NCBI GenBank assembly: GCA_016702545.1
Contig: JADJDT010000008.1
Coordinates: 192,683 to 256,682, forward strand
Source of the DNA: Pseudomonadota bacterium
Lineage (GTDB): Bacteria; Myxococcota_A; Polyangia; GCA-2747355
Reading direction: 5' to 3'
Length of the DNA stretch: 64,000 nucleotides
Position 1 is the first letter of the stretch, and each line of letters begins with the position of its first letter. The translations under genes were made by a program, and so were the position numbers. Of this stretch, positions 1-64,000 are shown one piece after another. The notes beneath the pieces are model-generated. The model was not told where the DNA came from, ran no database searches, and saw nothing but the letters and a program-made list of their open reading frames with translations.

Positions 1-1593
1 GCGGCCCGGCTGACGGAGGCCTGGCTGGCCCAGGCGACGACCCTGACCGGTCAGGTGCAGGGAGTCGGCTACAGCACGCAGCTGGTCGGCTCGAGCAGCG
101 CGGGCGGCGCGCTGGTGGCCGAGGCGAGCGCCTCCTTCGAGCTGCCGGCGGGTGCCGGGCCGCGCTGTGCGGTGGCACCGGCGCGTCCGCCCGCGGCGCC
201 CGTTTGCTCGCGTGCCGTGTTGCCGCCCACCGACCGCGTCGGCGCGATGTACGCAATCTCGATCAGCGACGGCCTGCTCAATCAGGCGCTCTACACCGCC
301 TGGTCGGCGGGCACCCTCTGCCTCGACAGCGCCTCGCCGCTCTTTACGCGCTGGGCGGGCTCGCCCGAGCTGTTGGTGGCCACCCTCGGCCTGCCGGCGG
401 GCACCCAGCTCGCCTTCACGGTGGGGCTGGCCCAACCCCCGCGGCTCGACCTCTCGGTGGGTCGCGGCGCCGAGCTGCGCCTCGAGGGCATGCAGCTCGC
501 CGTCTCGGCCAGTCTGCCGGGAGCGCAGCGCGGGTCGTTCACGGTGCATGCGGACGCCAGCGGGACGGCGCGGCCGTGGATCGACCCGGCCTCTCACGGC
601 CTGATGTTGGCGTTGGGGCCCGTCACCCTCAGCCGACTGGCCGTGCAGCCCCAGACCGGTCCGGGGCTGAGCCTCGACCCGGCCCGCGTGCAGGACTTCC
701 TCGCGCAGGTCGTGGTCCCGCTCTTCGAGGCGCGACTCTCTGCGCTGCCCCTCTCGCCGGTCGTGGTCGATGCGCGGCGCTTCCTGCTCGAGCTGAAGCA
801 GGTCTTCGTCGGCGATGGCTTCATCGCCCTGCACGCCGATGCGCATCCGATGAAGCCCGCCCTGCCCGATAACTTGCCGCCGGAGACGGTGCTGCCTGTC
901 CCGCCGGCGCCGCTGGTCGGCCCGCGGCTATTGACGCTGACGCTCGGCGGCTCGGACAACGCTACGCCACCCGCGCTGCTGCGCTTCGAGACGCGCGTGG
1001 ATCGCGGCGCCTGGAGTGGCCCGCGCTTCGGTGCGCAGGCGGAGCTCGCGCTAGCGGCCGGCGCCCACCTGGTCGAGGCGCGCGCCGTGGACCTCGCCGG
1101 TAACAGCGACCCCACGCCGCTGGCCTTGACGCTGACCGTCGACGCGGTCCCGCCGACGCTGGAGATCACTTCGGCACTGGAGGCGCTACTGACCGACGGC
1201 GGGGCGGCCGTGCGCTTCCGCGGCGCCGACGACCGCACGCCCGTCGAGGCGCTCGAGCTCAGCGCCGAGCTGTGGCGCGTGCCGGACGGTGGTGGCGCGC
1301 CGGAGCTGAAGCGCGCCGAGCGCTTGCCCAGCGGGGCGCAGAGCGTGCGGCTCGCGGTGGACGGTGAGGGCGTCTTCCGCCTGCGGGTGATCGTGCGCGA
1401 CCAGGCCGGCAACGCGACCTCGGCCGAACGCGGGTTCGTCGTCGATCGCGGCGGCTGCGCGCTGGTCGGGGGCGGGGCTGGCCGAGGCACCAGGCTTGCG
1501 TTGCTGCTGCTTGCCGTTCTACTGCTCGGTGCGCAGCGGCGCGGGCGCCGCGGGGGAGCAGGCCATTCTCGCACCAGCCGCGCTGACCGCTAG
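1..1593 (+). CDS. Secreted MYXO-CTERM-anchored protein, 5'-partial (possible BPI/TULIP-like lipid-binding region plus Ig-like region)
   Basis: Frame 1 is open from nt 1 (track ORF 55..1593 starts at an internal GTG) and GC3 is high. The C-terminus DRGGCALVGGGAGRGTRLALLLLAVLLLGAQRRGRRGG has a Gly/Cys motif, a TM helix and an Arg cluster, as in MYXO-CTERM sorting signals. Confidence 0.7.
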   Translation, partial: AARLTEAWLAQATTLTGQVQGVGYSTQLVGSSSAGGALVAEASASFELPAGAGPRCAVAPARPPAAPVCSRAVLPPTDRVGAMYAISISDGLLNQALYTAWSAGTLCLDSASPLFTRWAGSPELLVATLGLPAGTQLAFTVGLAQPPRLDLSVGRGAELRLEGMQLAVSASLPGAQRGSFTVHADASGTARPWIDPASHGLMLALGPVTLSRLAVQPQTGPGLSLDPARVQDFLAQVVVPLFEARLSALPLSPVVVDARRFLLELKQVFVGDGFIALHADAHPMKPALPDNLPPETVLPVPPAPLVGPRLLTLTLGGSDNATPPALLRFETRVDRGAWSGPRFGAQAELALAAGAHLVEARAVDLAGNSDPTPLALTLTVDAVPPTLEITSALEALLTDGGAAVRFRGADDRTPVEALELSAELWRVPDGGGAPELKRAERLPSGAQSVRLAVDGEGVFRLRVIVRDQAGNATSAERGFVVDRGGCALVGGGAGRGTRLALLLLAVLLLGAQRRGRRGGAGHSRTSRADR

Positions 1594-2992
1594 CCGCCCG
1601 ACCTGGGTCGTCCTCTGGGCGGCCGCGGCGCTGCTCTGCGGGCCGCTGGCGTTGCCGGCCCGCGCCGGACCGGTAGGGACGATCTTCTCCGGGGCCGCGG
1701 CGGCCGATCCGGCGGCGGTCTATTGGAACCCCGCGGCGATGACGCTGCTCGAGGGTACGCGTACGCTCTTCTACGCGGGCGCCTTCACCACCAGCGTGCG
1801 CTATCAGCGGTCGAGCCCGAGTCTCCTCGACGGCTCGATTTACCCGGAGGCGCGCTTCACGATCGCCAGCGCGCGGCCGACCTTCGCGCTGGTGACCGAC
1901 GCCGGCCTCCGCGATTGGCGCTTCGGGCTCAGCTTTGGCATCCCGACCATCGACGGCGTCAAGTGGTCCTACTCCTATCAGGGTCGCCCCTCGTCGACGC
2001 GCTATCACGGGCTCGATCCGCTCTTCGGCGAGCTGCTGATCACGACCGCCGCGGCCTATCGCCTCGCGCCCTGGTTGTCGCTGGCGCTCGGCTTCGATGT
2101 CGCTGGCGTGCTACTGCGGCACCGCGTCGTGATCGACTTCGGCGCGCGCACCAACGAGCTGATCTGCGCGCGGCTCGGTGTGCAGAGCTGTGTCATCAAC
2201 GCGCCCTTCGCTCGCGAGGACCCCGGCAACGACGGCCGCGTGGCGGTGGACGGCTTCGGCTGGGGCGTGGGGCTGACCGCCGGTGCCCTGCTGGAGCCCG
2301 CGCCGTGGCTGCGGCTCGGGCTCGGGGTGCATCAGAACGCGGGCGAGGTGCAGATCCCCGCCGAGACGACGGTGCAGGTGCCGCCGGCGATCGCCAGCTT
2401 CGTCGCCCAGAGCCTGCCGGGTGTGGCGCTGCCACCGCTGCGCGCGCACGCGGACGTGGCGGTCCGGGTGCCGGTGATCGTGACGGCGGGCGTCGCGGTG
2501 TTACCGGTGCAGCGCCTCGAGCTGGGCCTCGACCTGCACTGGATGAACCTCTCGGCCACGCAGACGATCGTCGGCGTGGTGCGGCGCAGCACCACCGAGC
2601 TGATCGAGGACGTCGTGCTGACGCGCGGGCGCTCCGACTTCTATCTGCTGGCGTTGCGCGGCGCCTACCGCGTCCTGCCCAACTTCACGACGGCGCTGCG
2701 GCTCGAGTACGGGACCAACACGCGACCCGAGGAGTTCGTCACGCCGACGAGCATCGACGCGGACCGCATCGTGCTCAGCGCCGGGGTCGGCTGGCAGCTG
2801 CTGCCGTGGTTGCGCCTCTACGGCGAGTTCTCGCACTTCGTGATCTTCGCGCGCGACGTCAACGTCAGCCGCTTCGCCCCCAACGCCAATCCGACGACGG
2901 CCGTCGAGCAGAGCTTCGATCTGCCGTCGCCGACCGGGCGCTATGTGCCGTCGGCGGACGCGCTCGGTGTTGGGGTGGAGCTGGGGTTCTGA
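1529..2992 (+). CDS. Outer-membrane transport protein, FadL/OMPP1/TodX-like beta-barrel
   Basis: Signal peptide ...LWAAAALLCGPLALPARA, then the motif AAVYWNPAAM. The body is Gly/aromatic-rich and ends ...GVGVELGF with a terminal Phe. Start is uncertain: I chose the GTG at 1529, while the track ORF starts at 1496. Confidence 0.65.
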   Translation: MRSGAGAAGEQAILAPAALTASRPTWVVLWAAAALLCGPLALPARAGPVGTIFSGAAAADPAAVYWNPAAMTLLEGTRTLFYAGAFTTSVRYQRSSPSLLDGSIYPEARFTIASARPTFALVTDAGLRDWRFGLSFGIPTIDGVKWSYSYQGRPSSTRYHGLDPLFGELLITTAAAYRLAPWLSLALGFDVAGVLLRHRVVIDFGARTNELICARLGVQSCVINAPFAREDPGNDGRVAVDGFGWGVGLTAGALLEPAPWLRLGLGVHQNAGEVQIPAETTVQVPPAIASFVAQSLPGVALPPLRAHADVAVRVPVIVTAGVAVLPVQRLELGLDLHWMNLSATQTIVGVVRRSTTELIEDVVLTRGRSDFYLLALRGAYRVLPNFTTALRLEYGTNTRPEEFVTPTSIDADRIVLSAGVGWQLLPWLRLYGEFSHFVIFARDVNVSRFAPNANPTTAVEQSFDLPSPTGRYVPSADALGVGVELGF

Positions 2993-3435
2993 GGCGGCGT
3001 CAGCGGACCGCGGGCGAAGACGTGCTCCAGCAGCTCGAGGCCGCCGAGCAGGTGCTGCTGGATGATCCGCTCCATCACCTCGACGGTCACCCCGTGGTAC
3101 CAGGTGCCCTCGGGGTAGACCACGCAGATCGGCCCCTGCTCGCAGATGCGGAGGCAATCGACCTTGTTGCGGAGCACGCGACCGCGGCCCGCCGGGGTGG
3201 CCGCCACCGCGGGGGCAGCGACCGCCGCGTCGCCGGCCCGGCTGGGCGGGGTGCCGCTGAGCCCGAGCTCGTGCAGGCGCCGTTTGAGGTAGGCCCAGAC
3301 GCGCTGGCCCTCCTCGCGCGTCGCGCAGCGCGCCACCGTGGGCGCCGCACAGAGCAGCACGTGGCGCTGGTTGTTGCCGAGCGCCAGCGCGCGCGCGATG
3401 CCCTCCAGGCCTGGCCTATCCAGTGCCGCCGCCAT
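2941..3435 (-). CDS. Thioredoxin-like [2Fe-2S] ferredoxin family protein
   Basis: Internal ATG of ORF 2941..3537. Motifs HVLLCAAPTVARCATREEG and VDCLRICEQGPICVVYPEGTWYHGVT are typical of this fold. It starts 5 nt after the Tex-like stop. The 3' end overlaps the convergent gene by 52 nt, so the true stop is uncertain. Confidence 0.6.
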   Translation of the reverse strand: MAAALDRPGLEGIARALALGNNQRHVLLCAAPTVARCATREEGQRVWAYLKRRLHELGLSGTPPSRAGDAAVAAPAVAATPAGRGRVLRNKVDCLRICEQGPICVVYPEGTWYHGVTVEVMERIIQQHLLGGLELLEHVFARGPLTPPQNPSSTPTPSASADGT

Positions 3436-3439
3436 CGCG

Positions 3440-5167
3440 CTACTTCTTGAACAGGCGTTCGAGGTTGGCCAAGGCGGCGGCCCGGGTGCCGGGCCGGGCG
3501 CGCGCGCCACCGGCGTCGCCCGCGCGCGTGGCGCCACCCTCGGCGGGGCCCTTGCGCGCCTGCGTGCGCAGGCTCATGGCGATGCGCCCCCGCGCCGCGT
3601 CGACCGACAGCACGCGCGCCGTGACCTGCTGTCCGATCGTGACCACCTCGGTCGGGTTGCTGACGAACTCGTCGGAGAGCTCGGAGACGTGGACCAGCCC
3701 CTCCTGGGCCAAGCCGATCGAGATGAAGGCGCCGAAGTGCGAGATGTTGGTCACGACGCCGTGGACCGTCATGCCGCCGCGCAGATCAGCGAGCGACCGC
3801 ACCATGGGGTTGAGTCGCGCGATGCTCGCGTTGCCCCGCGCCACCGGGACCCCGGGCTGCATCGGCCGCGCCCGCCGGCGCTCGAGGCGCGAGAGCTCGA
3901 TGGTCTCCGTCAGCGCCGCCCGCAGCCGGTCCGCGTCGAGGTCGCTCTGGTACTCGGCGAGCCCGATGCCCACCGGATCGACGGCGCACCATTCCTTGAA
4001 GGGGTCGAGGGCGCGGCGCGCGATCACCAGCGCCGAGGCGACCGCCGTGCTGAGGCGCAAGGGTGGTTGGACCAGCGGCTGACGGGCCTCGGCCAAGGCG
4101 GCCGGGCGGACCCGGACGAGCTGCAGCCCGGCCGCGTTGCAGGGCGCCTCGACGCTGTTGAGCAGCTCGGCGACCGGCGTGCTGGTCGGCAGCACCACCT
4201 GCGTCACGGCATGCTCCTGGAGCAGCGCGATCGCCTTCTCCTGCCATGGGCCCTGGGCCTTGAGCACGCGCTGCGCGATCAGGTCGCCGTCGCGCTCGGC
4301 GACCACCACCGCCACGGTCGGCGCTCCGCCCGAGAGCAGGTAGAGCGCGCCGACGCGCCGCGTCTGCAGCGGGGCCGTGCGCAGCAGGCCGTTGAGGCTC
4401 TCGCAGGCCGCCTGGATCGCCTCCTGCTCGGCCTCCTGGTCGAGCAGCGCCAGCACGCGCCGCGGCAGGTCGTCGAGCACCAGCTCCTCGAGCAGCGAGC
4501 TGTCACTGCGTTCGCTGACGGTCGGGCCGAGGTGCGAGCGGTAGAGCGCCGTCTGCTCCAGCAGCGCCGCCGTGGGCAGCTCGAGCTCGAGGGCCAGCAC
4601 CCGCGCGCGCTCACCGCGCCGCAGCGCCAGCCAGCGGTGCCCCGGCAGCTCACTCAGCGCCGTGGTCGTGCCGGCGAAGGCCTCGTAGGGGGCGGCCACC
4701 GGCGCGTCGGCGCTGAGCGCGCGGCAGCGGACCGCGCCCTGCTGGCGGGCCAGCCGCAGGCTCGCGCGCCAGAGCTCGACGCCCGCGAGCAGCGCCCGCA
4801 GCCAGGCCGGGTCTTCGAGCCCCTGCGCCGGCGGCACGAGCGCCGCCACGCGCACCAAGGCCTCGAGCTCGTCCGGGGTCTCGGTGGCGTCCAGCGCCGT
4901 CGGGGGCAGCGGCGGCTGACCGACCTCTTGGCGGCGCTGTTCGAGCTGGCCGCGGCGTTGGCGCCAGGCGCGCCAGGCGCGGCAGCTGGTGGCGAGCCGG
5001 CGCAGCGCCTCGACGGGCAGGTGGCCGAACTCGTCGCCGTAGTGGCTCAAGAGGTCCGCCACCGAATGACCGCGGCCGGTCAGCGTGGCCGCTTGCTCGG
5101 CCAGGATCTCGGACAGCCCGTCGAGCTCGGTGGCCCGGGTGGCCTGAAGGAAGCGCCAGAAGCTCAT
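3440..5167 (-). CDS. Tex-like RNA-binding transcription accessory protein (YqgF/HhH region plus C-terminal S1 domain)
   Basis: The C-terminal S1 motif is GMTVHGVVTNISHFGAFISIGLAQEGLVHVSELSDEFV...GQQVTARVLSVD. At 575 aa it is shorter than canonical Tex. Confidence 0.7.
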   Translation of the reverse strand: MSFWRFLQATRATELDGLSEILAEQAATLTGRGHSVADLLSHYGDEFGHLPVEALRRLATSCRAWRAWRQRRGQLEQRRQEVGQPPLPPTALDATETPDELEALVRVAALVPPAQGLEDPAWLRALLAGVELWRASLRLARQQGAVRCRALSADAPVAAPYEAFAGTTTALSELPGHRWLALRRGERARVLALELELPTAALLEQTALYRSHLGPTVSERSDSSLLEELVLDDLPRRVLALLDQEAEQEAIQAACESLNGLLRTAPLQTRRVGALYLLSGGAPTVAVVVAERDGDLIAQRVLKAQGPWQEKAIALLQEHAVTQVVLPTSTPVAELLNSVEAPCNAAGLQLVRVRPAALAEARQPLVQPPLRLSTAVASALVIARRALDPFKEWCAVDPVGIGLAEYQSDLDADRLRAALTETIELSRLERRRARPMQPGVPVARGNASIARLNPMVRSLADLRGGMTVHGVVTNISHFGAFISIGLAQEGLVHVSELSDEFVSNPTEVVTIGQQVTARVLSVDAARGRIAMSLRTQARKGPAEGGATRAGDAGGARARPGTRAAALANLERLFKK

Positions 5168-5171
5168 CGTC

Positions 5172-6092
5172 TCAGCTACTGCCGTCGCGGGGTTGAGGGT
5201 TGGCGGCGTCAGCGGCCTCCGACGGGGAGACCGGCCGCTCGAAGCCCAGCGCGCGCAGGATGTCCGTCTCGTCCTCGAGGACTTCCAGCTCGTCGCGGGT
5301 CAAAGGCTCGCCGGCGGCCAGCTTGGCCTCGCGGCGTTCGCGGCGGCGCTCGGCCGCGTAGTGATAGACCTCTTCGGTCAGGCCCAGCGCCAGATAGCAC
5401 GAAATCAGGAACACGAAGACGAAGGAGGCCGGCAGCCCGGCGATGATGATGGCGCAGCTCAGGGCGATCAGGAAGAGCAGCCCGAGCGTGCGCTTGGTCA
5501 GGCGGATGTCCTTGAAGCTGCGAAAGCGCACGCGGCTGACCATCAGGTAGGCCAGGATCACGACCAGCGTGGCGAGCGCGCTCTGGCCGACCGCGAGGTA
5601 GTGCCCACCGATGCGGTAGTGCACGACGACCAGCGCGACGATCATCGAGGCGGCGGCCGGCGTCGGCAGGCCGAGGAAGTAGCGGCCGGCCTTGCCCTGC
5701 TGCTCGTGCCGCGTCAGCACGTTGAAGCGTGCCAAGCGCAGGGCCGCCGCGGCGACGAAGAGGAAGGAGATGAAGACCCCCGCCATGCCGAAGCGCGTCA
5801 GACCCCACTTGTAGACCAGCATCGCCGGAGCCGCGCCGAACGAGATCACATCGGCCAGCGAGTCGAGCTGCAGGCCGAGCTCGCTCTGCGTGCGGGTGAG
5901 GCGGGCCACGCGGCCGTCGAAGAGATCGAAGAAGAAGCCGAAGCAGATCGCCAGGGCGGCCTCGTAGAGCTCCTCGATGCGCACGGCCCCCGCGCAGCGC
6001 GTCAGCGCGAAGAAGCCGCAGAAGACATTGGCCAGCGTGAACAGATTGGGCAGGATGAAATACGTCTTCCGCAGCTTCATCGGCACGTTCAT
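5172..6092 (-). CDS. pssA: CDP-diacylglycerol--serine O-phosphatidyltransferase
   Basis: CDP-alcohol phosphatidyltransferase motif FDLFDGRVARLTRTQSELGLQLDSLADVISFG, with multiple TM helices. Start set at ATG MNVPMKLRKTYFILPN; the track ORF begins at an upstream TTG (6116). Confidence 0.8.
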   Translation of the reverse strand: MNVPMKLRKTYFILPNLFTLANVFCGFFALTRCAGAVRIEELYEAALAICFGFFFDLFDGRVARLTRTQSELGLQLDSLADVISFGAAPAMLVYKWGLTRFGMAGVFISFLFVAAAALRLARFNVLTRHEQQGKAGRYFLGLPTPAAASMIVALVVVHYRIGGHYLAVGQSALATLVVILAYLMVSRVRFRSFKDIRLTKRTLGLLFLIALSCAIIIAGLPASFVFVFLISCYLALGLTEEVYHYAAERRRERREAKLAAGEPLTRDELEVLEDETDILRALGFERPVSPSEAADAANPQPRDGSS

Positions 6093-6117
6093 CGGCCTCG
6101 CCCCGCTCCTGGTCAAG

Positions 6118-6555
6118 CTACAACAGCCCCTGGCCCGGGGCGCGCGCCCGGCGCTGCCGAAGGAGGACGCCCAGCGGCCAGACCAGCGCGGCGGCGTCGG
6201 CCACGCGGATCAGCGCCAAGGGCCACGGCGTCCACAGCCCGCCCACCTGCTGTAGCACGGCGTTGACCGCAAGTTCGAGCGCGAAACACGCCAGCACCAG
6301 CAGCGTGGCCGCGACCCAGGGGCGCGCGACGAGCAAGGGGCCGACCACCCAGGCCACCGGCAGCAGCCCAAGGAGCTTGCTGCCGTCGAGCGCGAGCGCG
6401 CCGAGCGCCAGCTGGAGCCACGGTGAGAGCTGTTCGACGCCCCGCCGCGCGGCCCAGCCCAGCAGCCGCCCGGCGAGCGTCGCGTGCACGAGATAGGCCG
6501 CCAGCGTGCCGAAGAGCAGCAAGCTCGCCTCGCGGGCCAGCAGGCGGAGGTTCAT
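6118..6555 (-). CDS. Hypothetical integral membrane protein
   Basis: 145 aa with four hydrophobic stretches and high GC3. Its ATG overlaps the truA stop as ATGA, consistent with translational coupling. No family recognised. Confidence 0.5.
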   Translation of the reverse strand: MNLRLLAREASLLLFGTLAAYLVHATLAGRLLGWAARRGVEQLSPWLQLALGALALDGSKLLGLLPVAWVVGPLLVARPWVAATLLVLACFALELAVNAVLQQVGGLWTPWPLALIRVADAAALVWPLGVLLRQRRARAPGQGLL

Positions 6556-7292
6556 AGCAGGTGGACCTTGACCAGCGCGAGGCCGTGCGCCGGGGCGGTC
6601 GGGCCCGCGCGCCGCCGATCGCCGTCGCGCAGCAACTCACCGATGATCGCCGGGGACATCCGGCCGCGCCCGATCTCGACCAGCGTCCCGGCGATGATGC
6701 GCACCATGTTCTTGAGGAAGGCCGTGCCCTCGATGTCGAGCAGCAGGCCCGGCCCCTCGACGCTGCTGACGCTGGCGCGATGGAGCGTGCGGTGGGTATC
6801 GAGGCGATCGCAGTCGGCGGCGCGAAACGCGGCGAAGTCGTGCTGGCCGACCAGGGACCAGGCCGCGACCGCCATCGCCGTGGCGTCGAGCCGCCCGCGC
6901 AGGTGCCAGGCGTGGCCGCTCAAGGGCGCCTGCAACGCGCGGGCGTTGTGGATCGTGTAGCGGTAGTGCTTGCCGGCGCTGTCGCGGCGCGCGTCGAAGT
7001 CCGGATCGACGTCCTCGGCGCTGCGGACGACGATATCGGGCGGCAGCAGTCCGTTGAGGCCGTGCAGCAGCGCCGCGCAGGGCAGGGCGCTGTCGGTCTT
7101 GAAGTTGGCCACCTGCCCCAGGGCATGCACGCCGGCGTCGGTGCGGCCGGCGCCGCGCAGGCGACAGGGGCGCTGGGTGAGTTGCAGCAGGCGCGCCTCG
7201 ATCGCGCCCTGCACCGTGGGTTGGACGGGCTGCAGCTGCCAGCCGTGATACGCGGTGCCATCGTAGGCGATGGTCAGGCGGATATTACGCAT
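6552..7292 (-). CDS. truA: tRNA pseudouridine(38-40) synthase
   Basis: The N-terminus MRNIRLTIAYDGTAYHGWQLQP and the motif GAGRTDAGVHALGQVANF (catalytic Asp) are the classic TruA signature. Confidence 0.92.
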   Translation of the reverse strand: MRNIRLTIAYDGTAYHGWQLQPVQPTVQGAIEARLLQLTQRPCRLRGAGRTDAGVHALGQVANFKTDSALPCAALLHGLNGLLPPDIVVRSAEDVDPDFDARRDSAGKHYRYTIHNARALQAPLSGHAWHLRGRLDATAMAVAAWSLVGQHDFAAFRAADCDRLDTHRTLHRASVSSVEGPGLLLDIEGTAFLKNMVRIIAGTLVEIGRGRMSPAIIGELLRDGDRRRAGPTAPAHGLALVKVHLL

Positions 7293-7323
7293 CGTCGCGC
7301 CGAGGACTGCCGCCGGCAGGCTC

Positions 7324-7489
7324 CTAGCCGAAACCAGCGCGCCAGAGCGGTCGGAGAATGTTTTGGGCCTGGCCGAGCCGACAGGCGAGCGTTATGGGAG
7401 TGAATCGCGGGGCAGTCCGCGGCGCACCGGAGCGGAGCCCCGGTAACGATGATCGGCTGGCGCAGCGCGGGACGACTGGCTTGGCCTAA
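7324..7489. repeat. CTAG-hairpin MITE/REP-like element, copy 1
   Basis: About 95 nt align closely to the reverse complement of 14186-14281, for example gagccgacaggcgagcgttatggg in both. The far end (agcgcgggacg...ttggcctaaaa) matches the 14099-14140 arm. It is intergenic between truA and the upstream OMP gene. Confidence 0.7.
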
Positions 7490-8286
7490 AACTCGAAGGC
7501 GATGCCCGCCGAGAAGGTCGTGTCGCCCACATCGGGCAGTCGCTTGGACTCGACGTGGACCAGCTCGCCGAAGAGGTAGCTGTGGTTGACGCCATAGTCA
7601 GCATCGAGTCTGCGAGCGGCGCTCGGCTCGAGCGCGTCCAGCCGTAGGGCCAGCCCACCCGCCAGCTGCCAGCCGAGGTTGCCGCCCTGGCCGCGCAGCG
7701 CGGTCGTGCCCCCCGGCGGGGTGGCGGTCGAGACGCTGCCGCTGCCATTGCGCATCCACCACAGCGTGTAGTTGAGGCCCCCCTTGAAGTAGGGGACGAG
7801 CGGCACGTTGAGCCGGTCGGCCAGCACGTCGAAGCGGTAGATCAGCAGCGCGGCGAGCGGCACCAGCGTCAGGCGCGTGCTATCGCCGCTCACGCGATTG
7901 GCGCTGCCGGCGCACGAGACCTGGGCCGGGTCCGTCGCGTCGCCCTGGCGGCAGGCCGCGGCCGCCTTCGAGTAGTAGCCCGCGGAGCCGCCGATCGCGA
8001 TGCTGCCGAAGCCGCGCCAGAGCTGGACGTCGAACTCGGTCTGCCAGAGCACGGCGCTGCCGCCGCCGAAGAGGTCGGCGAAGGGCGTGGCCGTCGTCCC
8101 CTTGCTCGCGAACTCGCTGTCGAGATCGGGGCTGTAGGGGCCCAGCTTCAGCTCCAAGGCGAACGACTGCGGCGAGGCATAGGAGCGCCTTGGCGTGTCG
8201 GCCCGCGCGGCCGTCAGCGGCAGCGCCAGCGCGCCGCAGGCGAAACTGAGCAACGCTACCTGAGCGCGGCGGAGCTGGCCCTTCAT
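7486..8286 (-). CDS. Outer-membrane beta-barrel protein (MXAN_2562-like)
   Basis: Internal ATG of track ORF 7486..9558. Signal peptide MKGQLRRAQVALLSFACGALALPLTAARA, a beta-strand-like body, and the C-terminus SAGIAFEF. Its ATG overlaps the upstream stop as ATGA. Confidence 0.7.
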   Translation of the reverse strand: MKGQLRRAQVALLSFACGALALPLTAARADTPRRSYASPQSFALELKLGPYSPDLDSEFASKGTTATPFADLFGGGSAVLWQTEFDVQLWRGFGSIAIGGSAGYYSKAAAACRQGDATDPAQVSCAGSANRVSGDSTRLTLVPLAALLIYRFDVLADRLNVPLVPYFKGGLNYTLWWMRNGSGSVSTATPPGGTTALRGQGGNLGWQLAGGLALRLDALEPSAARRLDADYGVNHSYLFGELVHVESKRLPDVGDTTFSAGIAFEF

Positions 8287-9613
8287 CCTCGCCTCCCCTG
8301 GCGCGCCGCCCGCCGCTGCGAGCGCCGCTGTCCGCGGGCCAGGGCCAGCAGCAGCAGCGCGCCGCCGACCAGCAGCAGCGTGACGCCGCCGCGGGTGTGG
8401 GCCGCCGTGGCGCAGCCGTAACCGCCCCTGGCCTTGCCGCCCTGCGCGAGATAGCGCTCCCAGAGGTCCTGGGTGGCCACGGGGGTGGTCGTGCCCAGGT
8501 CGACCGGCGCGCTGGTATTGCCGGCGCGATCGACAGCCACGACGTAGAAGCGATAGGCCTGGCCGTCGGTCAGCCCCGTGATCGAGAGGGAACCCGGCGC
8601 GACGCTGTCCGAGCAGACGTAGAGCGGATTCTCGAGCAGCCCGCTCGCGCTGCCGCTGCTGCCGTCGCTCACCGTGGCGGCCACGGCCGCGTCGCTGCGC
8701 GCCTCGGCGGCTCGCGCGTCGGCGATGCCCCCGTCGAGAGCCCTCGCATCGGTCGCGCCCCCGTCGGCCGCGCCGCCATCGCCCGAGGTCAGCGCGGCGC
8801 TGCTGACGCCGGCATCGGCGCTGCTCGCGCTGGCCGTCGAGCAGGCTGTCGCGGGGCTGCTGAAGATCGGCGTCTTGCTCGCCGTGCTGCGCCAGGGCCC
8901 GGCGATCGCGCCGTCGACCAGGCGCGCGCAGAGCAGCTGGTAGCGCACGTCCTGCTCGCTGGTCGAGCCGGCCTTGAAGCTGACCGTGGCCAGGTTCTCT
9001 CCCCCGCTGGGGTCCGCGCTCTTCACGGGTGCGGTCGGCGGCTTGCCGTCGACCTCGTAGGCCAGGGCGGGTTCGAGCTTGCGCACCGCGGTCTGGTCTT
9101 GACCGACGTAGACCGTGAGGGCCAACGACTTGCGGTCGGGCGTGCAGCCGCCCGGCATCAGCTGGCGCACGGTGGCCTCGAAGACGATGTTCGTCTCCTG
9201 GTTGCCGATGCGACCCGAGCTCACCAGCACGCATTGATTCGCATCCTGGACGATGCGCTGCTCGGAATCGAGGCAGTTGGCGCCGGCGACCACGAAGTAC
9301 GATTCGGTGGTGTTGCTGCGGTCGGTCGTGATCTCGATCTCGACGCGGACGCGCCGCCGATCGGCGGTGCACTCGCAGCGCACCTGATTGAAGAGCGTCT
9401 CGGTCGTCAGCTTGGTCTTGGTCGCCAGGTCGAGGGTCGCGTCGTCGAACCTGACCTCTCTGAATTGCTTGACGGCGAAGGTCGAGCTGCTCGTCTGCGC
9501 GGCCGCGGGGCCGAGCAGACCCGCGAAGGCGGCGAGGCAGCCCAGACCGAGCGGCCACCAGCGGCCCAGCCGAGCGACAAGGGTCAGGACCCGATCGGCA
9601 ATAAACTGATCAT
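8283..9613 (-). CDS. MYXO-CTERM-anchored secreted protein (MXAN_2561-like), start unresolved
   Basis: The C-terminus GGYGCATAAHTRGGVTLLLVGGALLLLALARGQRRSQRR is a MYXO-CTERM-type tail. The signal peptide LVARLGRWWPLGLGCLAAFAGLLGPAAAQ has no in-frame ATG/GTG/TTG before it. The nearest ATG (9613) is in another frame, suggesting an indel near 9590. Confidence 0.6.
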
Positions 9614-10030
9614 CGCGGCGTCGAGGCGCCCGCCGGGCAAGGCGCAGCGACGAAAGAATACTCCTGATATTCTGAGGAGCTGCAACGCTGCCCGGCGGGA
9701 TGGATCGGCACCCCGATGGAGAGGTTATTTCCGAGCGGGTCCCAGGGCACATACGTCAATACCTCCCAATCGAGGGCCCTCGCGTCGAGGGCCCAAGCGC
9801 CCAGGGCGCGCACGGCCGACGGGCACGGAGGGAGCCAATAGCACGAACGGGGCCAGCGGGGGAGGGCCCGGCCGCCGGCGAGATGCCAGCGTTTTTTCCT
9901 CCTTTCCCCGCACCTGGGAGCCCTCGGCGCCGGGGCGGCTTGCCATTCTGGCAGGCAGCGGAGGGCTGGGCGCGCCAGACAGTCACGGGGCGCGAGCCGG
10001 ACTCGTCGAGCAGGGCGCCCGCCAGGGTGC

Positions 10031-10711
10031 TCATTCGGGCAGGCGCAGCAGGTCGCGCTCGAGCTGGCCGAAGGGGTCGATCAGGTAGAGCAGCAGGTGG
10101 CGCCCCGCGCTGCGGCGCAGGGCGCGCACCTGGCGGTAGAGCTGGTAGCGACCCTCGCCCAGCAGCGAGCCCGCGACGGGCGTCCAGACCAGATCGATGC
10201 CCGAGGGCTGCTTGTGCCAATTCTCGACCAGGTACTCCCAGGTCACGCTCCAGGCCAGCGCCAGCAGCGCCGCCACCCACGGCGGCTGACGGTATTGCCG
10301 ATAGCGCAGGTAGAACTCCGAGCCGAAGAGGCCGTGACCGATCACGTTGAGCGACCACGGGTCACCGTCCCACTCGAAGGGCCCCGCCCCGCGGCGCCAC
10401 TCCGGGGCTGTGCTGAAGCCGCGGCGGAAGCGGGCCCAGTTGTCACCGCTGTCCGTGACGTCGAAGCTCTGCGGCCAGATCGCCACCGAGCAGAGGTACA
10501 TCGCGCTGAGGAAGCCGGCGCCGTGCAGCGTCGGCACGAGCCAGCCGGGCGACGCCTGGGGGGCTGTCGTCGCCGTCGTCAGCGCCGTCGGCGCGCTCGG
10601 AAGGGGCTCGGGCGGGCGGTCGAGGGCGTACGCCGCGCGCCGCGTGACGGGTGTCAGCAGCAGCAGCAGCGCGGCCAGGGCGATCGACCCGCGGTGGAAG
10701 GGTGCGCGCAT
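10031..10711 (-). CDS. DUF3943-like membrane-associated protein
   Basis: Internal ATG MRAPFHRGSIALAALLLLL (signal peptide). The motif FEWDGDPWSLNVIGHGLFGSEFYLRYR...VWTPVAGSLLGEGRY resembles DUF3943 as I remember it. Confidence 0.55.
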   Translation of the reverse strand: MRAPFHRGSIALAALLLLLTPVTRRAAYALDRPPEPLPSAPTALTTATTAPQASPGWLVPTLHGAGFLSAMYLCSVAIWPQSFDVTDSGDNWARFRRGFSTAPEWRRGAGPFEWDGDPWSLNVIGHGLFGSEFYLRYRQYRQPPWVAALLALAWSVTWEYLVENWHKQPSGIDLVWTPVAGSLLGEGRYQLYRQVRALRRSAGRHLLLYLIDPFGQLERDLLRLPE

Positions 10712-10751
10712 CGAGACGGGGAGGGGACCGGTGTCTGCTACAGCGTGTCTG

Positions 10752-11768
10752 CTACAGCTCGCCGTGCTGGGCCAGGTACTCGGCGATCTGGACGGCGTTG
10801 AGCGCCGCGCCCTTGCGCAGGTTGTCGGCCACGACCCAGAGGTTGAGCCCATGCTCGACCGAGGCGTCGAGGCGGACGCGCCCGACGTAGACCGGGTCGG
10901 TCCCCGCGGCCTGTCGCGCCAGCGGATAGCGCCGCTGGGCCGGGTCATCGACCAGCACCACGCCCGGCGCCGTGCTCAGCAGCTCGCGGGCGCGCGCCAC
11001 CGACAAGGGGCGTTCGAACTCGAGGTTGATGGCCTCGCTGTGCCCGACCATCACCGGCACGCGCACCGTCGTCGCCGAGACGCGCAGCGTCGGCTCGCCG
11101 AGGATCTTGCGCGTCTCGTCGATCATCTTGCGCTCCTCGACGGTGTCGCCGTCGGGGCGAAAGTCGCCGATCTGCGGCACGCAGTCGAAGAGAATCGGGT
11201 GCGGGAAGACCGAGGGCGCGGGATCGGGCTGCCCCGCGGCCCAGGCGCGCGCCTGCTGCGACAGCTCCTCGATCGCGCGCTGACCGGCGCCGGCCACCGC
11301 CTGATACGTCGCCACGACGATCCGCCGCAGGGTGGCCTCGCGGTGCAGCGGCGCCAGGGCCACGACCATCTGGATCGTCGAGCAGTTGGGGTTGGCGATG
11401 ATGCCCTTGGGGCGCTGGCGCGCGGCCTCGGCGTTGACCTCGGGCACCACCAAGGGCACCTGCGGGTCCAGGCGGAAGGCGCTGGTGTTGTCGATCACCA
11501 CCGCCCCGGCGCCGGCCGCGGTCGGCGCGTAGTCGCGGCTGATCGGCCCGCCCGCCGAGAAGAGCGCGACCTTCACCCCGGTGAAGCTCTGGCGATCGAG
11601 CGCGCGCACGGTCAGGCGCTCGCCGCGAAACTCGAGCGACTGCCCCGCCGAGCGCGCCGACGCCAGCGGCACCAGCTCGTCCACCGGAAAGCGGCGCTGC
11701 TCGAGCACGCGCAGCATCTCGCGACCCACGGCGCCCGTGGCACCGACGACGGCGACCTTGTAGCCCAT
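10752..11768 (-). CDS. asd: Aspartate-semialdehyde dehydrogenase
   Basis: MGYKVAVVGATGAVGREML (NAD-binding) and the active-site region IIANPNCSTIQMVVAL. Its ATG shares one base with the upstream TGA (TGATG). Confidence 0.92.
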   Translation of the reverse strand: MGYKVAVVGATGAVGREMLRVLEQRRFPVDELVPLASARSAGQSLEFRGERLTVRALDRQSFTGVKVALFSAGGPISRDYAPTAAGAGAVVIDNTSAFRLDPQVPLVVPEVNAEAARQRPKGIIANPNCSTIQMVVALAPLHREATLRRIVVATYQAVAGAGQRAIEELSQQARAWAAGQPDPAPSVFPHPILFDCVPQIGDFRPDGDTVEERKMIDETRKILGEPTLRVSATTVRVPVMVGHSEAINLEFERPLSVARARELLSTAPGVVLVDDPAQRRYPLARQAAGTDPVYVGRVRLDASVEHGLNLWVVADNLRKGAALNAVQIAEYLAQHGEL

Positions 11769-14011
11769 CAGCTCGATCCTCCCCGCGCGGCCCGCAGCGA
11801 GCGACGCAAGCGCCCCAGCAGCGTCTCGAGCTGCTGCGCCTGCGCTGCGCTCAGGCCGCTGCGGCCAAAGCGGGCGGCATAGTAGCAGCGGGTCAGCTCC
11901 TCGACCAGCGCCGCCGCGGGATGGCCCGCGCGCGCGAGCCGCGCGGCCAGCTCGACCGGCGTGGTGTCCGCGGGCCGGGGGATGCCCGCGCGCGCCAGCG
12001 CCCGCAGCGCGCGGCCGTAGACGCGCGTCGCCGGGTGCGCACGCGCCCTGCCGCGCCCTGTCGCGCGCGGCAGGGCGCGGCCGCCGCCGCCGGGGCGTCG
12101 CAGCAGCAGCCAGGCGGCCCCGGCGCCGATCGCGACCAGCAGCAGCAGCAGCAGCGGGCGGCGCCGGCCGCTCGGCAGGGCCGCGTCCGGGCCCGGCGTG
12201 GGGCTCCGGCCGCGCAGCAGGCGTCCGGCGGCGACGAAGAGCGTGCGCTGCTTGCTCAGGTCGTACTCGATGACATAGCGCAGCCAGCGCAGGCGCAGCG
12301 TATCGACGAGCTCTTGCAGCGGCAGCAGCCAGCCGCCGGCCAGGGTCGGGGGCTCGCCGCCCGCCGGTGTGGCGTCGAAGGCGACCCAGCCGAGGCCCGG
12401 CAGCAGCACCTCGGTCCAGGCGTGCGCGTCCGACTGCCGCACGGCCAGATAGCGCCCGTAGCCGTTCCACTGCCCGCCGAGCAGGCCGTTGACGTGGCGC
12501 GTGGGCACGTCGACGGCGCGCAGCAGGATCGCCAGCGCGGTGGCGAAGTACTCGCAGTGCCCGGCGCGCCGCTCGAAGAGAAAGCTATCGAGCGCGTCGG
12601 CGCCGGCCGGGGGCGCGACCAGCGCCGTGGTGTAGCGGTAGGCGCGCTGCAGGTGCCTTTGCAGCGCGAGCGCCTTGTCGTAGGCCGAGACACGCCCCGC
12701 AGTGACGCGCCGCGCCAGCGCGATCACCCGCGGCGGCAGGCTGGGTGGCAGTCGTAGGTAGCGCGCCAGCCGGCGGTCGCCGGGCGGGATCAGGGCCTGG
12801 CGCGCGAGCGCCGGGTCGGGCGTGTAGAGCTGCGAGTAGACCACGTAGCGCAGACCGGCGCTGCGCGGGCGCCCCGCGCGCAGCTCACCCAGCGGGCCGC
12901 GCTGCGGCACGAAGAGGCGCCGGCTCAGCAGCGGTGGGTCGATCAGCTCGAGCGCCACGGGCCGGTCGAGGCCGAAGAGCAGCGAGGAGCCGATTGGCTC
13001 GAGGTAGATTTCCTGGCGCAGCAGGTGCTCGCGCAGCCAACGGGTGGTCGGGCGCTGCGGCAGGCCCGGCGCGGGATTGGCCCAGTAGAGGCCGTCTACG
13101 GCCACCAGATCGTCGGTGCGACCGCTCAGCTCGGGGCTGTGGCTCCAGGCGCCGCCCTCGTAGCGGTCATAGACCGAGCCGCGCCAGCGTAGCCGGCCGG
13201 TGGCGCGCAGCGCCTCGACGCGGCGCGGATCGAGCACCACGCGCAGCACCACCTGCGGGTTGTCGCGGATCGCGCCGTGCTGGCCGAGCTGCACCTGCTC
13301 GCTGAAACCCGCCACCAGCGCCCCGCGCCGCTGCGCGCCCGAGAAGAGCCCGAAGCCGATGCGCGGGAAGCTGACGAAGACGGCCAGCGCGCCGGCCAGC
13401 ATCCCCAGCGAGAGCAGCGAGGTGCCGGCAAGGAAGCGCAGGCCGATGAGCTGCCGCGTGGCGAGCGCGGTCGGCTCGGGGGCAGCGGGGCCGGCGGGCG
13501 GCGCGGGCGCGGTGGCACCGCCGCTGCTGGTGGCGGCCTGGGCCTGCTGCTCGAGCTCGCGGCGGAGCTGCAGCAGCACCAGCGACCAGGTGGCGGCGAC
13601 GGTGAAGGCGACGAAGCAGAGCGCGTAGGACAGCTCGGTGTTGAGCGCCGTGGCGACGATCAACAGCAGGAAGGCGATGATCGTGGTCTGCTGGTAGTCG
13701 GAGCTGCTGCGGCGGTTGAAGAGCTTGTTGACCAGCAGCACCAGCAGGAAGGTCACGCCGGCGTCGACGATCGAGTCCCCTTGCAGCACGCGCACCGCGA
13801 GCACGCAGAGCACCACCAACGTGCCCAGGTTCCAGATCGCCGCCCAGCGCTCGGCCCGGTAACGCGGCGCCTCGGCCCACCAGCTCGCCACCACGCCGAG
13901 CAAGGCCAGCGCGTGCCCCGCCCGCGCCACCCCCGGCCCCAAGAGCGCGGCCGCCAACGCGGCCGCCGCCATCAGGTAGGTGCTCAGCTTGTGCAGCGTG
14001 AGGAAACGCAC
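11768..14011 (-). CDS. Transglutaminase-like protein with N-terminal multi-TM DUF3488-type region (TgpA-like)
   Basis: Cys-His-Asp core: RRAGHCEYFATALAILLRAV ... SDAHAWTEVLL ... WVAFDATP. The N-terminus has six hydrophobic helices. Start taken as GTG VRFLTLHKL (14011); the alternative is ATG at 13971. Confidence 0.8.
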   Translation of the reverse strand: MRFLTLHKLSTYLMAAAALAAALLGPGVARAGHALALLGVVASWWAEAPRYRAERWAAIWNLGTLVVLCVLAVRVLQGDSIVDAGVTFLLVLLVNKLFNRRSSSDYQQTTIIAFLLLIVATALNTELSYALCFVAFTVAATWSLVLLQLRRELEQQAQAATSSGGATAPAPPAGPAAPEPTALATRQLIGLRFLAGTSLLSLGMLAGALAVFVSFPRIGFGLFSGAQRRGALVAGFSEQVQLGQHGAIRDNPQVVLRVVLDPRRVEALRATGRLRWRGSVYDRYEGGAWSHSPELSGRTDDLVAVDGLYWANPAPGLPQRPTTRWLREHLLRQEIYLEPIGSSLLFGLDRPVALELIDPPLLSRRLFVPQRGPLGELRAGRPRSAGLRYVVYSQLYTPDPALARQALIPPGDRRLARYLRLPPSLPPRVIALARRVTAGRVSAYDKALALQRHLQRAYRYTTALVAPPAGADALDSFLFERRAGHCEYFATALAILLRAVDVPTRHVNGLLGGQWNGYGRYLAVRQSDAHAWTEVLLPGLGWVAFDATPAGGEPPTLAGGWLLPLQELVDTLRLRWLRYVIEYDLSKQRTLFVAAGRLLRGRSPTPGPDAALPSGRRRPLLLLLLVAIGAGAAWLLLRRPGGGGRALPRATGRGRARAHPATRVYGRALRALARAGIPRPADTTPVELAARLARAGHPAAALVEELTRCYYAARFGRSGLSAAQAQQLETLLGRLRRSLRAARGGSS

Positions 14012-14098
14012 GGCGGCATCGTAGCGACTACCGCGCCGATCGGCGAGCGGCGGTGCTCGCGAACGCCTAGTGAAGCAGTTCGCCGCGGGCGGCAAGAG

Positions 14099-14281
14099 CT
14101 AGACCCAAAACAAGCGCGTCCCGCGCTTGCTTTGGGTCCAGAGATGACTCAGGGGGCTTTCGCAAAGCCCCCTCGTCGCGGGGAGTGAATCCCCGCGACC
14201 TCACCCCATAACGCTCGCCTGTCGGCTCGTCTAGCCCGAAAACAAACGTCTTGCGCTCGAACGCGCTTGTTTTCGGGCTAG
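14099..14281. repeat. CTAG-hairpin MITE/REP-like element, copy 2 (inverted relative to copy 1)
   Basis: A string of four hairpins: gacccaaaacaagcgcg/cgcgcttgctttgggtc, agggggcttt/aaagccccct, tcgcgggg/ccccgcga, and ctagcccgaaaacaa/ttgttttcgggctag. It is bounded by CTAG at both ends. Confidence 0.75.
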
Positions 14282-14539
14282 AGAGGAGCGGGGGTGGCGG
14301 TCGCAGAGGAGGAGGCGGTGGGGGAGCCACCCTGCGAAGGCGGGCGGAGGCCCGCTCGGGGACCGGATGGGCATCGGTCGAGGGCGCTAGCATTGGACGG
14401 ACCGCTCCGAGAATCGGCCTTCGCTCCTCGGCTGCCGATGCCGGGCGAACCCGGTATCCCGTGCAAATGACCTACCTCCATATCTTCCACGGTACCATCG
14501 GCAACTGGCTCGAAGTCTGCATGCAAGGCGTCGCTGGGG

Positions 14540-15817
14540 GTGGGAGTGGCAACTCATCGCGCGGCCCTGGTCGTGATCCTTTTTGCTGTCGTTGCATCAG
14601 CGCGTGGTGCGGCTTCGGCCAGCCGGACCCCTCCTCCTGGGCTCGTCACCAGGAACGTCCGCCAGGTTGTGACAGCACTGGTTGACCCGAAGACCCACCT
14701 TGCACGGAGCCGGTTCACGGGGTACCCGCCAGTCTTCTCAAGGGACTACTGGCGGCTTGACGACGACGGAAGAACGCTTGCCCTGCGTTCGCAGGTCTCA
14801 CCGTCCAGGGCGCTTGCCCACCGCCTCGCGCACCCCGAAAGCTATGCGAACGAATGCGCAACTGAGGCTGCCACGGTGCTCACGCTGACCTATGCCGGCG
14901 TTCTCAAGGACCTCGGTTGGTCGTCAGGAGAGGTTGACCACCACCTTCGGAATCTGGCGCTCGGTCCGTGGCGGCTAGCGCCGAGCATTGAGCTGGCAGA
15001 GATCGTGTCCGATCGGACGGATGGTGATCTGCGACCTCTGCTGCGGCCAGGCGATGCCATTCGCCTTGTGGTTTACGACGCACGCCCCGCCGCCCAGATC
15101 CTCGGCCTCGCCTCGAACAACGTCGTCTACGTCGGCGCAGCGGAAGCGGCTGGTCCACGCTGGGATGCCGGTGAGGCTGTCTACTATGCTCAGTTCGATG
15201 GGCTCGTCGGTGAGCGCTTGGCGTTCGATTCGCTCCGGCACCACGGATATGAGGCACGCCCGCGCCACACCGAAAATGTCGTTCGATCCGTGGAGTCTCT
15301 CCGCCGGGCGCTTGCCGAGGCTGCCCGCGGGGCGGGTGCTGTGCCGGAGCCCAGTGCTTGGCACGAGATGGCGGACGAGATAACCGCCATGCTCACGCGG
15401 AGCGTTCGGCTTCGATGCGACGCGACCACTTTCGCTTCGGCCAACAAGGCGGAAATCGAGCGCGCGATGGCAGCACATTGGACCGCCCTTGCCGGGGGCC
15501 TGGAGGTCGTTGACACTGCGCCCCTCGAGGCCGCGCTCCGGGCCCTCACCGAGCCACTGCATGCAAGCGAACGCGAAATCCGCGAGCTCGAATCGAGCGC
15601 ACTGACCACTGTTCGCCGCCTCGACGAGCTTCTGGCGACGTGGTGCGAGGCTCACCGTTCGAATCGCGTGATGGAGGGCTCGATGGTAGCGGTCGCAGAA
15701 CTGCGGCGCGTCTTGGCCCGCGTCGCACCCCGCTCGCAGGTCGGAACCGATGGCCTCATTCGCCGGTTGGTCTTCCCGAACGGGCCATCTCCCCAAGAGG
15801 ACGAGCGAGCGGAATAG
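14540..15817 (+). CDS. Hypothetical secreted protein (island-borne)
   Basis: Signal peptide MGVATHRAALVVILFAVVASARGAASA. The 425-aa ORF has visibly lower GC than the flanks. I recognised no family. It is the only long plus-strand ORF here with protein-like composition. Confidence 0.6.
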   Translation: MGVATHRAALVVILFAVVASARGAASASRTPPPGLVTRNVRQVVTALVDPKTHLARSRFTGYPPVFSRDYWRLDDDGRTLALRSQVSPSRALAHRLAHPESYANECATEAATVLTLTYAGVLKDLGWSSGEVDHHLRNLALGPWRLAPSIELAEIVSDRTDGDLRPLLRPGDAIRLVVYDARPAAQILGLASNNVVYVGAAEAAGPRWDAGEAVYYAQFDGLVGERLAFDSLRHHGYEARPRHTENVVRSVESLRRALAEAARGAGAVPEPSAWHEMADEITAMLTRSVRLRCDATTFASANKAEIERAMAAHWTALAGGLEVVDTAPLEAALRALTEPLHASEREIRELESSALTTVRRLDELLATWCEAHRSNRVMEGSMVAVAELRRVLARVAPRSQVGTDGLIRRLVFPNGPSPQEDERAE

Positions 15818-15889
15818 CACTCCGGCGTCCGGTGGCCCGGCCGTGCTCTCGCCCGCGGCGGGGTGGCGGCGAACGATCTTTCGCCCACG

Positions 15890-16617
15890 GCGCGCCCGAG
15901 AAGAGCCCGAAGCCGATGCGCGGGAAGCTGACGAAGACGGCCAGCGCGCCGGCCAGCATCCCCAGCGAGAGCAGCGAGGTGCCGGCAACGAAGCGCAGGC
16001 CGATGAGCTGCCGCGTGGCGAGCGCGGTCGGCTCGGGGGCAGCGGGGCCGGCGGGCGGCGCGGGCGCGGTGGCACCGCCGCTGCTGGCGGCGGCCTGGGC
16101 CTGCTGCTCGAGCTCGCGCCGCAGCTGCAGCAGCACCAGCGACCAGGTGGCGGCGACGGTGAAGGCGACGAAGCAGAACGCGTAGGACAGCTCGGTGTTG
16201 AGCGCCGTGGCGACGATCAACAGCAGGAAGGCGATGATCGTGTCTGCTGGTAGTCGGAGCTGCTGCGGCGGTTGAAGAGCTTGTTGACCAGCAGCACCAG
16301 CAGGAAGGTCACGCCGGCGTCGACGATCGAGTCCCCTTGCAGCACGCGCACCGCGAGCACGCAGAGCACCAGCAGCGTGCCCAGGTTCCAGATCGCCGCC
16401 CAGCGCTCGGCCCGGTAACGCGGCGCCTCGGCCCACCAGCTCGCCACCACGCCGAGCCAGGCCAGCGCGTGCCCCGCCCGCGCCACCCCCGACCCCAGAG
16501 CGCGGCCGCCAACGCGGCCGCCGCCATCAGGTAGGTGCTCAGCTTGTGCAGCGTGAGGAATCGCACGGCCGCATCGTAGCGACTACCGCGCCAGTCGGCG
16601 AGCGGCGGTGCTCGCGA
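15890..16617 (-). pseudogene. Decayed duplicate of the 5' end (plus ~50 bp upstream) of the transglutaminase-like gene
   Basis: Nearly identical to 13333-14062, differing by a few substitutions and two 1-nt deletions (gatcgtg-tctgctgg; cccccgacccc-agagc) that break the frame. The track shows it split over ORFs 14975..16075, 15756..16436 and 16217..16486. Confidence 0.85.
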
Positions 16618-16632
16618 CCCCGCCCTGCTGCT

Positions 16633-17028
16633 TCACGCCGCGAGCGAGGCGACGTGAGGATAGGCCAGGATCCGCTCGTCCGCTGTCATCAGCGTCAGCC
16701 CGCGATGGCGCGTGGCAGAAACCAATATCCGATCGGCGGGGTCCTTGTGGAAGGCGCCCGGGAGTTGGTACGCGCCGAAGGCGTCCTCATGGGACAGCTC
16801 GAGGGTCTGCGCCCCGAGCGCTCCGAGCGCGGCTCGCAGCCACGCCGCGAGTTCGAGGCGAAAGGACAGTCGGCCGCTGTCGGCCAGGCGCGCGAGCTCA
16901 AGCGTGGAGATGGTATGTACGAAGCGCTCGCGCGTGGGATCGAGCAGCAGCTCGCGGCTGGCGGCGCTCAGCCGGTCGGGATCCTCCTGGGACCAAACGA
17001 GCACATGGGTGTCGAGCAAGAGCCGCAT
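16633..17028 (-). CDS. vapC: Type II toxin, PIN-domain VapC family
   Basis: MRLLLDTHVLVW... (first acidic PIN residue), ...DPADRILVATA-like segment DPADRILVSATRHRGLTLMTADERI. Its ATG overlaps the antitoxin stop (TGATG). Confidence 0.85.
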   Translation of the reverse strand: MRLLLDTHVLVWSQEDPDRLSAASRELLLDPTRERFVHTISTLELARLADSGRLSFRLELAAWLRAALGALGAQTLELSHEDAFGAYQLPGAFHKDPADRILVSATRHRGLTLMTADERILAYPHVASLAA

Positions 17029-17258
17029 CAGGGCTCCTCCCAGTCGTCGTCCCATGCGCCATGCACGATGTCGCCCCGGATCTCGACCGACCCGCGCAGC
17101 GTCCCGAGTTGTGGTCGGTGCTCGGCCTCCGCACAGGGCTGAATCGTGACCATCGGCCGGCCGCGGAGGGTTACGGTCAAGGGGGTGCGGGAGCGCTGCA
17201 CCTCCTTCAGCATCTGGATGCAGCGCGCCTTGAACTCGGAGATCAGCACGGCTCGCAT
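17028..17258 (-). CDS. Type II antitoxin, Phd/YefM-like
   Basis: MRAVLISEFKARCIQMLKEVQRSRTPLTVTLRGRPMVTIQP is a typical prevent-host-death N-terminus. It lies directly upstream of, and is coupled to, the PIN toxin. Confidence 0.75.
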   Translation of the reverse strand: MRAVLISEFKARCIQMLKEVQRSRTPLTVTLRGRPMVTIQPCAEAEHRPQLGTLRGSVEIRGDIVHGAWDDDWEEP

Positions 17259-17268
17259 CGTCGCAAGG

Positions 17269-17292
17269 TGACCTGGTCTGAGGACCAGGTCA
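17269..17292 (-). promoter_or_regulatory. Probable TA operator: perfect 10-bp inverted repeat
   Basis: tgacctggtc-tgag-gaccaggtca lies about 11 nt upstream of the antitoxin ATG. That is the usual position for autoregulatory operators of type II TA loci. Confidence 0.5.
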
Positions 17293-17403
17293 AGTCCTGC
17301 GGACTGGCCGCGCCAGGGTCGAGGGCGGCGGAGGGGAGGTCGAGGAAGGTGACGGTTGGGGGCCCGCCCCACTGGGGCCGGGGTCAAAGGGCCCGGAGAC
17401 TCA

Positions 17404-18061
17404 CTAGTGGTAGTAAATCTTGACGGCGTCTGTCGCCAGTGCTTCGGCGCGTTCCGCGATCAACTTATCAAACGAATTTGAGCCTCCAATCCCGCCGCGG
17501 ATCGGGTCGTAGTCCGTGGGGAACTCCATGGGGCCGGCCAAGGGAAGTCCTTGTGCGTCGGCGGTCTTTGGGAAAAGGGTTCTTAACGCGATCAGCACCG
17601 CCTCCTTGGTTCCTCGCTCGACCACGATTTCTTCGCTACCGCCGGCCAGCCTCGAGCCCAAGGAGCGAACCGTCACGGGTTGGGCCAGAATGCGATCGGG
17701 GTTTACTAAGGGCGGCACTTGCCCGCTCTTCGTATCGAGAAGTGAGCCCAGATGGGCTCTCAGCGAGCCGAGGACCGGCGGAACGAGGTTCAAAACCGCT
17801 GCGACGGCGGCGTCATGCTCCGCCGGGTTGAGGCGACGACCAGTTGTTGCAAAATTCTTAAGGGCGAGACCTGTGTACTGCTTGATCGCCCTGTTCGCCG
17901 CATTGTTCGCATCGGGCCTTCCTTGAGTAGCACCAGCACGAGACTTCTCAAGCTGAGGCTCACTCGCCGACGCTCCCCACGGCATTCCCACCGCGGCCAG
18001 CCCCGCCACCGCCGCGACGATCCATGACCGACGCTGGGCGGCGCTGCACCAAAGGTTCTTC
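17404..18061 (-). pseudogene. Secreted hypothetical protein, 5' end separated from its start codon by an antisense group II intron
   Basis: The reading frame runs into the intron boundary, with the signal peptide ...KNLWCSAAQRRSWIVAAVAGLAAVGMPWGASA. No ATG/GTG/TTG lies between the boundary and the signal peptide. ATG plus RBS are found at 19997 and join in frame once 18062-19986 is removed. Confidence 0.6.
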
Positions 18062-19986
18062 GTGCGCCGGTCAAACCGGCGGGTTGAAAGGAATGAGAGA
18101 GTCCAACGGCGAAGGAGTAGCGAACCACGCCGGCCCCAAGCCGTGCGTCGGCGTCCGCAAGGGCGACGGCGAAGCGTCGGTAGGGGTACATGCGGGCCGG
18201 GTATTGAGCCGCGAAATCTCTGGACCGGCACGAGAGTGCCGGACACTCCAGGGCGCCCACGCTGTGGAGAAAGCGGAAGGCAACACTGGGAGCGTCGCCA
18301 TCGCGAGACGCTCTCGGGCCCTGCGCGGTCGGAGACCCCGTGCACGCATGGAATCAACCCGCGCGGGAACCGGGAGGTCCCAGCGCCGTCTGCGGCTCGA
18401 GGGCGCCGCAGACCGCATCGTGAAGCCCCAGGGCAGACGACGATGATGAACGGCGATGGGAAGTCGGACAGCTCCGTAGTACCCGAGAAGCCGCCGAACA
18501 AAGCCGGGCAACCGGCCGCGGAGGTGGTGGAGGGAAGGGGGCTGGCCAAGGGGAATCCGCCCGAGACCACCACGCACCGGACTCAGCGCCGGATGAGCGT
18601 GCCAAGCGGCCTCGAGCGGATACGGCATGCAGCAAGGAGGAACAGGAAGCAGCAGTTCACGGCGCTCTTCCACCACGTATACGACGTCGACCGCTTGCGC
18701 GCGGCGTACCTCGCGCTCAAGCGAGACGCCGCCGCCGGCGTCGACGGCGAGACGTGGCAGCACTATGGCGAGAACCTGGAGGCCAACCTCCAGGACCTCT
18801 CGACGAGGTTGGCGCGAGGAGCGTATCGGGCGAAGCCGGTTCGCAGGGCGCACATTCCCAAGGCGGATGGGCGGCTTCGGCCGCTCGGAGTGCCGACGCT
18901 GGAGGACAAGCTCGTCCAGCGCGCGGTCGTCGAGGTGATGAACGCCATCTACGAGACCGACTTCCTCGGTTTCTCGTACGGGTTCCGGCCGCGGCGCAAC
19001 CCGCATCAGCGTTGGATGCGGTCGCGGTCGGCATCAAGTCGAGGAAGGTGAACTGGGTGCTCGATGCCGACATTCGGGACTTCTTCGGTACCCTCGTCCA
19101 CGAATGGCTGGTGAAGTTCATCGAGCACCGAGTGAAGGACAAGCGCGTCGTGCGGCTCATCCAGAAATGGCTGGCCGCCGGCGTGCTCGAGGACGGAAAG
19201 CGAGTACGAAGCGAGGTTGGGACCGTCCAGGGCGGGAGCATTTCGCCTCTCCTGGCGAACATCTACCTTCACTACGTGCTCGACCTCTGGGTCCGACGAT
19301 GGAGGCAGACGGTAGCTCGCGGTGACGTCGTCATCGTGCGCTACGCTGACGACTTCGTCCTCGGGTTCGAGCATCGGCAAGAGGCCGAGCGGTTCCTCGC
19401 GGATGTCCGCGGGCGTTTCGCGCGGTTCGGCCTTGAGCTGCACCCCGAAAAGACACGGCTCATCGAGTTCGGCCGCTTCGCGGCGACCGACCGACGAGAC
19501 CGTGGCGACGGGAAGCCGGAGAGCTTCAACTTCCTCGGTTTCACGCATAGCTGCGCGAAGGCGAGAGCGGGTTGGTTCACCGTGCTACGGCAGACGATGC
19601 GTCAGAGGTGGCAGGCAAAGCTCCAGGCGGTCCGCACCGAGCTGAAGAAACGCCTGCGACCCCGTCCCCAAGGTGGGCGCGTACCTTCGGTCGGTCATCG
19701 TCGGTCACACGCGCTACTACGGCGTGCCCGGCAACGGTCCGGCCATTAACGCGTTCCACAAGGCCATCGCCCGGCTCTGGCACTGGATTCTCGGCCGCCG
19801 GAGTCAGACGGGCAACGTGCCGTGGGACCGGATGCGAACCTACGTTCGCCGCTGGCCCCAAGTCCTCGCATCTGCCATCCGTATCCTTCGCAGCGTCTTG
19901 CCGTCATGACCCAAGGCAGGAGCCGGATGCGGTAGTGCCGCACGTCCGGATCTGTGGAGGGGGTCGCGGGTGACCGCGATCCCTAC
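18062..19986 (+). mobile_element. Group II intron (about 1.9 kb) with intron-encoded reverse transcriptase/maturase
   Basis: The 5' end is GTGCG and the 3' end is ...CCCTAC (AY). A domain V-like hairpin GAGCCGGATGCGG-TAGTG-CCGCACGTCCGGATC at ~19920-19952 is followed by a short domain VI-like stem. The RT ORF sits about 380 nt from the 5' end. Confidence 0.85.
18443..19909 (+). pseudogene. Group II intron RT/maturase (IEP), frame broken twice in this sequence
   Basis: MMNGDGKSDSSVVPEKPPNK..., RT motifs RPLGVPTLEDKLVQ, SPLLANIYLHYVLD, VRYADDFVLGF, and maturase GHTRYYGVPGN. The reading frame is spread over track ORFs 18062..19051, 18754..19749 and 19673..19909, with shifts near 19005 and 19655. 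Confidence 0.8.
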
Positions 19987-20178
19987 TCCGACCTCATGCT
20001 CCTCTTCCTCCCCACATTCCGACTTGATGGGCTCGCCGTCACCGGCGAGCCGAGGGCGCCGCACCTGAGGTTCTTTTCCATGCTCGTTCTCCTCCCCACC
20101 AGCCCACCTGAGTTGGCTCGCCTTCAGCGGCGAGCGGTTGGCCGTATGCCAGCGGCAGGCGGCCCTGTCAACTGCTTT

Positions 20179-20269
20179 TGTGACTGCTTGTGACGCCAGC
20201 GCCATGCGGGCGTCACCTTCGCGTCACGCTCACGTCACATCGCGCCTTGTGGCCCCGACGTCACGTCGG
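20179..20269. repeat. Phased hexamer array: TGTGAC x2 (10-bp spacing), CGTCAC x3 (exact 11-bp spacing) and palindrome CCGACGTCACGTCGG
   Basis: Read directly: TGTGAC at 20179 and 20189; CGTCAC at 20211, 20222, 20233 and 20259; a 15-bp palindrome at 20255-20269. A related inverted repeat ACGTGAC-N6-GTCACGT lies at 20586-20605. Confidence 0.6.
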
Positions 20270-20752
20270 CCGTGGCCGCGCTCCTGGCCGGCCCTGCTGG
20301 AGCCCCTTGGGTCGCGTAGCACTTTGCCCCGGCGGCCTCCTTGCTCAGCAAGAGCTGGGCCGCGAGACGACGGGTTGGGGACCACGGGTAGGACGGCCGC
20401 CCGCAGCCGGCGCTGGAGGCCGGTTCATGCCATAGCTACGGGTGGTTGCGACCTCGCGTCCCGCGGATTGTGGGGCGGCGACGCTCGGCGGAAGGCTGGT
20501 GTCGTCAGGTGTTTCGATCGCTCGAAACGCGCGAACGCATCCGGATCTCGGAGCCGCGGCCGGCCGCTTCAGCCGGGGCCGCTCAACGTGACTTCTGCGT
20601 CACGTGCGGTGCGCTTGGCGAGGCAGGACTTGCAGCGCGCCCGCCGGAACGCGCGTCCCGCCGGGCCTCAACGCGCAAAGGGCCGGCCGGTCGAGGATCC
20701 TGGGTGTGACTCGGTGCTGGCCGGCCAGAGCAGGAGAGGGGTAGTGCGGCGC

Positions 20753-21715
20753 CTAGTCGCGCTCTCTGAAGTGGCTTGCGTCGTCAGTCGTGTACCCGCC
20801 GGGGCCGGAGACGAAATTCCCGCCCTGGATCGCAAGACCTCCGTTGGATGTCCGGCGCGGCGCGGATGGCGCGGGCACCTCAGCGTTGTCCGGAAGGAGC
20901 AGGGTCAGGGCTGGCCGGCTCACGCCGCCACCCGCCGACGGAGTGGCCGACAAGCCGCGTAAGCCACCCAGCGGCGGGAGGCAGACCTCTTGGGCCACAC
21001 TGTCCGAAACGCGCCACGCGAGCTCGCCGTTCGGGTGCACGGCGGAGCTTGCCCAGTCGCCGGTCGCGTCCAAACCCTGACGGCGTGCCTCCTCCTGCAC
21101 CGCGCGCAGCACCCAATCCGCCAGCCGACCCTGATCCATCTGCCTCATCACGTATCCCGCGCCCGCCCAATTCGCGGCCGTCCTCGCATCGCCCGACAGC
21201 CGGTCGCCAGGCGTTCCGTCGTCATGTGGGGAAGCGCGCCACTCCACGCCCCAATCCCCAAGCAAATAGGCGAGCTGTCGCTGGGCCCGGTCGAGCACGC
21301 CCGGCGCGAGTTTGGCGAGCGCGTCTACGGCGGCTGGATGCTTTTTCGCGTCCGTCGTGGTGCGTGCCGCCGCACGGTCGCCCCCAGTGCTGTGGTTCGC
21401 GAGCACGGGGAACAACTCGTACATCGTCTCCTGGCGCAGCGTAACGCCGTGCAACCCATTGCCCCCTGAGTTCCGAGGGACGGCCCGACGGTCGCTGCCC
21501 TGCCTCCCGCTTCGTACCCATCTCGCATGCGCCTCGGCGCGGCCAACCGCGCCCGCGAGGTGCTCCCTGTCGACTCTGACCAGCTCGGCCCCCGCGTGCG
21601 CGGGAAGCGCCAGGAGCCCGAGCCCGAGCGTCGTAGCTCGGAGCAGCCCGGCGCTCCGAGCGCTACGGCGATGGGCTGCTTGATTGTTTCCGTGACTGCC
21701 TCTCATGTTGCTCAC
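20753..21715 (-). CDS. Hypothetical secreted protein, paralog of the 17404 gene product
   Basis: Signal peptide RSAGLLRATTLGLGLLALPAHAGA. The segment KKHPAAVDALAKLAPGVLDRAQRQLAYLL aligns with AEHDAAVAAVLNLVPPVLGSLRAHLGSLL of the 17404 protein. No family recognised. Confidence 0.6.
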   Translation of the reverse strand: MSNMRGSHGNNQAAHRRSARSAGLLRATTLGLGLLALPAHAGAELVRVDREHLAGAVGRAEAHARWVRSGRQGSDRRAVPRNSGGNGLHGVTLRQETMYELFPVLANHSTGGDRAAARTTTDAKKHPAAVDALAKLAPGVLDRAQRQLAYLLGDWGVEWRASPHDDGTPGDRLSGDARTAANWAGAGYVMRQMDQGRLADWVLRAVQEEARRQGLDATGDWASSAVHPNGELAWRVSDSVAQEVCLPPLGGLRGLSATPSAGGGVSRPALTLLLPDNAEVPAPSAPRRTSNGGLAIQGGNFVSGPGGYTTDDASHFRERD

Positions 21716-21953
21716 GCCTCACCTCCCCTTTTCCCACCCCGCCCCTAGTGGCGAGCGCCTCGCTCATGCCATCGCTGTAGCGGGAATGCAAGTCCGTGGG
21801 TTGCAGCGGCGCAGCGCGGCTGTGGTCTCGATCGAGGCGTGGGGCTCGGAGTCCTTGCCGCGCAGAGGCGAATGATAGTACGTACGACGAATTACCCCTG
21901 CGGACGCGTGCGGCGGGACCGGGAGCTCGGCGGCGCGGAGAGGAGAGCTGGCG

Positions 21954-23630
21954 ATGATCGAATGGGCGAAGAGCAACGACGCGATCGGGACGGCCAACCG
22001 CGGCAATGCCTGCGAGTCGGGCCTGTGCACGCTGTGCCGCGCCGACTGCAAGGGCAAGTGCGAGACCTGGGTGGGCAGCATGATGGGGCGCAAGCTGCTC
22101 TACCCGCGCGACTTCGGCGTGGTGACGGCTGGCAGCGGCAACACGACGCACGTCGGCGTCAACTACAACGCGCTGCGCGTGCAGGGCTACCTCTATGGCG
22201 CTCACGGCCTGCCGGGTGAGCTGAGCAGCAGCGCCGACGACTGCATCTTCCCCAACGTCACGCTCGAGACCTCCTTCGGCGCCAAGGTGAAGACCCGCTC
22301 GCGCCTGCCGATCATGACCGGCGCGCTCGGGTCGACCTTCATCGCCGCCAAGTACTGGACCTCGTTCTCCACCGGCGCGGCGCTCTGCGGCTTCCCGATC
22401 GTGATCGGAGAGAACGTCGTCGGCGTCGACCGCCAGGCGGTGATCGAGGAGGGCCGCATCAAGAGCGCACCCGAGCTCGATCGGCGCATCGACACCTTCC
22501 TGCGCTACCACGACGGCTATGGCGCGGTGATCGTGCAGATGAACGTCGAGGACACGCGCAACGGCGTCGCCGAATACCTGATCGGCAAGTACGGCGACAA
22601 GGTGATCATCGAGCTGAAGTGGGGTCAGGGCGCCAAGAACATCGGCGGCGAGATCCAGGTCACCAGCTACGAGTACGCGCTCTTCCTCAGGCAGCGCGGC
22701 TACATCGTCGACCCCGACCCGCTGTTGCCCGAGGTCAAGGACGCCTACGAGCGTCACGCGATCCGCGCCTTCGCCCGGCACAGCCGCCTCGGCTACACGG
22801 ATCTCCCCTCGGCGGGCGCCGTGCGCGAGAACTTCATGACGCAGGTCGCCTACCTGCGGCAGCTCGGCTTCAAGCGCATCACGCTCAAGACCGGCTCCTA
22901 CGGCATGCAGCCGCTGGCGATGGCGATCAAGTTCGCCTCCGAGGCCAACCTCGACCTGTTGACGATCGACGGCTCGGGTGGCGGCACGGGCATGAGTCCG
23001 TGGAACATGATGGAGAGCTGGGGGGTGCCCTCGCTGCTGCTGCACGCCAAGGCCTACGAATACGCCAAGCTGATGGCCGACAAGGGCCTGCGCGTGGTCG
23101 ACCTGGCCTTCGGCGGCGGGCTGGCGCGCGAGGACCACATCTTCAAGGCGCTGGCCCTGGGGGCGCCCTTCACCAAGCTGGTCTGCATGGGGCGCGCGCT
23201 GATGATCCCCGGCTTCGTCGGCTCGAACGTCGAGGGCGTGCTGCGCGGCGAGGAGCGCGATCTGGTCGTCGATGGCGTGCTGGTGAGCAAGGACACGGTG
23301 CACGGCAACTGGGACAAGCTGCCCGGCTCGGTGCGTGAGCTCGGCAACTCGGCCGAGGAGATCTTCGCCGGCTACTACGAGGTGCAGAAGAAGGTCGGCA
23401 AGGACGAGATGAAGAACGTGCCCTACGGCGCGGTGGCGATCTGGACGCTCTGCGACAAGCTCGGCGCCGGGCTGCAGCAGTTGTTGGCGGGCGCGCGCAA
23501 GTTCTCGGTCACCGATCTCAGCCGCAACGAGATCGTCGCGGCCAACCGCGAGACGGCGCTCGAGACCAAGCTGCCCTTCATCACCGAGGTCGACGACGGC
23601 AACGCGCGGGAAATCCTGCTCGCGCGGTAG
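21954..23630 (+). CDS. Glutamate synthase-related FMN-binding protein (GltB domain-2 family) with N-terminal Cys cluster
   Basis: IELKWGQGAKNIGGEIQV, LTIDGSGGGTGMSPW, and GGLAREDHIFKALALGA are hallmarks of the Glu_synthase FMN domain. The N-terminus carries CESGLCTLCRADCKGKCE. Confidence 0.8.
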   Translation: MIEWAKSNDAIGTANRGNACESGLCTLCRADCKGKCETWVGSMMGRKLLYPRDFGVVTAGSGNTTHVGVNYNALRVQGYLYGAHGLPGELSSSADDCIFPNVTLETSFGAKVKTRSRLPIMTGALGSTFIAAKYWTSFSTGAALCGFPIVIGENVVGVDRQAVIEEGRIKSAPELDRRIDTFLRYHDGYGAVIVQMNVEDTRNGVAEYLIGKYGDKVIIELKWGQGAKNIGGEIQVTSYEYALFLRQRGYIVDPDPLLPEVKDAYERHAIRAFARHSRLGYTDLPSAGAVRENFMTQVAYLRQLGFKRITLKTGSYGMQPLAMAIKFASEANLDLLTIDGSGGGTGMSPWNMMESWGVPSLLLHAKAYEYAKLMADKGLRVVDLAFGGGLAREDHIFKALALGAPFTKLVCMGRALMIPGFVGSNVEGVLRGEERDLVVDGVLVSKDTVHGNWDKLPGSVRELGNSAEEIFAGYYEVQKKVGKDEMKNVPYGAVAIWTLCDKLGAGLQQLLAGARKFSVTDLSRNEIVAANRETALETKLPFITEVDDGNAREILLAR

Positions 23631-23637
23631 CCGTCGT

Positions 23638-24729
23638 TCAGTAGCCGGAGGCTCCCGCCCCTGGCGCCGCTGCGGGCGCGCCCACCACGATGCAGTCGCG
23701 TGGCAGCGCCGCGTCCCGCCCCGAGCCACCATCGCCCGCGGGCTCGTCTACCGTCACGAAGGCGATCAGCGCCAGCTCGCGCAGGATGCGCTCGAGCTGC
23801 GCCGGGCCGCTGGCGGCGGGCACCTGCGCGCTGTGGCTGAGCAGGGCGACGGGATGGCCGCGTGAGCCGTAGTGCAGGGCGAGCGAGGCGGCGCGGCTGA
23901 CGGCTTGTTCTTGCAGAGCCTCGTGGGCCGGGCTGGGCGGCAGCAGGGCGCGGTTGTCGAGGAAGAGCGTGATGCGCTGCGCGCGCGGGCTCTCGTGCTC
24001 GCGCACGACGGGGCGGCCGAGGCGCGCGCTCTTGCGCCAGGCGATGTCGCGCGGGTCGTCGCCGGCGCGATAGTCGCGCAGCGCGTGGAACTCGCCAGCG
24101 CGGTCGCGCTGCGCCCCGGCGCCCTCGCCGCGCTCGCGGGTCGGGTGGGCGCCGGCGCTGAGCGGCATCACGGCGGGGTAGACGATCAGCTCCTCCGCGG
24201 CGCCGAGCGGTCGCGCCTTCTCGAACAGGCCGAAGGGAAAGGGCGTCTGCGCCACCAGGCCGGGCAGCGCGTAGCGCCCGCGCCGCGCGAAGCTGCGGCG
24301 GTAGACCGCCTGGCGGGTCTCGCCGGGCAGCACCTTCAGCAAGTAACAGCGCTCGCTGGCCGCGAAACCGCGCGGGCTGCGCTCGCCGACGCTCAGCGCG
24401 TAGGAGGCGAAGCCGCGCTTGTCGTTGTGGACGACCAGCGCGATCAGCGCCGGCTGGTCGACGTGCACGCGGCGCGGCAGGCGGCGCTCGACGCGCACGC
24501 GTCGCAGGGTCAGCTCCGAGAGCACGCCGCTGGCGACGATCAGCGCCAGCAGCAGCCCGAGCACCAGGAAGAGCAGGTTGTTGGCGGTGTTGATCGCGGC
24601 GAAACCGACGCCGAGCGTGATCGTGACGAAGTACTTGCCGTCGCGGGTGAAGCGCAGCCGGCGCCGATAGGCAGGCTCGGCGCTGCCGATCGCGCTGGCC
24701 TCGGTCGGGGCGCTGAGGGGTCGTCGCAT
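23638..24729 (-). CDS. DUF58 domain protein (MoxR-associated)
   Basis: Two N-terminal TM helices and the motif GEFHALRDYRAGDDPRDIAWRKSARLGRPVVRE. It lies immediately downstream of a MoxR ATPase. Confidence 0.85.
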   Translation of the reverse strand: MRRPLSAPTEASAIGSAEPAYRRRLRFTRDGKYFVTITLGVGFAAINTANNLLFLVLGLLLALIVASGVLSELTLRRVRVERRLPRRVHVDQPALIALVVHNDKRGFASYALSVGERSPRGFAASERCYLLKVLPGETRQAVYRRSFARRGRYALPGLVAQTPFPFGLFEKARPLGAAEELIVYPAVMPLSAGAHPTRERGEGAGAQRDRAGEFHALRDYRAGDDPRDIAWRKSARLGRPVVREHESPRAQRITLFLDNRALLPPSPAHEALQEQAVSRAASLALHYGSRGHPVALLSHSAQVPAASGPAQLERILRELALIAFVTVDEPAGDGGSGRDAALPRDCIVVGAPAAAPGAGASGY

Positions 24730-24739
24730 CGACGCGTGC

Positions 24740-25798
<1,059 letters not shown>

Positions 25799-25915
25799 TA
25801 TAGCACGCAGGGCGGGCGCGCTATTCGCCGTCTATGGGCACTGCTATAGTTCGCCGCGCCTGTCGATGAGGTTATGCGACCCGGGCGCGCGTGGCGGACC
25901 AGGACGAGGGCGACG

Positions 25916-28684
25916 ATGATGATCATCCGTGGGGTGCTGGGTGCTGTGGCCACGACCGGGCTGGTGCTGGTCAGCGCCTGCTCGGACAACACGTCAAGGG
26001 TCGACGCCCGCGCCGGGCGCGATGCGGGGATCGATGCGGCGCGGACCTGCGCGCTGGCGATCACGCAGATCAACGGTGCCTCGGCGGCGGCGGTGACGGT
26101 GATCGGAGCGGCCGACGATCGCGATCCGGCGCTGAGCGGTATCCAGCTCGATCTCGACCTGCGGGTGACGGGCACGGCGGCGCCGCGCCAGGTGCGGCTG
26201 GCCGTCACCGAGCTCGCCGAGGACCTCGTGGGCGAGGTCGTCGACGGGGCGGTGTCGTGGCGCGGCGTGACCGTCTCCAGCGCGCTGACCCAGGTCCTGC
26301 TGACGGTGAGCGCGGAGGGCTGCACCGGCGCCCAACGCGGGCTGACCGTCCAGCCGGTCCCCGAGTGCGTGTTCGAGAGCCCCGTGGACGGAGCCAAGCT
26401 GGGCGCGGAGGACGACCGCGATCCGGCGCCGGGGAGCTTCGCGATCGACGTGGTGGTGCGCGCACGGAACGCGCCGGAGGGCCAGGTCGTGGTGCGCGTC
26501 GATGGCTTCGCGCAGCCCGCTCGGGTCGTGGGCGAGGACGGCCGCGCGCGCCTGCCCGGCGTGGTCGTGCCGGCGTCAACGGCCGTGCAGCTGGCAGCCG
26601 AGGTGACGGCCAAGGGCGTGACGCGCACCTGTCGCGCCGCGATCACGGTGACCACCACCGCGCCGAGCTGCGCGATCCGGCTCAGCCCGCAGCCCGCGCG
26701 GACGCTGAGCGGCGGCGATGGTCTAGGGCGCGCGCAGGACGCCGATCCCGCGACCGCCGGGCTCCAGACCACCGTCGCGGTGCAGACCGAGGCGCGCGTC
26801 GATCGCGTCGAGCTGCTCGTCGATGGTGCGGTGCGGGCGGTGGCGGTCCCCGTCAACGGCGTCGCGAGCTTCGAGCGCCAGACCGTCGGCGATGGTCTGG
26901 AACGCACGCTGCAGGCGGTTTGCACCGACACCGACACCAAAGGCAGCGGCAGCAGCGCCGAGGTCACGCTCGAGGTCGACGGCGTGGCGCCGGGTCCGGT
27001 CGAGGGCCTGCAGTGCAGCGTGCGGCGGGCGCGCGCCGGCGACGTGCACTGCGACTGGACGGCCGCCGCCAGCGGCGTGGCCCGCTACGAGCTGCGCTTC
27101 CGCGCCGACGGGGCGCTGAGCGGCAGCGAGTGGGATGCCGGCAGCGTGCGGCCCGTGGGCGGGGTGGCGTGGCCGACCGCCCAGGCGGAGTTCAGTGGAC
27201 TGCCCCTCGGGCACGCCTACAGCCTCGGCGTGCGCGCGCGCGACGGGGTCGGCAACGAATCGACGACGGCGCTGGCTGGGCCGCTGACGATCGACTATCG
27301 GCAGCAGGTGCTCGAGCCGGTGGCCGGCGGCCCCGCGCTGGGTGGGGCGCTGGCGGCGGGTGACTTCGACTGCGATGGCTTGACGGACCTCGCCGTCGGC
27401 GATCCGGCCTTCAACGGTGGTCGCGGGCTGGTGGGGGTCTTTCTCGGCACGGGCAACGGCTACACGCGGGCGCCGGTCAAGACGCTGGCGGGCACGGTCC
27501 CCGGGGGCGGCTTTGGCGCGGGGCTCGCGGCGCTGCAGAACTTCGACGGGGACGCCCGGGGCTGCGCCGACCTGGCCGTCGAGTCCTCGTTCGGCGATTC
27601 GCCGCTGGCCAAGGTGTATGTGTTCCTCGGGCGCTCGCCCTTCGCCGATCGCGTCGACAGCGGGCGCCTCGGCGAGGGTCGTCCCGGCGCCGAGGTGGTG
27701 CTCCAGCTCGAGTCCGGGGCGGGGGCGGACGAACGCCTGGTCGCGTTGGCGGACGCCGGTTCGTTTACCGGTGCGGGCGGCACCGATCTGGCGCTGGTGC
27801 ATCAGGACAGGGCGGCGGCGAGCGATGCGGCGACGATCTGGGTCGTGCGCGGCGATGACACCTTGCGACCGCTGGCCGCCGGCGTCGCGCCGAGCGTGCG
27901 CACGCTGCCCGACGCGGCGAGCGTGCGCATCACGGGTGGCCGCGCCAGCGAGGGCTTCGGGCTCGCGCTCTGCGGCGGCGTCTCGCTCGATCAGGACGTG
28001 CGCGCCGAGTTGCTGGTCGGGGCGCGCGGCGCGCCGGGTGGTGGCCAGGTGCTGGTAATTCGCGGCGCGTCGGCCCCGCTGGCGCCGGCGCAGGCCTTCG
28101 GGCTCAGCGATCCGCGCGTGGCGACGATCGCCGGGCGTGGCCCCGGCGGTCGCTTGGGCGAGCAGGTCGGCGTGGTCGGCGACCTCGACGGCGACGGGTT
28201 GGTCGAGCTGGCCGCCTCGGACACCAGCTTGGGGGGCGATAGCGGCGCCGTCTACGTCTTCAGTCTGGTCGAGGGCGTGGTGCCGAGCAGCGTCGCGGCG
28301 GCGCGTCTGACGCTGAGCAACGATGCGATCGGCGCGGCCGGCGATCGCCTCGGCGCGGCCTTGCCCTGTGCCGGCGCGCTGGGCAGCGCGGGTGGCGATC
28401 TCGACGGCGATGGCCTGGCCGACCTGGTGGCGGTGGCCGAGTCGTCGGGGGCGAACGGACCGGGGATCGCGTATCGCACGGCCGGGCGGCGCGACTGGCC
28501 GCGGCCGGCGAGTCTGCTGGTGTCCGGTGCAGATTACGTCTTCCGCGGGCCCACGACGGGCTCGGTGCTCTTCGGCAGCGCGGTGCTCTGGCTCGCCGAT
28601 CTCGACGGCGATCACCTCAAGGACCTCGTCTTCGCCGATGCGCAGGCCAACGGCGGCCGCGGTCGCTTGGTCGTCCTCTACTGA
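25916..28684 (+). CDS. FG-GAP/VCBS-repeat lipoprotein with N-terminal Ig-like repeats
   Basis: Lipobox MMIIRGVLGAVATTGLVLVSAC. Repeats GDFDCDGLTDLAVGDP, GDLDGDGLVELAASD, GDLDGDGLADLVAV and ADLDGDHLKDLVFAD. Confidence 0.8.
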   Translation: MMIIRGVLGAVATTGLVLVSACSDNTSRVDARAGRDAGIDAARTCALAITQINGASAAAVTVIGAADDRDPALSGIQLDLDLRVTGTAAPRQVRLAVTELAEDLVGEVVDGAVSWRGVTVSSALTQVLLTVSAEGCTGAQRGLTVQPVPECVFESPVDGAKLGAEDDRDPAPGSFAIDVVVRARNAPEGQVVVRVDGFAQPARVVGEDGRARLPGVVVPASTAVQLAAEVTAKGVTRTCRAAITVTTTAPSCAIRLSPQPARTLSGGDGLGRAQDADPATAGLQTTVAVQTEARVDRVELLVDGAVRAVAVPVNGVASFERQTVGDGLERTLQAVCTDTDTKGSGSSAEVTLEVDGVAPGPVEGLQCSVRRARAGDVHCDWTAAASGVARYELRFRADGALSGSEWDAGSVRPVGGVAWPTAQAEFSGLPLGHAYSLGVRARDGVGNESTTALAGPLTIDYRQQVLEPVAGGPALGGALAAGDFDCDGLTDLAVGDPAFNGGRGLVGVFLGTGNGYTRAPVKTLAGTVPGGGFGAGLAALQNFDGDARGCADLAVESSFGDSPLAKVYVFLGRSPFADRVDSGRLGEGRPGAEVVLQLESGAGADERLVALADAGSFTGAGGTDLALVHQDRAAASDAATIWVVRGDDTLRPLAAGVAPSVRTLPDAASVRITGGRASEGFGLALCGGVSLDQDVRAELLVGARGAPGGGQVLVIRGASAPLAPAQAFGLSDPRVATIAGRGPGGRLGEQVGVVGDLDGDGLVELAASDTSLGGDSGAVYVFSLVEGVVPSSVAAARLTLSNDAIGAAGDRLGAALPCAGALGSAGGDLDGDGLADLVAVAESSGANGPGIAYRTAGRRDWPRPASLLVSGADYVFRGPTTGSVLFGSAVLWLADLDGDHLKDLVFADAQANGGRGRLVVLY

Positions 28685-28692
28685 ACGACACC

Positions 28693-29748
28693 ATGCGAGG
28701 GAATGGCGTCTCAGCGCGCCTGGCAGCAGGGGCCACGTCGCTGCTGCTGGTGCTGACCCTGCGGCCGGCAGGGGCCCGTGCCGACGGGGCTCGGGTCGAG
28801 GCGCCGCCGGCGTGGCGTGAGGACCTGCCCTTGACGAGCGTGCTGGCCGCCGCGCGCCAGCGGGGCCGTCCGGTGTTGATCCTGCTGGTCGACGATGCGT
28901 GGCAGCGCTGCGCGACCTTGGCGCGCTGGCGCCGCGCGGGTGCACCGTCGTCGGCGACGCTCGACCGCTTCGAGCGGGTGCTCTATCGCGCCGACAGCCG
29001 CGAGGGGGCGCACGTCGCCGAGCGCTTCCACGTCGTGGCGCGACCCACGGCGCTGGTGATCGACGGCAGCGCGCGCGAGCTCGGTCGCCGTGGGCCTCCG
29101 CTGGCCGCCGGCAGGCTCCTGGCAGAAATCGAGGGCGTCGAGGACGGCACGACCGCGGAGCGCGCCTTCGAGGAACAGCTGGCCGCGGCGCCGAGCGATG
29201 TGCCGCTACAGCTGCGCGCCGCCCGCCTGTGGGCGGAGCGCGGTGCGCTGGCCCGCGCCGCGCCACTGCTCGAGGCCGCGATCGCCGCCGATCCCGACGA
29301 TCGGCAGGGCTGGGCCAGTCGGGCCCGGCTGCTGCGCGGCGATCTGCTGTTGCTGCGGGGCGTCGGGGATGCTACGGCGGCCCTGGCCGAGCTGGCGGGC
29401 CTGCGGCAGCGCTTTCCGCGGGCTGTGGCGTCCCGGCACGCGACCTACCCGCTGGCGCGGGCGCTGCAGCGGCTCGGTCGGGCGCAGGAGGCGCGGGCGC
29501 AGCTCGACGCCTGGGCCGGCACGGCGGTGGAGCACCATCAGGCCGCGCGGCTGGTGCTCGAGGAGGCGGGTGGCGCCGCGGCGTGGGCGCTGGTCCACGC
29601 CCGTCGGGCGCTGGCGCTGGAGCCGCGGCGCCCGGCGTACTGGGCCACGCTGGCGGCCGTGCAGCGCCTGGCGGCAGATGGGGTCGGCGCGCGGGTGAGC
29701 GAGGCGCGCGCGTTCGCGCTCGCAGGGTGTGCTGCAGTGGAACCCTGA
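28693..29748 (+). CDS. Secreted thioredoxin-fold-like / TPR-like protein
   Basis: A signal peptide, then the segment GRPVLILLVDDAWQRCATL...VVARPTALVIDG (thioredoxin-like topology without an obvious CxxC), and a helical-repeat C-terminus. Family assignment is tentative. Confidence 0.5.
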   Translation: MRGNGVSARLAAGATSLLLVLTLRPAGARADGARVEAPPAWREDLPLTSVLAAARQRGRPVLILLVDDAWQRCATLARWRRAGAPSSATLDRFERVLYRADSREGAHVAERFHVVARPTALVIDGSARELGRRGPPLAAGRLLAEIEGVEDGTTAERAFEEQLAAAPSDVPLQLRAARLWAERGALARAAPLLEAAIAADPDDRQGWASRARLLRGDLLLLRGVGDATAALAELAGLRQRFPRAVASRHATYPLARALQRLGRAQEARAQLDAWAGTAVEHHQAARLVLEEAGGAAAWALVHARRALALEPRRPAYWATLAAVQRLAADGVGARVSEARAFALAGCAAVEP

Positions 29749-29783
29749 GGGGCGCGGGTGGATTGCGGGCAAGGGCAGGGTCG

Positions 29784-30422
29784 ATGGAAGCACAGCTCTT
29801 AGAGATCATCCACCAGAACCCCGCCTGGGCCTATCTGGGCGTCTTCTTCGTGCTGCTGGCCTGCGGACTCGGGCTGCCGATGCCCGAGGACATCACGCTC
29901 GTGGCCGGCGGCTACACCGTCTACCTGGCCCAGCAGAACGGCCTGTCGCAGCCGATGCTCCTGCCGATGATCGCGGTGGGCTTGGTCGGCGTGATGTCGG
30001 GCGACATGATCCTCTTCGGGCTCGGCCGCTGGATGGGGCCGCGCGCCGCGCGCATCTGGCCCCTGCGCTGGATCGTCCCGCCGCAGCGGATGGAGCGCGT
30101 CTATCGCTTCTTCGCGCGCTACGGCACCTGGACGGCCTTCATCGCGCGCTTCGCCCCCGGCCTGCGCTCACCGACCTTCCTGCTGGCCGGCACCGCGGGC
30201 ATGTCCTTTCACCGCTTCGCCCTGGCCGACGGCGCGGCCGCGGCGCTCAGCGTGCCGCTGTGGGTCTGGCTCGCCTATCACTTCGGCGCGGAGATCGACA
30301 GCGTCAAGCTCTGGCTGGCGCGCAGCCGCTACGCGCTCTTCGCGATCGTGGCCGTGGTGCTGCTGGTGGTCGTGATGAAGGTCGTGCGCAGCCGGCGGGA
30401 AGCGCGCCAGGCCGATCGCTGA
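29784..30422 (+). CDS. DedA family membrane protein
   Basis: The internal ATG of track ORF 28899..30422 is preceded by GGGCAGGG. Motifs LGLPMPEDITLVAGGY and YGTWTAFIARFAPGLRSPTFLLAGTAGM are typical DedA/SNARE-associated. Confidence 0.8.
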   Translation: MEAQLLEIIHQNPAWAYLGVFFVLLACGLGLPMPEDITLVAGGYTVYLAQQNGLSQPMLLPMIAVGLVGVMSGDMILFGLGRWMGPRAARIWPLRWIVPPQRMERVYRFFARYGTWTAFIARFAPGLRSPTFLLAGTAGMSFHRFALADGAAAALSVPLWVWLAYHFGAEIDSVKLWLARSRYALFAIVAVVLLVVVMKVVRSRREARQADR

Positions 30423-30525
30423 GGCGGTGCCCGGCGCGGCCCGGAAATTGGGTGGGAGCTCGAGGCGAGTGCTAGCATCGGCGCCGACGGGAGGGCGCTG
30501 AGCAGGCCCCCCGCGGGAGCTGCCG

Positions 30526-30993
30526 ATGATCACCGCCGAGCTTCAGCCCGCCCTGTGCAAGCGGCCGATGGCGAGGGTGCGCCAGGTCAGTCTGTTCGCG
30601 CGCGAGGTGATCGAGCGCCTCAGCGCCACCGGCACGGAGCTGCTGCTGGCCGACCTCTCGCGCCTGAGCGAGGGCCAACGGGTCGCGGGCCGCTACTTCG
30701 GCAGCACGATGCTGACGCTCGATCTGCGGCGCTTGGAAGGCCGCATGCGCGACAGCGGGGATGTCGGCACCGCTTCGCGCTTGGCACGGCTGTGGGCCAC
30801 CAGCGAGCCGGTGATCGGTCGCCTGCGGGCGCTGGCGTTGGCCGAGGCGCAGCGCATCGCTGGCGAGCCGCTGCAGGCCGATGGCATCGATGTGCGGGTG
30901 CGCGCCGAGGGCAGCTGGCTCTTCGTTGACATTGACCTCGAAGCCGAGGCAGACGATCTGGGCCAGCGCACGGTCGACTGTGCGCATGGCTGA
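30526..30993 (+). CDS. Hypothetical protein
   Basis: 155-aa ORF with high GC3 and balanced composition. No family recognised. Confidence 0.4.
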   Translation: MITAELQPALCKRPMARVRQVSLFAREVIERLSATGTELLLADLSRLSEGQRVAGRYFGSTMLTLDLRRLEGRMRDSGDVGTASRLARLWATSEPVIGRLRALALAEAQRIAGEPLQADGIDVRVRAEGSWLFVDIDLEAEADDLGQRTVDCAHG

Positions 30994-31028
30994 GGGCGGG
31001 GCGAAGGCCCTGGCGATCCGGTGAAGCG

Positions 31029-32141
31029 ATGACGGTGAGCGGCGGCACGATCGAGGCGACGAGCGAGCGCCCGGCGACCGGCGACGAGGGGTGGTTCTCG
31101 TTGCGGGACACCGCGCGCATCTTCGGCCTCAAGGAGGCGCGCCTGCGCTACTGGGCGCAGACCGGCTTCATCAATCCTCGCCGTCGAGCGGACGGCAAGC
31201 CCGTCTACACCTTCGCCGATCTGGTCGAGATCAAGGCTGCCAAGGAGCTGCTGGAGCGGAACATCCCGCTCCAGCGCGTGCGCCGACACCTGCAGGCCCT
31301 GCGGCAGGCGCTGCCCGGCCAGGCCAGCCTGTTGGCGCGGCTGCGGGTGCTGAGCGATGGCGATCGACTGGTGGTGGTCGAGGGCCAGGCGCTGACCGAC
31401 CCGCTCTCGGGGCAGCTGCTGCTGGATTTCGCGATCGGCGAGCTGACGCATCACGTGGCCCAGGTGCTGCGCCTCCCGCTGGCCGCTGCGGTGCCGCGCG
31501 GGCGTGGGGAGGCGCGGCCGACGGCTGGCGGAGGGCGAGCAGCGCTCACGCCGCCGGCGGGCGCGGCGGTGGCACCGGCAGGGGCGCGGCCTCCCCTCGG
31601 GTATGCGGCGACGGCGGCCGGCGCGGGGATCGCGACCGACGCGACGGCGGAGGCGCCGTTGACCGCCTACGATTGGTTCCTGCGCGGGTTGGCCTGCGAG
31701 AGTGAAGCGGAGGACGAGCTGGAGGCGGCGGCGGCCTACGAGCGGGCGATCGCGCTCGACCCCGGGCTCGCCGCGGCGCAGACCAACCTCGGCACCGTGC
31801 ACTATCGGCGCGGTGATCGCGCCGGCGCGCTGCGCTGCTACACGGCCGCGCTGGCGCTCGACCCCGACCAGCCCGAGTCGCACTACAACCTGGCCAACCT
31901 CTACGAGGAGGACGGCGAGATCGAGCTCGCGCTGGCGGAGTACCGCTGTGCGCTGAAGCTCAACGCCGACTTCGCCGACGCGCACTTCAATCTCGCCTTG
32001 ACGCTCGAGCGGGTGGGCAGCCGGCTGCAGGCGGCCGAGCACTGGCGGCGCTACCTGGGCTTGACCGACGCGGAGGCGGCCGAGCACGCCACGTGGCGGG
32101 CTGTGGCGCAGGAGCATCTGCGCCGGCTCCACGTCAGCTAA
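31029..32141 (+). CDS. MerR-family HTH protein fused to TPR repeats
   Basis: FSLRDTARIFGLKEARLRYWAQTGFINPRRRADGKPVYTFADLVEIKAAKELL is a MerR HTH. The C-terminal TPRs include YERAIALDPGLAAAQTNLG and ALDPDQPESHYNLANLYEE. Confidence 0.8.
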   Translation: MTVSGGTIEATSERPATGDEGWFSLRDTARIFGLKEARLRYWAQTGFINPRRRADGKPVYTFADLVEIKAAKELLERNIPLQRVRRHLQALRQALPGQASLLARLRVLSDGDRLVVVEGQALTDPLSGQLLLDFAIGELTHHVAQVLRLPLAAAVPRGRGEARPTAGGGRAALTPPAGAAVAPAGARPPLGYAATAAGAGIATDATAEAPLTAYDWFLRGLACESEAEDELEAAAAYERAIALDPGLAAAQTNLGTVHYRRGDRAGALRCYTAALALDPDQPESHYNLANLYEEDGEIELALAEYRCALKLNADFADAHFNLALTLERVGSRLQAAEHWRRYLGLTDAEAAEHATWRAVAQEHLRRLHVS

Positions 32142-32283
32142 ACAGGGTCGCGTGGAGCACGATCCATCCCGCCGGGCTGCGTTGCGGCTGTGCTCCGGTG
32201 CTCACGTACCAGCCCGTACGCTCCGCTCCGGTGCTCGCCGCGCCTTGCCCGGCGGGCGCCTCGTACTCCACGCGACCCTGTTT
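32140..32283. repeat. 144-bp palindromic MITE-like element with 18-bp perfect terminal inverted repeats
   Basis: aaacagggtcgcgtggag ... ctccacgcgaccctgttt, with inner pairs cccgccgggc/gcccggcggg and an internal direct repeat gctccggtgctc x2. The left terminus overlaps the TAA stop of the MerR-TPR gene. Confidence 0.7.
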
Positions 32284-32315
32284 GATCCACTCTCAAGGCA
32301 ACCCTGCAACGTCAG

Positions 32316-33287
32316 CTAGCCCAGCACCTCTTCGGGCAGCTCGCCGGAGAAGAACTGGCGCTCCAGGTCCTCGATCAGCTCGACGAAGACGCGGCGCTCC
32401 GTGGCGTTGGGGAAGGACAGGCTGATCCCCATCCCGCGATCGGCGCCCTCCTCGATCAAGCGACAGACGCGCCCCATCAGATGGATCGGCGGCTGCTGCT
32501 TCAGCGGCGGTGCGAGCACGAGGTCGATCGGCGTGCCCACAGGCAGCAACTCATGCGAGCGGATGAAGACGCCCTCTTCGTTGATGTCGCGCGTGAAGTT
32601 GACGCGCCGACCGGTGCGGCCGCTGTAGGTCGCGCGCAGGCGCAGCGGCAAACGGCGCAGCTGGCGCTGATCCGAGGCGGCGCCGCTGACCCAGCGGTTG
32701 AGGTAGCTGACCTTGGCGCGCTGACTGGGGTGCAGCTGGATGCCGACGCCGGCGCGCGCGCGCGCGTCGTTGCGCCCGGTGCGGCGCCACGTCGCTACAC
32801 CGTCGAGGAAGCAGCGTGGGCCGCCGATGAAGGTCACCTCCAGTCGCACGGCCGCGCCCACCTGGGGCGGCACGCCGACCGGGCAGAAGATGCCGCCGCC
32901 GGCGAGATTCGCATCGAAGTAGCGCGACCAATCCTCGCGGGTCGGAACGCGCAGGCGTAGGCGCACCACCTCGCCCGTGCGGCGCGGGGGCTCGGGGTCG
33001 GGCTCGGAGCGCCGCTCGCTTGAGTCGCTGTCGAGCTCGTGCAGCAGCGCCGAGCTGGCAGGTCGCACGCCGCTGCTGCTGCGCCGCGCACGTGGCGCGC
33101 CGTGGCCCGGTGAGCTCAGGCCGCTGGCACCCGGCGAGGACGCGGCACCCGGCGGGGACGCGCTGCTCTGGGACACCGCCGGGCCGTATTCGCCGCTCGG
33201 CGAGGCCGCGGGTGTCGCCAGCGCCGAGGGCCGACGCGCCGGCTCTCGCTGCGGCGTGGAGGCGCCCGGGCCGGCGTCGTAGGCCAC
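32316..33287 (-). CDS. Tandem PilZ-domain region, probably the C-terminal part of the upstream Ser/Thr kinase (Pkn1-like architecture)
   Basis: A Pro/Ser/Ala linker followed by two PilZ-like units (RLRLRVP...ANLAGGGIF; RRLPLRLRATYSG...DINEEGVFIRS, that is RxxxR ... D/NxSxxG). GC3 is high from 33287 downward. Confidence 0.7.
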   Translation of the reverse strand: MAYDAGPGASTPQREPARRPSALATPAASPSGEYGPAVSQSSASPPGAASSPGASGLSSPGHGAPRARRSSSGVRPASSALLHELDSDSSERRSEPDPEPPRRTGEVVRLRLRVPTREDWSRYFDANLAGGGIFCPVGVPPQVGAAVRLEVTFIGGPRCFLDGVATWRRTGRNDARARAGVGIQLHPSQRAKVSYLNRWVSGAASDQRQLRRLPLRLRATYSGRTGRRVNFTRDINEEGVFIRSHELLPVGTPIDLVLAPPLKQQPPIHLMGRVCRLIEEGADRGMGISLSFPNATERRVFVELIEDLERQFFSGELPEEVLG

Positions 33288-34275
33288 CGCGATCCAGGTC
33301 GCCGAACGCCGGTAGCGTGCCCGTCGGACCGTGCGGCGGCTGGTCGCGCGACCAGCCGGGGAGTGCGGCCACGGGCCTGTCCGGGCCGGCGTGGGCCACT
33401 GCCGCGCGCTCTGCCGTCGTGCGTGGGACGGGGACCGCAGCCAGCGCGTGCGCCAGCTCGCTGACCCGCGAAAAGCGATCCTCGGGGTCCTTGGCCAGGG
33501 CGCGCAAGATCAGCTCGCAGAGCGCGTCGGGCAGGCCGGGCTCCAGCTCCTGCGGCGGCGTCGGTGGGAGCTGCACATGCGCCAACATGATGTCGAAGGC
33601 GCTCTCCGCGTAGAAGGGCACCATCCCCGTGGCGAGCTGATAGAGCGTCACGCCCAGCGAATACACGTCGGCGCGCCGGTCGACGGTGCGCAGCGCCTTG
33701 CACTGCTCGGGCGACATGAAGAGCAGCGTCCCCAGCATCGCCCCCGGCGCGGTCATCGTGTCGCCCTCGGCCACCACCTTGGCGATGCCGAAGTCGACCA
33801 CCTTGGGCAGCTCGCGGCTGCCCATCTGGGCGATCAGGATGTTGGAGGGCTTGAGGTCGCGGTGCACGATGTCGTGCTGATGGGCGTATTCGACGGCGTC
33901 GAGCACGGGCAGCATCAGGGCCTTGATGCGCTCGATCGGCATTGGTCCACCGAGCTCGAACATCACCTGGTCGAGGCCCGGTCCCTCGACGTACTCCATC
34001 GCGATCGCGTGTAGGTCGCCCTCGCGGACGAAGTCGTAGACCGTCGCGATGTGCGGGTGGTGCAGCTTCGCCTGCACCGCGGCCTCGGCGGTGAAGCGCG
34101 CCAGCTGGGCGCTGTTGGCGAGCAGCGGGCCGGCGAGCACCTTGATCGCCAGCGGCTGGCCGAGCCGAACGTGGGTCCCGCGGTAGACCACGGCCGTCGA
34201 GCCGGTGGCGAGCAGCCGGTCGATCCGGTACAGGCCACCGAGCACTTTGCCGATCAGGCGGTCGCTGGTCGTCAT
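33288..34275 (-). CDS. Ser/Thr protein kinase catalytic domain (frame runs on without a stop; junction with the PilZ frame near 33290-33400)
   Basis: LGGLYRIDRLLATGSTAVVYRG, AIKVL, HRDLKPSNILI, DFGIAKV and FMSPEQ. Beyond about 33290 the kinase frame becomes Arg-rich nonsense, while the +1 frame carries the PilZ domains. Confidence 0.8.
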
Positions 34276-34328
34276 CGAAGGGATCCCCCGTGGAGCCGCC
34301 GCTTGCCCGGTGAGACCGGCTGCTGCGC

Positions 34329-34356
34329 TCAGTCAGTCAGTCAGTCAGTCGGTCAG
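34329..34356. repeat. Tetranucleotide microsatellite (TCAG)5-TCGG-TCAG
   Basis: Read directly. It contains the TGA stop of the 34345..34857 gene and gives stops in all three minus-strand frames. It lies about 55-80 nt upstream of the kinase start. Confidence 0.9.
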
Positions 34357-34857
34357 CGCCACCACTTGCCAGAAGCGCCCCTTGCGCGCCAGCACCGCCA
34401 CCGCGCCCAGCCGGCTGAAGCGCGCGAGGGCCAGCAAGTCCCCCGGTCCCACGCTGGCGCGCATGCGCGCCGGTGGCGGCCCATAGCGACCGACCATCTC
34501 GGCGTAGGTCAGGAGCTGCACCCCGCGCAGCATCAGTGTCTCCGAGTGGGCGCGTTGGATCAAGGCGCTCAAGGCGTGCTGCAGCTCGGCGCCGCTGGCG
34601 ACCCGGTGGCCATCCAAGCTGACGCGCTCGGCGCAGAGCGGTAAGAGGTCGGCGAGGCGTCCGTCGAGCAGCGCGCGGAAGAACCCCCGGGCCACCAACG
34701 CCGCCATCCCATCGTCCGCGGTCGCGCTCGGTGCCGCGAGTGCCGCTGGTGGCGCAGCCGTCACGAGCGCAGCGATCGCGACGATCGCGGCGCCGCCGAG
34801 CGCGAGCCGATCGATCCCCCGCGGTTGGCGCGACGCGCGCTCGCTCAACCGGCCCAC
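34345..34857 (-). CDS. Hypothetical secreted protein
   Basis: The signal/anchor is RLALGGAAIVAIAALVTAAPPAALAAPSA. 170 aa, high GC3, no family recognised. Confidence 0.5.
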   Translation of the reverse strand: MGRLSERASRQPRGIDRLALGGAAIVAIAALVTAAPPAALAAPSATADDGMAALVARGFFRALLDGRLADLLPLCAERVSLDGHRVASGAELQHALSALIQRAHSETLMLRGVQLLTYAEMVGRYGPPPARMRASVGPGDLLALARFSRLGAVAVLARKGRFWQVVALTD

Positions 34858-35576
34858 TTGCCGACCTGGACCTTGGCCGCGCGCACGACGCGGCCGTCCA
34901 GCGCGAAGCCCGCGCTCAGCTCGGCCACCACGTAGTTGTGGCGGGCCTGGTCCGGAACCGCCACCACGGCCACGGCCTCGTGGAGGCGAGGGTCGAAGGG
35001 TTGATCGACGGTGGTGATGCGCTCGAGACCGAGCAGGCCGAGGCGTTGGACGAGCATGCCCTGCACCAGGGCCAGGCCGTCGCGCAGCGTGTTGATGTCC
35101 GGATGCGCCTGGCTGGCCGCTAGCGAGCGCTCGAGCGCATCCAGCACCTCCACCATCGGCTCGGCGATCTGGGCGCGCAGGGCCTTGGCCTGCTGCTCGG
35201 CGTCCCGCGCCAGGCGTTGCTTCGTCTGCTCGAGATTCTCGACGACCTCCTTCTTGTAGGCGGCGATGTACTCGCGGAGCTGAGCGTCCTTCTCGTGGAG
35301 CTGTTGCCGTAGCTGCTCGACGAACGACGGATAGCGCGCCTGCTCGTCGCCTGGCGATGCCTCGGCGGAGGCCTCCTGCGCCGAACAGCGGCGATCGAAG
35401 ACCTTGAACCCCGCCTCCTCGCCCTCGTCATGGAGCTTCTGGCCGGCCCACCGGCCCAGTCGCGGCCCGTGCCGGCCGTCCCCGCTGTGGTGTCTGGCTG
35501 CATGGATCCCCCCGCGCGACGGCCCCTGGCGCGCGGCTCGTGTGCCACCCCGCCTCCTCTGCCGCCGCGGCGCCAC
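34845..35576 (-). CDS. grpE: Nucleotide exchange factor GrpE (start uncertain)
   Basis: A coiled-coil, then LDALERSL...LRDGLALVQGMLVQRLGLLGLERI...QPFDPRLHEAVAVV...VVAELSAGFALDGRVVRAAKVQV. The Arg-rich first ~50 codons of the track ORF are probably not translated. Confidence 0.8.
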   Translation of the reverse strand: MAPRRQRRRGGTRAARQGPSRGGIHAARHHSGDGRHGPRLGRWAGQKLHDEGEEAGFKVFDRRCSAQEASAEASPGDEQARYPSFVEQLRQQLHEKDAQLREYIAAYKKEVVENLEQTKQRLARDAEQQAKALRAQIAEPMVEVLDALERSLAASQAHPDINTLRDGLALVQGMLVQRLGLLGLERITTVDQPFDPRLHEAVAVVAVPDQARHNYVVAELSAGFALDGRVVRAAKVQVGKWAG

Positions 35577-35628
35577 AGTATAGGTTCGCGCTTGGCGGCG
35601 GCAAGGCTGTACACTCCGCCGCCAGACG

Positions 35629-37497
35629 ATGCTGCCGCTCGCGTTGCTTGCCGGGGCCCTTGCGCTTGCCGCCTATGTGGTGACGGCGGGGCCGACGATC
35701 TACTGGCTCGACTCGAGCGAGTTCGTGGCCGCCTCATGGCTGCTCGGCAACGCCCACCCACCCGGGCATCCCTTGGTCTCCCTGTTGGGGCGGCTGTTCT
35801 GCTACCTGCCCGTGGGAACGATCGCCTTTCGCGTGACCTTGGCCTCGGCCGTGCAGAGCGCCACGGCGGTCGCGCTGCTGGTCGTCATCGCCGGCGAGTT
35901 GAGCACGCGCCTGCGCGGCGGGACGACTGCGCGCGGCGCGTCGTCGGGGGGCTTGACGCTGCCGCCGGTCGCGCTGGCCCCGACCGAGGAGCTGGCCGTG
36001 CTGGCCACCGCGCTGACCAGCGGTTGGGCCTACGCGCTGTGGTTTCAGGCGGTGCGGGCCGAGGTCTATGCGCTGCACCTGCTGCTGGTGCTCGCCGCCT
36101 GCGCGAGTCTGCTGCGCTGGGAGCGCACGCGCGACCTGCGGTGGCTGCTGGTCGGCGTCTTCTGCGGGGCGCTGGCGCTCTGCAACCACCACCTCCTGGC
36201 GCTGCTCGCCGCGCTGCCGGCCGGGGCCTTCATGGCCGTGGTCTGGCGGCGGGCCGCTCGGGCGGCGCACGCCGTACGCGGTCGGCGCGTCGTCGTCGCC
36301 GCGCTGCTGGTCGTTTCGCTGGCGATGGCGGCGTGGGCGTACCTGCCGCTGCGGTCGCAGCGCGCGCCCCTCGTCAACTGGGGGGCGCCGCACACCTGGG
36401 GACGCTTCGCCTGGGTCGTGTCAGCGCGCGCCTTTCAGCAGGCCTTGCCGCGCGCGGCGCAGCAGAGCGGTGAGGAGCGCGGGTTGGGCGCCCTCTTCGC
36501 GGTGCTCGGCGGGCCGCCGACGGGGCTGCCGCCGGCGCTGGTCGGCGCGGTCTTGGCGGCCCTGGCGCTGGGTGGGCTCTACGCGCTGGCTCGCCTGCGG
36601 GCCGGTCGGGGCGCGGCGCTGCTGTTGTCGGCGCTGTTGCTCGGCAACCTCGCCAGCCCCTTGCTCGTCGGCATCGATCCCTTCAATCCCGACGCCCACG
36701 GGTACCTGGCGTTGAGCGTGGCGCTGCTCGGTCCGTTGGCGGCGCTGCCGCTGCTGGGGCTGCTTCCGCGGCTGGGTGCCGTGGCGGGTCGGCGCCGCAC
36801 CTTGCTGGTCGGCGTCGGACTGCTGGCGCTGCCGGCGCTGCAGCTCGCGGTCAACGAGCCGCGCTGCAGCTTGGCGCAGCACTGGGCGGCCGAGGAAACC
36901 GGGCGCGCCGTGCTCGAGCAACCGCCGGGGGCGTTGCTGATCACCTCCTACTTCCAGACCGTGTTCCAGGTCTGGTCGCTGCAGGCGACGGCCGATCTGC
37001 GGCCCGACGTCGAGCAGCTGCACCGCAACTTCATCACCCAGCCCGGCTATCTGGCCAACCTGCGGGCGACTCAGCCCGAGGTCGCGCAGCTGGCCCTGCG
37101 CTGGCGCCGCGCGGGCGGTGAGCGGGTCAGCGATCTCGATCGGCTGGCCCAGTTGCGCCCGATCAGCCTCGAGTACGATCTGAACCTGAGTGGCGACGTC
37201 GTTCAGCGCCTGTGGCCGGCGGGGATGGTGCTGGCCTATCGTCCGCCGCGCTGGGCGCTCCCGGCCGCGGCCCTGCACCAGCAGCGCATCGCGCGCTGGC
37301 TGCGTCACGTCGGTCCGCCCGACGAGCTGGAGACGCGCCGCGCGCTCACCTGGTGGCACTACCTGCTGGCCCGCTACGCCTGCCGCCGCGGACTGCCACC
37401 GCTGGCCCGCTCGCATCTCGCGCAGGCGCTGGCGCTGGCGCCGCAGGCGCAGGGGCTCAAGACCCTGCGGGCGCGCTGCCTGCCCCTGGTGCGCTAG
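35629..37497 (+). CDS. DUF2723-family membrane protein (TMEM260-like putative glycosyltransferase)
   Basis: TIYWLDSSEFVAASWLLGNAHPPGHPLVSLLGRLF is the characteristic N-terminal motif. It has many TM helices and a TPR-like C-terminus. Confidence 0.75.
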   Translation: MLPLALLAGALALAAYVVTAGPTIYWLDSSEFVAASWLLGNAHPPGHPLVSLLGRLFCYLPVGTIAFRVTLASAVQSATAVALLVVIAGELSTRLRGGTTARGASSGGLTLPPVALAPTEELAVLATALTSGWAYALWFQAVRAEVYALHLLLVLAACASLLRWERTRDLRWLLVGVFCGALALCNHHLLALLAALPAGAFMAVVWRRAARAAHAVRGRRVVVAALLVVSLAMAAWAYLPLRSQRAPLVNWGAPHTWGRFAWVVSARAFQQALPRAAQQSGEERGLGALFAVLGGPPTGLPPALVGAVLAALALGGLYALARLRAGRGAALLLSALLLGNLASPLLVGIDPFNPDAHGYLALSVALLGPLAALPLLGLLPRLGAVAGRRRTLLVGVGLLALPALQLAVNEPRCSLAQHWAAEETGRAVLEQPPGALLITSYFQTVFQVWSLQATADLRPDVEQLHRNFITQPGYLANLRATQPEVAQLALRWRRAGGERVSDLDRLAQLRPISLEYDLNLSGDVVQRLWPAGMVLAYRPPRWALPAAALHQQRIARWLRHVGPPDELETRRALTWWHYLLARYACRRGLPPLARSHLAQALALAPQAQGLKTLRARCLPLVR

Positions 37498-37511
37498 CGC
37501 CCCAGTTCGCT

Positions 37512-39434
37512 TCAGAGACCGAAGCGGGCGAGCTTCTTGTGGAGGCCCTCGCGCGTGATGCCGAGCGTGGCCGCGGTGCGCGTCTTGTTGTGGCCGTGGT
37601 TGGCCAGCGCGGCGAGCAGCAGCTCGCGCTCGACCTGATCCAGCATCAGCTTCAAGGTGCCACTCGCCGGCAGCGCCTGCGGCGCGGCGAGCAGGCCGCC
37701 GTGCACGGCCGGTGAGAGCTGCTCGGCCTCGATCGGCGCGCCCTCGTCGACCATGATCGCCAGGCGCTGCATCTCGTTCTCCAGCTCGCGGATGTTGCCG
37801 GGCCAGCGATAGGCGCAGAGCCGCTCGAGCGCCCGCGGCGTGATCGCCGGGGCTGGCTTGCGAAGCTCCGCGGCGTAGCGCTGCAGGAAGCGCTCGGCGA
37901 GCAGCGGGATGTCCTCGACGCGCTCGCGCAGCGGCGGCATCGTGATCGGGAAGACCACCAGGCGATAGTAGAGGTCCTGGCGGAAGCGGCCGCTCTTGAC
38001 CTCCTCCTCGAGGTTGCGGTGCGTCGCGCAGACGATGCGCGCATCGACCTTGCGGCTGCGCGTCGCGCCGAGCGGGCGCACCTCCCCGTCCTGCAGCACG
38101 CGCAGCAGCTTGGCCTGCAGCGGGGCCGGCATCTCGCCGATCTCGTCGAGCAGCAGCGTGCCGCCGTCGGCCAGCTCGAACAGACCCTTCTTGTCCTGCT
38201 CGGCGCCGGTGAAGGCGCCCTTCCGGTGGCCGAAGAGCTCGCTCTCGAGCAGGGTCTCGGGCAAGGCGGCGCAGTTCTGCGCCACGAAGAGCTTGTCGCG
38301 GCGCCGGCTCTGCTCGTGGATCGCGCGGGCGATCAGCTCCTTGCCGGTGCCCGTCTCGCCGCCGATGCAGACCGTGACGCGGGTGTCGACCACCCGCTTG
38401 ACCTGCTGCAGCACCTGCTGCAGGGCCGGCGAACGGCCGATCAGCTGCTCGAAGGTCGGCCGCGGCTCACGGGCCCGCAGGTAGCTGTTCTCTTGCTCCG
38501 CGCGCTCGCGCGCCACGCGGAGCTGCTCATAGAGGCGCGCGTTCTCCAGCGCCAGCGCCGCCGGCTCGCCAAGGAGCAGCAGCAACTCGAGGTCGCGCTC
38601 GGTGAAGATGCCGCTGGCCCCGCGGTTGTCGGCGGCGATCACGCCGACCAGCAGCTCGCCGCGCCAGAGCGGGGCTGCCAGCGTCGAGTGGATCGCCGCG
38701 CCCATGATGCTTTCGCTGCGACCCAGGTCCTCGGCGGCGTGCGCCGCCAGCACCCCGCTGCGTTGCTCGAGCACACGGCGCAGCAGGGCGCGGCTGACCG
38801 CGACCGCGTCGGCGGGCAGCTCCCCACTGCGCGCGCGCGAGCAGGCGGGCGCCAGGCGCCCCTCGCCCGGCTGCCCCTGCTCGAGCAGAATCGCGACGTG
38901 CGTGGCGCGGGGCAGCAGCGCGAGCGTGGCCTGGGCGGTCGCCTCGAGCACGGCGCCGAGCTCCGGCTGGCTGCCGAGCAGCCGCACGGCGCGGTAGAGC
39001 GCCGCGAGATCACCGCTGCGCGCCACCTCGCCGGTCAGGCGTCCGAGGTCGGCTAGCGCGCGGGTGGCGAGCACGCGCACCGTCAGGTCGCCCTCGGGCG
39101 TGGCCGCCACCACGATCGAGCAGCGCACGATCACCGGCGAGCTGGGGTCGCCGAGCAGCAGCTCGTCGCCGTCCTGCAGCAGCGCCTCTCGCTGGGGCTC
39201 CCCGTCGAGCACGAGGCGTTCGCTGCCGCGTGCCACCACCGAGCCGTTGGTCGAGCGCAGGTCGCGGTAGACGTAGTGATCCTGCTCGCGGAAGATCAGC
39301 CCGTGCTCGGCCGAGAGGTGCGCGTCTTGGAGCTGCAGGTCAGCCTCGGGCACGCGACCGATCAGGAGCTGGGCCGTGTCGGCCTCGTGGACGTGGCCTC
39401 GGTCGGCGCCTTCCAGCACGTCGAGTCGGATCAT
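37512..39434 (-). CDS. Sigma-54-dependent transcriptional activator with FHA and GAF sensor domains
   Basis: N-terminal FHA (LLIGRVPEADLQLQDAHLSAEHGLI...STNGSVV), a GAF-like middle, an AAA+ core (GETGTGKELIARAIH, ESELFGHRKGAFTGA, DVRIVCATHRNL-like) and a Fis-type HTH (NKTRTAATLGITREGLHKKL). Confidence 0.9.
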   Translation of the reverse strand: MIRLDVLEGADRGHVHEADTAQLLIGRVPEADLQLQDAHLSAEHGLIFREQDHYVYRDLRSTNGSVVARGSERLVLDGEPQREALLQDGDELLLGDPSSPVIVRCSIVVAATPEGDLTVRVLATRALADLGRLTGEVARSGDLAALYRAVRLLGSQPELGAVLEATAQATLALLPRATHVAILLEQGQPGEGRLAPACSRARSGELPADAVAVSRALLRRVLEQRSGVLAAHAAEDLGRSESIMGAAIHSTLAAPLWRGELLVGVIAADNRGASGIFTERDLELLLLLGEPAALALENARLYEQLRVARERAEQENSYLRAREPRPTFEQLIGRSPALQQVLQQVKRVVDTRVTVCIGGETGTGKELIARAIHEQSRRRDKLFVAQNCAALPETLLESELFGHRKGAFTGAEQDKKGLFELADGGTLLLDEIGEMPAPLQAKLLRVLQDGEVRPLGATRSRKVDARIVCATHRNLEEEVKSGRFRQDLYYRLVVFPITMPPLRERVEDIPLLAERFLQRYAAELRKPAPAITPRALERLCAYRWPGNIRELENEMQRLAIMVDEGAPIEAEQLSPAVHGGLLAAPQALPASGTLKLMLDQVERELLLAALANHGHNKTRTAATLGITREGLHKKLARFGL

Positions 39435-39438
39435 GGTG

Positions 39439-40148
39439 TCACCGCAGGCGCCAGGTCAGTTCGGTATGACCGAGTGGCCCCGAGAGGCTGAGCAGCAACG
39501 CGCGCGTCTCGGCGCGCACCAGCGCCCGCCCATCGGGCAGCGTGCGGGGGAACTCGACGCGATAGAGCTCGTAGAAGGTGCCGAGGTGCGGCAGCATCGC
39601 GCGGTCCGCGGTCGAGGTCCGCCGCTCGCGCACGATGCGACCGGCGCGCACCTGGTCACCGCGATCGTTGAGCAAGGCCAGCCGCCACTGCGAGCGCGGG
39701 CGATCGAAGTCGTTCCAGTCGCGATCGTGGGCGGCGGCGACGACGAAGAAGCTGTAGCTCTGGGCGTGCTGCGCGGCGAGCTCCTGCGCGAGCTGTTGGC
39801 GCTCCGACGCGGCGAGGTGAAAGATCGCCGACCAGCGCGCCAGATAAGCCGCGTCGAAGTCGGGAGCGCGCAGCGTGGCGTAGACGCGCAGCGTCGTTCC
39901 CAGCTCCCGCAGCACGGTGATGGCTTGATGCCGGGTCCAGCGCGCCAGCACCGTGCGGTAGTCGGCCGCGGCGTAGGGCCTGCGGGGGCTGCTGTGCAGC
40001 GCGACGACCGGGTTGGGCGTGATGCAGGACGTGAGCGCGCCGAGGCTCGTGACGAGCAGCGCGGTGCACAGACGCCCGGCCCAGCCCCCCGCCGCGGGCG
40101 AGACGTGGCCCCCCGCCGCGGGCGAGACGTGAACGAGTGGGCGCTCAC
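39439..40148 (-). CDS. Hypothetical lipoprotein, 5' end unresolved
   Basis: A 100% GC3 frame encodes GRLCTALLVTSLGALTSC (lipobox) upstream of the first canonical start (GTG 39951). No in-frame ATG/GTG/TTG precedes it. GTG at 40148 is in another frame, separated by C6 runs within a 24-bp tandem repeat. Confidence 0.45.
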
Positions 40149-40149
40149 G

Positions 40150-40965
40150 TCACCGGCGCTTGACGCGGCTCTTCTTGCCGGCCGCGGTCGGGGGACGCGG
40201 TACCTTAGCCTGGGTGCTGGCGCCGGCGCCGCTGGCACCGCGGCCGACCTCGAGGGCGATCGTCGTCGCGGCGGGGGACGCTGCCGGCGGCGCCGCGGCG
40301 GCACGACCGGGCCCCGCCGACCGCTCCGGTGCCCCCGATCGCTCCGGCGCCCCCGACCGCTCGGGCCCCGCCGACCGCTCCAGCCCCGCCGACCGCTCGC
40401 GTCGCAGCGCGAGCGGGGTCACTGGCGCCGTGGGGACGTTGGCACGGGCGCGTGGCGGTGGGGGGCTGCTCGCGGGCGGGGCGCTCGCCGCCGGGCGGCC
40501 GCTGCCGAGCGGCGTCCGGGCGCGGGCGTCGCTGGCCGCGGCCGCAGCGGGGCCGGCGGTCACGTTGCCTCGCAGTGCCGCACCATCGGCCATCACCAGC
40601 TGCGGACAGTGCACGTCGCCGAGCAGCTTGCCCTGCGCGCCGATGCGTACCGACTCGGTGGCGTTGACGTTGCCCACGAGCGTGCCGCCGACCAGCACCC
40701 GCGCCGCCTGGACATCGGCGACCACGACGCCTCCGGGCTCGATCACCAGCTCGTCGCCGAGCCGAATCGCCCCCTCGAGGTGTCCGGCCACGATCAGGCT
40801 GTCCTGACACTCGACCTCACCCTTGATCCGCGTCAGGGCGCCGATCACCGTGGCTTGGAGCGGTGCCTGGGGTGGTGCCTGCCGTTGGGCCTGTGGCTGT
40901 GCCTGTGGTTGGTTGATCATCGGGCTTCTTCCCTCGTACCCGCGCGGGCCCGTGGCGTCGGCCAC
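40150..40965 (-). CDS. Bactofilin with long Pro/Ala/Arg-rich C-terminal tail (BacP-like)
   Basis: Bactofilin core IKGEVECQDSLIVAGHLEGAIRLGDELVIEPGGVVVADVQAARVLVGGTLVGNV...GKLLGDVHCPQLVMADGAALRGNV. The tail contains (P/L)ERS(A/G)(G/A) x5, encoded by 18-bp tandem repeats at ~40311-40400. Confidence 0.85.
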   Translation of the reverse strand: MADATGPRGYEGRSPMINQPQAQPQAQRQAPPQAPLQATVIGALTRIKGEVECQDSLIVAGHLEGAIRLGDELVIEPGGVVVADVQAARVLVGGTLVGNVNATESVRIGAQGKLLGDVHCPQLVMADGAALRGNVTAGPAAAAASDARARTPLGSGRPAASAPPASSPPPPRARANVPTAPVTPLALRRERSAGLERSAGPERSGAPERSGAPERSAGPGRAAAAPPAASPAATTIALEVGRGASGAGASTQAKVPRPPTAAGKKSRVKRR

Positions 40966-40967
40966 GG

Positions 40968-41300
40968 CTACGCGCCCATCTCGATCGTGCCGCGGAAGGT
41001 GGCGCCCTCGGCGATCACCACGCGCGCGGCCTTGATGTCACCGATCAGCCGTGCGTTGGCTCGTAGCTCGACCTTCTGTCGCGCCACGACCTTCCCCTTG
41101 ACCTGGCCGCTGATCACCGCCGAATCCGCCTCGACGTCGGCCTCGACCACGCCCGAGGGTTCGACGACCAACGAGCGACTGAGCTGCAGCGTGCCCCTGA
41201 GGGTGCCCTCGACCACCAGGTCCTCGTCGGCGCTCACCTCGCCGTCGATCACCAGGGACGGGCCGATTACCGTGGTACCCATGCGAAGTCCTTCGTTCAC
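40968..41300 (-). CDS. Bactofilin (BacO-like)
   Basis: A 110-aa beta-helical repeat protein: VIGPSLVIDGEVSADEDLVVEGTLRGTL...VISGQVKGKVVARQKVELRANARLIGDIKAARVVIAEGATFRGTIEM. Confidence 0.85.
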   Translation of the reverse strand: MNEGLRMGTTVIGPSLVIDGEVSADEDLVVEGTLRGTLQLSRSLVVEPSGVVEADVEADSAVISGQVKGKVVARQKVELRANARLIGDIKAARVVIAEGATFRGTIEMGA

Positions 41301-41304
41301 GTCG

Positions 41305-41652
41305 CTAAGGCGCCGCGACTCCAGGCGGTAGGTCGAGGTCCATCTCGAGGCGCCCCGTGAAGGCGGCGCCCTCCTCGATCACGACGCGCTGCGCCTGCAG
41401 CGTGCCGTCGAAGCGGGCTCCGGCGACGATCGTGACGCCGCCGCTGGCCCGCACCTCGCCCCGCAGGGCGCCACGCAAGGTCAACTCGCCGACCTCGACG
41501 TCGGCCTCGACGGTGGCCGAGGGCTCGATCAGCAACGAGCGCTCGAGCGCGATGGTGCCCTCGACTCGCCCCTCCACCACCAGGTCCTCGCCGCCCGACA
41601 CGGTGCCGCGCACGGTCACCGTCTTGCCGATCACGCAGGGTTGTTCCGCCAT
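41305..41652 (-). CDS. Bactofilin (BacN-like)
   Basis: VIGKTVTVRGTVSGGEDLVVEGRVEGTIALERSLLIEPSATVEADVEVGELTLRGALRGEV...IEEGAAFTGRLEM. It is the first gene of the co-directional array. Confidence 0.85.
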   Translation of the reverse strand: MAEQPCVIGKTVTVRGTVSGGEDLVVEGRVEGTIALERSLLIEPSATVEADVEVGELTLRGALRGEVRASGGVTIVAGARFDGTLQAQRVVIEEGAAFTGRLEMDLDLPPGVAAP

Positions 41653-41754
41653 GCTGGCTCTCTGCTCGCTCTCTGCCGCGCCGGCCCTCTCGACGGGCGG
41701 CGCAGGTGTCGATCAGCGTTTGCCGTGTTTCGCCAAGCGAATCGAGGCTCTGGA

Positions 41755-41770
41755 AGCTAGCAGCGGGCCA
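41755..41770 (-). promoter_or_regulatory. Candidate sigma-54 (-24/-12) promoter upstream of the bactofilin array
   Basis: The minus strand reads TGGCCC-GCTGC-TAGCT with GG-N10-GC spacing (consensus TGGCAC-N5-TTGCW), about 100 nt upstream of the bacN-like ATG. A TTGACA hexamer lies 10 nt further upstream, so a sigma-70 reading is also possible. Confidence 0.2.
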
Positions 41771-41812
41771 AAGCCACTGTCAAGCCGGCGGTCGCGCGCG
41801 CTCGCGCTAACG

Positions 41813-43396
41813 CTAAAAGACGTAGTTCGCGCCGAGCGAGAAGATGTCCCAATGACTGCGAAAGGTGCCGGCGTTGATCACGCGGCCCGAGCCGTCGGCC
41901 GACATCTGCGCCAGGCGGGCGCCGCCGGGGCTGCCGGCCGGCGGGACCTCGAGTCGCTCTTGATACAGGTGCGCATAGGCCAGCGAGAGATCGATGCGCC
42001 GGTTGAGCCGCAGCGTGCCGCCGAGGTGCAGTCCGAGGCGCTGCACCGGCAAGAAGTCGAGGTTGGCCAGCGCTGGGTCCAGGCCACGCGTTTCGTAGGA
42101 GAGGCCGCCGCGCAGCGCGCAGAGGCCTCGCGCCACCGTGTAGTCGCCGCCGAGGCGCAGCGAGAGCTGGTCCTTCCAGCCGCGCGGCACGCGGAAGGCG
42201 TTGTCCACCGGCACGTCGAGCGTCAGCAGGGTGCCGTCGGTGAGGAGCTGGCGCGTGGTCAGGGTCAGGTCGGCGGGCGGCCGCAGCACGACCTCGTCCA
42301 CGCGGCTGTTGCGCTCGAAGACGGCGTCGAGCTCGATATCCCAGCGCTCGTCGCGCAGGGCATCGCGCGCCGTGCGCGAGCGCGCGGCCTCGCCGACCGT
42401 CGCCTGGCGCGACACATAGCGTACGCCCGCCGTGAGCTGCCACGGCATCGGGAAGCGCAGGCTCAGGTCCCGCAAGCGGCTGTCGGTCGGCACGCTGCTG
42501 CCGGGCTCGCTCGACCCGTAGTCGCCAAAGCGCATGTCGATGTCGGCCGTGCCGCGCAGATCGTCCGACCAGCGCAGGGTCGCCGCCAGCTCGAGCGCCG
42601 GCGTCGGCTTGAGGTGCAGGCCCGCGATCGCCGCGGGCACGAAGCGGTCGCTGCCCCGGATTCTGGCGCGCCCATCGAGCGAGGGGTTTTCGCCGCCCGT
42701 GGTCACGCCGTAGCTCACGCCGTCGAGGCTGAAGATGCCCCATTGCAGCGTGGCGCCGACGCGGAGCCACGGGGTCGCCTGCCAGCTCACTCCGGCGCTC
42801 GGGCTGAGCGCAAAGCCCCCCGCACTGAGGGACAGGTAGCGCAGCGGGTTGGGCCGCAGCTCGCCCCGCAGCCCGCGCACGGTGCCGTCGCGGTCACCCC
42901 ATTGCACCGCGCCCGTGTTGGCCGGCAGCAGCAGCCCGAAGCCGAGGCCGAAGCGTGGGCCGAGGGGCAGGCTGAGGACGATGGCCGGGGCGGGAATCGG
43001 CGGCCCCGTGTTGCAGACCCGGGGGAAAGCCTCGAGCGCGTAGCCACCCGCGCCCGGCAGCAACTCGCTGTCGCCGAAGCGGCTGCGGTCGCGCACCGTG
43101 ACGTTGTCGCTGTAGGTCCCGCTGCGTTGGACGCAGGCGTCGAAGAAGGCGAGGTGGCTGTTGACCAACAGGGAGGGTCGGCCGCCCAGGCCGATCAGCG
43201 CCGGGTTGTAGCTCAGCGCCATCGCGTCGTCGCCGCGCGCCGCAAAGGCCGCGGCGCGGCCCAGCGCCCGCGTCCCCGGGCCCGGATAGTCGAGCCCGCC
43301 CGCGCCCGCAGTGTCCGCCGCGAGCGGGACGGACAGCAGGGCGAGCCCGAGGCTGGTCAACGCTCGCGGCGGTCGGCGTGGGAGGGCGCGTATCAT
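41813..43396 (-). CDS. Outer-membrane transport protein, FadL/OMPP1-like beta-barrel (second copy in window)
   Basis: Signal peptide LTSLGLALLSVPLAA, the motif DAMALSYNPALIG, and the C-terminus SLGANYVF. Confidence 0.7.
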   Translation of the reverse strand: MIRALPRRPPRALTSLGLALLSVPLAADTAGAGGLDYPGPGTRALGRAAAFAARGDDAMALSYNPALIGLGGRPSLLVNSHLAFFDACVQRSGTYSDNVTVRDRSRFGDSELLPGAGGYALEAFPRVCNTGPPIPAPAIVLSLPLGPRFGLGFGLLLPANTGAVQWGDRDGTVRGLRGELRPNPLRYLSLSAGGFALSPSAGVSWQATPWLRVGATLQWGIFSLDGVSYGVTTGGENPSLDGRARIRGSDRFVPAAIAGLHLKPTPALELAATLRWSDDLRGTADIDMRFGDYGSSEPGSSVPTDSRLRDLSLRFPMPWQLTAGVRYVSRQATVGEAARSRTARDALRDERWDIELDAVFERNSRVDEVVLRPPADLTLTTRQLLTDGTLLTLDVPVDNAFRVPRGWKDQLSLRLGGDYTVARGLCALRGGLSYETRGLDPALANLDFLPVQRLGLHLGGTLRLNRRIDLSLAYAHLYQERLEVPPAGSPGGARLAQMSADGSGRVINAGTFRSHWDIFSLGANYVF

Positions 43397-43519
43397 CGGA
43401 CTCCGTCGCGGCGCATCGTAACAGATGCCTGCCTGCTCATGGGCGGATCGTCGGCCGATGGCACCGCGGCGCTGCGACGCTCTGCCGTGCGCCAGGGCCG
43501 TGTGCTAGGGTCCCCGACC

Positions 43520-44545
43520 ATGAGCTGCTGTACCACCCGCCACGATCCTCCGTCTCGCGCTCGCCGCCACCGCCCCCGCGCTTGCTCGGGTCGGCACCGG
43601 ACCGCCGCCGCCTGCGCTGCGCTGGCCTGGTGCGCGTTGGGCGGCGCCGTGCTGGCCGGCGGCTGCAGCGGGGACGGCGCGAGCCGCGGCAGCGCGGTCA
43701 AGCCGGCGGCCGATGCGAGTACGGGGACGGTCGATCTCGGCGTGACCCTGCGTTGCCCCAGCGCTGGCCCCACGCCGCTCGAGCAGCAGCTGGGTGCGTG
43801 CTGTTACCGGCGCGCCAACACCGATCGCCGGGCGCAGCCCCAGTACCGCGTGGCGGGGCTGCAGTTCAGCCAGCCGCAGAGCCTGGCGAACGCGCTGCTG
43901 ACGAGCATCACCACCAACTCGATCGACGAGGAGCGCTTCAACTGGCTCTTCACCCTCGAGGGCGCCGACGACGACGGTCCGGTGACGATCCGCACCGGCA
44001 GTGCTCGCCGGCAGCGGGATGGCCGCTTCGCCTTCACGCGCGGTGCGGGGGGGATCCCCTGGGACCCCGTCACGATCGAGGGCTCGCTGCTCGGGGCGAT
44101 CTGGCAGGGCGGGCCCGCCCTGCAGTCCGTGGCGCTGGTGATCTTCAACCCCGACGGCGAGCACGTCGACGCCGAGCTGCCGATCCGCGAGCTGCGCCTC
44201 GCGCGGGCGGTGATGTCCCCCGACCGCAACTGCATCGGGCGACGCCTGCTGACCAGCTACGACACCGACGACGGCGAGGTCAGCGGGTATCTGACGCTGG
44301 AGGACGCCGGCAAGGTCTCGGTCGGTATCGGCGGCCTCGACCCGATCCGGCTCTGCATGGTGTTGCTGGGCAGTCCCGCCGCCAGCGGCGAGTGCAGCGC
44401 GCTGCCGCGCGGCGAGTGGCAGTTCCCGCCGGATGCCCGTTGTGACGGCGCGGGGTGCCGCAGCGGCGGCTGCGATCCGCTGCACGACTGCAACGCCTGG
44501 ATCGTGCGCGGGACCTTCGCCGCGCAGGCCGTCGAGGTCGAGTGA
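43520..44545 (+). CDS. Cys-rich hypothetical lipoprotein
   Basis: This is the real part of the 1062-aa track ORF. It starts at ATG MSCC..., has the lipobox ALGGAVLAGGCSG, and has 13 Cys residues downstream of the lipobox Cys (3 before it). It is divergent from the FadL-like gene. Confidence 0.6.
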   Translation: MSCCTTRHDPPSRARRHRPRACSGRHRTAAACAALAWCALGGAVLAGGCSGDGASRGSAVKPAADASTGTVDLGVTLRCPSAGPTPLEQQLGACCYRRANTDRRAQPQYRVAGLQFSQPQSLANALLTSITTNSIDEERFNWLFTLEGADDDGPVTIRTGSARRQRDGRFAFTRGAGGIPWDPVTIEGSLLGAIWQGGPALQSVALVIFNPDGEHVDAELPIRELRLARAVMSPDRNCIGRRLLTSYDTDDGEVSGYLTLEDAGKVSVGIGGLDPIRLCMVLLGSPAASGECSALPRGEWQFPPDARCDGAGCRSGGCDPLHDCNAWIVRGTFAAQAVEVE

Positions 44546-45348
44546 GCGCGTCGGCGGCGGGCGGCGGGGGCCTGCCCGTGCTGAGCGCGCTGCACGCCTT
44601 CGTGGCCGCGAACTTCCACGGCGCCGTGCTGCTCGAGCTCGCGCTGGCGGTGGTCACCTTTCTCGCGCTGCGGTGGATCACGGCACCCTACGGACGCCAC
44701 GCGCGACCGGGCTGGGGCCCGACGCTGCCGGCGCGGGTGGGCTGGGCCGTGATGGAGCTGCCGGCGCTGCTCGGCTTCGTCGCGCTCTTCGCCGCGAGCA
44801 GCGGCCGCGGCGAGCGCGTGCCGCTGCTGCTGGGCACGCTCTGGGTGCTGCACTACAGCCAGCGCAGCCTGGTCTTCCCCGCGCGCCTGCCGCCGACGGC
44901 GCGTCCCGTGCCGCTGGTGGTGATCGCGCTGGGGATGGTCTTCAACGCGCTCAACGCGCCGATCAACGCCTATTGGGTCGCCGAGGCGGCGCGCTATCCG
45001 GCGGGCTGGTTGGGCGATCCGCGCCTGATCGTCGGTGGGGTAGTGTTCTGCGCCGGCCTGGCCATCAACTGGCACGCCGACGCGCTGCTGCTGCGCCTGC
45101 GCCGCGCCGGCGCCTACGGCGTGCCGCAGGGGGGGCTCTTTCGCTGGGTCTCCTGCCCGAACTACCTGGGCGAGATGCTCGAGTGGTGGGGCTGGGCGCT
45201 CGCCGCCTGGTCGCCCGCTGGGGTGGCCTTTGCGCTCTACACCATGGCCAACCTGATCCCGCGGGCCGCCGCGCACCACCGCTGGTACCACCAGCGCTTC
45301 CCCGACTACCCGCGCGACCGGCGCGCCCTCGTGCCGCTGCTGTGGTGA
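44542..45348 (+). CDS. 3-oxo-5-alpha-steroid 4-dehydrogenase / DUF1295-family membrane reductase
   Basis: GGLFRWVSCPNYLGEMLEWWGWAL and RAAAHHRWYHQRFPDYP are the conserved C-terminal motifs. Its GTG start overlaps the upstream TGA. Confidence 0.75.
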   Translation: MSASAAGGGGLPVLSALHAFVAANFHGAVLLELALAVVTFLALRWITAPYGRHARPGWGPTLPARVGWAVMELPALLGFVALFAASSGRGERVPLLLGTLWVLHYSQRSLVFPARLPPTARPVPLVVIALGMVFNALNAPINAYWVAEAARYPAGWLGDPRLIVGGVVFCAGLAINWHADALLLRLRRAGAYGVPQGGLFRWVSCPNYLGEMLEWWGWALAAWSPAGVAFALYTMANLIPRAAAHHRWYHQRFPDYPRDRRALVPLLW

Positions 45349-45506
45349 GCGCTGCCAGGGCTTTCGTCTGTCACGGAAAGTGGCCGCCGAGCAGCCCGGG
45401 CGGCTAGCATTGCCACCTTCGTTGTATGAGGCCGGCTGCAGGCCGACGGCGCGCGCCTGCCCCGAGCGCGAGGCGGTGCGCCCGCCAGCCCTGTTGAGGA
45501 GGATCG

Positions 45507-46535
45507 ATGCCACCACTTGCGACACTGCTCGAAACCTTCGGTCCGAACCTGGGCTCGGGCCTCCTGCTCGGCCTGCTCGGCTGGGTCGTGCTGCGGGTCG
45601 TGCTGCCGGGCTTCTACACGGTGGACCAGAACGAGCGCGCGGTGCTCACGACCTTTGGTCGCGCCCGGCGCCTGCCCGGTCGCACCACCGCCGAGCTGCC
45701 GATCGCGGAGGCGCTGCGCCCCGACGAGCGCGAGCGCTACCAGTACCCGCAGGTGCAGGTCATCCGGCCCGGCGGACCCTACTTCCGCTGGCCCTGGCAG
45801 ACCGTGCACAAGATCTCGGTCGCGGTGCAGACGATGAACATGGCCGTCGACCCCGAGGACGCCGGCGCTAATCAGGGCGGCTCGATCCTCGAGGCCGTGA
45901 CCAAGGACCAGCTCAACACCGGCTTGACCGGGGATGTGCGCTTTCGCGTCAGCGAGCAGAACCTCTATGCCTACCTCTTCGCGATCAAGCGGCCGATCGC
46001 CCACGTGATGGGCTACTTCGTCTCGGTCTTGCGGCAGAAGATCGCCTCCTTCGAGGCGCCGCAGGCGGTCGGTGGCGAGGCCAGCGGCATGACCCTCGAG
46101 CTGGCCCAGGCCGAGGGCATCTCGATCAACGACCTGCGCAAGAACCTGCGCGACATCAACCAACACATGGACCAGGAATGTCGCAGCTCGGAGGCGCGCT
46201 ACGGCGTAGCGCTGGACGCCTCGCTGATCACCAGCATCGACCCACCGGCCGAGGTGGAGTCGGCGCTGGCGGCGATCAACACCGCGCACAACCACGTCTC
46301 GTCCGATATCTCGCTGGCGCGCGCGACCGCCGATCAGCGCATCGTGCAGTCGCGGCGCGCGGTCGAGATCGAGACCTTGCGCGCCGAGGCTGAGGTCCAG
46401 CCGCTGCAGGCGCTGGCCGCCGAGCTCGAGCAGCTGCGGGCCAACGGCCCGGACGCGCTGCGAGCCTACCGGCGCTTCATTGCGCTCGGGCTGCTCGACC
46501 GCGCGCAGCAGCACGTGCGGGAGGTGCGCTCATGA
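45507..46535 (+). CDS. SPFH/Band 7 domain protein
   Basis: N-terminal TM helix, then FYTVDQNERAVLTTFGR..., and a coiled-coil C-terminus. An RBS GAGGAGGA lies before the ATG. Confidence 0.7.
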   Translation: MPPLATLLETFGPNLGSGLLLGLLGWVVLRVVLPGFYTVDQNERAVLTTFGRARRLPGRTTAELPIAEALRPDERERYQYPQVQVIRPGGPYFRWPWQTVHKISVAVQTMNMAVDPEDAGANQGGSILEAVTKDQLNTGLTGDVRFRVSEQNLYAYLFAIKRPIAHVMGYFVSVLRQKIASFEAPQAVGGEASGMTLELAQAEGISINDLRKNLRDINQHMDQECRSSEARYGVALDASLITSIDPPAEVESALAAINTAHNHVSSDISLARATADQRIVQSRRAVEIETLRAEAEVQPLQALAAELEQLRANGPDALRAYRRFIALGLLDRAQQHVREVRS

Positions 46536-47500
46536 CGCTGATGGTTGCGGTCGCCGCGCTGGTCTTCTGGTCGATGGCGATTCCCTTCACCCTGAGCGCG
46601 CTGCGCCTGCTCGGCGTCTACGACGTGGTGCAGGAGTGCCACTGTCACGTCTACACGCTCTTCGGCAAGGTGGTGGGGGTGTTGCGCGAGCCCGGGCTGG
46701 TGTGGCTCTGGCCGCGGATGGGGCCCACCGCGCTGATCGTGCGCTGGCTCGGCACGCGCTATGTGATCGACCTGCGCCGCGACCAGACCTACATCCGCTC
46801 GCAGCCGGTCAACTCCGAAGAGGGCGCGCCGATGGGCATCGGCCTCTGGTACGAGATGTTCGTCAGCGACCCGGTGGCCTTCCTCTTCGCCAACACCGAT
46901 CCGCGCGGCTCGCTGCGCGCCAACGTCTCGAACGCCGCCGTGCGCTGCCTCAGCAACATGCCGCTGGCGGCGATGCTGCAAACGCGACACTCGATGAGCG
47001 AGAGCGTGCGCAACGAGGTCTCGCCGCAGTCGCACGAGTGGGGCTATCGCCTCGGCAGCGTCTACGTGCGCAAGGTCCACTTCCGCGACGCCGGGATGCT
47101 GCGGCAGATCGAGGAGAAGGTGGTCAATCGGCTGCGGCAGGTGACGTCGGCGATTCGCCAGGAGGGCGCCAACCAGGTCAGCGTGATCACCAGCGCGGCC
47201 GAGCGCGAGGCCGCCGTCGACTTCGCCAAGGCCGCGGCGCTGCGGCCGCAGATCGTCGGCGGCGCGCTGCAACAGATCTCGCGCCACCGCGAGGTCGCCG
47301 AGACGCTCTTCGACGTGCTCGAGACCCAGCGCCTGCTCGAGGCCAAGGGCAAGCTGACCCTGGTGCCCGCGCGCAGCGCCGAGCTCCTGCCCCAGCTCCT
47401 GGCCACCGCCGGCCTCGAGCCGCGATCGGCCCCCGAGCGCCCCGCCCCCGAGCGCCCCGTCCCGGCCAGCGCGCGCGCCCGGGGCTCGCAACCAGGTTGA
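46532..47500 (+). CDS. SPFH/Band 7 domain protein (second, translationally coupled)
   Basis: Its ATG overlaps the upstream stop (ATGA). It has a TM helix and SPFH-like segments YDVVQECHCHVYTLFGKVVGVLREPGL and GYRLGSVYVRKVHF. Confidence 0.65.
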   Translation: MTLMVAVAALVFWSMAIPFTLSALRLLGVYDVVQECHCHVYTLFGKVVGVLREPGLVWLWPRMGPTALIVRWLGTRYVIDLRRDQTYIRSQPVNSEEGAPMGIGLWYEMFVSDPVAFLFANTDPRGSLRANVSNAAVRCLSNMPLAAMLQTRHSMSESVRNEVSPQSHEWGYRLGSVYVRKVHFRDAGMLRQIEEKVVNRLRQVTSAIRQEGANQVSVITSAAEREAAVDFAKAAALRPQIVGGALQQISRHREVAETLFDVLETQRLLEAKGKLTLVPARSAELLPQLLATAGLEPRSAPERPAPERPVPASARARGSQPG

Positions 47501-47565
47501 GCCCCTCGCGCCGCTGGGACCCCGTCGTGTAGCACCCGCTTCCCCGTCGGTGCGCTCAGCGTTTG

Positions 47566-47724
47566 GGGCTCGTGACAAAACAAATCGGTCGACTGTGGCT
47601 GCCGAGGCGCGCGGCCGGCAAGGAGCGACGACGAAGGTCTACCTGGGGTAAACCGAGGAGGAGCGACGCTGGCGGACGCGATGGATCGGCGGCCACAACG
47701 ATCGAGTTGTTTTGTCACGAGCCC
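47566..47724. repeat. 159-bp MITE-like palindromic element
   Basis: 18-bp perfect termini gggctcgtgacaaaacaa / ttgttttgtcacgagccc, extendable to imperfect arms of about 38 nt. The right terminus contains the last codons and the TGA of the ATPase gene. Confidence 0.75.
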
Positions 47725-48863
47725 TTAGGGTGGGAGAGCAGCGCCTGAAGCTGCTCGAGGCCGACGTGGGTGACCTCGAGGCCGCCCTCGCTGCGCGTGA
47801 TCGGTGGTGTCCGGCGCGGCGAGACCACGAAGTTTCGGCCTGTGGGATAGGCCTCGCGGAAGACGGCGAGGTTCTTGGGCTTGAAGGTGCCCGGTCGCCA
47901 CTTGCACTCGATGACGTCGCAGGCGTCCCGCGCGCGAGGCAGCACGAAGTCCAGCTCGTGCTTGCTCTTGTCGCGCCAGAAGCGGATGTCGAGCAGCGGA
48001 ATCGACTGCAGCGTCTCGAGCACGACGTGCTCCCACAGTACCCCGAGATCGTCCTCGCGCAGGGCATCCCAGCGCCGCGCGTGACAGACGAAGCCGGTGT
48101 CGAAGGCGTAGACCTTGGGTTGCGCGACGATCTCGCGCATCGCGCCGCCGTGATGCGGGCGCACGGTGGTGATCAGATGCGTGGTCTCGAGGATGTCGCG
48201 CCAGCTCATCACCGTCGGCCGGCTAATCGCCGCGTCGCGGGCTAGGCTTGCGACCTCGAACATCCCTCCGCTCTGCCGGAGCAAGAGCTCGCAGAAGCGC
48301 AGAAACGCGGTGCGCTTCTCGACGCGAAACAGCTCCTGAACGTCGCGCGCGTAGAACGAGGCCAGCCACTCCGAGTAGGCCTCGGGGTCGAGGGCGGGCG
48401 CCAGCAGCAGGGCCGGCAAACCCCCGTGGAGCAGTCTGGTCTTGAGGTCGGTGATCCCGAACGCCGACAGCTCCGCGTAGAGGACCGGCACGAGGTGCAC
48501 CTCGCGCTTGCGCCCGGTCAGGGTGTCGCGAAACTTGGCGGTCGCTGCGATGGTCGAGGACCCACTCGCGACGATCCGGAGCTGCGGAAACGCGTCCGCG
48601 GCGATCTTGAGCACCGCACTCGGATCGTCGAGCCGGTGCACCTCATCGAGCACGACCACGCGCTCGTGCATGGAGGTGAAAAAGCGCTCGGGGTCTTGCA
48701 GCAGGTCCCGCACGCTTGGCAGATCACAGTTGAGGTAGTGGATACCACTGAGCTGCTGGGTCAGGGTGGTCTTGCCGACGCGCCGCACTCCGGAAAGCCA
48801 GGCGATCGGCGCCTTTCGCCAACTCTCGTGCAGTCGTTCGATCCACGTCGGCCGAGCAATCAC
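47715..48863 (-). CDS. AAA-type ATP-binding protein with DUF4143-like C-terminal domain
   Basis: Walker A LSGVRRVGKTTL, Walker B VVVLDEVH, and the C-terminal ELDFVLPRARDACDVIECKW restriction-endonuclease-like motif typical of the AAA_14/DUF4143 family. Confidence 0.75.
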   Translation of the reverse strand: MIARPTWIERLHESWRKAPIAWLSGVRRVGKTTLTQQLSGIHYLNCDLPSVRDLLQDPERFFTSMHERVVVLDEVHRLDDPSAVLKIAADAFPQLRIVASGSSTIAATAKFRDTLTGRKREVHLVPVLYAELSAFGITDLKTRLLHGGLPALLLAPALDPEAYSEWLASFYARDVQELFRVEKRTAFLRFCELLLRQSGGMFEVASLARDAAISRPTVMSWRDILETTHLITTVRPHHGGAMREIVAQPKVYAFDTGFVCHARRWDALREDDLGVLWEHVVLETLQSIPLLDIRFWRDKSKHELDFVLPRARDACDVIECKWRPGTFKPKNLAVFREAYPTGRNFVVSPRRTPPITRSEGGLEVTHVGLEQLQALLSHPKGS

Positions 48864-49168
48864 GAAGTAGAGGTTCCATTAAGACTGTCCAAGTGTAAAG
48901 CGCAAATGCGGCTGGCCTGGGGCCGTCGGTGTCGAGCGAGTTGCGAGCCCTGGCCCTTGAAGGGTGCCGGGCACCGCCGGGCCACCGGGTGCGATGGGTT
49001 GAGGTGCGGCGCGGGAGCGCGGTGCTAGCGCACCGGCCCAGCTTGTGCCAAGAGGGGCTGCCGTGGCGCGCTGAAGCGCGACGTGGGCCTGGGCCGCGCT
49101 GCGCCGTGCGTTGGCCGTGCATGCGCCGGGCAGGCGGGCCGTGGCGGGTGGCCTTGGCGGAGTCCCTG

Positions 49169-50532
49169 ATGCGGTGGTCGTCCAGTGCGCCTCGAACTCG
49201 GTCCGTGCGGTGCCTGGCCGCGCTGCTGCCGCTGCTGCTGGCGGGTGGGGCCAGCGCGCGCGGGCACGAGCGCCTTTTTGCCCTCGGAGGGGAGGGACGC
49301 CCCTCCTCGTGGTGCGGCGCGGCAGTCATACCCTCGAGATCCACGACGCGAGGGTGCCTCCCAAGGCCACGGCCTACCAGGAGGTGGCGGACCGCGTCGC
49401 GCGGGTGCCGGCCTGGCGCGCGCTCGCTGGGGGCGGGGCCTTCATTGGCAACGAGACCGCTCCGGGGGCCGACGATGCCTCCCCCGCCGGGCTGCTGATC
49501 GGGCCCGCGGGTCGGCAGGGGCCGGTCGCCGTCTATGGCGTCGAGCTGGGCGCGCGGACGCGACGGGAGGAGGGGGTGTTCGCGGCGCGGGACTGCGTCG
49601 GCGGTCGCTGCACCCTGCGCAGCGGCCCGGGCCTGACGGCGCAGCTCCTCGCGCACTGGCGGGATACCGCGTCGCGTCCGCCGCTGATCGGGCTCGATGT
49701 CGATGGCACCCTGGTCGAGCGCTACGTGCCGGGCGAGCGCGGCTTCGTGCATGCGACGCTCGACGCCTATCCGGCGCTCGCGCGTGAACTGGTCGCGCTC
49801 GCTCACGATCGGCACCCCTTCTTCTTCCTCACGCGCAGCGCCCTCGGCTCCGTGCGCACACGGGTGCTCGACCCCTTGGGCGTGGCCTTGGCGCAAGCGG
49901 ACGTCGCGGAGCCTTTGCCCACCTGGGTGGTGTCGAGCAGCCTGACCGTGCTCGACGAGGTGCGGTGGGCCGACGCTGCTGCGGGGACGGGCAGTCTGCA
50001 GGTCCTGCGGGACCCCGACTTCGGGCAGGCCTATCGCATCCTGCCGGCCGAGCTGGCGCAGATCCTGGGCGTCGTTGGCGCTAACGCGCACGAGGCGCTC
50101 CTGGCCGAGGCCTACGCCAGGGCCGTGCGTTGGGAGCAGGCCCTGCTCGAAGGGCCTGCCAAGTGGCCCCAGCGCACCCTGGCGCGCTTTCGCGCGCTCC
50201 TGGGGGCCGGCCTGCGCGGATTGTCGCCCGACAGCCCGCAGCTCGTCCCCGCCGTCGAGCTGCGCCCCGGGCCTGACGACGCGCGGGTCGTCGTCATCAA
50301 CCCGATCGCCTCGGGCTTCCGCGACCCCTTTGCGGCGCGTCTGGCTCGCGCGCTGGGCGGCGAGCGTGGGCCCACGCGCCCACCACTGAGCGCGCCGCTC
50401 AGCGCAAGAACACGACCGGGAAGGTCACCCGCTGGGGGCGCAGGCTGGCCGAGAAACGCCAGGCCCGGACCACGCGCCGCAGGCAGTCCGCGAGCTGGCG
50501 GTTGTCGCCGGCGTCGACCTGCACGCTCGTGA
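49169..50532 (+). CDS. Hypothetical secreted protein with a HAD-like DxDGT motif; frame broken near 49290, true 3' end uncertain (50389 or 50532)
   Basis: The signal peptide MRWSSSAPRTRSVRCLAALLPLLLAGGASA is in the frame of ORF 48929..49498. High GC3 then switches to the frame of ORF 49111..50532 at ggaggggagggacgcccc. The motif is LIGLDVDGTLVE. The last ~45 codons look like antisense of the convergent gene. Confidence 0.45.
50386..50402. terminator. Short hairpin shared by convergent genes
   Basis: ctgagcg-cgc-cgctcag. The right arm holds the TGA of the minus-strand gene, and the left arm holds an out-of-frame TGA for the plus-strand gene. Confidence 0.3.
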
Positions 50533-51049
50533 CCCTGCCGCCCTCGGCCAGCTCGACCACGACCGGTGCTTTGCGCGGCACGGACCAGGAGCCCTGACGC
50601 GCCGCGCGCTCGTAGCAGAACTGCAGCATGCGGCGATTGCGGCGCTGCAACGCGCGCAGCTCGCGCTCCGTGATCACCCGGCCGCGGGCGCGGGCTTGCG
50701 GGCCGCCGTCGGCCCGCGCCGCGCTCTGCGGGCTCGGCGCGCTCTGCGGGCTCGGCGCGGCGTCGGCGGGCGCTGGCGCGAGGGCGCCATCGACGGCCGC
50801 CAGCGGGGCGGGCGCCCGGTCGTCCGCGCCGCAACGCCGCAGCAGCAGCGCCAACGCCACCAACGCCAGCGCCACCAGCACGCCGAGGGCGATGAAGAGC
50901 GCCCTGCGGTTGCGCGGGAGGCTGTCGGGCTCTGGGGAGCTTGGCGTCAAGACGCGGCCACGATAGCCCGCCGCGGCGTCGAACGAAAGGGCGGCACACC
51001 CGGCCCCCCGGGGCGGGCGTTGCCGACGAGCGATTTGACACGCGACCAA
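50399..51049 (-). CDS. AgmX/PglI C-terminal domain protein (TonB-C-like), single TM
   Basis: TM helix ALFIALGVLVALALVALALLL, an Ala/Pro linker with APSPQS x2, and the C-terminal LRALQRRNRRMLQFCYERAARQG...GRVTSVQVDAGDNRQLADCLRRVVRAWRF. The start may be the internal TTG at 50950. Confidence 0.65.
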   Translation of the reverse strand: MVACQIARRQRPPRGAGCAALSFDAAAGYRGRVLTPSSPEPDSLPRNRRALFIALGVLVALALVALALLLRRCGADDRAPAPLAAVDGALAPAPADAAPSPQSAPSPQSAARADGGPQARARGRVITERELRALQRRNRRMLQFCYERAARQGSWSVPRKAPVVVELAEGGRVTSVQVDAGDNRQLADCLRRVVRAWRFSASLRPQRVTFPVVFLR

Positions 51050-51093
51050 CGGGCGCTACCTTTGCCGCCCTAAAACCACTGGCGAGGTGCAAG

Positions 51094-52176
51094 GTGTCGG
51101 AGCTGCTCTTCTCTCCCTATCGGCTGGGTGCGCTCGACCTGAGCAACCGCGTCGTGATGGCGCCGATGACGCGCAGCCGCTCGGCGGGCAATGTCCCCGA
51201 CGAGCGGGTCGCGACCTACTACGAACAGCGCAGCGAGGCGGGCCTGATCATCACCGAGGGCACCTCGCCCTCGCCCAACGGCCTGGGCTACCCGCGCATC
51301 CCGGGCGTGTTCTCCGCCGCGCAGGCGCAGGGCTGGAGCAAGGTCACTGCGGCCGTGCACGGCGCCGGGGGACGCATCTTCGTTCAATTGATGCACACGG
51401 GTCGCGTCGGCCATCCGCTCAACCTGCCGGATGGGGCACGGCTGCTCGGTCCCTCGGCTGTCGCCGCGCCGGGGACGATGTACACCGACGCGCAGGGCCT
51501 GCAGCCGTACCCGGTGCCGCAGGCGATGAGCGAGGACGCGATCGTCGAGGCCATCGGCGAGTTCGAGCGCGCCGCGGAGCTGGCGGTCGGCGCGGCGGGC
51601 TTCGACGGCGTCGAGCTGCACGGCGCCAACGGCTACCTGATCGATCAGTTCCTCAACACGGCGAGCAATCAGCGCAGTGATGGCTGGGGCGGCAGCCTCG
51701 AGGGCCGCAGCCGCTTCGCCGTGGAGGTCGCGCGCCGCGTCGCCGCGCGCATCGGGGCCGGCCGCGTCGGCCTGCGCATCTCGCCCTACGGCGTCTTCAA
51801 CGGCATGGCGCCCGATGCGGAGCACGACGCGCTCTACGGGCACCTGGCCCAGGCCGTGGGCCAGCTCGGCCTGGCCTATATCCATGTCGTCGATCACAGC
51901 GCGATGGGCGCGCCGCCGGTCAAGGACGAGGTCAAGGCGCTGATCCGCGAGCGCTTCCGCGGCACCTATGTCCTCTCCGGCGGCTACGACCGCGAGCGCG
52001 CCGAGCGCGACCTGGCCGCGGGCCGCGGCGAGCTGGTCGCCTTCGGTCGGCCCTTCCTCGCCAACCCGCGCCTCGTCTCCCGCCTGCGCCGCGGCGCCCC
52101 CCTGGCCGCACCCGACCCGGCGACCTTCTACACGCCGGGCCCGCAGGGCTACACGGATTACCCGCTCGAGGGCTAG
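51094..52176 (+). CDS. NADH:flavin oxidoreductase, Old Yellow Enzyme family (NemA-like alkene reductase)
   Basis: LSNRVVMAPMTRSR, AGLIITEGT, IFVQLMHTGR and GFDGVELHGANGYLIDQFL. GTG start after GGCGAGG. Confidence 0.88.
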   Translation: MSELLFSPYRLGALDLSNRVVMAPMTRSRSAGNVPDERVATYYEQRSEAGLIITEGTSPSPNGLGYPRIPGVFSAAQAQGWSKVTAAVHGAGGRIFVQLMHTGRVGHPLNLPDGARLLGPSAVAAPGTMYTDAQGLQPYPVPQAMSEDAIVEAIGEFERAAELAVGAAGFDGVELHGANGYLIDQFLNTASNQRSDGWGGSLEGRSRFAVEVARRVAARIGAGRVGLRISPYGVFNGMAPDAEHDALYGHLAQAVGQLGLAYIHVVDHSAMGAPPVKDEVKALIRERFRGTYVLSGGYDRERAERDLAAGRGELVAFGRPFLANPRLVSRLRRGAPLAAPDPATFYTPGPQGYTDYPLEG

Positions 52177-52365
52177 GTACCGCTCCACACCGGCGTTCGC
52201 CGGGCCCAGGCCCCGAGGCCCCGCCGGCCCTCTCCGTCATGGCCCTGCTCAGATCGCGCCACCCGCCAGCCGCCGCGCGGGCCGCGTCCTCGTCGAGAGC
52301 CTGCGCAAGGGCCGGCTGTCGCGCCTGCACGACGCCGCACCTGGTCCGGTGATGAGGCGCGACCG

Positions 52366-52746
52366 ATGAAGGTCCTCGTGGACACCTCGGTGCTGCTTGA
52401 TCACTTGCGCGGCCGGGCGCACGCGGCGGAGTTGCTGATGCGCTCCGTGCGCGCGGGCGCCGCGTTGTGGAGCGCCACGGTGGTTCGCACGGAGATTCTT
52501 GCCGGCATGCGCGAGGGTGAGGAGCGCGCGACGAACGCGTTGCTCGGCGCGCTGCGCTGGCAGGCCCTCACGATCGAGATCGCCGACCATGCGGGCCGGC
52601 TGGCCCGCCGCTACCTGCGGTCACATCCGCGCGTCGACACCGTCGACTACGTCGTCGCCGCCACTGCGTTGACCCTGGGTGCCTCGTTACTGACCCAGAA
52701 CGTCAAGCACTTCCCGATGTTCGACGGCCTGCGTCCGGCCTACTGA
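52366..52746 (+). CDS. vapC: PIN-domain VapC-family toxin, no recognisable cognate antitoxin
   Basis: MKVLVDTSVLLDHL..., ...DTVDYVVAATALTLGASLLTQNVKHF. The upstream 190 nt contain no convincing antitoxin ORF with a canonical start. Confidence 0.75.
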   Translation: MKVLVDTSVLLDHLRGRAHAAELLMRSVRAGAALWSATVVRTEILAGMREGEERATNALLGALRWQALTIEIADHAGRLARRYLRSHPRVDTVDYVVAATALTLGASLLTQNVKHFPMFDGLRPAY

Positions 52747-52990
52747 CCGGCTGCGCGCCGCCGACCACGCGGGCAAGTCGCGAGTCCCGGGTCGGGCCAG
52801 AGGGGGCCAAGCGCCCGCTCCCACGCCTCAGACCCCGCTCTGCGCCCCAGTGGCCACGCCCAGGGCGGCCCTCCCATTGCCCGCGCCATGGCCGGCCTGG
52901 CATTTCGCACCCCACGCCCGCCGCCGCATCGAGCACCAACCCGGTTGGGGGACCTGCGACAATCGACGGCGATAGAGGCGGGGAACTCGG

Positions 52991-53041
52991 CTAACCCGAA
53001 GACAAAGGGCTTGCGCTGGAGCGCGCTTGTTTTCGGGCTAG
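52991..53041. repeat. CTAG-hairpin element, short copy 3
   Basis: ctaacccgaagacaaagggcttgcgctggagcgcgcttgttttcgggctag aligns with 14231-14281. Its terminal CTAG supplies the TAG stop of the ATP-grasp gene. Confidence 0.7.
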
Positions 53042-54810
53042 CCTGGCTCGCTGAGCACCCGGCGCAGCATGCGCTGCAGCTCGCGCACCTGTCGCTGGGC
53101 CGCGCGCAAGTCCTCGGGCCGGGCGGACGGGCTGGTGGCGACGAAGGCGCCGCCGAGCTTGCGCTGCGGCCGGTCCTCCACGGTCAGCGCGCCCAGCAGC
53201 GCCGGGACGATGCCCCGGCCGCGCGCGGCGTCGTAGAGCAGCCCGTGCCGATCGAGCAGCGGGAGCAGGGCGTCGGGGGTCAGGCCTTCGACCGCGGGGC
53301 CGAGGGCCGTGCGGTCGAGGTTGTCCGTCTGGCGGTAGACCACGACGCCGCGCTGCGCGGTGCGCAGCAGTCCCTCGTCGAAGCGCGCTCCCGTGGCGCC
53401 CTTGGCGAGCTCGGCCGCGTAGCGCGTGGCCGGCGTGCGAAGATTGACCTCGCAGGCCTTCAGCAGCAGCTCGGAGCTGCCGTCAGGCCGGCGGCTCCGC
53501 TGCCCGAGTACGTCGATCCCGATGGGGCCGACGACGCCGGCTCGGGCCAGCTTGCTCCCCACCGCGTCGCCGATCGCGGCCAGTTTCTTCGCAAGGGCCG
53601 GCTCCACCGGCTGCTCGCAGCCCAGGTAGTGGCCGTCGCGCGTGAGCTGACGATGACAGGACTCGACCTCGACCCGCCCTTCGGGATGAAGCACGAGCTG
53701 CACGCTCAGCTCGAGCGGGCGCGGCACATACTCCTCGACCACGACGCCGACCTTCCGGACCTCGGCCTCGAAGCTGGCCCAGGTGTCGCGCGTGGCATCG
53801 TCGGCAGCCTTGCGGCGGTCGACGGCGAAGGTGAGCTGCCGGGGGTCGCCGAGCCGCTTCTCGATCTCGGTTGTGCGCGCCGGGCCTTGGAGCCGGCTCA
53901 GGCCCGCGAGCCCAAGAAAGGCGATGCCCTGGCCCGCGGCGCCGTCGTTGTGCTTGAGCACCACAAGCGTGCGGCGCGGGTGGGCGTCGACGTAGGCGCT
54001 GAGGGCCGCGACGATGGCTTGAGTGTCACGCAGCGGCCCGAAGGAGCCTTCGAGATGCGCGACCTCGGCCTGGTCGAACCAGCGCCGCGACGCGGCCTTG
54101 GTGCCGTGCCGGCGCTGTTGCGGTGTGGCGCCCCAGATCGGCAGCTCGAGCAGGCCGCCGAGGCGCGCCAGGTCGCGGTCGACGCTGTAGGCCGAGAGCC
54201 GCAGGTCGTCGCCACGCTCCCGTGCCGTGGCCACCGCCGCGGTGAGCGACGCGAGCGCCGTAGGGTCCTTCCTGAGCGCGTGCAGCAGCGATTTCCCGGG
54301 GGCCCGTGGAGCGCAAATCACGCTCAGCCGCTCCCTGGCGCTCGGCCTTGCTGCCTCGGACAGGCTGCGAAAGAGCGCGTCGAGCTCCCTCTCCGAGGGC
54401 TGGCGCGTCACCACGATGATCGAATGCGCCGCGGGATCGGCGAGCGCCGCGACGGCCGCAGGTAGCGCGCGCTCGTCATAGTAGGGAACGGTCGGCCCGG
54501 CGGCCTTGTTCATCACCCAGGCGTTGAGGTTGGGGGTGTGCACGTAGAGGGTGGTTCGCCCGCGCGGAGCCGTCGAGGCAACCGCAGACCGGCCTGTGGC
54601 GAACGCGTGCTGCTGCTCTTTGTAGCGTTTGTCGAGGACCCGGCTCGCTGGGACGCGCGGCGTACCCGCCCGGAGCGCGGACGCTCGCTGCGCGGCCCCG
54701 CCCTGAGGAGTCGCCTCGGCGCGGGGCGCGGGCCCGAGCGCGAGCGCGGCGCAGAGCAGCAGCGGGACGGGTAGGGAAGGTCGAAAGGCGTAGGCGTTCA
54801 AGGCCTTCAA
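53038..54810 (-). CDS. PGM1-like ATP-grasp (peptide-ligase-related) protein with N-terminal signal peptide
   Basis: TTG start LKALNAYAFRPSLPVPLLLCAALALGPAPRAEA. The body (IIVVTRQPS..., IWGATPQQRRHGTKAASRRWF, TLVVLKHNDGAAGQGIAFL) matches my memory of pre-ATP-grasp/PGM1-family motifs. Confidence 0.55.
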   Translation of the reverse strand: MKALNAYAFRPSLPVPLLLCAALALGPAPRAEATPQGGAAQRASALRAGTPRVPASRVLDKRYKEQQHAFATGRSAVASTAPRGRTTLYVHTPNLNAWVMNKAAGPTVPYYDERALPAAVAALADPAAHSIIVVTRQPSERELDALFRSLSEAARPSARERLSVICAPRAPGKSLLHALRKDPTALASLTAAVATARERGDDLRLSAYSVDRDLARLGGLLELPIWGATPQQRRHGTKAASRRWFDQAEVAHLEGSFGPLRDTQAIVAALSAYVDAHPRRTLVVLKHNDGAAGQGIAFLGLAGLSRLQGPARTTEIEKRLGDPRQLTFAVDRRKAADDATRDTWASFEAEVRKVGVVVEEYVPRPLELSVQLVLHPEGRVEVESCHRQLTRDGHYLGCEQPVEPALAKKLAAIGDAVGSKLARAGVVGPIGIDVLGQRSRRPDGSSELLLKACEVNLRTPATRYAAELAKGATGARFDEGLLRTAQRGVVVYRQTDNLDRTALGPAVEGLTPDALLPLLDRHGLLYDAARGRGIVPALLGALTVEDRPQRKLGGAFVATSPSARPEDLRAAQRQVRELQRMLRRVLSEPG

Positions 54811-55206
54811 TGCGCTGCTATCACTCACGGAGTCTAGATCCTCTGCACGCGAGCGCGACCAAGCGAACCCCTCGCCTGCGGCTCGGCGGGCGGCGCCTGG
54901 CCAAGCCCAGGCTGGCAGCGCGCGGCGCACAACTCGTTGCGCGCCGGACTTGGGGGTGGGGCCCCGAAAAGTCTCGCCCAATCGTCGAGGCGGTCGGGGC
55001 GGGGCGTATGGGACATACCCCCGTGAAAGTTTACGACGTAGCAAGGGCGAGCGGGCCTTCGACATCAAGCGCAGCTCTCTCTCCGGCGAAGTTTGGCAGC
55101 GCCGGGGTCGCGGGCCGCGCGGAGCCAAGCGGCCGGCCGGGAGCTGTCGACGATCGCGAGGGCGTTGTCAAGCGCCGGAGCGCCGGTGCGAAGCGGGCGC
55201 GGGCGA

Positions 55207-56130
55207 TCAATCGTCCTTGGGCTCTTTGCCGAAGATGCGCCGCAGCAGGCCGCTCTTGGTGCGGGTCGGCGGCGGGGTCGGCGCGCGGGAGGCTGGCGCG
55301 GCTCCCCCGGCTGGGGCGCGCCGGGGGCTGGCGGCCGCGGGCGTGGGCCCGGGCGGGGTCTGGGGCCCCGTCGGGGCCCGTCCCCGACCGAGGACCTCGT
55401 CGAGGCTGCGTGCGGCCCGCGCGGCGGAGGTCGGCGTGGCCGAGGTTGAGGCGGGTCCACGATCGGCGGCCCGCGGCTCGTCGAAGCCGTCGGGCTCGAT
55501 CGTCTCGTCGAGCTCGAAGCCGTTGAGGTCGGTGTCCTCCGAGAGCGCGTCGACCAGGGTCGGTGGGGGCGGCTCGGTCGTCAGACGCGGCGGTGCGGCG
55601 GTGGCCGCTGCCGCCGCGGCAGCGGTGGCGGCGGCGACGTTGCGGAACTCGCCCGTGTCGGCGAAGACCTCTTCGGGGCTGCCCTCGACGGTCGGATGGG
55701 GCACGCCCGCGGCGGCCGAGGCGTCGCTGAGATCGAAGCCGCTCGCCACGGCCTCCCCGGACTGCACGCGGGTGACCTTCTGCGCGGCCTGGGCCAGGCC
55801 CGCGGCCATCGGATCGGTGCTGCGGGCGGCGATCGGCGCCGGCGCTGCGGGCCGCGGCGCGGCGTGCTGCTGCACCAGCGCGAGCCGTGCGCGTCGTAGC
55901 CCGTCGCGAAAGGCCGCGCCCAGGTCGGTGACGGCCCCGCGTTCCAGCGTCGGCCCGGTGCCGTCCGGCGCCGCGGCGTCGCCGCCCAGCGCGCGGGCTC
56001 GCGCCAGCGCTCCCGCCAGTGCCGCCTCATCGAGGCCCGCCGCGGCGACCAGCTGCTGCAGCTCGTGATCCGCCTGCCGCAAGGCCTCGTCGACGCTCTG
56101 GCGCACCACCGCGCGCGCGCTGCCGCTCAT
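55207..56130 (-). CDS. Hypothetical low-complexity Ala/Pro-rich protein
   Basis: Its ATG overlaps the alaS stop region (4-nt overlap). The N-terminus is helical, with an acidic middle and a basic C-terminus ...TKSGLLRRIFGKEPKDD. No family recognised. Confidence 0.45.
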   Translation of the reverse strand: MSGSARAVVRQSVDEALRQADHELQQLVAAAGLDEAALAGALARARALGGDAAAPDGTGPTLERGAVTDLGAAFRDGLRRARLALVQQHAAPRPAAPAPIAARSTDPMAAGLAQAAQKVTRVQSGEAVASGFDLSDASAAAGVPHPTVEGSPEEVFADTGEFRNVAAATAAAAAAATAAPPRLTTEPPPPTLVDALSEDTDLNGFELDETIEPDGFDEPRAADRGPASTSATPTSAARAARSLDEVLGRGRAPTGPQTPPGPTPAAASPRRAPAGGAAPASRAPTPPPTRTKSGLLRRIFGKEPKDD

Positions 56131-58829
56131 GGCGTCTGGCTCGCTGATGTCGTCCCGGCATCGCCCTCGGGGCTGGCGAGCAGGGCGGCCAGCAGCTCCT
56201 CACAGCGCGCGAGGGCCTCGTCCAGGCGAGCCACCTCGGGGCCGCCCGCCTGCGCCATGTCGGGTCGCCCGCCCCCGCGGCCGCCGACCAGCGGCGCCAG
56301 CGCGCCGACCAGCTTGCCGGCGTGCACGCGCGCCTTGAGGTCCGGGCTGACCATCACCAGGATCGTGGCCTTGCCCTCGTGCTCGCCGCCGAGCACCACC
56401 ACGCCCTCGCCCAGTCGGCCGCGCAGCGTGTCCCCGGCCTCGCGCAGCGTCTTGGGGTCGCCGGCCTCCGTCCGCAGCACCAGCAAGCGCACGCCGCTCA
56501 CCGTGCGCACGCGCTGGAGCGGATCGCTCCCGGCGCCGCCGGTCGCGAGCTGGTGCTTGAGGCTCGCGATCTCTCGCTCCTGGGCCTTGAGCTGGCCCAG
56601 CAGGCGCTCGGTCCGCTCGCCGACCTCGTCCGGTGCGGCCTTGAGCAGCCGCGCGACGCCGCGCAATTGGTCCTCGAAGCGCTGATCGAGCGCCAGCGCG
56701 GCCTCTCCCGTGAGGGCGAGGATGCGCCGCACCCCCAGCGCGAGCGCCTCCTCGCTGACGATGCGAAACAGCCCGACGTCGCCGGCGCGCTCGACGTGGG
56801 TGCCGCCGCAGAGCTCGGTCGAGGCGCTGCCGATGTGCACCACGCGCACCTGGTCGCCGTATTTCTCGCCGAAGAGGGCCATCGCCCCGGCCTGCCGCGC
56901 CTGTTCGTAGCTGCTCAGCTCGGTGCGGCTGGCGACGTTGCGCCGGATCTCGGCGTTGACGCGCGCCTCGACCTCGCGCAGCTGCGCGGCGGTCGTGGCC
57001 TCGAAGTGGCTGAAGTCGAAGCGCAGGTGCGCCGGCGAGACCTCGGAGCCCTTCTGGGCGACGTGCGTGCCGAGCACCTCGCGCAGGGCGTGATGCAGCA
57101 GGTGCGTCGCGCTGTGGTTGAGGCGGATCGCCTGGCGCCGCGCGCCGTCGACGACGAGCGTCACGCGCTCGCCCCGGCTCAGGCTGCCGCTGAGCACGCG
57201 GGCGTGGTGGACGATCAGGGTGCCCTCGGGCTTGGTCGTGTCGAGCAGCTCGAGCCGCGCGTGCGCGCTCTGCGCCGCGCCGCTGTCGCCGACCTGGCCG
57301 CCGGCGCGGCCGTAGCAGGGGGTGCGATCGACGACCAGCTCGATCGTCTCGCCGGCGCTCACCTGCTCGACCAGCGCGCCGTCGCGCACCAGCGCCAGCA
57401 CCGTGCCCTCGGCCTGCTCGGCGCTGTAGCCGACGAACTCCGTCGCGCCGTGCGTCTCGGCGAGCTGCTTGTGCACGGTGGCGATCGCCTGCTCGCCGAC
57501 CTTGCTGGCGGCGGCGCCGTGCGTCTCGGCGACCCAGCGGTGGGCCGCCTCCTCGTCGACGTCGAGGCCCGCCTCCTCGGCGATCAGGCGCGTCAGGTCG
57601 ATCGGGAAGCCCGCCGACGCGTACAGATCACCGACGAAGGGCACGGGGAGCTGGGGCGTCGCGGCCGCGCGCGCCTCCTCGATCGCATGCTGGAGCTGGA
57701 CCAGCCCGCGGTCGAGCGTGCGGCGGAAGGCCGTCTCCTCGGCGCGCACGACCTTGGCGATCACCTCCCCGCGCTCGCGCAGCTCGGGATAGACCTCGCC
57801 CAGCAGCTCACCGACCGCCGCGCAGACCTCGTGGAAGAAGGGCTGCTCCAGGCCCAGCAGCTTGCCGTGGCGGATCGCGCGCCGCATGATGCGCCGCAGC
57901 ACGTACTCGCGGCCGCCCTTCTCGGGGAACACGCCGTCGGCGATGCAGAAGGCCGTGGCCCGCGCGTGGTCGGCGATCACCCGCATGCTGACGTCGGTGG
58001 CCGCAGCTGCGCCATAGGCCACGCCGGCCCGACGGCTGACGGTGTCGATCAGCGGCCGCAGCAGGTCGGTGTCGTAGGTCGACGAGAAGCCGTTGACCAG
58101 CGCGGTCAGCCGCTCGAGGCCCATGCCGGTGTCGACGCCCGTGCGGGCCAAGGGCTGCAGCACGCCGCCGGGCTGGCGGTTGAACTGCATGAAGACCAGG
58201 TTCCAGATCTCGACCCAGCGCCCGTCGACGGCGGGGCCGCCGGCCGCCAGCGCCTCGCGCATCGACACCGCCGGATCGGCCAGCAGGTGGATCTCGCTGC
58301 ACGGTCCGCAGGGCCCCGTCTCGCCCATCGCCCAGAAGTTGTCGTTCGAGCCCAGGCGGAAGATGCGCTCGACGGGCAGCCCGATCACGTCGCGCCAGGT
58401 CGCGTAGGCCTGCTCATCGGCGGGCACGCCCTCTTCGCCGCAGAAGACCGTGGCGACCATCCGTTCGGCCGGCAGGCCCATCTCCGCGGTGAGAAAGCGC
58501 CAGGCCAGCGTGATCGCCTCCTCCTTGAAGTAGTCGCCGAAGGAGAAGTTGCCGAGCATCTCGAAGAGCGTGTGGTGCTTGGGTGTGCGCCCGACCGTCT
58601 CGAGGTCGTTGTGCTTGCCGCTGACGCGCAGGCACTTCTGTGAGCTGCAGGCCCGGCTGTAAGGACGGCTCTGCTCGCCGACGAAGACGTCCTTGAACTG
58701 CACCATGCCGGCGTTGGTGAAATACAGCGTCGGGTCGTTGGCGGGGACGAGCGATGAGCTGGTCACCACGGCGTGCTGGTGGCGGGCGAAGAACTCGAGA
58801 AATCGCGTGCGAATGGTGCGTGAGTCCAT
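56127..58829 (-). CDS. alaS: Alanine--tRNA ligase
   Basis: MDSRTIRTRFLEFFARHQHAVVTSSSLVPANDPTLYFTNAGMVQFKDVF, an editing domain with HSATHLLHHALREVLG...CGGTHV, and a C-terminal DHHA1-like region. Internal ATG of track ORF 56127..59099. Confidence 0.95.
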   Translation of the reverse strand: MDSRTIRTRFLEFFARHQHAVVTSSSLVPANDPTLYFTNAGMVQFKDVFVGEQSRPYSRACSSQKCLRVSGKHNDLETVGRTPKHHTLFEMLGNFSFGDYFKEEAITLAWRFLTAEMGLPAERMVATVFCGEEGVPADEQAYATWRDVIGLPVERIFRLGSNDNFWAMGETGPCGPCSEIHLLADPAVSMREALAAGGPAVDGRWVEIWNLVFMQFNRQPGGVLQPLARTGVDTGMGLERLTALVNGFSSTYDTDLLRPLIDTVSRRAGVAYGAAAATDVSMRVIADHARATAFCIADGVFPEKGGREYVLRRIMRRAIRHGKLLGLEQPFFHEVCAAVGELLGEVYPELRERGEVIAKVVRAEETAFRRTLDRGLVQLQHAIEEARAAATPQLPVPFVGDLYASAGFPIDLTRLIAEEAGLDVDEEAAHRWVAETHGAAASKVGEQAIATVHKQLAETHGATEFVGYSAEQAEGTVLALVRDGALVEQVSAGETIELVVDRTPCYGRAGGQVGDSGAAQSAHARLELLDTTKPEGTLIVHHARVLSGSLSRGERVTLVVDGARRQAIRLNHSATHLLHHALREVLGTHVAQKGSEVSPAHLRFDFSHFEATTAAQLREVEARVNAEIRRNVASRTELSSYEQARQAGAMALFGEKYGDQVRVVHIGSASTELCGGTHVERAGDVGLFRIVSEEALALGVRRILALTGEAALALDQRFEDQLRGVARLLKAAPDEVGERTERLLGQLKAQEREIASLKHQLATGGAGSDPLQRVRTVSGVRLLVLRTEAGDPKTLREAGDTLRGRLGEGVVVLGGEHEGKATILVMVSPDLKARVHAGKLVGALAPLVGGRGGGRPDMAQAGGPEVARLDEALARCEELLAALLASPEGDAGTTSASQTP

Positions 58830-58890
58830 GGATGACCAACTGTCTCCGATCGTGCGCGCGGCGCGCTCAGAAATCGTGCGCGCCGCGCGC

Positions 58891-60525
58891 TCAGAAGGCG
58901 TAGCCCAGCTCCAGCGTCGCCCCGGCGTAGATGTCCCGCGCGCCGACGGCCTGGCGGCAGCCGGTCTGACGCGGGGTGCAGCTACGATCGAAGGCCAGCT
59001 CGAAACGCCGGTACGAGCCCTCGACCCGGGCGAAGACCCCAGCGTAGGCGACGAAGATACCCAGGCTGCCATCAAAGGCAAGGATCGCGGCGTGGCCATA
59101 GCCGTTGCTGTTGGCCTGCTCGATCGGGCCGGCCGTCAACACGCCCAGGTAGTCGAGCCCGACCGTGGCGCCGAGCTCGAAGCGCCCCACCACGGCGAAG
59201 GGCCAGCGCAGCCCGGCCCCGGCGCGCAGATAGCTGTAGGCGAGGTCGACGGTCGGGTCGACGACCCCCGGGGGCGGCTCGGTGGTCGCCAGCTGGTACC
59301 CGTAGGCCGTGCGCAGCAGCAGCGCGGGGCTGTCCCGTCGGCCGAGCAGGCTCCAGTAGTAACGCAGGCCGAGCTCGACCGTTTGCAGCACGAGGGCGAA
59401 GGGCTGGTCCGGCGTCTCGGGGAGCGTGGCCGTGCCGGCGAGGGCGCGCCAGAAGCGGAGGGTCAGCCCGAGGCCCGCGATCGGCCGCTGCGTCCAGAAG
59501 GCCAGCGGCTGTAGCGCCGCGCTGAGGTGCAGCGCGGGCAGCAGCGAGGGCGTGCCGAGGGTCGGTGGTCGCGGCGGGTTGACCGGCTGCAGGAAGCGAA
59601 AGCCGCGAGCGAACAGCAGCACCCCTGCACCCAGCTCGAGTCGGGGGTAGATCGTCTCCTCGGCCGGTGCGGCGTCCGGATCTCGATCCCTCGCGCTCCC
59701 GCCGCCCTCAGGGGCCGCCCGCGTCAGATCGTGCGGGCCGCTGGACCCGCTGCCCACGGCGTAACCGAGCGCGGCGCGGTCGCTGGCGCTGCGCTCGATC
59801 GCCGGGCCTGGCGCGCCACGCGCCGGGGAGGTGCTACGCGTGGCCGGGTCGAAGATCGCGATGTCGCCCTCGCTGCGCTCGAAGTCGCCCCCGTCGTCGA
59901 AGGTCCCAGGGTCGTCGTTGGCGTCGCCACCGGCACCGGAGCTCGGGTCCGCTGCCCCCGCGTCCGAGGTCGTGTCCCTGGCGGCGGGGCCTCGCGCTCC
60001 ACCCGCGCCGCGCCGTCGCCGGGTTGCCGACCCGGCCGCACCGGCGCCGCCGCCTCGGCCGCCGGCCTGCCGCAGCGCGGTCGTGAGGCGTGAGGCGACG
60101 CGCGCGGCGGTCTCCTGATCGACCGCAGCGCTCTGCAGCGGGAGGCTGAGGCGCACCAGCCGCCGGTCGCTGGTGGCGCTGACCAGCTCGACGAGCAGCC
60201 GTGGGCCACTCGGCAGGATCGCGATCGCGCCGCGGACGATGGCGTCCACCCCCAGCATTCGGCTGGCCTGCCTCGCGCCCAGCCGCGTGGCCGTCCGACG
60301 GTAAGCGGCGGCGGAGACGATGCGTACGCCCCGCAGGGCGCCGCTGACGGCCGCGCTGGCGCGCGCACCCGCCGCGCCGTCGAAGACCAGCACGACCACG
60401 CCAGGCGGCCCGCCGCCGCTCGCCGCTGCGGCGCCGCCCCAGCCGGCGCAGGCTGCGATAAGCAGGGCGCGCACCAGGACGGTGCGCCGTCGACGAACAG
60501 GCGTCGCGTCGGCCGGCGCGTGCAT
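58891..60525 (-). CDS. Hypothetical outer-membrane beta-barrel protein
   Basis: Internal ATG of the 928-aa track ORF. Signal peptide RRRRTVLVRALLIAACAGWGGAAAA, a disordered Gly/Asp/Ala middle, and a beta-barrel-like C-terminus ending ATLELGYAF. Confidence 0.6.
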   Translation of the reverse strand: MHAPADATPVRRRRTVLVRALLIAACAGWGGAAAASGGGPPGVVVLVFDGAAGARASAAVSGALRGVRIVSAAAYRRTATRLGARQASRMLGVDAIVRGAIAILPSGPRLLVELVSATSDRRLVRLSLPLQSAAVDQETAARVASRLTTALRQAGGRGGGAGAAGSATRRRRGAGGARGPAARDTTSDAGAADPSSGAGGDANDDPGTFDDGGDFERSEGDIAIFDPATRSTSPARGAPGPAIERSASDRAALGYAVGSGSSGPHDLTRAAPEGGGSARDRDPDAAPAEETIYPRLELGAGVLLFARGFRFLQPVNPPRPPTLGTPSLLPALHLSAALQPLAFWTQRPIAGLGLTLRFWRALAGTATLPETPDQPFALVLQTVELGLRYYWSLLGRRDSPALLLRTAYGYQLATTEPPPGVVDPTVDLAYSYLRAGAGLRWPFAVVGRFELGATVGLDYLGVLTAGPIEQANSNGYGHAAILAFDGSLGIFVAYAGVFARVEGSYRRFELAFDRSCTPRQTGCRQAVGARDIYAGATLELGYAF

Positions 60526-60536
60526 CTCGCGCACCG

Positions 60537-61677
60537 TCAGCCGGGTTCGTCGCCGTAGGAGCCGGCGCCGGGATCGACCCAGTTGCGGGTGTCGGCGATG
60601 CCGCGGAAGTGGAGCGCGAAGTCGTCGGGGTTGGTGGCGTGGCGCAGCGCCACCTCGTAGGTCACGAGGTTCTGCTGCACCAGCTCGGTCAGGCTCTGGT
60701 CGAAGGTGACCATGCCGTAGGGGTGGCGCCCCTCGGCGATCGCGTCGTGGATCTCCGGGCGTGCGGGTCGGTGACTCGATCATCTCGCGCACGCGCGCCG
60801 TGTTGACCAGCACCTCGACCGCCGCCACCATGCCGCGACCGTCGGCCATCGGTAGCAGCCGCTGCGAGACCACGCCGTTGAGCACCGCGGCCAGCTGCAG
60901 CCGGACCTGGAGCTGCTGGTGCGGCGGGAAGGCCCCGGTGATGCGGTTGACCGTCTCGACCGCGTCGGTGGTGTGCAGCGTCGAGAGCACCAGGTGGCCG
61001 GTCTCGGCCGCGACGATGGCGATTTCGATCGTCTCCACGTCGCGCATCTCGCCGACCAGCACGACGTCCGGGTCCTGGCGCAGCGCGGCGCGCAGCGCGC
61101 GCGAGAAGGTGATGGTGTCGAGGCCCAGCTCGCGCTGATTGATCACGCTGCGCCGGTCGGTGAAGGCGTACTCGATCGGGTCCTCGATCGTGACGATGTG
61201 GCAGGCGCGCGTGCGGTTGATGTGGTCGATCATCGAGGCCAGCGTGGTGGACTTGCCGCTGCCGGTGACGCCTGTCACCAACACCAAGCCACGCGGCTCC
61301 TCGGCCAGTCGCAGGATCACCTCCGGCAACCGCAGCGACGCGAAGGCCGGCACCTCCGGGGGGATCAGCCGCAACACCATCCCGAGATTGCCGCGCTGGG
61401 TGAAGACGTTGGTGCGGAAGCGCAGCCCCTCCGGCGTGCTATAGGCCAGGTCGCACTCGCGGTATTGCTCGTAGTCCTTCTTCTGGCGCGGGCTCATGAT
61501 CTGCTCGCCGAACGCCTCCAGCATCTCGCGCGAGATCGGCGGCACGTCGCGCACGGTGCGCAGGTGCCCCTTGACGCGAAAGATCGGCGGCAGGCCCACC
61601 TTGAGGTGCACATCCGAGGCGCCCAGTCGGGCGGCGGCAGCGAGCACGCGTTCAATCGCTTCGACCATCGACTGCAA
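60537..61677 (-). CDS. pilT: Twitching-motility ATPase PilT, reading frame broken by 1 nt near 60756
   Basis: Walker A GVTGSGKSTTLASMIDHIN, DPDVVLVGEMRD and ETGHLVLSTLHT. After VREMIESPTRTP the conserved tail EIHDAIAEGRHPYGMVTFDQSL...ATNPDDFALHFRGI continues in the +1 frame to TGA at 60537. The span is 1141 nt (3n+1). Confidence 0.85.
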
Positions 61678-61805
61678 AAGCTAGCACAGGCCTCCGATCC
61701 TGACCAAGGTTCAGCCCGCGCTCGGCCCGCGCCCCGTGGTCCGCTCCCCGTGCCCGGCGCCGCGGTCCGTTTGGCCGCCCTGGCGTTTCGTGCTTTGATC
61801 GCGGG

Positions 61806-62849
61806 GTGTCGACCTCGATCAGCGGGCTCAAGACCCCAGCGCCGCGGGTGCTGCTCTATGACGGCGATGCGCGGGTGCGGGAGGGTCTCGCTGCGCTGTT
61901 GGGCCGCGTGGGCCTCGAGGTCCAGGCCACCGACGATCGGGCGCAAGCGCTGGCAGCGGCGATGCGCCCGGGCCTCAGCGTGGCCGTCGTCGACGTCGAC
62001 ACGCCCGACCCGGAGGCCGGCTTCGCGCTGCTGCGCGAACTCCAGTCCCTGGGGTCCGGGCTTCGCAGCGTGGCGCTGCTGGCGCGGCCGACCTTCGCGG
62101 CGGCGGCGGAGGCCTGCCGCTGCGGCGCCGTCGATGTGGTGGCCAAGGCGCCCGAGAACGTCGGTTACCTGACCGACACGATTCGCCGGTTGACGCGGCA
62201 GCCGGCGCCATCGCTCCGCCCCGTGTCGGAGGGGCTGCGGCGCGCGGTCGAGTTGCAGGAGCAGCTGCTGCGGGCCCTGATCGAGGCCTCGCGCAGCGCC
62301 ACGCCGACGGCCGCTCGCAGCACCGCCGAGCCCGACAGTGGCGCTGCCAGCCCGCGCACCTGTGTCATCCTCGTCGTCGATGACGAGCCGCGGACGGCCG
62401 AGGGACTGCAGCGGGCGCTCGGTCGGCAGGCGGGCTATCAGGTCATCAGCGTGGTCAGCGGTGGTGAGGCGCTGGACTACGTGGGTCAGTCCGAGTTCGA
62501 CCTGGCGCTGATCAAAGAAGGGCTCCCCGACCTGCCGAGCAGCATGGTCGCCCGCAGCCTGCGGGCGCAGGCCAACGACGGCATCGTGATCCGGTTCACG
62601 CACCCGACGACCGGTCGACCGGGACGCGCCGACATTGTCGAGGTCGACCGGTCGATCGAGTTCATCCCGGTGCTGAGCAGCGGGGAGCAGCTCGTCGAGC
62701 AGCTCCACGCGCTGCGCAAGGGCCTGGCAGCCAAGCAGGTCGAGCGGCGCTACCTCGAGCAATTCCGCACGGAGCACGTCGAGCTGCTGCAGCGCTACGC
62801 CGAGGTGCGGCAAGAGCTACTGGGGGCCCTCGGCGACGCCGATCCTTAG
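61806..62849 (+). CDS. Response regulator with two receiver-like domains
   Basis: RVLLYDGDARVREGL...VAVVDVDTPD and VILVVDDEPRTAEGL...FDLALIKEGLPDL. It has no output domain and is divergent from pilT. Confidence 0.7.
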   Translation: MSTSISGLKTPAPRVLLYDGDARVREGLAALLGRVGLEVQATDDRAQALAAAMRPGLSVAVVDVDTPDPEAGFALLRELQSLGSGLRSVALLARPTFAAAAEACRCGAVDVVAKAPENVGYLTDTIRRLTRQPAPSLRPVSEGLRRAVELQEQLLRALIEASRSATPTAARSTAEPDSGAASPRTCVILVVDDEPRTAEGLQRALGRQAGYQVISVVSGGEALDYVGQSEFDLALIKEGLPDLPSSMVARSLRAQANDGIVIRFTHPTTGRPGRADIVEVDRSIEFIPVLSSGEQLVEQLHALRKGLAAKQVERRYLEQFRTEHVELLQRYAEVRQELLGALGDADP

Positions 62850-62856
62850 GGACCGC

Positions 62857-64000
62857 TCAGAACGCGAGGTTCGCCGGCTGGCCGGCCTCGATCGCGACCC
62901 ATTGCACGGGCGAGGTGCTTTGGTCGTCGTAGACCAGGCGGACGCGATGAATGCCGGGTGAGAGGGTCAGGCGCACGGGCGTGGCACCGGCCGCTTCGTC
63001 GTCGACGAAGGCCTGCGCCGGGCGCTCGGCGGTGATGCGCAGCAGACCCTGACCCTCCGCGGCGGCGGGCCCTTCCGTCGAGGGCGCGGGGCCCGAGGGC
63101 GCGGCGGCGCCGGGAGCGGAACGTGGCGTGCGGCGGGCCGGCGGCCGCTCGCGCCCTGGGGTGGCCCTCAGTCGCTCGCGCCCTGGGGTGGCGCTCGGCG
63201 CGGTCAGGCGCTGCGTCAAGAGGGCTGGGTCGGGCGGGGGCGGTGGAATCGTCTCGTCGAGCCGCGCAGGCCCGGGCTCGGGCCGCGCTGCGGCGGTCGC
63301 GGGCGGCGGCAGCGCGAGCGCCGGGGCTGGCGTCGTGGTGGGCCAGGCGGGGGTGCTCGGGAAGCCGGGGGGCAGGGCCGCGGGCTGGTCCAGCGTGTCG
63401 CGTAGCAGCCAGCCCAGCGCCAGGCCCGCCACCACCAAAGTCGCGGCGCCGAGCAGCAGCAGCGCGCGCTGACCGCTGCGGGCTGGGCGGCGGCGCACGA
63501 GCTGGGTCTCCTCGTGCGCGCCGGCAGGCCGCGCCTCGCGCACGGGGCTGGCCTGGGGTCGCGACCACGACACCGAGCTGCTGCGGCGCTCGCGGCGTCG
63601 TCGGCCGCCGCGGTCTTCGCGCGCCTGCCGCAGCGCCTGCACAAGCCGCGCGCCCGGGGCCGCCGCGCCCGTGGGCAGCGGCTCGGGTGGGTGGCTCGCC
63701 GCGGCCGCAGCGCGGCGCCGAGGCGGCGGCCGGTCGATCACGCCATGGACGGCATCGATCTGACGCGAGTCGAGCGGCCCGGGCCCGGCCTCGAGGCGCG
63801 GACGCGAGCCGCTGGCCTCCAGCGCGCGCAGGTCCTCCTCGGTGTTCGCGCGCCGCGGGCCGGTCGGCCGCGCCGGCGCCGCCGCGCCGCCCCCTGGGGC
63901 CGCCTGGCGGCGCGCGCCGGGCCCTAGGCGCTCGCCGGCGCGGGCGAGGGCGGCGCCCGCGGTGCCGGACGCCGGCGGCGCCAGCGCGCCGCGCGCGGGC
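62857..64000 (-). CDS. PEGA-domain protein, 5'-partial (frame open to window end)
   Basis: The C-terminus LLRITAERPAQAFVDDEAAGATPVRLTLSPGIHRVRLVY is PEGA-like. It has a TM helix ALLLLGAATLVVAGLALGWLL. The frame stays open upstream of the listed GTG (63741) to nt 64000. Confidence 0.6.
   Translation of the reverse strand, partial: PARGALAPPASGTAGAALARAGERLGPGARRQAAPGGGAAAPARPTGPRRANTEEDLRALEASGSRPRLEAGPGPLDSRQIDAVHGVIDRPPPRRRAAAAASHPPEPLPTGAAAPGARLVQALRQAREDRGGRRRRERRSSSVSWSRPQASPVREARPAGAHEETQLVRRRPARSGQRALLLLGAATLVVAGLALGWLLRDTLDQPAALPPGFPSTPAWPTTTPAPALALPPPATAAARPEPGPARLDETIPPPPPDPALLTQRLTAPSATPGRERLRATPGRERPPARRTPRSAPGAAAPSGPAPSTEGPAAAEGQGLLRITAERPAQAFVDDEAAGATPVRLTLSPGIHRVRLVYDDQSTSPVQWVAIEAGQPANLAF

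Follow-up and report, generated by a model that had tools for sequence, protein, structure and literature searches.

How could a stretch of visibly lower GC content, holding secreted proteins, a toxin-antitoxin pair and a group II intron, have entered a genome when neither of its edges carries integration machinery? The question is raised by positions 14063–21953 of a 64-kb stretch of MAG-derived DNA (the window), which an earlier note had described as a single acquired accessory block. We propose, with a probability of roughly 0.7, that the interval is instead a composite recombination hot-spot inside a MoxR-DUF58-TgpA gene cluster.

Base composition and gene content

The GC content is 0.6765 within 14063–21953 and 0.7295 in the remainder of the window, and the 7.9-kb stretch with the lowest GC in the whole 64 kb begins at 14001. 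Measured against 82 same-size windows, none overlapping the interval (mean 0.7285, sd 0.0073), it lies about 7 sd lower. GC3 is 0.905 ± 0.028 in the flanking genes (n=26), and inside the interval 0.70 in the gene of the 425-aa protein, 0.80 in vapC, 0.69–0.70 in P222 and 0.79 in P320. Tetranucleotide distance, ~0.02–0.04 elsewhere, reaches its maxima at 14001 (0.12) and 17001–19001 (0.13–0.16). The reported drop in composition is therefore confirmed by all three measures (sliding-window GC, GC3 and tetranucleotide distance).

The contents listed for the interval were likewise all found: three signal-peptide ORFs (signal peptides being assigned by eye), the toxin-antitoxin (TA) pair, the group II intron, hairpins, non-coding DNA and a decayed fragment, which proved to copy the 5' end of TgpA. 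The reported lack of an integrase, transposase or tRNA was also borne out, as there is no tRNA anywhere in the 64-kb window and no unassigned space for an integrase; searches for an integrase or a plasmid, phage or viral relative found none.

An interrupted MoxR-DUF58-TgpA cluster

Two conserved anchors bound the interval precisely, and the content between them varies among strains:

11768–14011, minus strand: intact TgpA-like transglutaminase gene (Pfam TgpA_N, Transglut_core and DUF4129), the left conserved anchor
21954–23630, plus strand: GltS-like FMN-enzyme gene (Pfam Glu_synthase), the right conserved anchor, beyond the interval
23638–24729, minus strand: DUF58, upstream cluster gene (Pfam, synteny)
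24740–25798, minus strand: MoxR AAA+ ATPase, upstream cluster gene (Pfam, synteny)

MoxR-DUF58-TgpA clusters are widespread, and the flanks of the locus match them precisely in domains, gene order and orientation. In this clade, however, an opposite-strand gene and a pair of genes, P320 and a downstream gene that we call the slot, split DUF58 from TgpA. We know of no earlier description of such clusters being interrupted between DUF58 and TgpA.

Our comparative set is small, comprising about six independent strains, mostly represented by short Logan contigs, and one distant genome (L094). Identity to the related strains is 95–99.5% up to ~21850 on the GltS side and resumes from ~14053–14062 on the TgpA side. 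The GltS-like gene itself shows 95–99.5% nucleotide identity; in L002 the value is 95–99% over this gene and collapses at ~21850. L086 and L087 are 97–99% identical leftward from 14053, and the L086 ortholog of TgpA (745 aa) shows 96.9% nucleotide identity. The likely start of TgpA is the GTG at 14011, and its leader is conserved.

The order GltS / P320 – spacer – slot is found in L001, L002/3, L005 and L089, and an alignment of L002 with L005 reveals alternating blocks of 100%, ~0.35–0.8, 95–100% and ~0.2–0.5 identity. What follows the slot gene differs: in L086/L087 it directly adjoins intact TgpA, within ~90 nt; in L002/3 it is followed by a TgpA fragment (TgpA') and then other DNA; in L089 it precedes a TgpA' remnant, a phd remnant, GNAT, AAA_14/DUF4143 and GT87, with no intact TgpA within 4 kb after the slot gene.

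The slot gene and its probable displaced predecessor

17404–18061, minus strand: second part of slot gene P222, with the remainder of the signal peptide and the class III mature domain (ORF restored by joining)
18062–19986, plus strand: group II intron of 1,925 nt (GTGCG...CTAC), antisense to the slot gene, in its fourth codon
19987–20051, minus strand: start of the incoming class III cassette, with hairpin (20030–20051), SD (19998–20013), ATG and first 11 nt of the ORF (19997–19987)
20052–20081, minus strand: 10-codon stub (MEKNLRCGAL) that remains of the resident slot gene, upstream of the cassette (alignment)

When 19997–19987 is joined to 18061–17404, a 222-codon ORF results, with a signal-peptide-like N-terminus and homology to the other slot alleles. 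The intron scores 165 bits against Rfam RF02005 and 42.7 bits against RF00029 and aligns end-to-end with intact introns; its RT/maturase ORF contains three frameshifts, at ~19006, 19650 and 19855 (tblastn against a 456-aa ltrA; frame translations). Since it lies antisense in the fourth codon and cannot be spliced from the mRNA, the slot allele of this genome is probably inactive. Three secreted proteins of no recognizable family had been highlighted as the most promising content. All three have signal-peptide-like N-termini, but one is encoded by this interrupted gene and another, of 425 aa, matches Pfam TGL.

The slot proteins have ~30 N-terminal residues (the signal peptide) in common, and their mature domains form four classes that bear no significant similarity to one another. 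They match no described family, and P222 was an orphan in homolog searches. L001 is 99–100% identical to the window from 25222 to 20052, where identity stops and falls to noise; synonymous changes showed no peak at this boundary.

A constant 5' part followed by unrelated 3' parts, and different alleles in near-identical strains, could also point to an antagonism locus of the polymorphic-toxin or bacteriocin kind. The slot product would then be a secreted toxin, delivered by its constant portion and toxic through its variable one. C-termini in Rhs, CDI and T6SS effector loci are displaced by incoming modules via homologous or homology-facilitated illegitimate recombination (PMC5361080, PMC3240628). 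Pieces of the earlier occupant are left behind in those loci, and the stub upstream of the incoming cassette fits the displacement model of PMC5361080. The likeness extends to the combination of one homologous anchor with one illegitimate join (the stub, and TgpA/TgpA'). We nevertheless consider a toxin locus unlikely. The signal peptide is the sole constant part; neither a toxin nor an immunity domain came up in Pfam, NCBIfam or PADLOC searches; after the slot gene of L086/L087, with TgpA so close by, there is no candidate immunity gene; and secretion-machine genes and orphan 3' arrays are absent.

The strain-specific left part

Between the slot gene and TgpA, and at the 5' end of TgpA itself, the window contains the following features:

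13328–14062, minus strand: direct-repeat copy A (TgpA leader and first ~228 codons), duplicated at 15885–16617
14099–14141 and 14232–14281, no strand assigned: two REP-like palindromic hairpins (repeat search: 4 matches, chance expectation 0)
14540–15817, plus strand: Tgl-like exported protein of 425 aa (P425; Pfam TGL), signal-peptide-like N-terminus by eye
15885–16617, minus strand: TgpA' pseudo-fragment, copy B, cut off at the position equivalent to 13328, with two 1-nt deletions
16633–17028, minus strand: vapC-type PIN toxin, 131 aa, ATG at 17028 (Pfam PIN, E = 5.8e-12)
17028–17258, minus strand: Phd/YefM-type antitoxin, 76 aa (TIGR01552, 24.6 bits, cut-off 20.8)
17270–17291: putative palindromic operator of phd-vapC, upstream of phd

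P425 scores 30.2 bits against Pfam TGL (gathering score 23.7), and its sole PDB matches are the Tgl structures 4p8i and 7c9j, aligned over YAxECAT. Its E105-C106 aligns with Glu115-Cys116, which are among the catalytic residues of Bacillus Tgl (PMC6490927). It resembles the Bacillus subtilis spore-coat Tgl (PF20085, PDB 4P8I, PMC6490927) in exceeding the Pfam threshold with the Glu-Cys pair in place. Unlike Tgl, P425 begins with a signal-like sequence and has a helical tail of ~270 residues. Only about one third of the Tgl core aligns (profile positions 78–161 of 245), no counterparts of Glu187 and His200 were found, the score is far under the NCBIfam equivalog cut-off, and the host organism has ~73% GC. 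Homologs of P425 beyond near-identical copies were not found; an independent 423-aa copy is encoded on L093, and the gene is strain-variable, as are phd-vapC and the 735-bp TgpA 5' pseudo-copy.

The TA pair had been called vapBC-type; it does consist of a PIN toxin with an antitoxin, but the latter is of the Phd/YefM and not the VapB type (26.7 bits against Pfam PhdYeFM, under the GA of 29.8). Stop and start codons of the two genes overlap (TGATG), and phd remnants of similar type occur at the same locus in L089. The pair and the intron conform to type II TA modules and group II introns in their textbook domains, gene overlap, operator palindrome, ribozyme domains and boundaries; unlike typical group II introns, this one runs antisense to its host gene, and its RT is frameshifted.

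Repeat copies A and B extend over 735 bp with 17 differences (97.7% identity), and both edges are sharp. Similar shortened TgpA' fragments are present in L002/L003 and L089. The fragments of the window and of L002/3 have end points no more than 4 nt apart, yet the DNA beyond them is unrelated, which simple homologous exchange fails to explain.

Some of these structures might be thought an assembly artefact, in which co-occurring strains collapsed in a MAG contig and long-read indel errors produced the duplications, the stub with its second start codon, and the frameshifts. The source is indeed a MAG, the sample ERR8482649 contains both another slot allele (L001) and the Tgl-like gene (L093), the class III allele, TA pair and intron were found in this MAG only, the RT carries its three frameshifts, and the junctions 20051/20052 and 16617 are known from this contig alone. 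We regard such an origin as very unlikely. The junction of the Tgl-like gene with TgpA' (15884/15885) was independently assembled in L093 (99.8% identity), TgpA' fragments occur in other samples, and the intron flanks join into a clean ORF homologous to other alleles; moreover, neither the duplicated hairpin-SD-ATG module nor the 735-bp direct repeat can result from switching between haplotypes at homologous positions.

Fixed position of the right-hand third

If the whole of 14063–21953 had come in horizontally as one island out of a donor of lower GC, by whatever route, the strong compositional deviation limited to the interval, the TA pair and intron (content of mobile-element type) and the orphan status of P425 and P222 would be accounted for. 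This view is quite improbable. Wherever a related contig spans P320, the 0.7-kb spacer and the slot gene, they are situated between DUF58 and TgpA, which contradicts a single island for 19998–21953. The distant L094 has the order MoxR-DUF58-(opposite-strand gene)-P320-like gene-200-aa gene-TgpA (MoxR 91%, TgpA 77% aa identity), its opposite-strand gene being a different one in place of the GltS-like gene. It thus keeps the position of the right-hand third, and the composition there is still distinct. GC3 is low in all alleles of all strains, L094 included (0.70–0.80, against 0.86–0.96 in the flanks); it is thus a lasting feature of these genes and does not signal a recent arrival in this genome. 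Internal breakpoints also differ by strain (20052, ~21850, ~14060), TgpA' is common to other strains, and the hairpins that the earlier note had seen in the interval are the host's own, since a further copy at 53021–53041 indicates a genome-wide element. The expectation that the interval would be absent or variable in relatives holds for its left part and the intron, which are strain-specific; the right-hand third keeps its place in all related contigs that reach it and varies in sequence.

P320 and the spacer

20082–20752, minus strand: conserved non-coding spacer, putatively regulatory (alignment of related contigs), in which the spacer alignment marks, on the same strand:
20082–20097, SD
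20116–20135, 5'UTR hairpin
20143–20148, CATACG
20166–20171, TTGACA
20190–20217, palindrome
20212/20223/20234, GTGAC boxes
20512–20554, conserved block, also conserved in the distant relative
20753–21715, minus strand: P320, exported protein (signal peptide by eye) with constant signal peptide and highly divergent mature region

The non-coding DNA with phased repeats, earlier put at ~670 bp, was recovered as 755 nt (19998–20752) with three GTGAC boxes at 11-bp spacing. The spacer has no codon periodicity, no Rfam match and no covariation, and its promoter-like site failed a sigma-70 consensus scan.

P320 has no match in Pfam, NCBIfam, PADLOC, PHROGs or PDB and, judged from its sequence, is a member of a very rare, undescribed family; the P320-like protein of L094 shows 39% aa identity. 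Its alleles differ by dS of 0.54–0.94, against 0.025–0.09 for GltS and TgpA, and their dN/dS is 0.53–0.62 (flanks 0.10–0.17), compatible with relaxed constraint or diversifying selection. Structure prediction, which had been suggested as a check, did not help, as the AlphaFold models were of low confidence (pLDDT 48.5 and 37.6), too poor to use, and a fold search found nothing. That both ORFs are decaying or non-functional, lost selection causing their low GC3 and high divergence, would suit the dN/dS, the reduced GC3, the missing family matches and the poor models, but is hardly credible given that ORFs of 288–385 codons persist over dS 0.5–0.9 and in the distant genus-level relative, with 87 invariant columns in the P320 alignment, conserved signal peptides, dN/dS clearly below 1, an in-frame GC2 lower than both GC1 and GC3, and conserved putative regulatory elements upstream.

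A proposed layered recombination hot-spot

The composite hot-spot that we favour would have three layers. The oldest would comprise the co-directional exported-protein genes P320 and slot, with a promoter-bearing spacer between them and TgpA after them. Its constant blocks would be the GltS side with the P320 signal peptide, the proximal spacer with the 5'UTR and slot signal peptide, and the TgpA leader; homologous recombination in these may exchange the variable blocks, i.e. the mature regions of P320 and of the slot protein, among strains, making an integrase unnecessary. The composition dip would arise because the variable blocks are far older than the flanks, weakly constrained and lower in GC3.

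The second layer would be a strain-specific gain, between slot and TgpA, of phd-vapC, the TgpA 5' pseudo-copy and the Tgl-like gene. The layout intact TgpA / insert / TgpA' fits a single crossover of DNA carrying a TgpA 5' fragment, or alternatively homology-facilitated illegitimate recombination, and recombination between copies A and B would remove the insert again. In the third layer, a slot allele may have brought along a hairpin, SD and start codon of its own, reducing the resident gene to the 10-codon stub, and the group II intron would later have inserted into the new allele.

Integrase-free exchange has precedents (PMC4033161, PMC3240628, PMC5361080). Replacement flexible genomic islands (Lopez-Perez, Martin-Cuadrado and Rodriguez-Valera 2014, PMC4033161) similarly occupy the same position in all strains, with deeply divergent content between nearly identical flanks, encode exposed or exported products, lack mobility genes, and have their exchange ascribed to homologous recombination in the flanks. 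The P320-slot locus, however, consists of two genes and not of a multi-gene glycosylation or envelope cluster, its anchors include intragenic signal-peptide coding regions, and the L001 boundary lacks the synonymous-change peak.

From the gene order, which is the sole basis for a link with TgpA, we infer that P320 and the slot protein may be envelope proteins that function alongside the TgpA system. Their diversity may be maintained by selection on exposed proteins, exerted by phage, predators or kin discrimination.

Gene content and base composition of the region

The interval 14063-21953 extends from a TgpA-like gene, its left anchor, to the gene of a GltS-like FMN enzyme, its right anchor. 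It contains a long non-coding spacer and, between this spacer and TgpA, a small exported-protein gene referred to here as the slot gene, whose allele in the window is P222.

Main features of the interval and its anchors
11768-14011, minus strand: TgpA-like gene with TgpA_N, Transglut_core and DUF4129 domains
14099-14141 and 14232-14281: REP-like hairpins, with a further copy at 53021-53041 (4 matches, 0 expected)
14540-15817, plus strand: P425, gene of a 425-aa protein with a signal-like N-terminus and a Pfam TGL match
15885-16617: TgpA' fragment (copy B), a 735-bp copy of TgpA positions 13328-14062 (copy A) with sharp ends
16633-17028: vapC-type PIN toxin gene (Pfam PIN, E = 5.8e-12)
17028-17258: Phd-type antitoxin gene (phd_fam score above the cut-off)
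20052-20081: stub (10 codons) of another slot-gene start, upstream of P222
20753-21715, minus strand: P320, gene of an exported protein without Pfam, NCBIfam, PADLOC, PHROGs or PDB match
21954-23630, plus strand: GltS-like gene, followed by DUF58 and MoxR genes (minus strand)

The GC content of the interval is 0.6765, compared with 0.7295 in the remainder of the window (approximately 73% overall), and no 7.9-kb stretch of the 64 kb has a lower GC content than the one beginning at position 14001; the GC content of 82 non-overlapping windows of 7.9 kb is 0.7285 +/- 0.0073. Third-position GC (GC3) of the flanking genes equals 0.905 +/- 0.028 (n=26), while inside the interval it reaches 0.70 in P425, 0.80 in vapC, about 0.70 in P222, 0.79 in P320 and 0.81-0.85 in the reverse transcriptase gene of a group II intron. 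The tetranucleotide distance from the rest of the window has its maxima at 14001 and 17001-19001. The drop in composition pointed out in the earlier note is therefore confirmed, and lies far beyond chance. A second, milder dip (47001-49000; GC 0.66-0.70, tetranucleotide distance 0.054-0.055) surrounds the gene 47715-48878 (GC3 0.87), and the last kilobase of the window (63001-64000) has an unusually high GC content of 0.827.

The REP-like hairpins share the palindromic core CTAGCCCGAAAACAAGCGCG, and the 53-kb copy is placed at the 3' end of the gene 53038-55167; they probably represent a genome-wide family of extragenic palindromes or terminators. The inverted repeat 14099/14281 was also considered as the termini of a MITE, and was rejected: it consists of two separate REP-like hairpins, with the extra copy at 53 kb.

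The P425 protein matches Pfam TGL (PF20085) through residues 67-156 with 30.2 bits (gathering threshold 23.7, E = 3.5e-7), and an independent copy of it, P0008, likewise exceeds the threshold. Its only PDB sequence matches are the Tgl structures 4P8I/4PA5 and 7C9J; the YANECAT motif of P425 aligns on YAFECAT of Tgl, so that E105-C106 corresponds to Glu115-Cys116 of 4P8I, which are catalytic (PMC6490927). The match covers profile positions 78-161 of 245, i.e. only about one third of the Tgl core, of which Glu187 and His200 are also catalytic-core residues, and the NCBIfam Tgl equivalog (PRK03187) was not reached (31.1 bits against a cut-off of 307). It is plausible that P425 is an exported cysteine transglutaminase or a related enzyme. 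A search of 5.8 billion clusters revealed no homolog apart from the entry of the protein itself in this MAG (MBK6847302.1) and a Logan copy of 423 aa.

TgpA' differs from copy A at 17 positions (97.7% identity), including two 1-nt deletions. An apparent identity gradient between the two copies (from 98% to 88%) was rejected as a recombination step, since it merely reflects non-homologous bases beyond 14062. The neighbouring gene pair had been described as being of the vapBC type. It does encode a PIN toxin with an overlapping antitoxin gene (TGATG), preceded by a palindrome, as in type II toxin-antitoxin systems; the antitoxin is of the Phd type and not of the VapB type. Exact look-ups of the GltS-like protein of the window and of P425, P0001, P0002 and the vapC product gave no match.

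No integrase or recombinase is present at either edge; every ORF of the interval was accounted for, and the intron reverse transcriptase is the sole mobile-element enzyme within it. No tRNA was found in the 64 kb, nor any tRNA- or tmRNA-adjacent insertion with att repeats, and the 735-bp TgpA copy is the only repeat flanking the interval. The locus does not correspond to an integron (IntI integrase, with attI/attC sites at cassette borders) either: it has no integrase, and its cassette borders vary by strain, some being placed within the signal peptide, some after it and some at the hairpin of the 5'UTR. Searches of plasmids, phages and viral contigs with P425 and P320 gave no match. The claimed lack of integrase, transposase and tRNA is thus borne out for the ORFs of the interval and, as regards tRNA, for the whole 64 kb.

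The slot gene, the spacer and P320

The start of P222 is the segment ATGAGGTCGGA at 19997-19987, preceded by GGGGAGGAAGAGGAGC; joined to 18061-17404, it produces an ORF of 222 codons with a signal peptide. Between the two pieces, and in antisense to them, lies a group II intron of 1,925 nt, whose ribozyme is recognized by RF02005 (165 bits) and RF00029 (42.7 bits), and whose ends (GTGCG...CTAC) agree with the pattern GUGYG...AY. The intron aligns end to end, with 68-70% identity, with intact introns of Variovorax, Ralstonia and Burkholderia. Its reverse transcriptase/maturase gene contains three frame switches relative to a 456-aa ltrA, of which an assembly error is a possible source, and its TIGR04416 score (187.8 bits) falls short of the cut-off of 300. 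No exact EBS1/IBS1 pairing was found for the intron target. Being antisense, the intron cannot be spliced from the P222 transcript, and the P222 allele of the window is, to judge from its structure, probably inactive.

The spacer, upstream of the 10-codon stub, comprises 670 nt. Its variable columns are distributed evenly over the three phases (57/53/53), and a protein-coding function was rejected since 3-nt periodicity is absent. A structured RNA was rejected as well: an Rfam search returned nothing at E <= 1 and there was no covariation support, the covariation term being +0.56 from only 3 independent lineages. The best-conserved part is the promoter-proximal 150 nt, which also contains a Shine-Dalgarno sequence and ATG.

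Conserved elements of the spacer
20116-20135: hairpin
20143-20148: CATACG, 17 nt from the invariant TTGACA
20166-20171: invariant TTGACA
20190-20217: palindrome
20212, 20223 and 20234: GTGAC boxes with 11-bp spacing
20512-20554: second conserved block, GCTCCGAGATCCGGA...TTCGAGCGATCGAA, kept even in the distant relative L094

These elements suggest that the spacer is a regulated promoter region of the slot gene, although a generic sigma-70 scan did not call the TTGACA/CATACG site; in strains of the L086/L087 type the same promoter would perhaps drive TgpA too. The second block (approximately 40 nt, GCTCCGAGATyCGGA...TTCGA...ATCG, with two small hairpins) has its L094 counterpart at about 11215-11260; it is shared by genomes with no more than 77% identity between their TgpA proteins, and the adjoining protein genes are far more diverged. 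The block may be an operator, a small RNA or a terminator.

P320 has four relatives in Logan assemblies (99, 60, 58 and 42% identity), and P0007 was the only further one when 1.84 billion representatives were scanned with an HMM; a scan of JGI metagenomes with the P320 alignment gave no match, and a PDB profile search gave 0 matches. The AlphaFold models of P320 (pLDDT 48.5, 5-sequence alignment) and P425 (37.6, single sequence) were too poor for use, and a Foldseek search of PDB with the low-pLDDT P320 model returned only noise (best E 0.86, TM about 0.1). The slot proteins have about 30 N-terminal residues in common (MEKNLRCGALRRRSWIVAAVAGLA...). Their mature parts form four classes: I (L001, L087 and L089), II (L002/L003), III (the window) and IV (L094), without significant similarity between classes (best E 0.03 over 35 residues, others at least 0.35). 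P320 and the slot proteins are two undescribed protein families. The public annotation of this MAG shortens three exported-protein genes (313 instead of 425, 223 instead of 320, and 201 instead of 222 aa; MBK6847302.1, MBK6847308.1 and IPG96_07095), with loss of the signal peptides and, in the 425-aa gene, of part of the Tgl-homologous segment.

The locus in related strains

The contigs compared were those carrying P320 relatives, supplemented by two from JGI that had been retrieved with a DNA pattern of the TgpA 5' end. No further close relatives were found in GTDB representative genomes or JGI metagenomes, a genome-contig scan with TgpA as a single protein gave no match, and the same scan with the GltS-like protein found nothing closer than distant phyla at 70-74% identity, of no use for synteny.

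Contig L001 is 99.5% identical to window positions 25222-20052 and then unrelated, save for the signal-peptide coding stretch; it lacks the intron. L093, from the same sample, matches 14410-15919 at 99.8% identity, including the junction 15884/15885. L002/L003 are 95-99% identical to the window across GltS, up to a collapse of identity near 21850; in these contigs GltS is followed by P320, the spacer, a 212-aa slot gene and a truncated TgpA 5' fragment, which ends at most 4 nt from the end of copy B and is followed by DNA unrelated to the window. The possibility that intact TgpA adjoins the slot gene in L002/L003 was rejected, since the alignment showed the truncated fragment; compared with window 14050-13329, this fragment (L002 4556-4755 and L003 2946-3145) has lost 513 nt from its interior, between two copies of the 9-mer GCGCTGGCC. 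In L086/L087, 97-99% identical to TgpA, the 3' end of the slot gene abuts intact TgpA. In L089 the order is DUF58, GltS, P320, spacer, slot gene, a 130-nt TgpA' remnant, a phd-like remnant, GNAT, AAA_14/DUF4143 and GT87; relics of the same elements thus recur at the locus in a different order. At L089 5999-6278 the TgpA 5' remnant directly precedes the phd-like remnant of about 160 nt, which is 74% identical to window 17156-17315.

The distant relative L094 (GCA_016711215.1; amino acid identity 91% in MoxR, 74% in DUF58, 77% in TgpA and 75% in FG-GAP) has the order FG-GAP, MoxR, DUF58, Phenol_MetA_deg (opposite strand), a P320-like gene, a 380-nt spacer, a 200-aa gene, TgpA and DUF4129. P320, the spacer and the small downstream gene are, as these comparisons indicate, long-term residents between DUF58 and TgpA. 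The Phenol_MetA_deg outer-membrane gene (9060-9866) takes the place of GltS in L094. The GltS-like protein is 70-74% identical to proteins of Clostridia, Syntrophorhabdia, Omnitrophota and other, mostly anaerobic, phyla (loci L006-L085), and its gene, judging from synteny, may itself have been inserted between DUF58 and P320 long ago, although its GC3 of 0.96 looks native. Substitution clusters in L001 relative to window 22222-22522 and 21772 (identity 0.96-0.97 per 150 nt, amid 99-100% in GltS) could be short recombination patches.

Across strains GC3 is 0.74-0.80 in P320, 0.70-0.79 in slot genes and 0.86-0.96 in the flanks, and likewise in L094. Low GC3 is therefore a property of P320 and the slot genes everywhere, L094 included: the interval has the atypical composition expected of a genomic island, but the orthologous genes of all relatives deviate equally.

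Divergence and mosaic structure

Synonymous divergence (dS) amounts to 0.54-0.94 in P320, compared with 0.025-0.09 in GltS and 0.06 in TgpA, and dN/dS to 0.53-0.62, against 0.10-0.17 in the flanks. The P320 alleles are thus much older than their flanks, and the slot alleles are mutually unalignable. When L002 is compared with L005, the stretch encoding the P320 signal peptide is 100% identical; identity then falls to about 0.35-0.8 over the mature region of P320 and the distal spacer, returns to 95-100% over the proximal spacer and the signal peptide of the slot gene, and drops again to about 0.2-0.5 in the mature region of the latter. This mosaic indicates that recombination in the constant blocks has exchanged each variable block independently of the others. 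Homology to TgpA starts within about 10 nt of 14060 in all strains, at the leader start, which is conserved even in L094.

The locus therefore has the features of a replacement-type island, i.e. the same position between conserved flanks and interior divergence far above theirs. Signs of recombination at the boundaries include the abrupt identity steps and the alternating mosaic; the L001 boundary showed no SNP peaks of the kind reported in PMC4033161. In addition, there are strain-variable insertions, the 735-bp direct repeat flanks the Tgl-like gene, and a resident slot-gene stub has been displaced.

Discussion

RecA-type homologous recombination at the constant blocks would exchange the variable blocks, a mechanism that has also been put forward for replacement flexible genomic islands (PMC4033161). 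Integration machinery would then be absent because none is needed. A single crossover with DNA carrying a TgpA 5' fragment could have generated the succession of intact TgpA, insert and truncated TgpA', together with the stub 20052-20081. Alternatively, homology-facilitated illegitimate recombination (PMC3240628; PMC5361080), which involves one homologous anchor and one illegitimate join, may have produced the same structures. If copies A and B recombined with each other, the insert would be lost and the L086/L087 arrangement restored.

The architecture of the locus resembles that of polymorphic toxin loci, but no toxin domain occurs in any slot class (Pfam, NCBIfam, PADLOC, PHROGs) and no immunity gene lies directly downstream: TgpA follows approximately 90 nt after the slot gene in L086/L087, and TgpA' after 75 nt in L002. 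An assembly artefact is possible for 16618-20051, a segment for which this MAG is the only source, but is excluded for the junction 15884/15885 and for 20052-25222. That the P320 and slot ORFs are non-functional is unlikely, since their frames are maintained across dS values of up to 0.9 and into L094. Finally, the earlier note, right in part, had treated the interval as a single acquired island, which is contradicted by synteny and by the composition shared among relatives.

Recombinational exchange at an old locus is our preferred explanation. The locus is similar to replacement-type hypervariable loci and to systems displacing a variable 3' part behind a constant 5' part; here this occurs at the scale of a signal peptide, inside a MoxR-DUF58-TgpA cluster. 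To our knowledge, the cellular role of this cluster is still unclear. With low confidence, we consider P320 and the slot proteins as exported proteins of the envelope that are linked to the TgpA system, and whose diversity might, equally tentatively, be kept by selection acting on exposed proteins. A much more speculative reading, to which we assign a probability of only about 0.15, is that the cluster, in this uncultured high-GC clade, gained these two exported partners as a strain-specific, recombination-shuffled envelope determinant, in which the slot would be an "expression-and-export socket", whose products are perhaps cross-linked or processed by the adjacent transglutaminase-like enzymes and may owe their diversity to phage pressure or kin discrimination. 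If this is true, a constant promoter, 5'UTR and signal peptide would form the socket, with unrelated mature cassettes being swapped between near-identical strains.

The additional elements (toxin-antitoxin pair, group II intron, REP hairpins) are individually ordinary. As this case shows, a strong deviation in composition that is not accompanied by integration machinery is no certain sign of DNA recently imported by horizontal transfer. The deviation here belongs to an old locus; its alleles retain a base composition of their own and probably pass between strains by homologous recombination. Of the two undescribed families of exported proteins, one combines a fixed signal peptide with exchangeable mature domains, and both are tied to the MoxR-DUF58-TgpA cluster. 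If this association is functional, they would provide candidate substrates or partners of TgpA-type proteins, as well as a compact natural example of cassette exchange at a signal peptide.

Follow-up and report, generated by a model that had tools for sequence, protein, structure and literature searches.

A group II intron lying backwards at the start of an orphan open reading frame: probable ectopic retrotransposition into a mimic of its RayT-motif homing site

Introduction

How does a group II intron come to lie backwards at the very start of an open reading frame, in an orientation from which the host mRNA cannot lose it by splicing? The locus that raises this question lies in a window of 64,000 nucleotides, the whole stretch of DNA analysed here. 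An initial annotation had placed the intron antisense within a secreted-protein gene and had regarded this orientation as atypical. It is known that insertion of a group II intron in antisense orientation disrupts a gene non-conditionally, since an intron complement is not spliced out (PMC3898094), and that ectopic sites look like the homing site (PMC2435150). Our literature search found no paper that tabulates sense versus antisense insertions of bacterial group II introns.

Our analysis favors, with a probability of roughly 75%, an ectopic retrotransposition into a mimic of a RayT-motif homing site, antisense to an orphan ORF. The case is one of ordinary retroelement behavior.

Results

The group II intron on the + strand is genuine, and its 5' end at 18062 (GTGCG) stands as initially annotated. 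Its features are as follows.

18062 to 19992, + strand: complete group II intron, from Rfam matches at both ends, a second 99% copy and the frames restored on removal
18062 to 18066, + strand: 5' splice-site consensus GUGCG, read directly and kept in 14 of 16 aligned relatives
18098 to 18338, + strand: ribozyme domains I-IV (5' part), from the RF02005 covariance-model match
18443 to 19935, + strand: reverse transcriptase/maturase gene, from ORF pieces, with indels relative to the second copy and to the intact ORF of the closest relative, in another genome (L007)
19918 to 19992, + strand: domains V and VI, from RF00029 with alignment
19993, + strand: first 3'-exon base, C (IBS3 position)

The covariance models, which the initial annotation had named as a check, hit both parts of the ribozyme. 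RF02005 (group-II-D1D4-6) scored 165.4 bits (E 8e-49; gathering score 49) over the full model (positions 1-225 of 225), and RF00029 (domains V/VI) scored 42.7 bits on 19918-19992 (gathering score 40). The hairpin previously described as domain V-like is domain V (~19920-19953); it contains the AGC triad, and its loop can be drawn as the 5-nt UAGUG. A second copy of the intron in the same genome (G000:C23:1959-3889) is 99% identical to the window copy. Because the identity between the two copies begins exactly at 18062 and ends at 19992/19993, both intron ends were set at 18062-19992, and excision of this interval, as of the copy-2 interval, restores open frames at both insertion sites. The intron is 1931 nt long as assembled, or ~1935 nt once three deletions in its protein gene are filled; 382 nt precede the ORF and 57 nt follow it. 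The ribozyme apart from the ORF measures ~435 nt.

The 3' end reads GAC at 19990-19992 (...CUACUCCGAC), giving the GUGYG/AY boundaries of a group II intron. It had been put at 19986; the second copy shows the true end to be 19992, and the AY read at 19985-19986 consists of the bulged branch-point A of domain VI plus a C. That A (19985) is 7 nt away from the 3' end, where 7-8 nt are expected. Among the relatives, four with a mapped 3' end finish with GAC and then C, the +1 base of both copies here, and four further fragments finish with GAC or AAC and then T or G.

As assembled, the protein gene is split over three frames, with breaks near 19007 (-1), 19656 (-2) and 19856 (-1). These deletions, placed by comparison with copy 2 and with the intact 498-aa ORF of L007, leave the window copy with a disrupted ORF, and could represent either decay or assembly error; the two intron copies differ chiefly by 1-2 nt indels. 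The frame-corrected 498-aa consensus scores 351 bits against TIGR04416 (cut-off 300) and 126.6 bits against RVT_1, and contains the YADD motif. The protein has no endonuclease domain: the ORF ends ~40 aa past domain X, with a short tail only. Its best annotated matches are unclassified 'ltrA' genes (56-62% identity).

The interrupted ORF and its surroundings are on the opposite strand.

17404 to 18061, - strand: body of the interrupted ORF (218 codons + stop) with a signal-peptide-like N-terminus, from ORF and translation
19993 to 20013, - strand: detached ORF start, ATGAG (19997-19993) with RBS-like GGGGAGGAAGAGGAGC before it, from sequence and the empty-site reconstruction MRKNLW...
20077 to 20160, - strand: diverged, unoccupied tandem copy of hairpin, RBS, ATG and first codons, 84-nt period, upstream of the ORF start

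Once the intron is removed, minus-strand ATGAG (19997-19993) joins GAAGAAC... at 18061 (giving MRKNLWCSAAQRRSW... / MRKNLWCSAAQRRSWIVAAVAGLAAVG...), downstream of an RBS-like GGAGG...AGGAG at 19999-20013. That the flanks rejoin in frame, as originally claimed, survives the boundary correction because the proposed ends differ by 6 nt. The insertion point moves from codon 4 to codon 2, between ORF nucleotides 5 and 6, since the 3' boundary is shifted by 6 nt, and the formerly deduced N-terminus was off by the same 6 nt; the corrected start is MRKNLW..., a positively charged and then hydrophobic N-terminus of the AxA type. As assembled, the frame of ATG 19997 encodes MRSE and then stops (TAG 19985-19983), and the first in-frame ATG/GTG/TTG to the left of the intron is a GTG within the hydrophobic core. 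Host-mRNA splicing is impossible for an antisense copy, which leaves the ORF with no link to its RBS and ATG; here the initial annotation was right, by the principle of PMC3898094. We infer insertion, rather than an ancestral intron-bearing state, solely from the restored frames.

Upstream, a direct repeat (19995-20027 / 20079-20111, spacing 84) is accompanied by inverted-repeat hairpins at 20031-20051 and 20115-20135. The ATG of the duplicate (20081-20079) is in frame with ATG 19997 and its translation begins MEKNLRCGAL...; its ATGGAAAAGAACCTC mirrors the reconstructed start ATGAG|GAAGAACCTT, and the position matching the insertion site reads GGTTCTTTTC^C, a poor IBS1. A paralogy between the host ORF and a 320-aa ORF (20753-21715) was considered and rejected, with just 17/48 identities in BLASTP (E 0.01).

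The label 'secreted-protein gene' is not supported as written. The ORF has no homologs among 5.8 billion and 1.84 billion proteins or in 40 related genomes, including the same genus, which leaves no orthologs for the N-terminus comparison that the initial annotation had named as a refuting check. Its GC content by codon position is 0.65/0.52/0.69, a weak and strand-ambiguous pattern with a GC3 of 0.69 versus ~0.94-0.96 in core genes, and a single-sequence AlphaFold2 model (pLDDT 37.7) is uninformative. All of this would suit an effectively intergenic insertion, into a chance ORF within a foreign island of lower GC, where nothing functional was lost and 'codon 2' has no meaning. Such a chance ORF would, however, have to run open for 220 codons in 63% GC DNA, and excision of the intron would by coincidence exactly restore an RBS, an ATG and a canonical signal-like N-terminus. 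The duplicated RBS-ATG-xKNLxC unit upstream moreover makes the start region coherent, and a public gene caller also calls the ORF (201 aa). We regard a chance ORF as possible but unlikely. An intron-less allele was looked for with an empty-site 27-mer and a 5'-exon 26-mer, neither of which had an exact match in metagenome or genome contigs; such an allele was found for neither insertion site.

The elements that bear on target choice are the following.

18217 to 18223, + strand: EBS2 candidate UCUCUGG, pairing with 5'-exon positions -13 to -7
18266 to 18271, + strand: EBS1 GGAGAA in a terminal loop, from pairing and covariation
18042 to 18061, + strand: 5'-exon target, positions -20 to -1, identical at 16/20 positions to the RayT-motif site
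18049 to 18055, + strand: IBS2 CCAAAGG, within the 5'-exon target
18056 to 18061, + strand: IBS1 TTCTTC, within the 5'-exon target

Of the EBS/IBS pairings that the initial annotation had proposed to search for, that of EBS1 is present and that of EBS2 has a candidate. EBS1 pairs with the window IBS1 at 6/6 positions, one G-U allowed, and the assignment is backed by covariation in 16 relatives: cognate loop/exon pairs are fully paired in 10/16 cases versus 7/240 for non-cognate ones. The candidate EBS2 forms 6/7 pairs at each occupied site, failing only at the single position that varies, and 7/7 with the CCAGAGG variant of the RayT motif; its register in L007 shows compensatory changes, evidence that comprises two sites and one relative.

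The joint complement of the two elements is CCAGAGG-TTCTCC, in which EBS1 matches the RayT consensus TTCTCC by Watson-Crick pairs throughout. A RayT-like transposase family (~299 aa), of which this genome has at least 19 copies, carries this sequence on the non-coding strand of its conserved GRWENLW motif. One of these genes houses the second intron copy, again antisense, and removal of that copy restores the RayT-like ORF in frame. There are 11 unoccupied sites that fit CCANAGGYTCTYCC, every one within the RayT motif, and 18 sites within six mismatches of the 30-mer consensus. Outside the motif, only one look-alike was found in the genome, the window site. Its likeness to the motif is confined to positions -20 to +1, with 24/60 identities further upstream and 13/60 in the 3' exon.

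The RayT-like protein matches NF047646 (REP_Tyr_transpos) over profile positions 5-144 of 146 with 36.3 bits (E 4.5e-9), below the cut-off of 80, and Pfam Y1_Tnp with 14.9 bits versus 23, so that the family comprises distant relatives only. An HUH motif and a catalytic tyrosine are visible in the paralogs (SNHLHIV and AVYTLTNPV). We found 1548 homologs, several of them named RayT or putative transposase by JGI, and conservation of the motif residues, counted over 99 homologs, is 97 for R, 98 for E and 81 for N. A PDB sequence search with the RayT-like protein returned nothing meaningful.

Could the window site itself be the cognate homing site, or an equal one, and the RayT-motif insertion the ectopic one? 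EBS1 pairs better here (6/6, one G-U) than at the occupied RayT copy (5/6). The consensus RayT sites, however, are multi-copy and pair at 13/13 positions with EBS1 and EBS2 (Watson-Crick or G-U), whereas the window site occurs once in the genome and has one wobble (G-U) in IBS1 and one mismatch in IBS2; from base composition, chance alone would supply about 0.8 such sites in 5.1 Mb. A cognate window site is very improbable.

Just 1 of the 19 RayT-motif sites carries the intron, fewer than one would expect of an active homing element. The intron may have arrived recently, its copies may be inactive, free sites may lie on the wrong strand with respect to replication, or occupied repeats may have failed to assemble, as many RayT copies abut contig ends. 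Both intron copies lie on the G-rich strand (skew +0.034 and +0.059), two insertions being too few for statistical meaning, and 11/18 free RayT-motif sites lie on the C-rich strand. On contig C8 the + strand carries 62% of the gene-like ORF length.

The orientation that had seemed anomalous loses this character, as targets are chosen by RNA-DNA base pairing regardless of the gene strand. The intron would be backwards because its cognate site is on the non-coding strand of the transposase family. Not only the window copy but also the other copy in this genome and L007 are antisense to ORFs. A lineage-wide antisense rule was rejected: the flanks of 15 relatives mix sense, antisense and non-coding situations, and relatives at 82-90% identity have other EBS1 loops and other targets, none in the RayT motif.

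Discussion

The scenario that we propose starts from a compact group II retroelement that lacks an endonuclease domain and is present in two near-identical copies, the window intron among them. EBS2 (UCUCUGG) and EBS1 (GGAGAA) of its RNA would pair with 5'-CCAGAGG-TTCTCC-3' followed by C, making CCAGAGGTTCTCC^C the predicted target of the intron RNP. The cognate homing site would then be the non-coding strand of the GRWENLW motif in the RayT-like HUH/Y1 family, a location that is backwards to the host gene by construction. The window copy may have retrotransposed into the sole non-RayT look-alike, which offers 16/20 5'-exon positions and the +1 C. That it came to lie antisense to an orphan ORF, after nucleotide 5 and before nucleotide 6, would be chance.

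Because the intron lacks an endonuclease, we propose a route coupled to the replication fork: reverse splicing into the single-stranded lagging-strand template, with nascent lagging-strand DNA as primer. By analogy, mobility is probably replication-coupled as shown for RmInt1, which reads positions -20 to +5, inserts preferentially into the lagging-strand template and has IS elements as its homing targets (PMC5894124). After insertion, the host transcript would hold an inert complement of the intron, and 1.9 kb would lie between the ORF body and its RBS and ATG. Provided that the ORF was a gene at all, this would be a null allele; the direction of events and the loss of host function are read from the present arrangement and would follow from it.

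Two further readings fare poorly. A repeat-induced misjoin could have put the intron between unrelated flanks, and the assembly, a MAG in 52 contigs, does have visible indel problems (pilT is frameshifted near 60756), as does the pair of intron copies with their 1-2 nt differences. In sharp contrast, the flanks meet with nucleotide precision to give RBS, ATG and signal peptide, and they mirror the adjacent 84-nt duplicate, and copy 2 behaves likewise in its RayT-like ORF; we consider an assembly artefact extremely improbable. Hardly any credence attaches to a co-opted backwards intron that keeps the host ORF expressed by antisense read-through or an outward promoter, although one antisense frame of L007 has a single stop across the whole 1935 nt. 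The long antisense frame ends at a TGA (intron nt 10-12), is out of frame with the host ORF and is what a high-GC sense ORF ordinarily casts as its shadow; the window frame from ATG 19997 stops after 4 codons, and no sigma-70-like promoter was found in 17000-20400.

Ectopic retrotransposition to a mimic of the homing site turns a seemingly paradoxical backwards intron at a gene start into a worked example of ordinary mobility. It also comes with a corrected intron annotation (ends, EBS1 and candidate EBS2, protein frame). The interrupted ORF is an orphan. Modestly new is where the cognate target would lie, in a multi-copy RayT-like family and there opposite the coding strand of a conserved motif. 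It is a rather doubtful idea that this intron lineage is specialized on the GRWENLW core of a proliferating RayT-like family, on its non-coding strand. Were it true, each homing event would knock out one transposase copy for good, beyond rescue by splicing. The intron, itself a selfish element, would have a brake on another one built in, more strictly than in the pair RmInt1/ISRm2011-2, with the window copy as collateral damage at a mimic site. An active intron would offer a natural system in which to study endonuclease-free, replication-coupled homing, and the interference between intron and transposon, in a high-GC, delta-proteobacterium-like lineage.

RmInt1 and RmInt2 of Sinorhizobium meliloti, which belong to class D, lack an endonuclease domain and home into ISRm2011-2 and ISRm17, are the nearest functional parallel. 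As in these introns, the protein consists of just reverse-transcriptase and maturase domains, EBS/IBS pairing would be the main means of reading a target of about -20 to +5, and the cognate site would lie in a multi-copy transposable-element gene, with ectopic copies at look-alikes. The proposed tie of strand bias to replication and the blocking of the IS by insertion also have their counterpart there (PMC5894124). The intron differs from RmInt1/RmInt2 in its lineage (498 aa versus 419 aa; the best S. meliloti match is 56% identical), its smaller ribozyme (~435 nt outside the ORF) and its target, the non-coding strand of a RayT-like Y1 motif, from which it could never be spliced in a transposase mRNA.

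As with antisense Ll.LtrB targetrons, insertion into the antisense strand of a gene is a non-conditional knockout (PMC3898094); Ll.LtrB, however, is a IIA intron with an endonuclease domain, whereas the present case is a natural event and the intron lacks that domain. With group IIC introns it shares a small size, the missing endonuclease domain and a location of the kind often seen there, outside or backwards to genes. Membership in group IIC, marked by a terminator/attC hairpin target, no EBS2 and a short IBS1, was rejected: the intron has a full 6-nt EBS1 plus an EBS2 candidate, its two sites share 13-20 nt of sequence and not a hairpin, and no stem-loop directly precedes the insertion point. 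Judged on its features, the intron appears to fit class E/F (IIE/IIF), with its compact IIB-like ribozyme within or just under the 450-700 nt reported without ORF, a drawable 5-nt domain V loop, an EBS1 and a candidate EBS2, and no endonuclease domain (PMC3753933, PMC3552965).

Results

Intron boundaries and exon pairing

Rfam models recognise the intron at both of its ends on the plus strand, which bears out the group II intron proposed in the initial annotation: RF02005 (group-II-D1D4-6) matches over the full model at 18098-18338 with 165.4 bits, and RF00029 (domains V/VI) at 19918-19992 with 42.7 bits (gathering score 40). The 5' end, GUGCG, is read at 18062, as annotated. The 3' end had been set at 19986, 6 nt short; in the RF00029 alignment the domain VI bulged A falls at 19985 and the model runs to 19992 (...CUACUCCGAC), so that 19986 belongs to the branch-point "AC" and is no splice site. 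A search of the same genome (a MAG of 5.1 Mb in 52 contigs, 90% complete) revealed a second copy on contig C23 (1959-3889), 99% identical to the window intron across positions 1-1931. In ungapped and MAFFT comparisons the two flanks are unrelated upstream of the left boundary (...TTCTTC, then GTGCG), and identity stops at the right boundary (...CCGAC, then C). Copy 2 fixes both intron ends, 18062-19992. In other genomes, the 3' end was mapped in four relatives, each with GAC and then C; in four further fragments GAC or AAC precedes T or G.

The occupied 5' exons, CGCTGCACCAAAGGTTCTTC in the window and CGCTGGCCCACAGGCTCTCC on C23, share 15 of their 20 nucleotides; of the mismatches, three exchange T and C, which G-U pairing tolerates. 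GGAGAA in a terminal loop (18266-18271) pairs 6/6 with the window's TTCTTC. Domain I was aligned across 16 related introns (14 genomes), and each loop was compared with its own 5' exon and those of the others: cognate combinations were fully paired in 10 of 16 cases versus 7 of 240 for non-cognate ones (mean paired positions 5.56 versus 3.69). By covariation, this contrast establishes the GGAGAA loop as EBS1. A candidate EBS2 (UCUCUGG, 18217-18223), 43 nt upstream of the EBS1 loop, pairs with positions -13 to -7 of both occupied sites, the single variable position excepted, and L007, the locus in genome G070 with the closest relative, carries compensatory changes in the same register.

The cognate site and its mimic in the window

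Searching the genome with CCANAGGYTCTYCC returned 11 further sites, all unoccupied and all within a longer conserved GCTGGCCCA(C/G)AGGTTCTCC^CAGCGGCCCCA; 18 unoccupied sites match this 30-mer with at most 6 mismatches. Read as the reverse complement, the 30-mer codes for ...HWGRWENLWASE... within proteins of ~299 aa, a family that carries the HUH motif SNHLHIV and the tyrosine motif AVYTLTNPV. Their match to NF047646 ("REP-associated tyrosine transposase"), at 36 bits (E 4.5e-9), stays below the cut-off of that model. Homologs number more than 1500, and JGI labels several of them RayT or putative transposase; of 99 homologs, 97 keep the R of the motif, 98 the E and 81 the N. EBS1 is complementary to the consensus IBS1, TTCTCC, by Watson-Crick pairing at every position, and the CCAGAGG variant pairs 7/7 with the candidate EBS2. 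Copy 2 lies antisense inside such a RayT-like gene, and its excision restores ...NAHWGRW/ESLWASEQ... in frame. The cognate site of the intron is a transposase motif read backwards.

This RayT-like HUH/Y1 family has at least 19 copies in the genome, many no more than a few kb from a contig end and several with frameshifts:

Contigs C2, C5, C6, C11, C12, C16, C17, C23, C29, C31, C42, C44: RayT-like copies
Locus L002, 789-1500 and 3432-3712 (minus strand): RayT-like copy

RayTs are usually single-copy, so that this family has the look of an IS-like element that is actively multiplying.

The window site shares 16 of 20 5'-exon positions and position +1 with the RayT motif. Beyond that stretch identity is only 24/60 and 13/60, which rules out a relic of a RayT gene: with similarity confined to the target, the site is a mimic. 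By our estimate from base composition, ~0.8 such sites are expected by chance in this genome.

Orientation

Of the 33 10-kb bins on the window's contig (C8), 32 have positive GC skew on the plus strand, which also bears 62% of the length of gene-like ORFs; on C23 the skew is positive across the first 30 kb. Endonuclease-free introns such as RmInt1 favour the lagging-strand template (PMC5894124, PMC4424553). At 11 of the 18 free RayT sites the intron-sense strand is on the C-rich side. The placement is consistent with the replication-fork model, although two insertions prove nothing. Pairing and replication strand set the orientation and gene strand does not; the intron's antisense position in the host ORF is therefore a by-product. 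No orientation rule holds among relatives, some having sense, some antisense and some non-coding flanks. Relatives at 82-90% identity have different EBS1 loops and targets. The L007 intron is antisense in a truncated integrase-like remnant:

L007, 3518-4705 (minus strand), and ORF across the empty site (5' exon ends 1500, 3' exon from 3436): remnant and its neighbourhood

This remnant derives from a tyrosine recombinase (Phage_integrase, 26 bits), and a class I/II aminotransferase gene lies upstream of it.

The interrupted ORF

With 18062-19992 deleted, the minus strand reads GGGGAGGAAGAGGAGC ATG AGG AAG AAC CTT TGG... (translation MRKNLWCSAAQRRSWIVAAVAGLAAVGMPWGASA/SE...), placing the insertion between ORF nucleotides 5 and 6, in codon 2. 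The join is in frame under either proposed 3' end, as annotated; codon 4 and the start MRSEKNLW were two codons off. As assembled, translation from the ATG at 19997 gives MRSE and then a stop.

That the host ORF is a gene is argued by its 220-codon frame, the RBS and ATG regained on intron removal, a signal-peptide-like N-terminus and an adjacent 84-nt tandem duplicate with a second hairpin-RBS-ATG-xKNLxC unit:

19995-20027 and 20079-20111: repeats
20031-20051 and 20115-20135: hairpins

The duplication comprises hairpin, RBS, ATG and first codons, both ATGs being in frame; the distal duplicate (GGTTCTTTTC^C) is empty and a poor intron target. No homologs were found in a 5.8-billion-protein index, 1.84 billion representatives and 40 related genomes, the same genus among them, and neither Pfam nor NCBIfam has a matching family. 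In public contigs neither an intron-less allele nor any other turned up. AlphaFold2 run on the single sequence gave no informative model. GC3 of 0.69 versus ~0.95 in core genes marks the ORF as foreign to the genome. It adjoins a toxin-antitoxin pair directly downstream (PIN-domain toxin 16633-17055, Phd/YefM antitoxin 17028-17249, both minus strand), within a stretch of lower GC (~14-22 kb) resembling an accessory island. A 320-aa ORF (20753-21715, minus strand) also has a signal-peptide-like N-terminus and matches no Pfam family; its paralogy with the host ORF is unsupported (BLASTP E 0.01 over 48 residues).

If the host ORF is a gene, an antisense intron means non-conditional disruption, as known in principle (PMC3898094), and the insertion probably inactivates it.

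The intron protein

As assembled, the intron ORF (18443-19935) lies in three frames. Compared with copy 2 and the intact 498-aa ORF of L007 (82% DNA identity), the window copy has private deletions near 19007 (-1), 19656 (-2) and 19856 (-1); copy 2 has different private indels. Frame-corrected, the 498-aa protein scores 351 bits against TIGR04416 (cut-off 300) and contains RT blocks, YADD and domain X, with only a ~40-aa tail beyond domain X and no endonuclease domain. Its last 7 codons and TAG stop (19915-19935) overlap the 5' strand and loop of domain V, as in L007. Elsewhere in the genome rpoB is intact (1410 codons). In the window, pilT (58891-61677, minus strand) is frameshifted near 60756, after ...VREMIESPTRTP; the pilT frameshift and the intron indels together may point to assembly indel errors.

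In L007 a 647-aa antisense frame (1510-3453, minus strand) spans the entire intron, from an ATG 18 nt outside it to a TGA at intron nucleotides 10-12, in register with the intron-protein codons. Such shadow frames are usual in high-GC genes. The window counterpart is interrupted exactly at the three indels.

Discussion

Our analysis describes a mechanistically ordinary insertion. The initial reading of an antisense, probably inactivating intron holds; its view of the orientation as atypical does not, since pairing and replication strand determine it. A modest point of interest is where the homing site lies: in a multi-copy RayT-like family, on the non-coding strand. Of 301 genomes sampled from the same class, 69 contain related introns, and the best annotated protein matches are "ltrA" genes (56-62% identity) from replicons of Variovorax, Ralstonia, Burkholderia, Pseudomonas and Sinorhizobium.

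The small ribozyme (382 nt ahead of the ORF, 57 nt behind), the full EBS1 with a candidate EBS2, a possible 5-nt domain V loop and the missing endonuclease point to the IIB-like class E/F introns (PMC3753933, PMC3552965) and argue against IIC. Targeting of the window site fits the textbook picture; RmInt1, likewise without an endonuclease, reads positions -20 to +5 and resides in IS elements (PMC5894124).

Follow-up and report, generated by a model that had tools for sequence, protein, structure and literature searches.

A bactofilin, lipoprotein and sigma-54 activator gene cluster in a Polyangia genome is probably a compacted copy of a widespread myxobacterial gene order

In Myxococcus xanthus, the bactofilin genes bacN-bacO-bacP and padC form a cluster, a putative operon in which the genes that follow the triplet are not bactofilins (Lin et al. 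2017, PMC5703909), and the clustering of PadC with bactofilins is reported only for Cystobacterineae (Lin et al. 2017, PMC5703909, Supplementary Fig. 3). The window analysed here, a 64,000-nt stretch from a Pseudomonadota bacterium (GCA_016702545.1, JADJDT010000008.1:192683-256682), carries at 37512-41812 a different combination: three bactofilin genes, a lipoprotein gene, and the gene for an FHA-GAF-AAA+-HTH sigma-54 activator (an enhancer-binding protein, EBP), all head-to-tail on the minus strand. The source genome is a Polyangia MAG of 5.1 Mb. The locus raises the question of whether this packing reflects a regulatory design or local compaction. We consider it probable that the five genes are a compacted copy of an old, widespread myxobacterial gene order, read from a sigma-70-type promoter.

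Organization of the cluster

The initial annotation described five co-oriented minus-strand genes ending in an FHA-GAF sigma-54 activator. The ORFs and their Pfam domains confirmed this arrangement, and the features are as follows.

41813-43396, minus strand: FadL/OMPP1-like outer-membrane protein gene, upstream of bacN (PF03349, 42 bits)
41305-41652, minus strand: bacN-like bactofilin, triplet position 1 (115 aa; PF04519, 78.4 bits)
40968-41300, minus strand: bacO-like bactofilin, position 2 (longest ORF 110 aa from GTG 41300; PF04519, 94.5 bits)
40150-40965, minus strand: bacP-like bactofilin, position 3 (longest ORF 271 aa; PF04519, 80.8 bits, residues 39-135)
39439-40148, minus strand: lipoprotein gene of an uncharacterised family, frameshifted in the assembly (GTG start 40148, stop 39439)
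37512-39434, minus strand: sigma-54 enhancer-binding protein (640 aa; Pfam FHA, GAF_2, Sigma54_activat, AAA_lid_14, HTH_8)

Gaps of 1-5 nt had been proposed between all five genes. This holds for the bacP/lipoprotein and lipoprotein/EBP junctions, where gaps of 1 and 4 nt are tight under either choice of starts, but at bacN/bacO and bacO/bacP it is true only with the longest-ORF starts. The likely starts are ATG 41282 for bacO (104 aa, with the Shine-Dalgarno sequence GAAGGA ahead) and ATG 40920 for bacP (with GAGGGAAG ahead), giving gaps of 22 and 47 nt. Both agree with starts called in relatives, in which bacO is annotated at 104 aa. The FadL/OMPP1-like gene is syntenic in the same-genus locus L001, and in L002 its slot is filled by an ORF of similar length; it is part of the syntenic neighbourhood, outside the conserved block.

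The bactofilin triplet and PadC

The bactofilins were called with the Pfam profile PF04519 (DUF583; gathering cut-off 27.9 bits), and each spans positions 1-97 or 2-97 of the 98 in the profile. The BacP-like protein continues into a long C-terminal tail rich in Pro, Ala and Arg, and its gene contains 18-nt tandem repeats (4.6 copies) at 40317-40398. In a bactofilin tree the position-1 proteins of 18 triplets formed a single clade (support 97/98), as did the position-2 proteins (support 87/72). Since both positions are monophyletic, the triplet is older than the class split.

The locus resembles that of M. xanthus in its three bactofilin genes, arranged in tandem and in one orientation, the last of which encodes a long, disordered C-terminal tail, and in being a putative operon that continues into genes of other kinds. 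The window proteins are positional equivalents of BacN, BacO and BacP, a likeness of gene position and not one drawn from M. xanthus sequences. The M. xanthus system is defined by co-assembly of BacN, BacO and BacP at subpolar sites; by analogy, the window bactofilins would presumably co-polymerise into a cytoplasmic scaffold, with the BacP tail as a presumed docking site for clients.

The differences lie in the partners. Unlike M. xanthus, the window genome yielded no bacM-like fourth bactofilin, and bacP is followed by the lipoprotein and sigma-54 activator genes instead of PadC with its disordered N-terminus and ParB/Srx domain. The cluster indeed lacks a ParB-like gene, as the initial annotation had stated, and the whole genome (90 % complete) gave a single ParB_N match, on another contig (C14). 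The ORF that precedes this ParB_N gene on the same strand encodes 283 aa. None of 60 related loci contained a ParB match, and five other Polyangia genomes gave the canonical ParB match only, with one adding a weak 27-bit match far from the bactofilins. Because PadC is absent, the clients of such a scaffold must differ from those in M. xanthus.

The lipoprotein

The gene downstream of bacP does not encode a PadC-like protein. Every homologue of its product has a signal peptide and a lipobox, and the lipobox Cys is nearly invariant among 45 sequences. In the window gene the signal-peptide core and the LTSC motif are encoded, with the Cys codon at 40026-40024, while the start codon is out of frame. 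The AlphaFold2 model (pLDDT 92.9, pTM 0.87) found no match in the PDB, and neither Pfam nor NCBIfam gave a match to the protein. Judged by the signal peptide and lipobox of its homologues, the product is a predicted exported lipoprotein whose modelled fold is without known counterpart.

The sigma-54 activator

The EBP comprises an FHA domain (residues 24-95), a GAF domain (161-297), an AAA+ sigma-54 interaction domain (331-497), a lid, and a Fis-type HTH (598-638), with Pfam scores of 247 bits for PF00158 (Sigma54_activat) and 44 bits for HTH_8. Its translation contains the Walker A and B sequences GETGTGKE and LLLDEIGE and the GAFTGA loop, and rpoN is encoded in the genome (PF04552, 214 bits, contig C42). 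These sequence features identify the protein as a genuine sigma-54 activator. It belongs to a Polyangia-wide orthologous group without a characterised member and scored below the cut-off for every NCBIfam equivalog. The best matches were NifA (TIGR01817, 381.3 against an equivalog cut-off of 528.85) and NorR (NF003451, 376.3 against 476), and both assignments were rejected. The EBP shares the GAF, AAA+ and HTH domains of NifA/NorR-type activators but falls far below their cut-offs, has an extra FHA domain, and has no nif or nor genes nearby.

FHA-domain sigma-54 EBPs of myxobacteria have been described for M. xanthus development. The window protein resembles them in its N-terminal FHA domain, central AAA+ domain with GAFTGA and C-terminal Fis-type HTH, as well as in the Ser/Thr kinase genes nearby, but it has an extra GAF domain between FHA and AAA+. 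Phospho-threonine from Ser/Thr kinases, acting at the FHA domain, and a small ligand, acting at the GAF domain, probably gate the EBP.

The promoter upstream of bacN

A possible sigma-54 promoter ahead of the bactofilins had suggested an autoregulatory circuit. We located three features in this region.

41754-41783, minus strand: candidate sigma-70-type promoter with extended -10 (TTGACA-N18-TGcTAGCTT; a sequence match at a conserved position)
41755-41770, minus strand: -24/-12-like string TGGCCCGCTGCTAGCT, inside the sigma-70-type promoter (2 mismatches to TGGCAC-N5-TTGCW)
41729-41741, minus strand: palindrome TTCGC-N3-GCGAA, just downstream of the -10 box

The candidate promoter lies ~100 nt upstream of the bacN ATG and consists of a -35 box TTGACA (41783-41778), an 18-nt spacer, TGc (41762-41760) and a -10 box TAGCTT (41759-41754). 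It was absent from the output of a stricter sigma-70 scan, for which the -10 box had to match at 4/6 positions or more. The two hexamers are invariant in the window, L001 and L002, with variation in the spacer, and TTGAC(A/C/G)-N14-17-TGnTAGnnT precedes the first bactofilin in L032-L034 (family f1), L037 (f3), L056 (f24) and L069 (f30). Boxes of this type are thus kept upstream of the first bactofilin in eight lineages from four Polyangia families, and the conserved bacN promoter is predicted to be of the ordinary sigma-70 type with an extended -10. The arms of the palindrome are conserved and its centre varies in the window, L001/L032 and L002/L003; more distant relatives did not show it. An operator and a 5'-UTR hairpin are both possible roles.

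The -24/-12-like string noted in the initial annotation is present at 41770-41755. If sigma-54 RNA polymerase started at this TGGCCC-N5-TAGCT and was activated by the EBP of the cluster, the activator would control both the scaffold and itself. The string holds GG and GC at the correct spacing, and its weighted sigma-54 score of 14/16 is reached by only 431 sites on both strands of the 5.1-Mb genome, or ~0.007 expected per 160-nt strand; the cluster encodes an EBP and the genome has rpoN. By plain consensus, however, the site is at chance level, with 19 sites of two mismatches observed in the window against 22 expected. Conservation also argues against this reading. While the sigma-70 hexamers are invariant, the -24 bases are not: L002 has C for the leading T and GG for the CC after the GG. 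Scores of at least 14 upstream of the first bactofilin were seen only in the window's genus, at the same-genus locus; the other relatives score at most 13 or lack GG-N10-GC, with the GG of the -24 lost outside the genus, and several of them keep the sigma-70 boxes. Genome-wide, 48 sites score at least 15; these are closer to the sigma-54 consensus and lie mostly 10-100 nt upstream of ORFs. Finally, only 29 nt separate the FadL/OMPP1-like stop from the -35 box, so there is no room for an intergenic enhancer and one would need coding DNA. We consider an autoregulatory sigma-54 operon very improbable, and the string is most likely a by-product of the much better sigma-70 promoter that encloses it. 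The EBP most likely acts at sigma-54 promoters elsewhere and not at its own operon.

Conservation of the gene order

The linkage of bactofilins and EBP is not unique to this genome, and the order bactofilin(s)-pyrE-lipoprotein is found repeatedly in Polyangia as well as in further classes of the phylum. The full order bacN-bacO-bacP-lipoprotein-EBP was also found in GCA_016711215.1 and two Logan contigs, again with a lipoprotein-EBP gap of 4 nt. We then considered 40 Polyangia loci from 18 families, each centred on a lipoprotein homologue. pyrE (TIGR00336, 117 bits against a cut-off of 106.8) lies directly upstream of the homologue in 30 of the 40, and one or more same-strand bactofilins lie upstream in 24, with the triplet in 10. 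An orthologous EBP follows on the same strand at 17/40 loci, representing 7/18 families, with 40-52 % identity over FHA-GAF and 80 % at the same-genus locus. It usually sits 1.5-3 kb beyond the lipoprotein gene, the intervening genes being sometimes on the opposite strand, and adjoins that gene only in the window's family (3/4 relatives sampled) and one other. Outside Polyangia, bacN-bacO-bacP-pyrE-lipoprotein or bacN-bacO-bacP-lipoprotein was present in six further families.

Because pyrE, the lipoprotein gene and 1.5-3 kb of other genes mostly stand between the bactofilins and the EBP, the five-gene packing points to local compaction and not to an ancestral regulatory design. In the window's genus, pyrE, plus a HEAT-repeat lipoprotein or an oppositely oriented receiver/DUF4388 protein, would have been lost or moved, after which the remaining five genes abut. 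The presence of pyrE in the ancestral block shows that some of this conservation may be synteny alone, with no function in common.

Transcription and integrity of the cluster

The five genes are most probably expressed as one transcript from the conserved sigma-70 promoter upstream of bacN, as suggested by spacing, strand and the single conserved promoter. The gaps of 1 and 4 nt imply that translation of bacP, the lipoprotein gene and the EBP gene is probably coupled; these gaps, or overlaps, are kept in the three closest relatives and are typical of translational coupling. Moreover, we found no terminator-like site on the minus strand inside the cluster and no sigma-70-like or sigma-54-like site at 37512-41300. 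These observations weigh against a division of the cluster into a bacNOP operon and a lipoprotein and/or EBP gene read from internal promoters in the preceding coding sequences, with adjacency produced by genome streamlining and without co-regulation. That division draws on the wider comparison: pyrE parts the bactofilins from the lipoprotein gene in most Polyangia families, the three elements are megabases apart in Polyangiaceae, and where other genes intervene, as in most families, a separate promoter is required for the EBP gene, which was thus the ancestral state. Such a promoter may survive in the window cluster too, although we regard separate units as distinctly unlikely.

A somewhat less unlikely alternative, though still one we doubt, is that this strain carries the lipoprotein gene as a true pseudogene, in a cluster that is decaying and does not work as a whole. 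Compared with a 94 %-identical relative, a 5-nt insertion (GGCGT, 40076-40072) breaks the frame, so that the GTG start at 40148 and the n-region are parted from the signal-peptide core and mature lipoprotein in the body (40074-39439), whose frame offers no ATG, GTG or TTG before 39951. A perfect 24-nt repeat (two copies) lies at 40084-40131. Against decay, the body is 94 % identical to the intact relative without further damage. A syntenic kinase-PilZ gene 6 kb away is also split between frames, making assembly indels the likely cause; 2/14 broken genes fit such indels better than selection-free decay. A genuine frameshift would interfere with coupling to the EBP.

Discussion

In other bacteria, bactofilin genes stand beside genes for cell-envelope proteins such as an M23 peptidase or a PBP. 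The Polyangia loci are similar in that the gene for a cytoplasmic bactofilin is conserved beside that for an envelope-located protein. They differ in that the partner is a lipoprotein of ~210 aa that shows neither an enzyme signature nor a known fold, and in that the two genes usually have pyrE between them.

In Polyangia and related classes without PadC, the lipoprotein, and the nearby FHA-GAF activator where it is kept, might work with the BacNOP scaffold, a proposal to which we assign little probability; one possibility within it is that the activator uses its FHA domain to dock on the BacP tail in phosphorylated form. If this were true, whether a sigma-54 regulon is expressed would depend on the state of the scaffold, and the lipoprotein would be an output on the envelope side. 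This would amount to a cytoskeleton-coupled transcription switch, which has not been described for bactofilins.

Gene content and spacing of the bactofilin cluster

ORF calling combined with Pfam searches of the window (G000:C8:192683-256682, contig C8 of a 5.1 Mb MAG in 52 contigs, 90 % complete, ~72 % GC) confirmed the five co-oriented minus-strand ORFs described in the initial annotation. For Bactofilin, Pfam sets the cut-off at 27.9 bits.

Features of the cluster and its upstream region
TTGACA 41783-41778, 18-nt spacer, TGc-TAGCTT 41762-41754, minus: sigma-70-type promoter, read in the 160-nt region upstream of bacN
41652-41305, minus: bacN-like gene, Pfam Bactofilin, 78 bits
41300-40968, minus: bacO-like gene, Pfam Bactofilin, 94 bits
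40965-40150, minus: bacP-like gene, Pfam Bactofilin, 81 bits
40074-39439, minus: body frame of the lipoprotein gene
39434-37512, minus: sigma-54 activator (EBP) gene, Pfam FHA, GAF_2, Sigma54_activat (247 bits), AAA_lid_14 and HTH_8

Upstream on the same strand lies a gene for a FadL-like outer-membrane protein, and a TMEM260-like gene is convergent with the EBP gene. The third bactofilin ends in a long tail rich in Pro, Ala, and Arg; 18-nt x 4.6 repeats within it (40317-40398) encode ERS(A/G)(G/A)P units, and the terminus of the tail is basic (KKSRVKRR). Walker A, GAFTGA, and Walker B motifs are all seen in the EBP translation. Assignment of the EBP as NifA, NorR, or another named equivalog was rejected, as it scores below every cut-off. 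The genome contains rpoN, and the EBP therefore has its partner.

The very tight packing initially proposed for the whole cluster held for two of its junctions. Whichever starts are chosen, bacP and the lipoprotein gene are separated by 1 nt and the lipoprotein and EBP genes by 4 nt, and an overlap or 4-nt spacing is also found at these junctions in the three closest relatives. The 2-4 nt gaps between the bactofilin genes hold only with the longest-ORF GTG starts. ATG 41282 for bacO is preceded by GAAGGA and ATG 40920 for bacP by GAGGGAAG; these fit ribosome-binding sites and the 104-aa bacO of relatives, and such starts widen the gaps between the bactofilin genes to 22 and 47 nt.

A large lipoprotein family with a confidently predicted fold

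A word-based homologue search returned just 5 relatives of the lipoprotein, and a first profile scan of the genome contigs with a 6-sequence alignment gave no matches. The rare family that the word-based search implied was overturned by whole-genome and exhaustive profile searches, which placed the family in 286 of 401 genomes of the class, in 57 of 151 genomes drawn from the phylum as a whole, and in 1,882 clusters at 50 % identity among 1.84 billion proteins. Since the named carriers include Sorangium, Chondromyces, Labilithrix, and Minicystis, the class is Polyangia. A signal peptide and a lipobox Cys were present in all homologues inspected. Length is uniform, about 205-230 aa, with invariant Y, W, R, T, W, L, F, and W positions, and the usual place of the gene is directly downstream of pyrE.

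The 45-sequence alignment of the family was too diverse for a pattern search. An AlphaFold2 model built from these sequences has a mixed alpha/beta fold (pLDDT 92.9, pTM 0.87). Foldseek comparison of the model with the PDB gave no match at E <= 1e-3 (TM <= 0.29), a profile search of PDB sequences returned nothing, and neither did Pfam or NCBIfam, including a scan of all 45 members. The possibility that the lipoprotein is PadC/ParB-like, a check suggested by the initial annotation, was ruled out by the signal peptide and lipobox together with these negative searches; the protein is exported and is therefore no PadC-like ParB/Srx adaptor. We consider the description of this large family, which lacks annotation and has a confidently predicted, novel-looking fold, to be modestly new.

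Within the window, the lipoprotein body frame codes for a hydrophobic core, an LTSC lipobox, and a mature domain of ~190 aa, with no ATG, GTG, or TTG before 39951. The intact relative P0001/L007, 94 % identical, begins VSAHSFT..., its start matching GTG 40148 of the window; when the two are aligned, the window has an insertion of 5 nt (GGCGT, 40076-40072) that puts this GTG out of frame with the body. Positions 40084-40131, just upstream of the insertion, form a perfect tandem repeat (24 nt x 2) that is imperfect in the relative. A Ser/Thr kinase-PilZ gene (32319-34275) is likewise split into two frames, with a break near 33260-33292, and is a single 655-aa protein in the congener. Because 2 of the 14 syntenic genes are broken, assembly indel errors are favoured over genuine decay.

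Conservation of the gene block

We examined the 7 kb on either side of the lipoprotein homologue in 40 genomes of Polyangia, which represent 18 families, and in 20 genomes of other classes; tblastn, ORF clustering, Pfam, and NCBIfam were used to map the neighbouring genes. In 30 of the 40 Polyangia loci the gene immediately upstream of the lipoprotein is pyrE (TIGR00336, above cut-off), and 24 loci have between one and three upstream bactofilin genes in the same orientation. Bactofilin triplets within the class occur in families f1 (that of the window), f2, f3, f19, f24, and f30. The linkage of bactofilins with an EBP is conserved in relatives: 17 of the 40 loci, representing seven families (f1, f2, f3, f13, f18, f22, and f29), have an orthologous EBP downstream in the same orientation, whose identity over FHA-GAF is 40-52 %, or 80 % for the same-genus locus. 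Among these loci the EBP adjoins the lipoprotein in f1 and f13 only; in the others the two are separated by a HEAT-repeat lipoprotein or by a receiver/DUF4388 protein in the opposite orientation (1.5-3 kb). No clear EBP orthologue was found in the f12, f19, and f21 genomes searched, where the best matches are ~30 % identical. In Polyangiaceae the bactofilins, lipoprotein, and EBP are megabases apart. A divergent glutamate-cysteine ligase gene is often at the flank of the block.

Six further families, all outside the class, have the arrangement bacN-bacO-bacP-(pyrE)-lipoprotein but lack the EBP there. In a maximum-likelihood tree built from 18 triplets, all position-1 proteins formed one clade (97/98) and all position-2 proteins another (87/72), and the triplet and its order are therefore older than the class split. 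The block has lost pyrE in the genus of the window. A search of this 90 % complete genome found no good copy of the pyrE type present in the block of most relatives, which may thus lie in the missing part; the best pyrE-like match is 34 % identical and falls inside a 561-aa frame (C4:24278-24655).

No paper combining bactofilins with sigma-54 activators or with pyrE was found in the literature searched. The phylum-wide bactofilin-pyrE-lipoprotein neighbourhood, to which an FHA-GAF activator is added in part of Polyangia, is a modestly new observation that may reflect either function or mere inherited gene order.

The absence of a ParB-like gene from the cluster, proposed initially, also holds. 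The whole genome gave one ParB_N match, on the separate contig C14, and its only bactofilins are the three of the cluster. In the same-genus genome and four other Polyangia genomes the canonical ParB match was the sole one, save for one weak extra match in G398. In G350 and G181, bactofilin triplets are present at other genomic sites. Clustering of bacNOP with padC was reported for Cystobacterineae (Lin et al. 2017, PMC5703909). These searches show PadC to be lacking in the Polyangia loci that were examined. In family f61 of another class (G451:C262, G459:C434, G479:C5), a fourth bactofilin gene is divergent and 1-3 kb from parB, and the same genomes have a weak second ParB_N match, which is not on the contig of the bacNOP-pyrE-lipoprotein block.

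The promoter upstream of bacN

A weak -24/-12-like sequence upstream of bacN had raised the possibility of an autoregulatory sigma-54 circuit acting through the EBP of the cluster. The -24/-12-like string, TGGCCCGCTGCTAGCT (41770-41755), falls within the TTGACA...TAGCTT promoter. In an alignment with two relatives both hexamers are invariant, and the four spacer positions that vary include bases of the putative -24 element. Eight lineages from four families have the pattern TTGAC(A/C/G)-N14-17-TGnTAGnnT upstream of their first bactofilin gene, while a sigma-54-like site of equal score is limited to the window and its congener. The weighted score of the candidate is reached by 431 sites genome-wide, 48 of which score higher, and the plain sigma-54 consensus gave 19 two-mismatch sites in the window vs 22 expected. 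A sigma-54 promoter for bacN was rejected on conservation, and the autoregulatory circuit was not upheld. We saw no evidence that the target of the EBP is its own cluster, and the genes seen downstream of the EBP include none that is consistently conserved and might be its target.

Many of the 48 higher-scoring sites, which are perfect or near-perfect matches to TGGCACG-N4-TTGCT elsewhere in the genome, lie 10-100 nt upstream of long ORFs and are candidate targets of the EBPs of this genome; two of the 48 are at G000:C15:57358 (-) and C13:39474 (+). The 16-mer TGGCACCGCCGCTGCT, one mismatch from the sigma-54 consensus, is found twice on the plus strand of the window, 2.5 kb apart (13513-13528 and 16070-16085), probably as part of a repeated coding segment. 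Just downstream of the -10 box of the bacN promoter is a palindrome, TTCGC-N3-GCGAA (41741-41729), that has conserved arms around a variable centre and is limited to the three closest relatives; an operator and a 5'-UTR hairpin are possible roles for it.

Implications

Bactofilin scaffolds are understood through the partners encoded alongside them, such as PadC in Myxococcus. The idea of sigma-54 autoregulation is a false lead and can be dropped. The lipoprotein family comprises ~1,900 clusters at 50 % identity and has a confident predicted structure, with neither a database model nor a PDB analogue. The widely conserved bactofilin neighbourhood in this phylum differs from the PadC type, as it contains pyrE and an uncharacterised lipoprotein, with an EBP in some families, and candidate partner genes and a conserved promoter are now defined for experiments.
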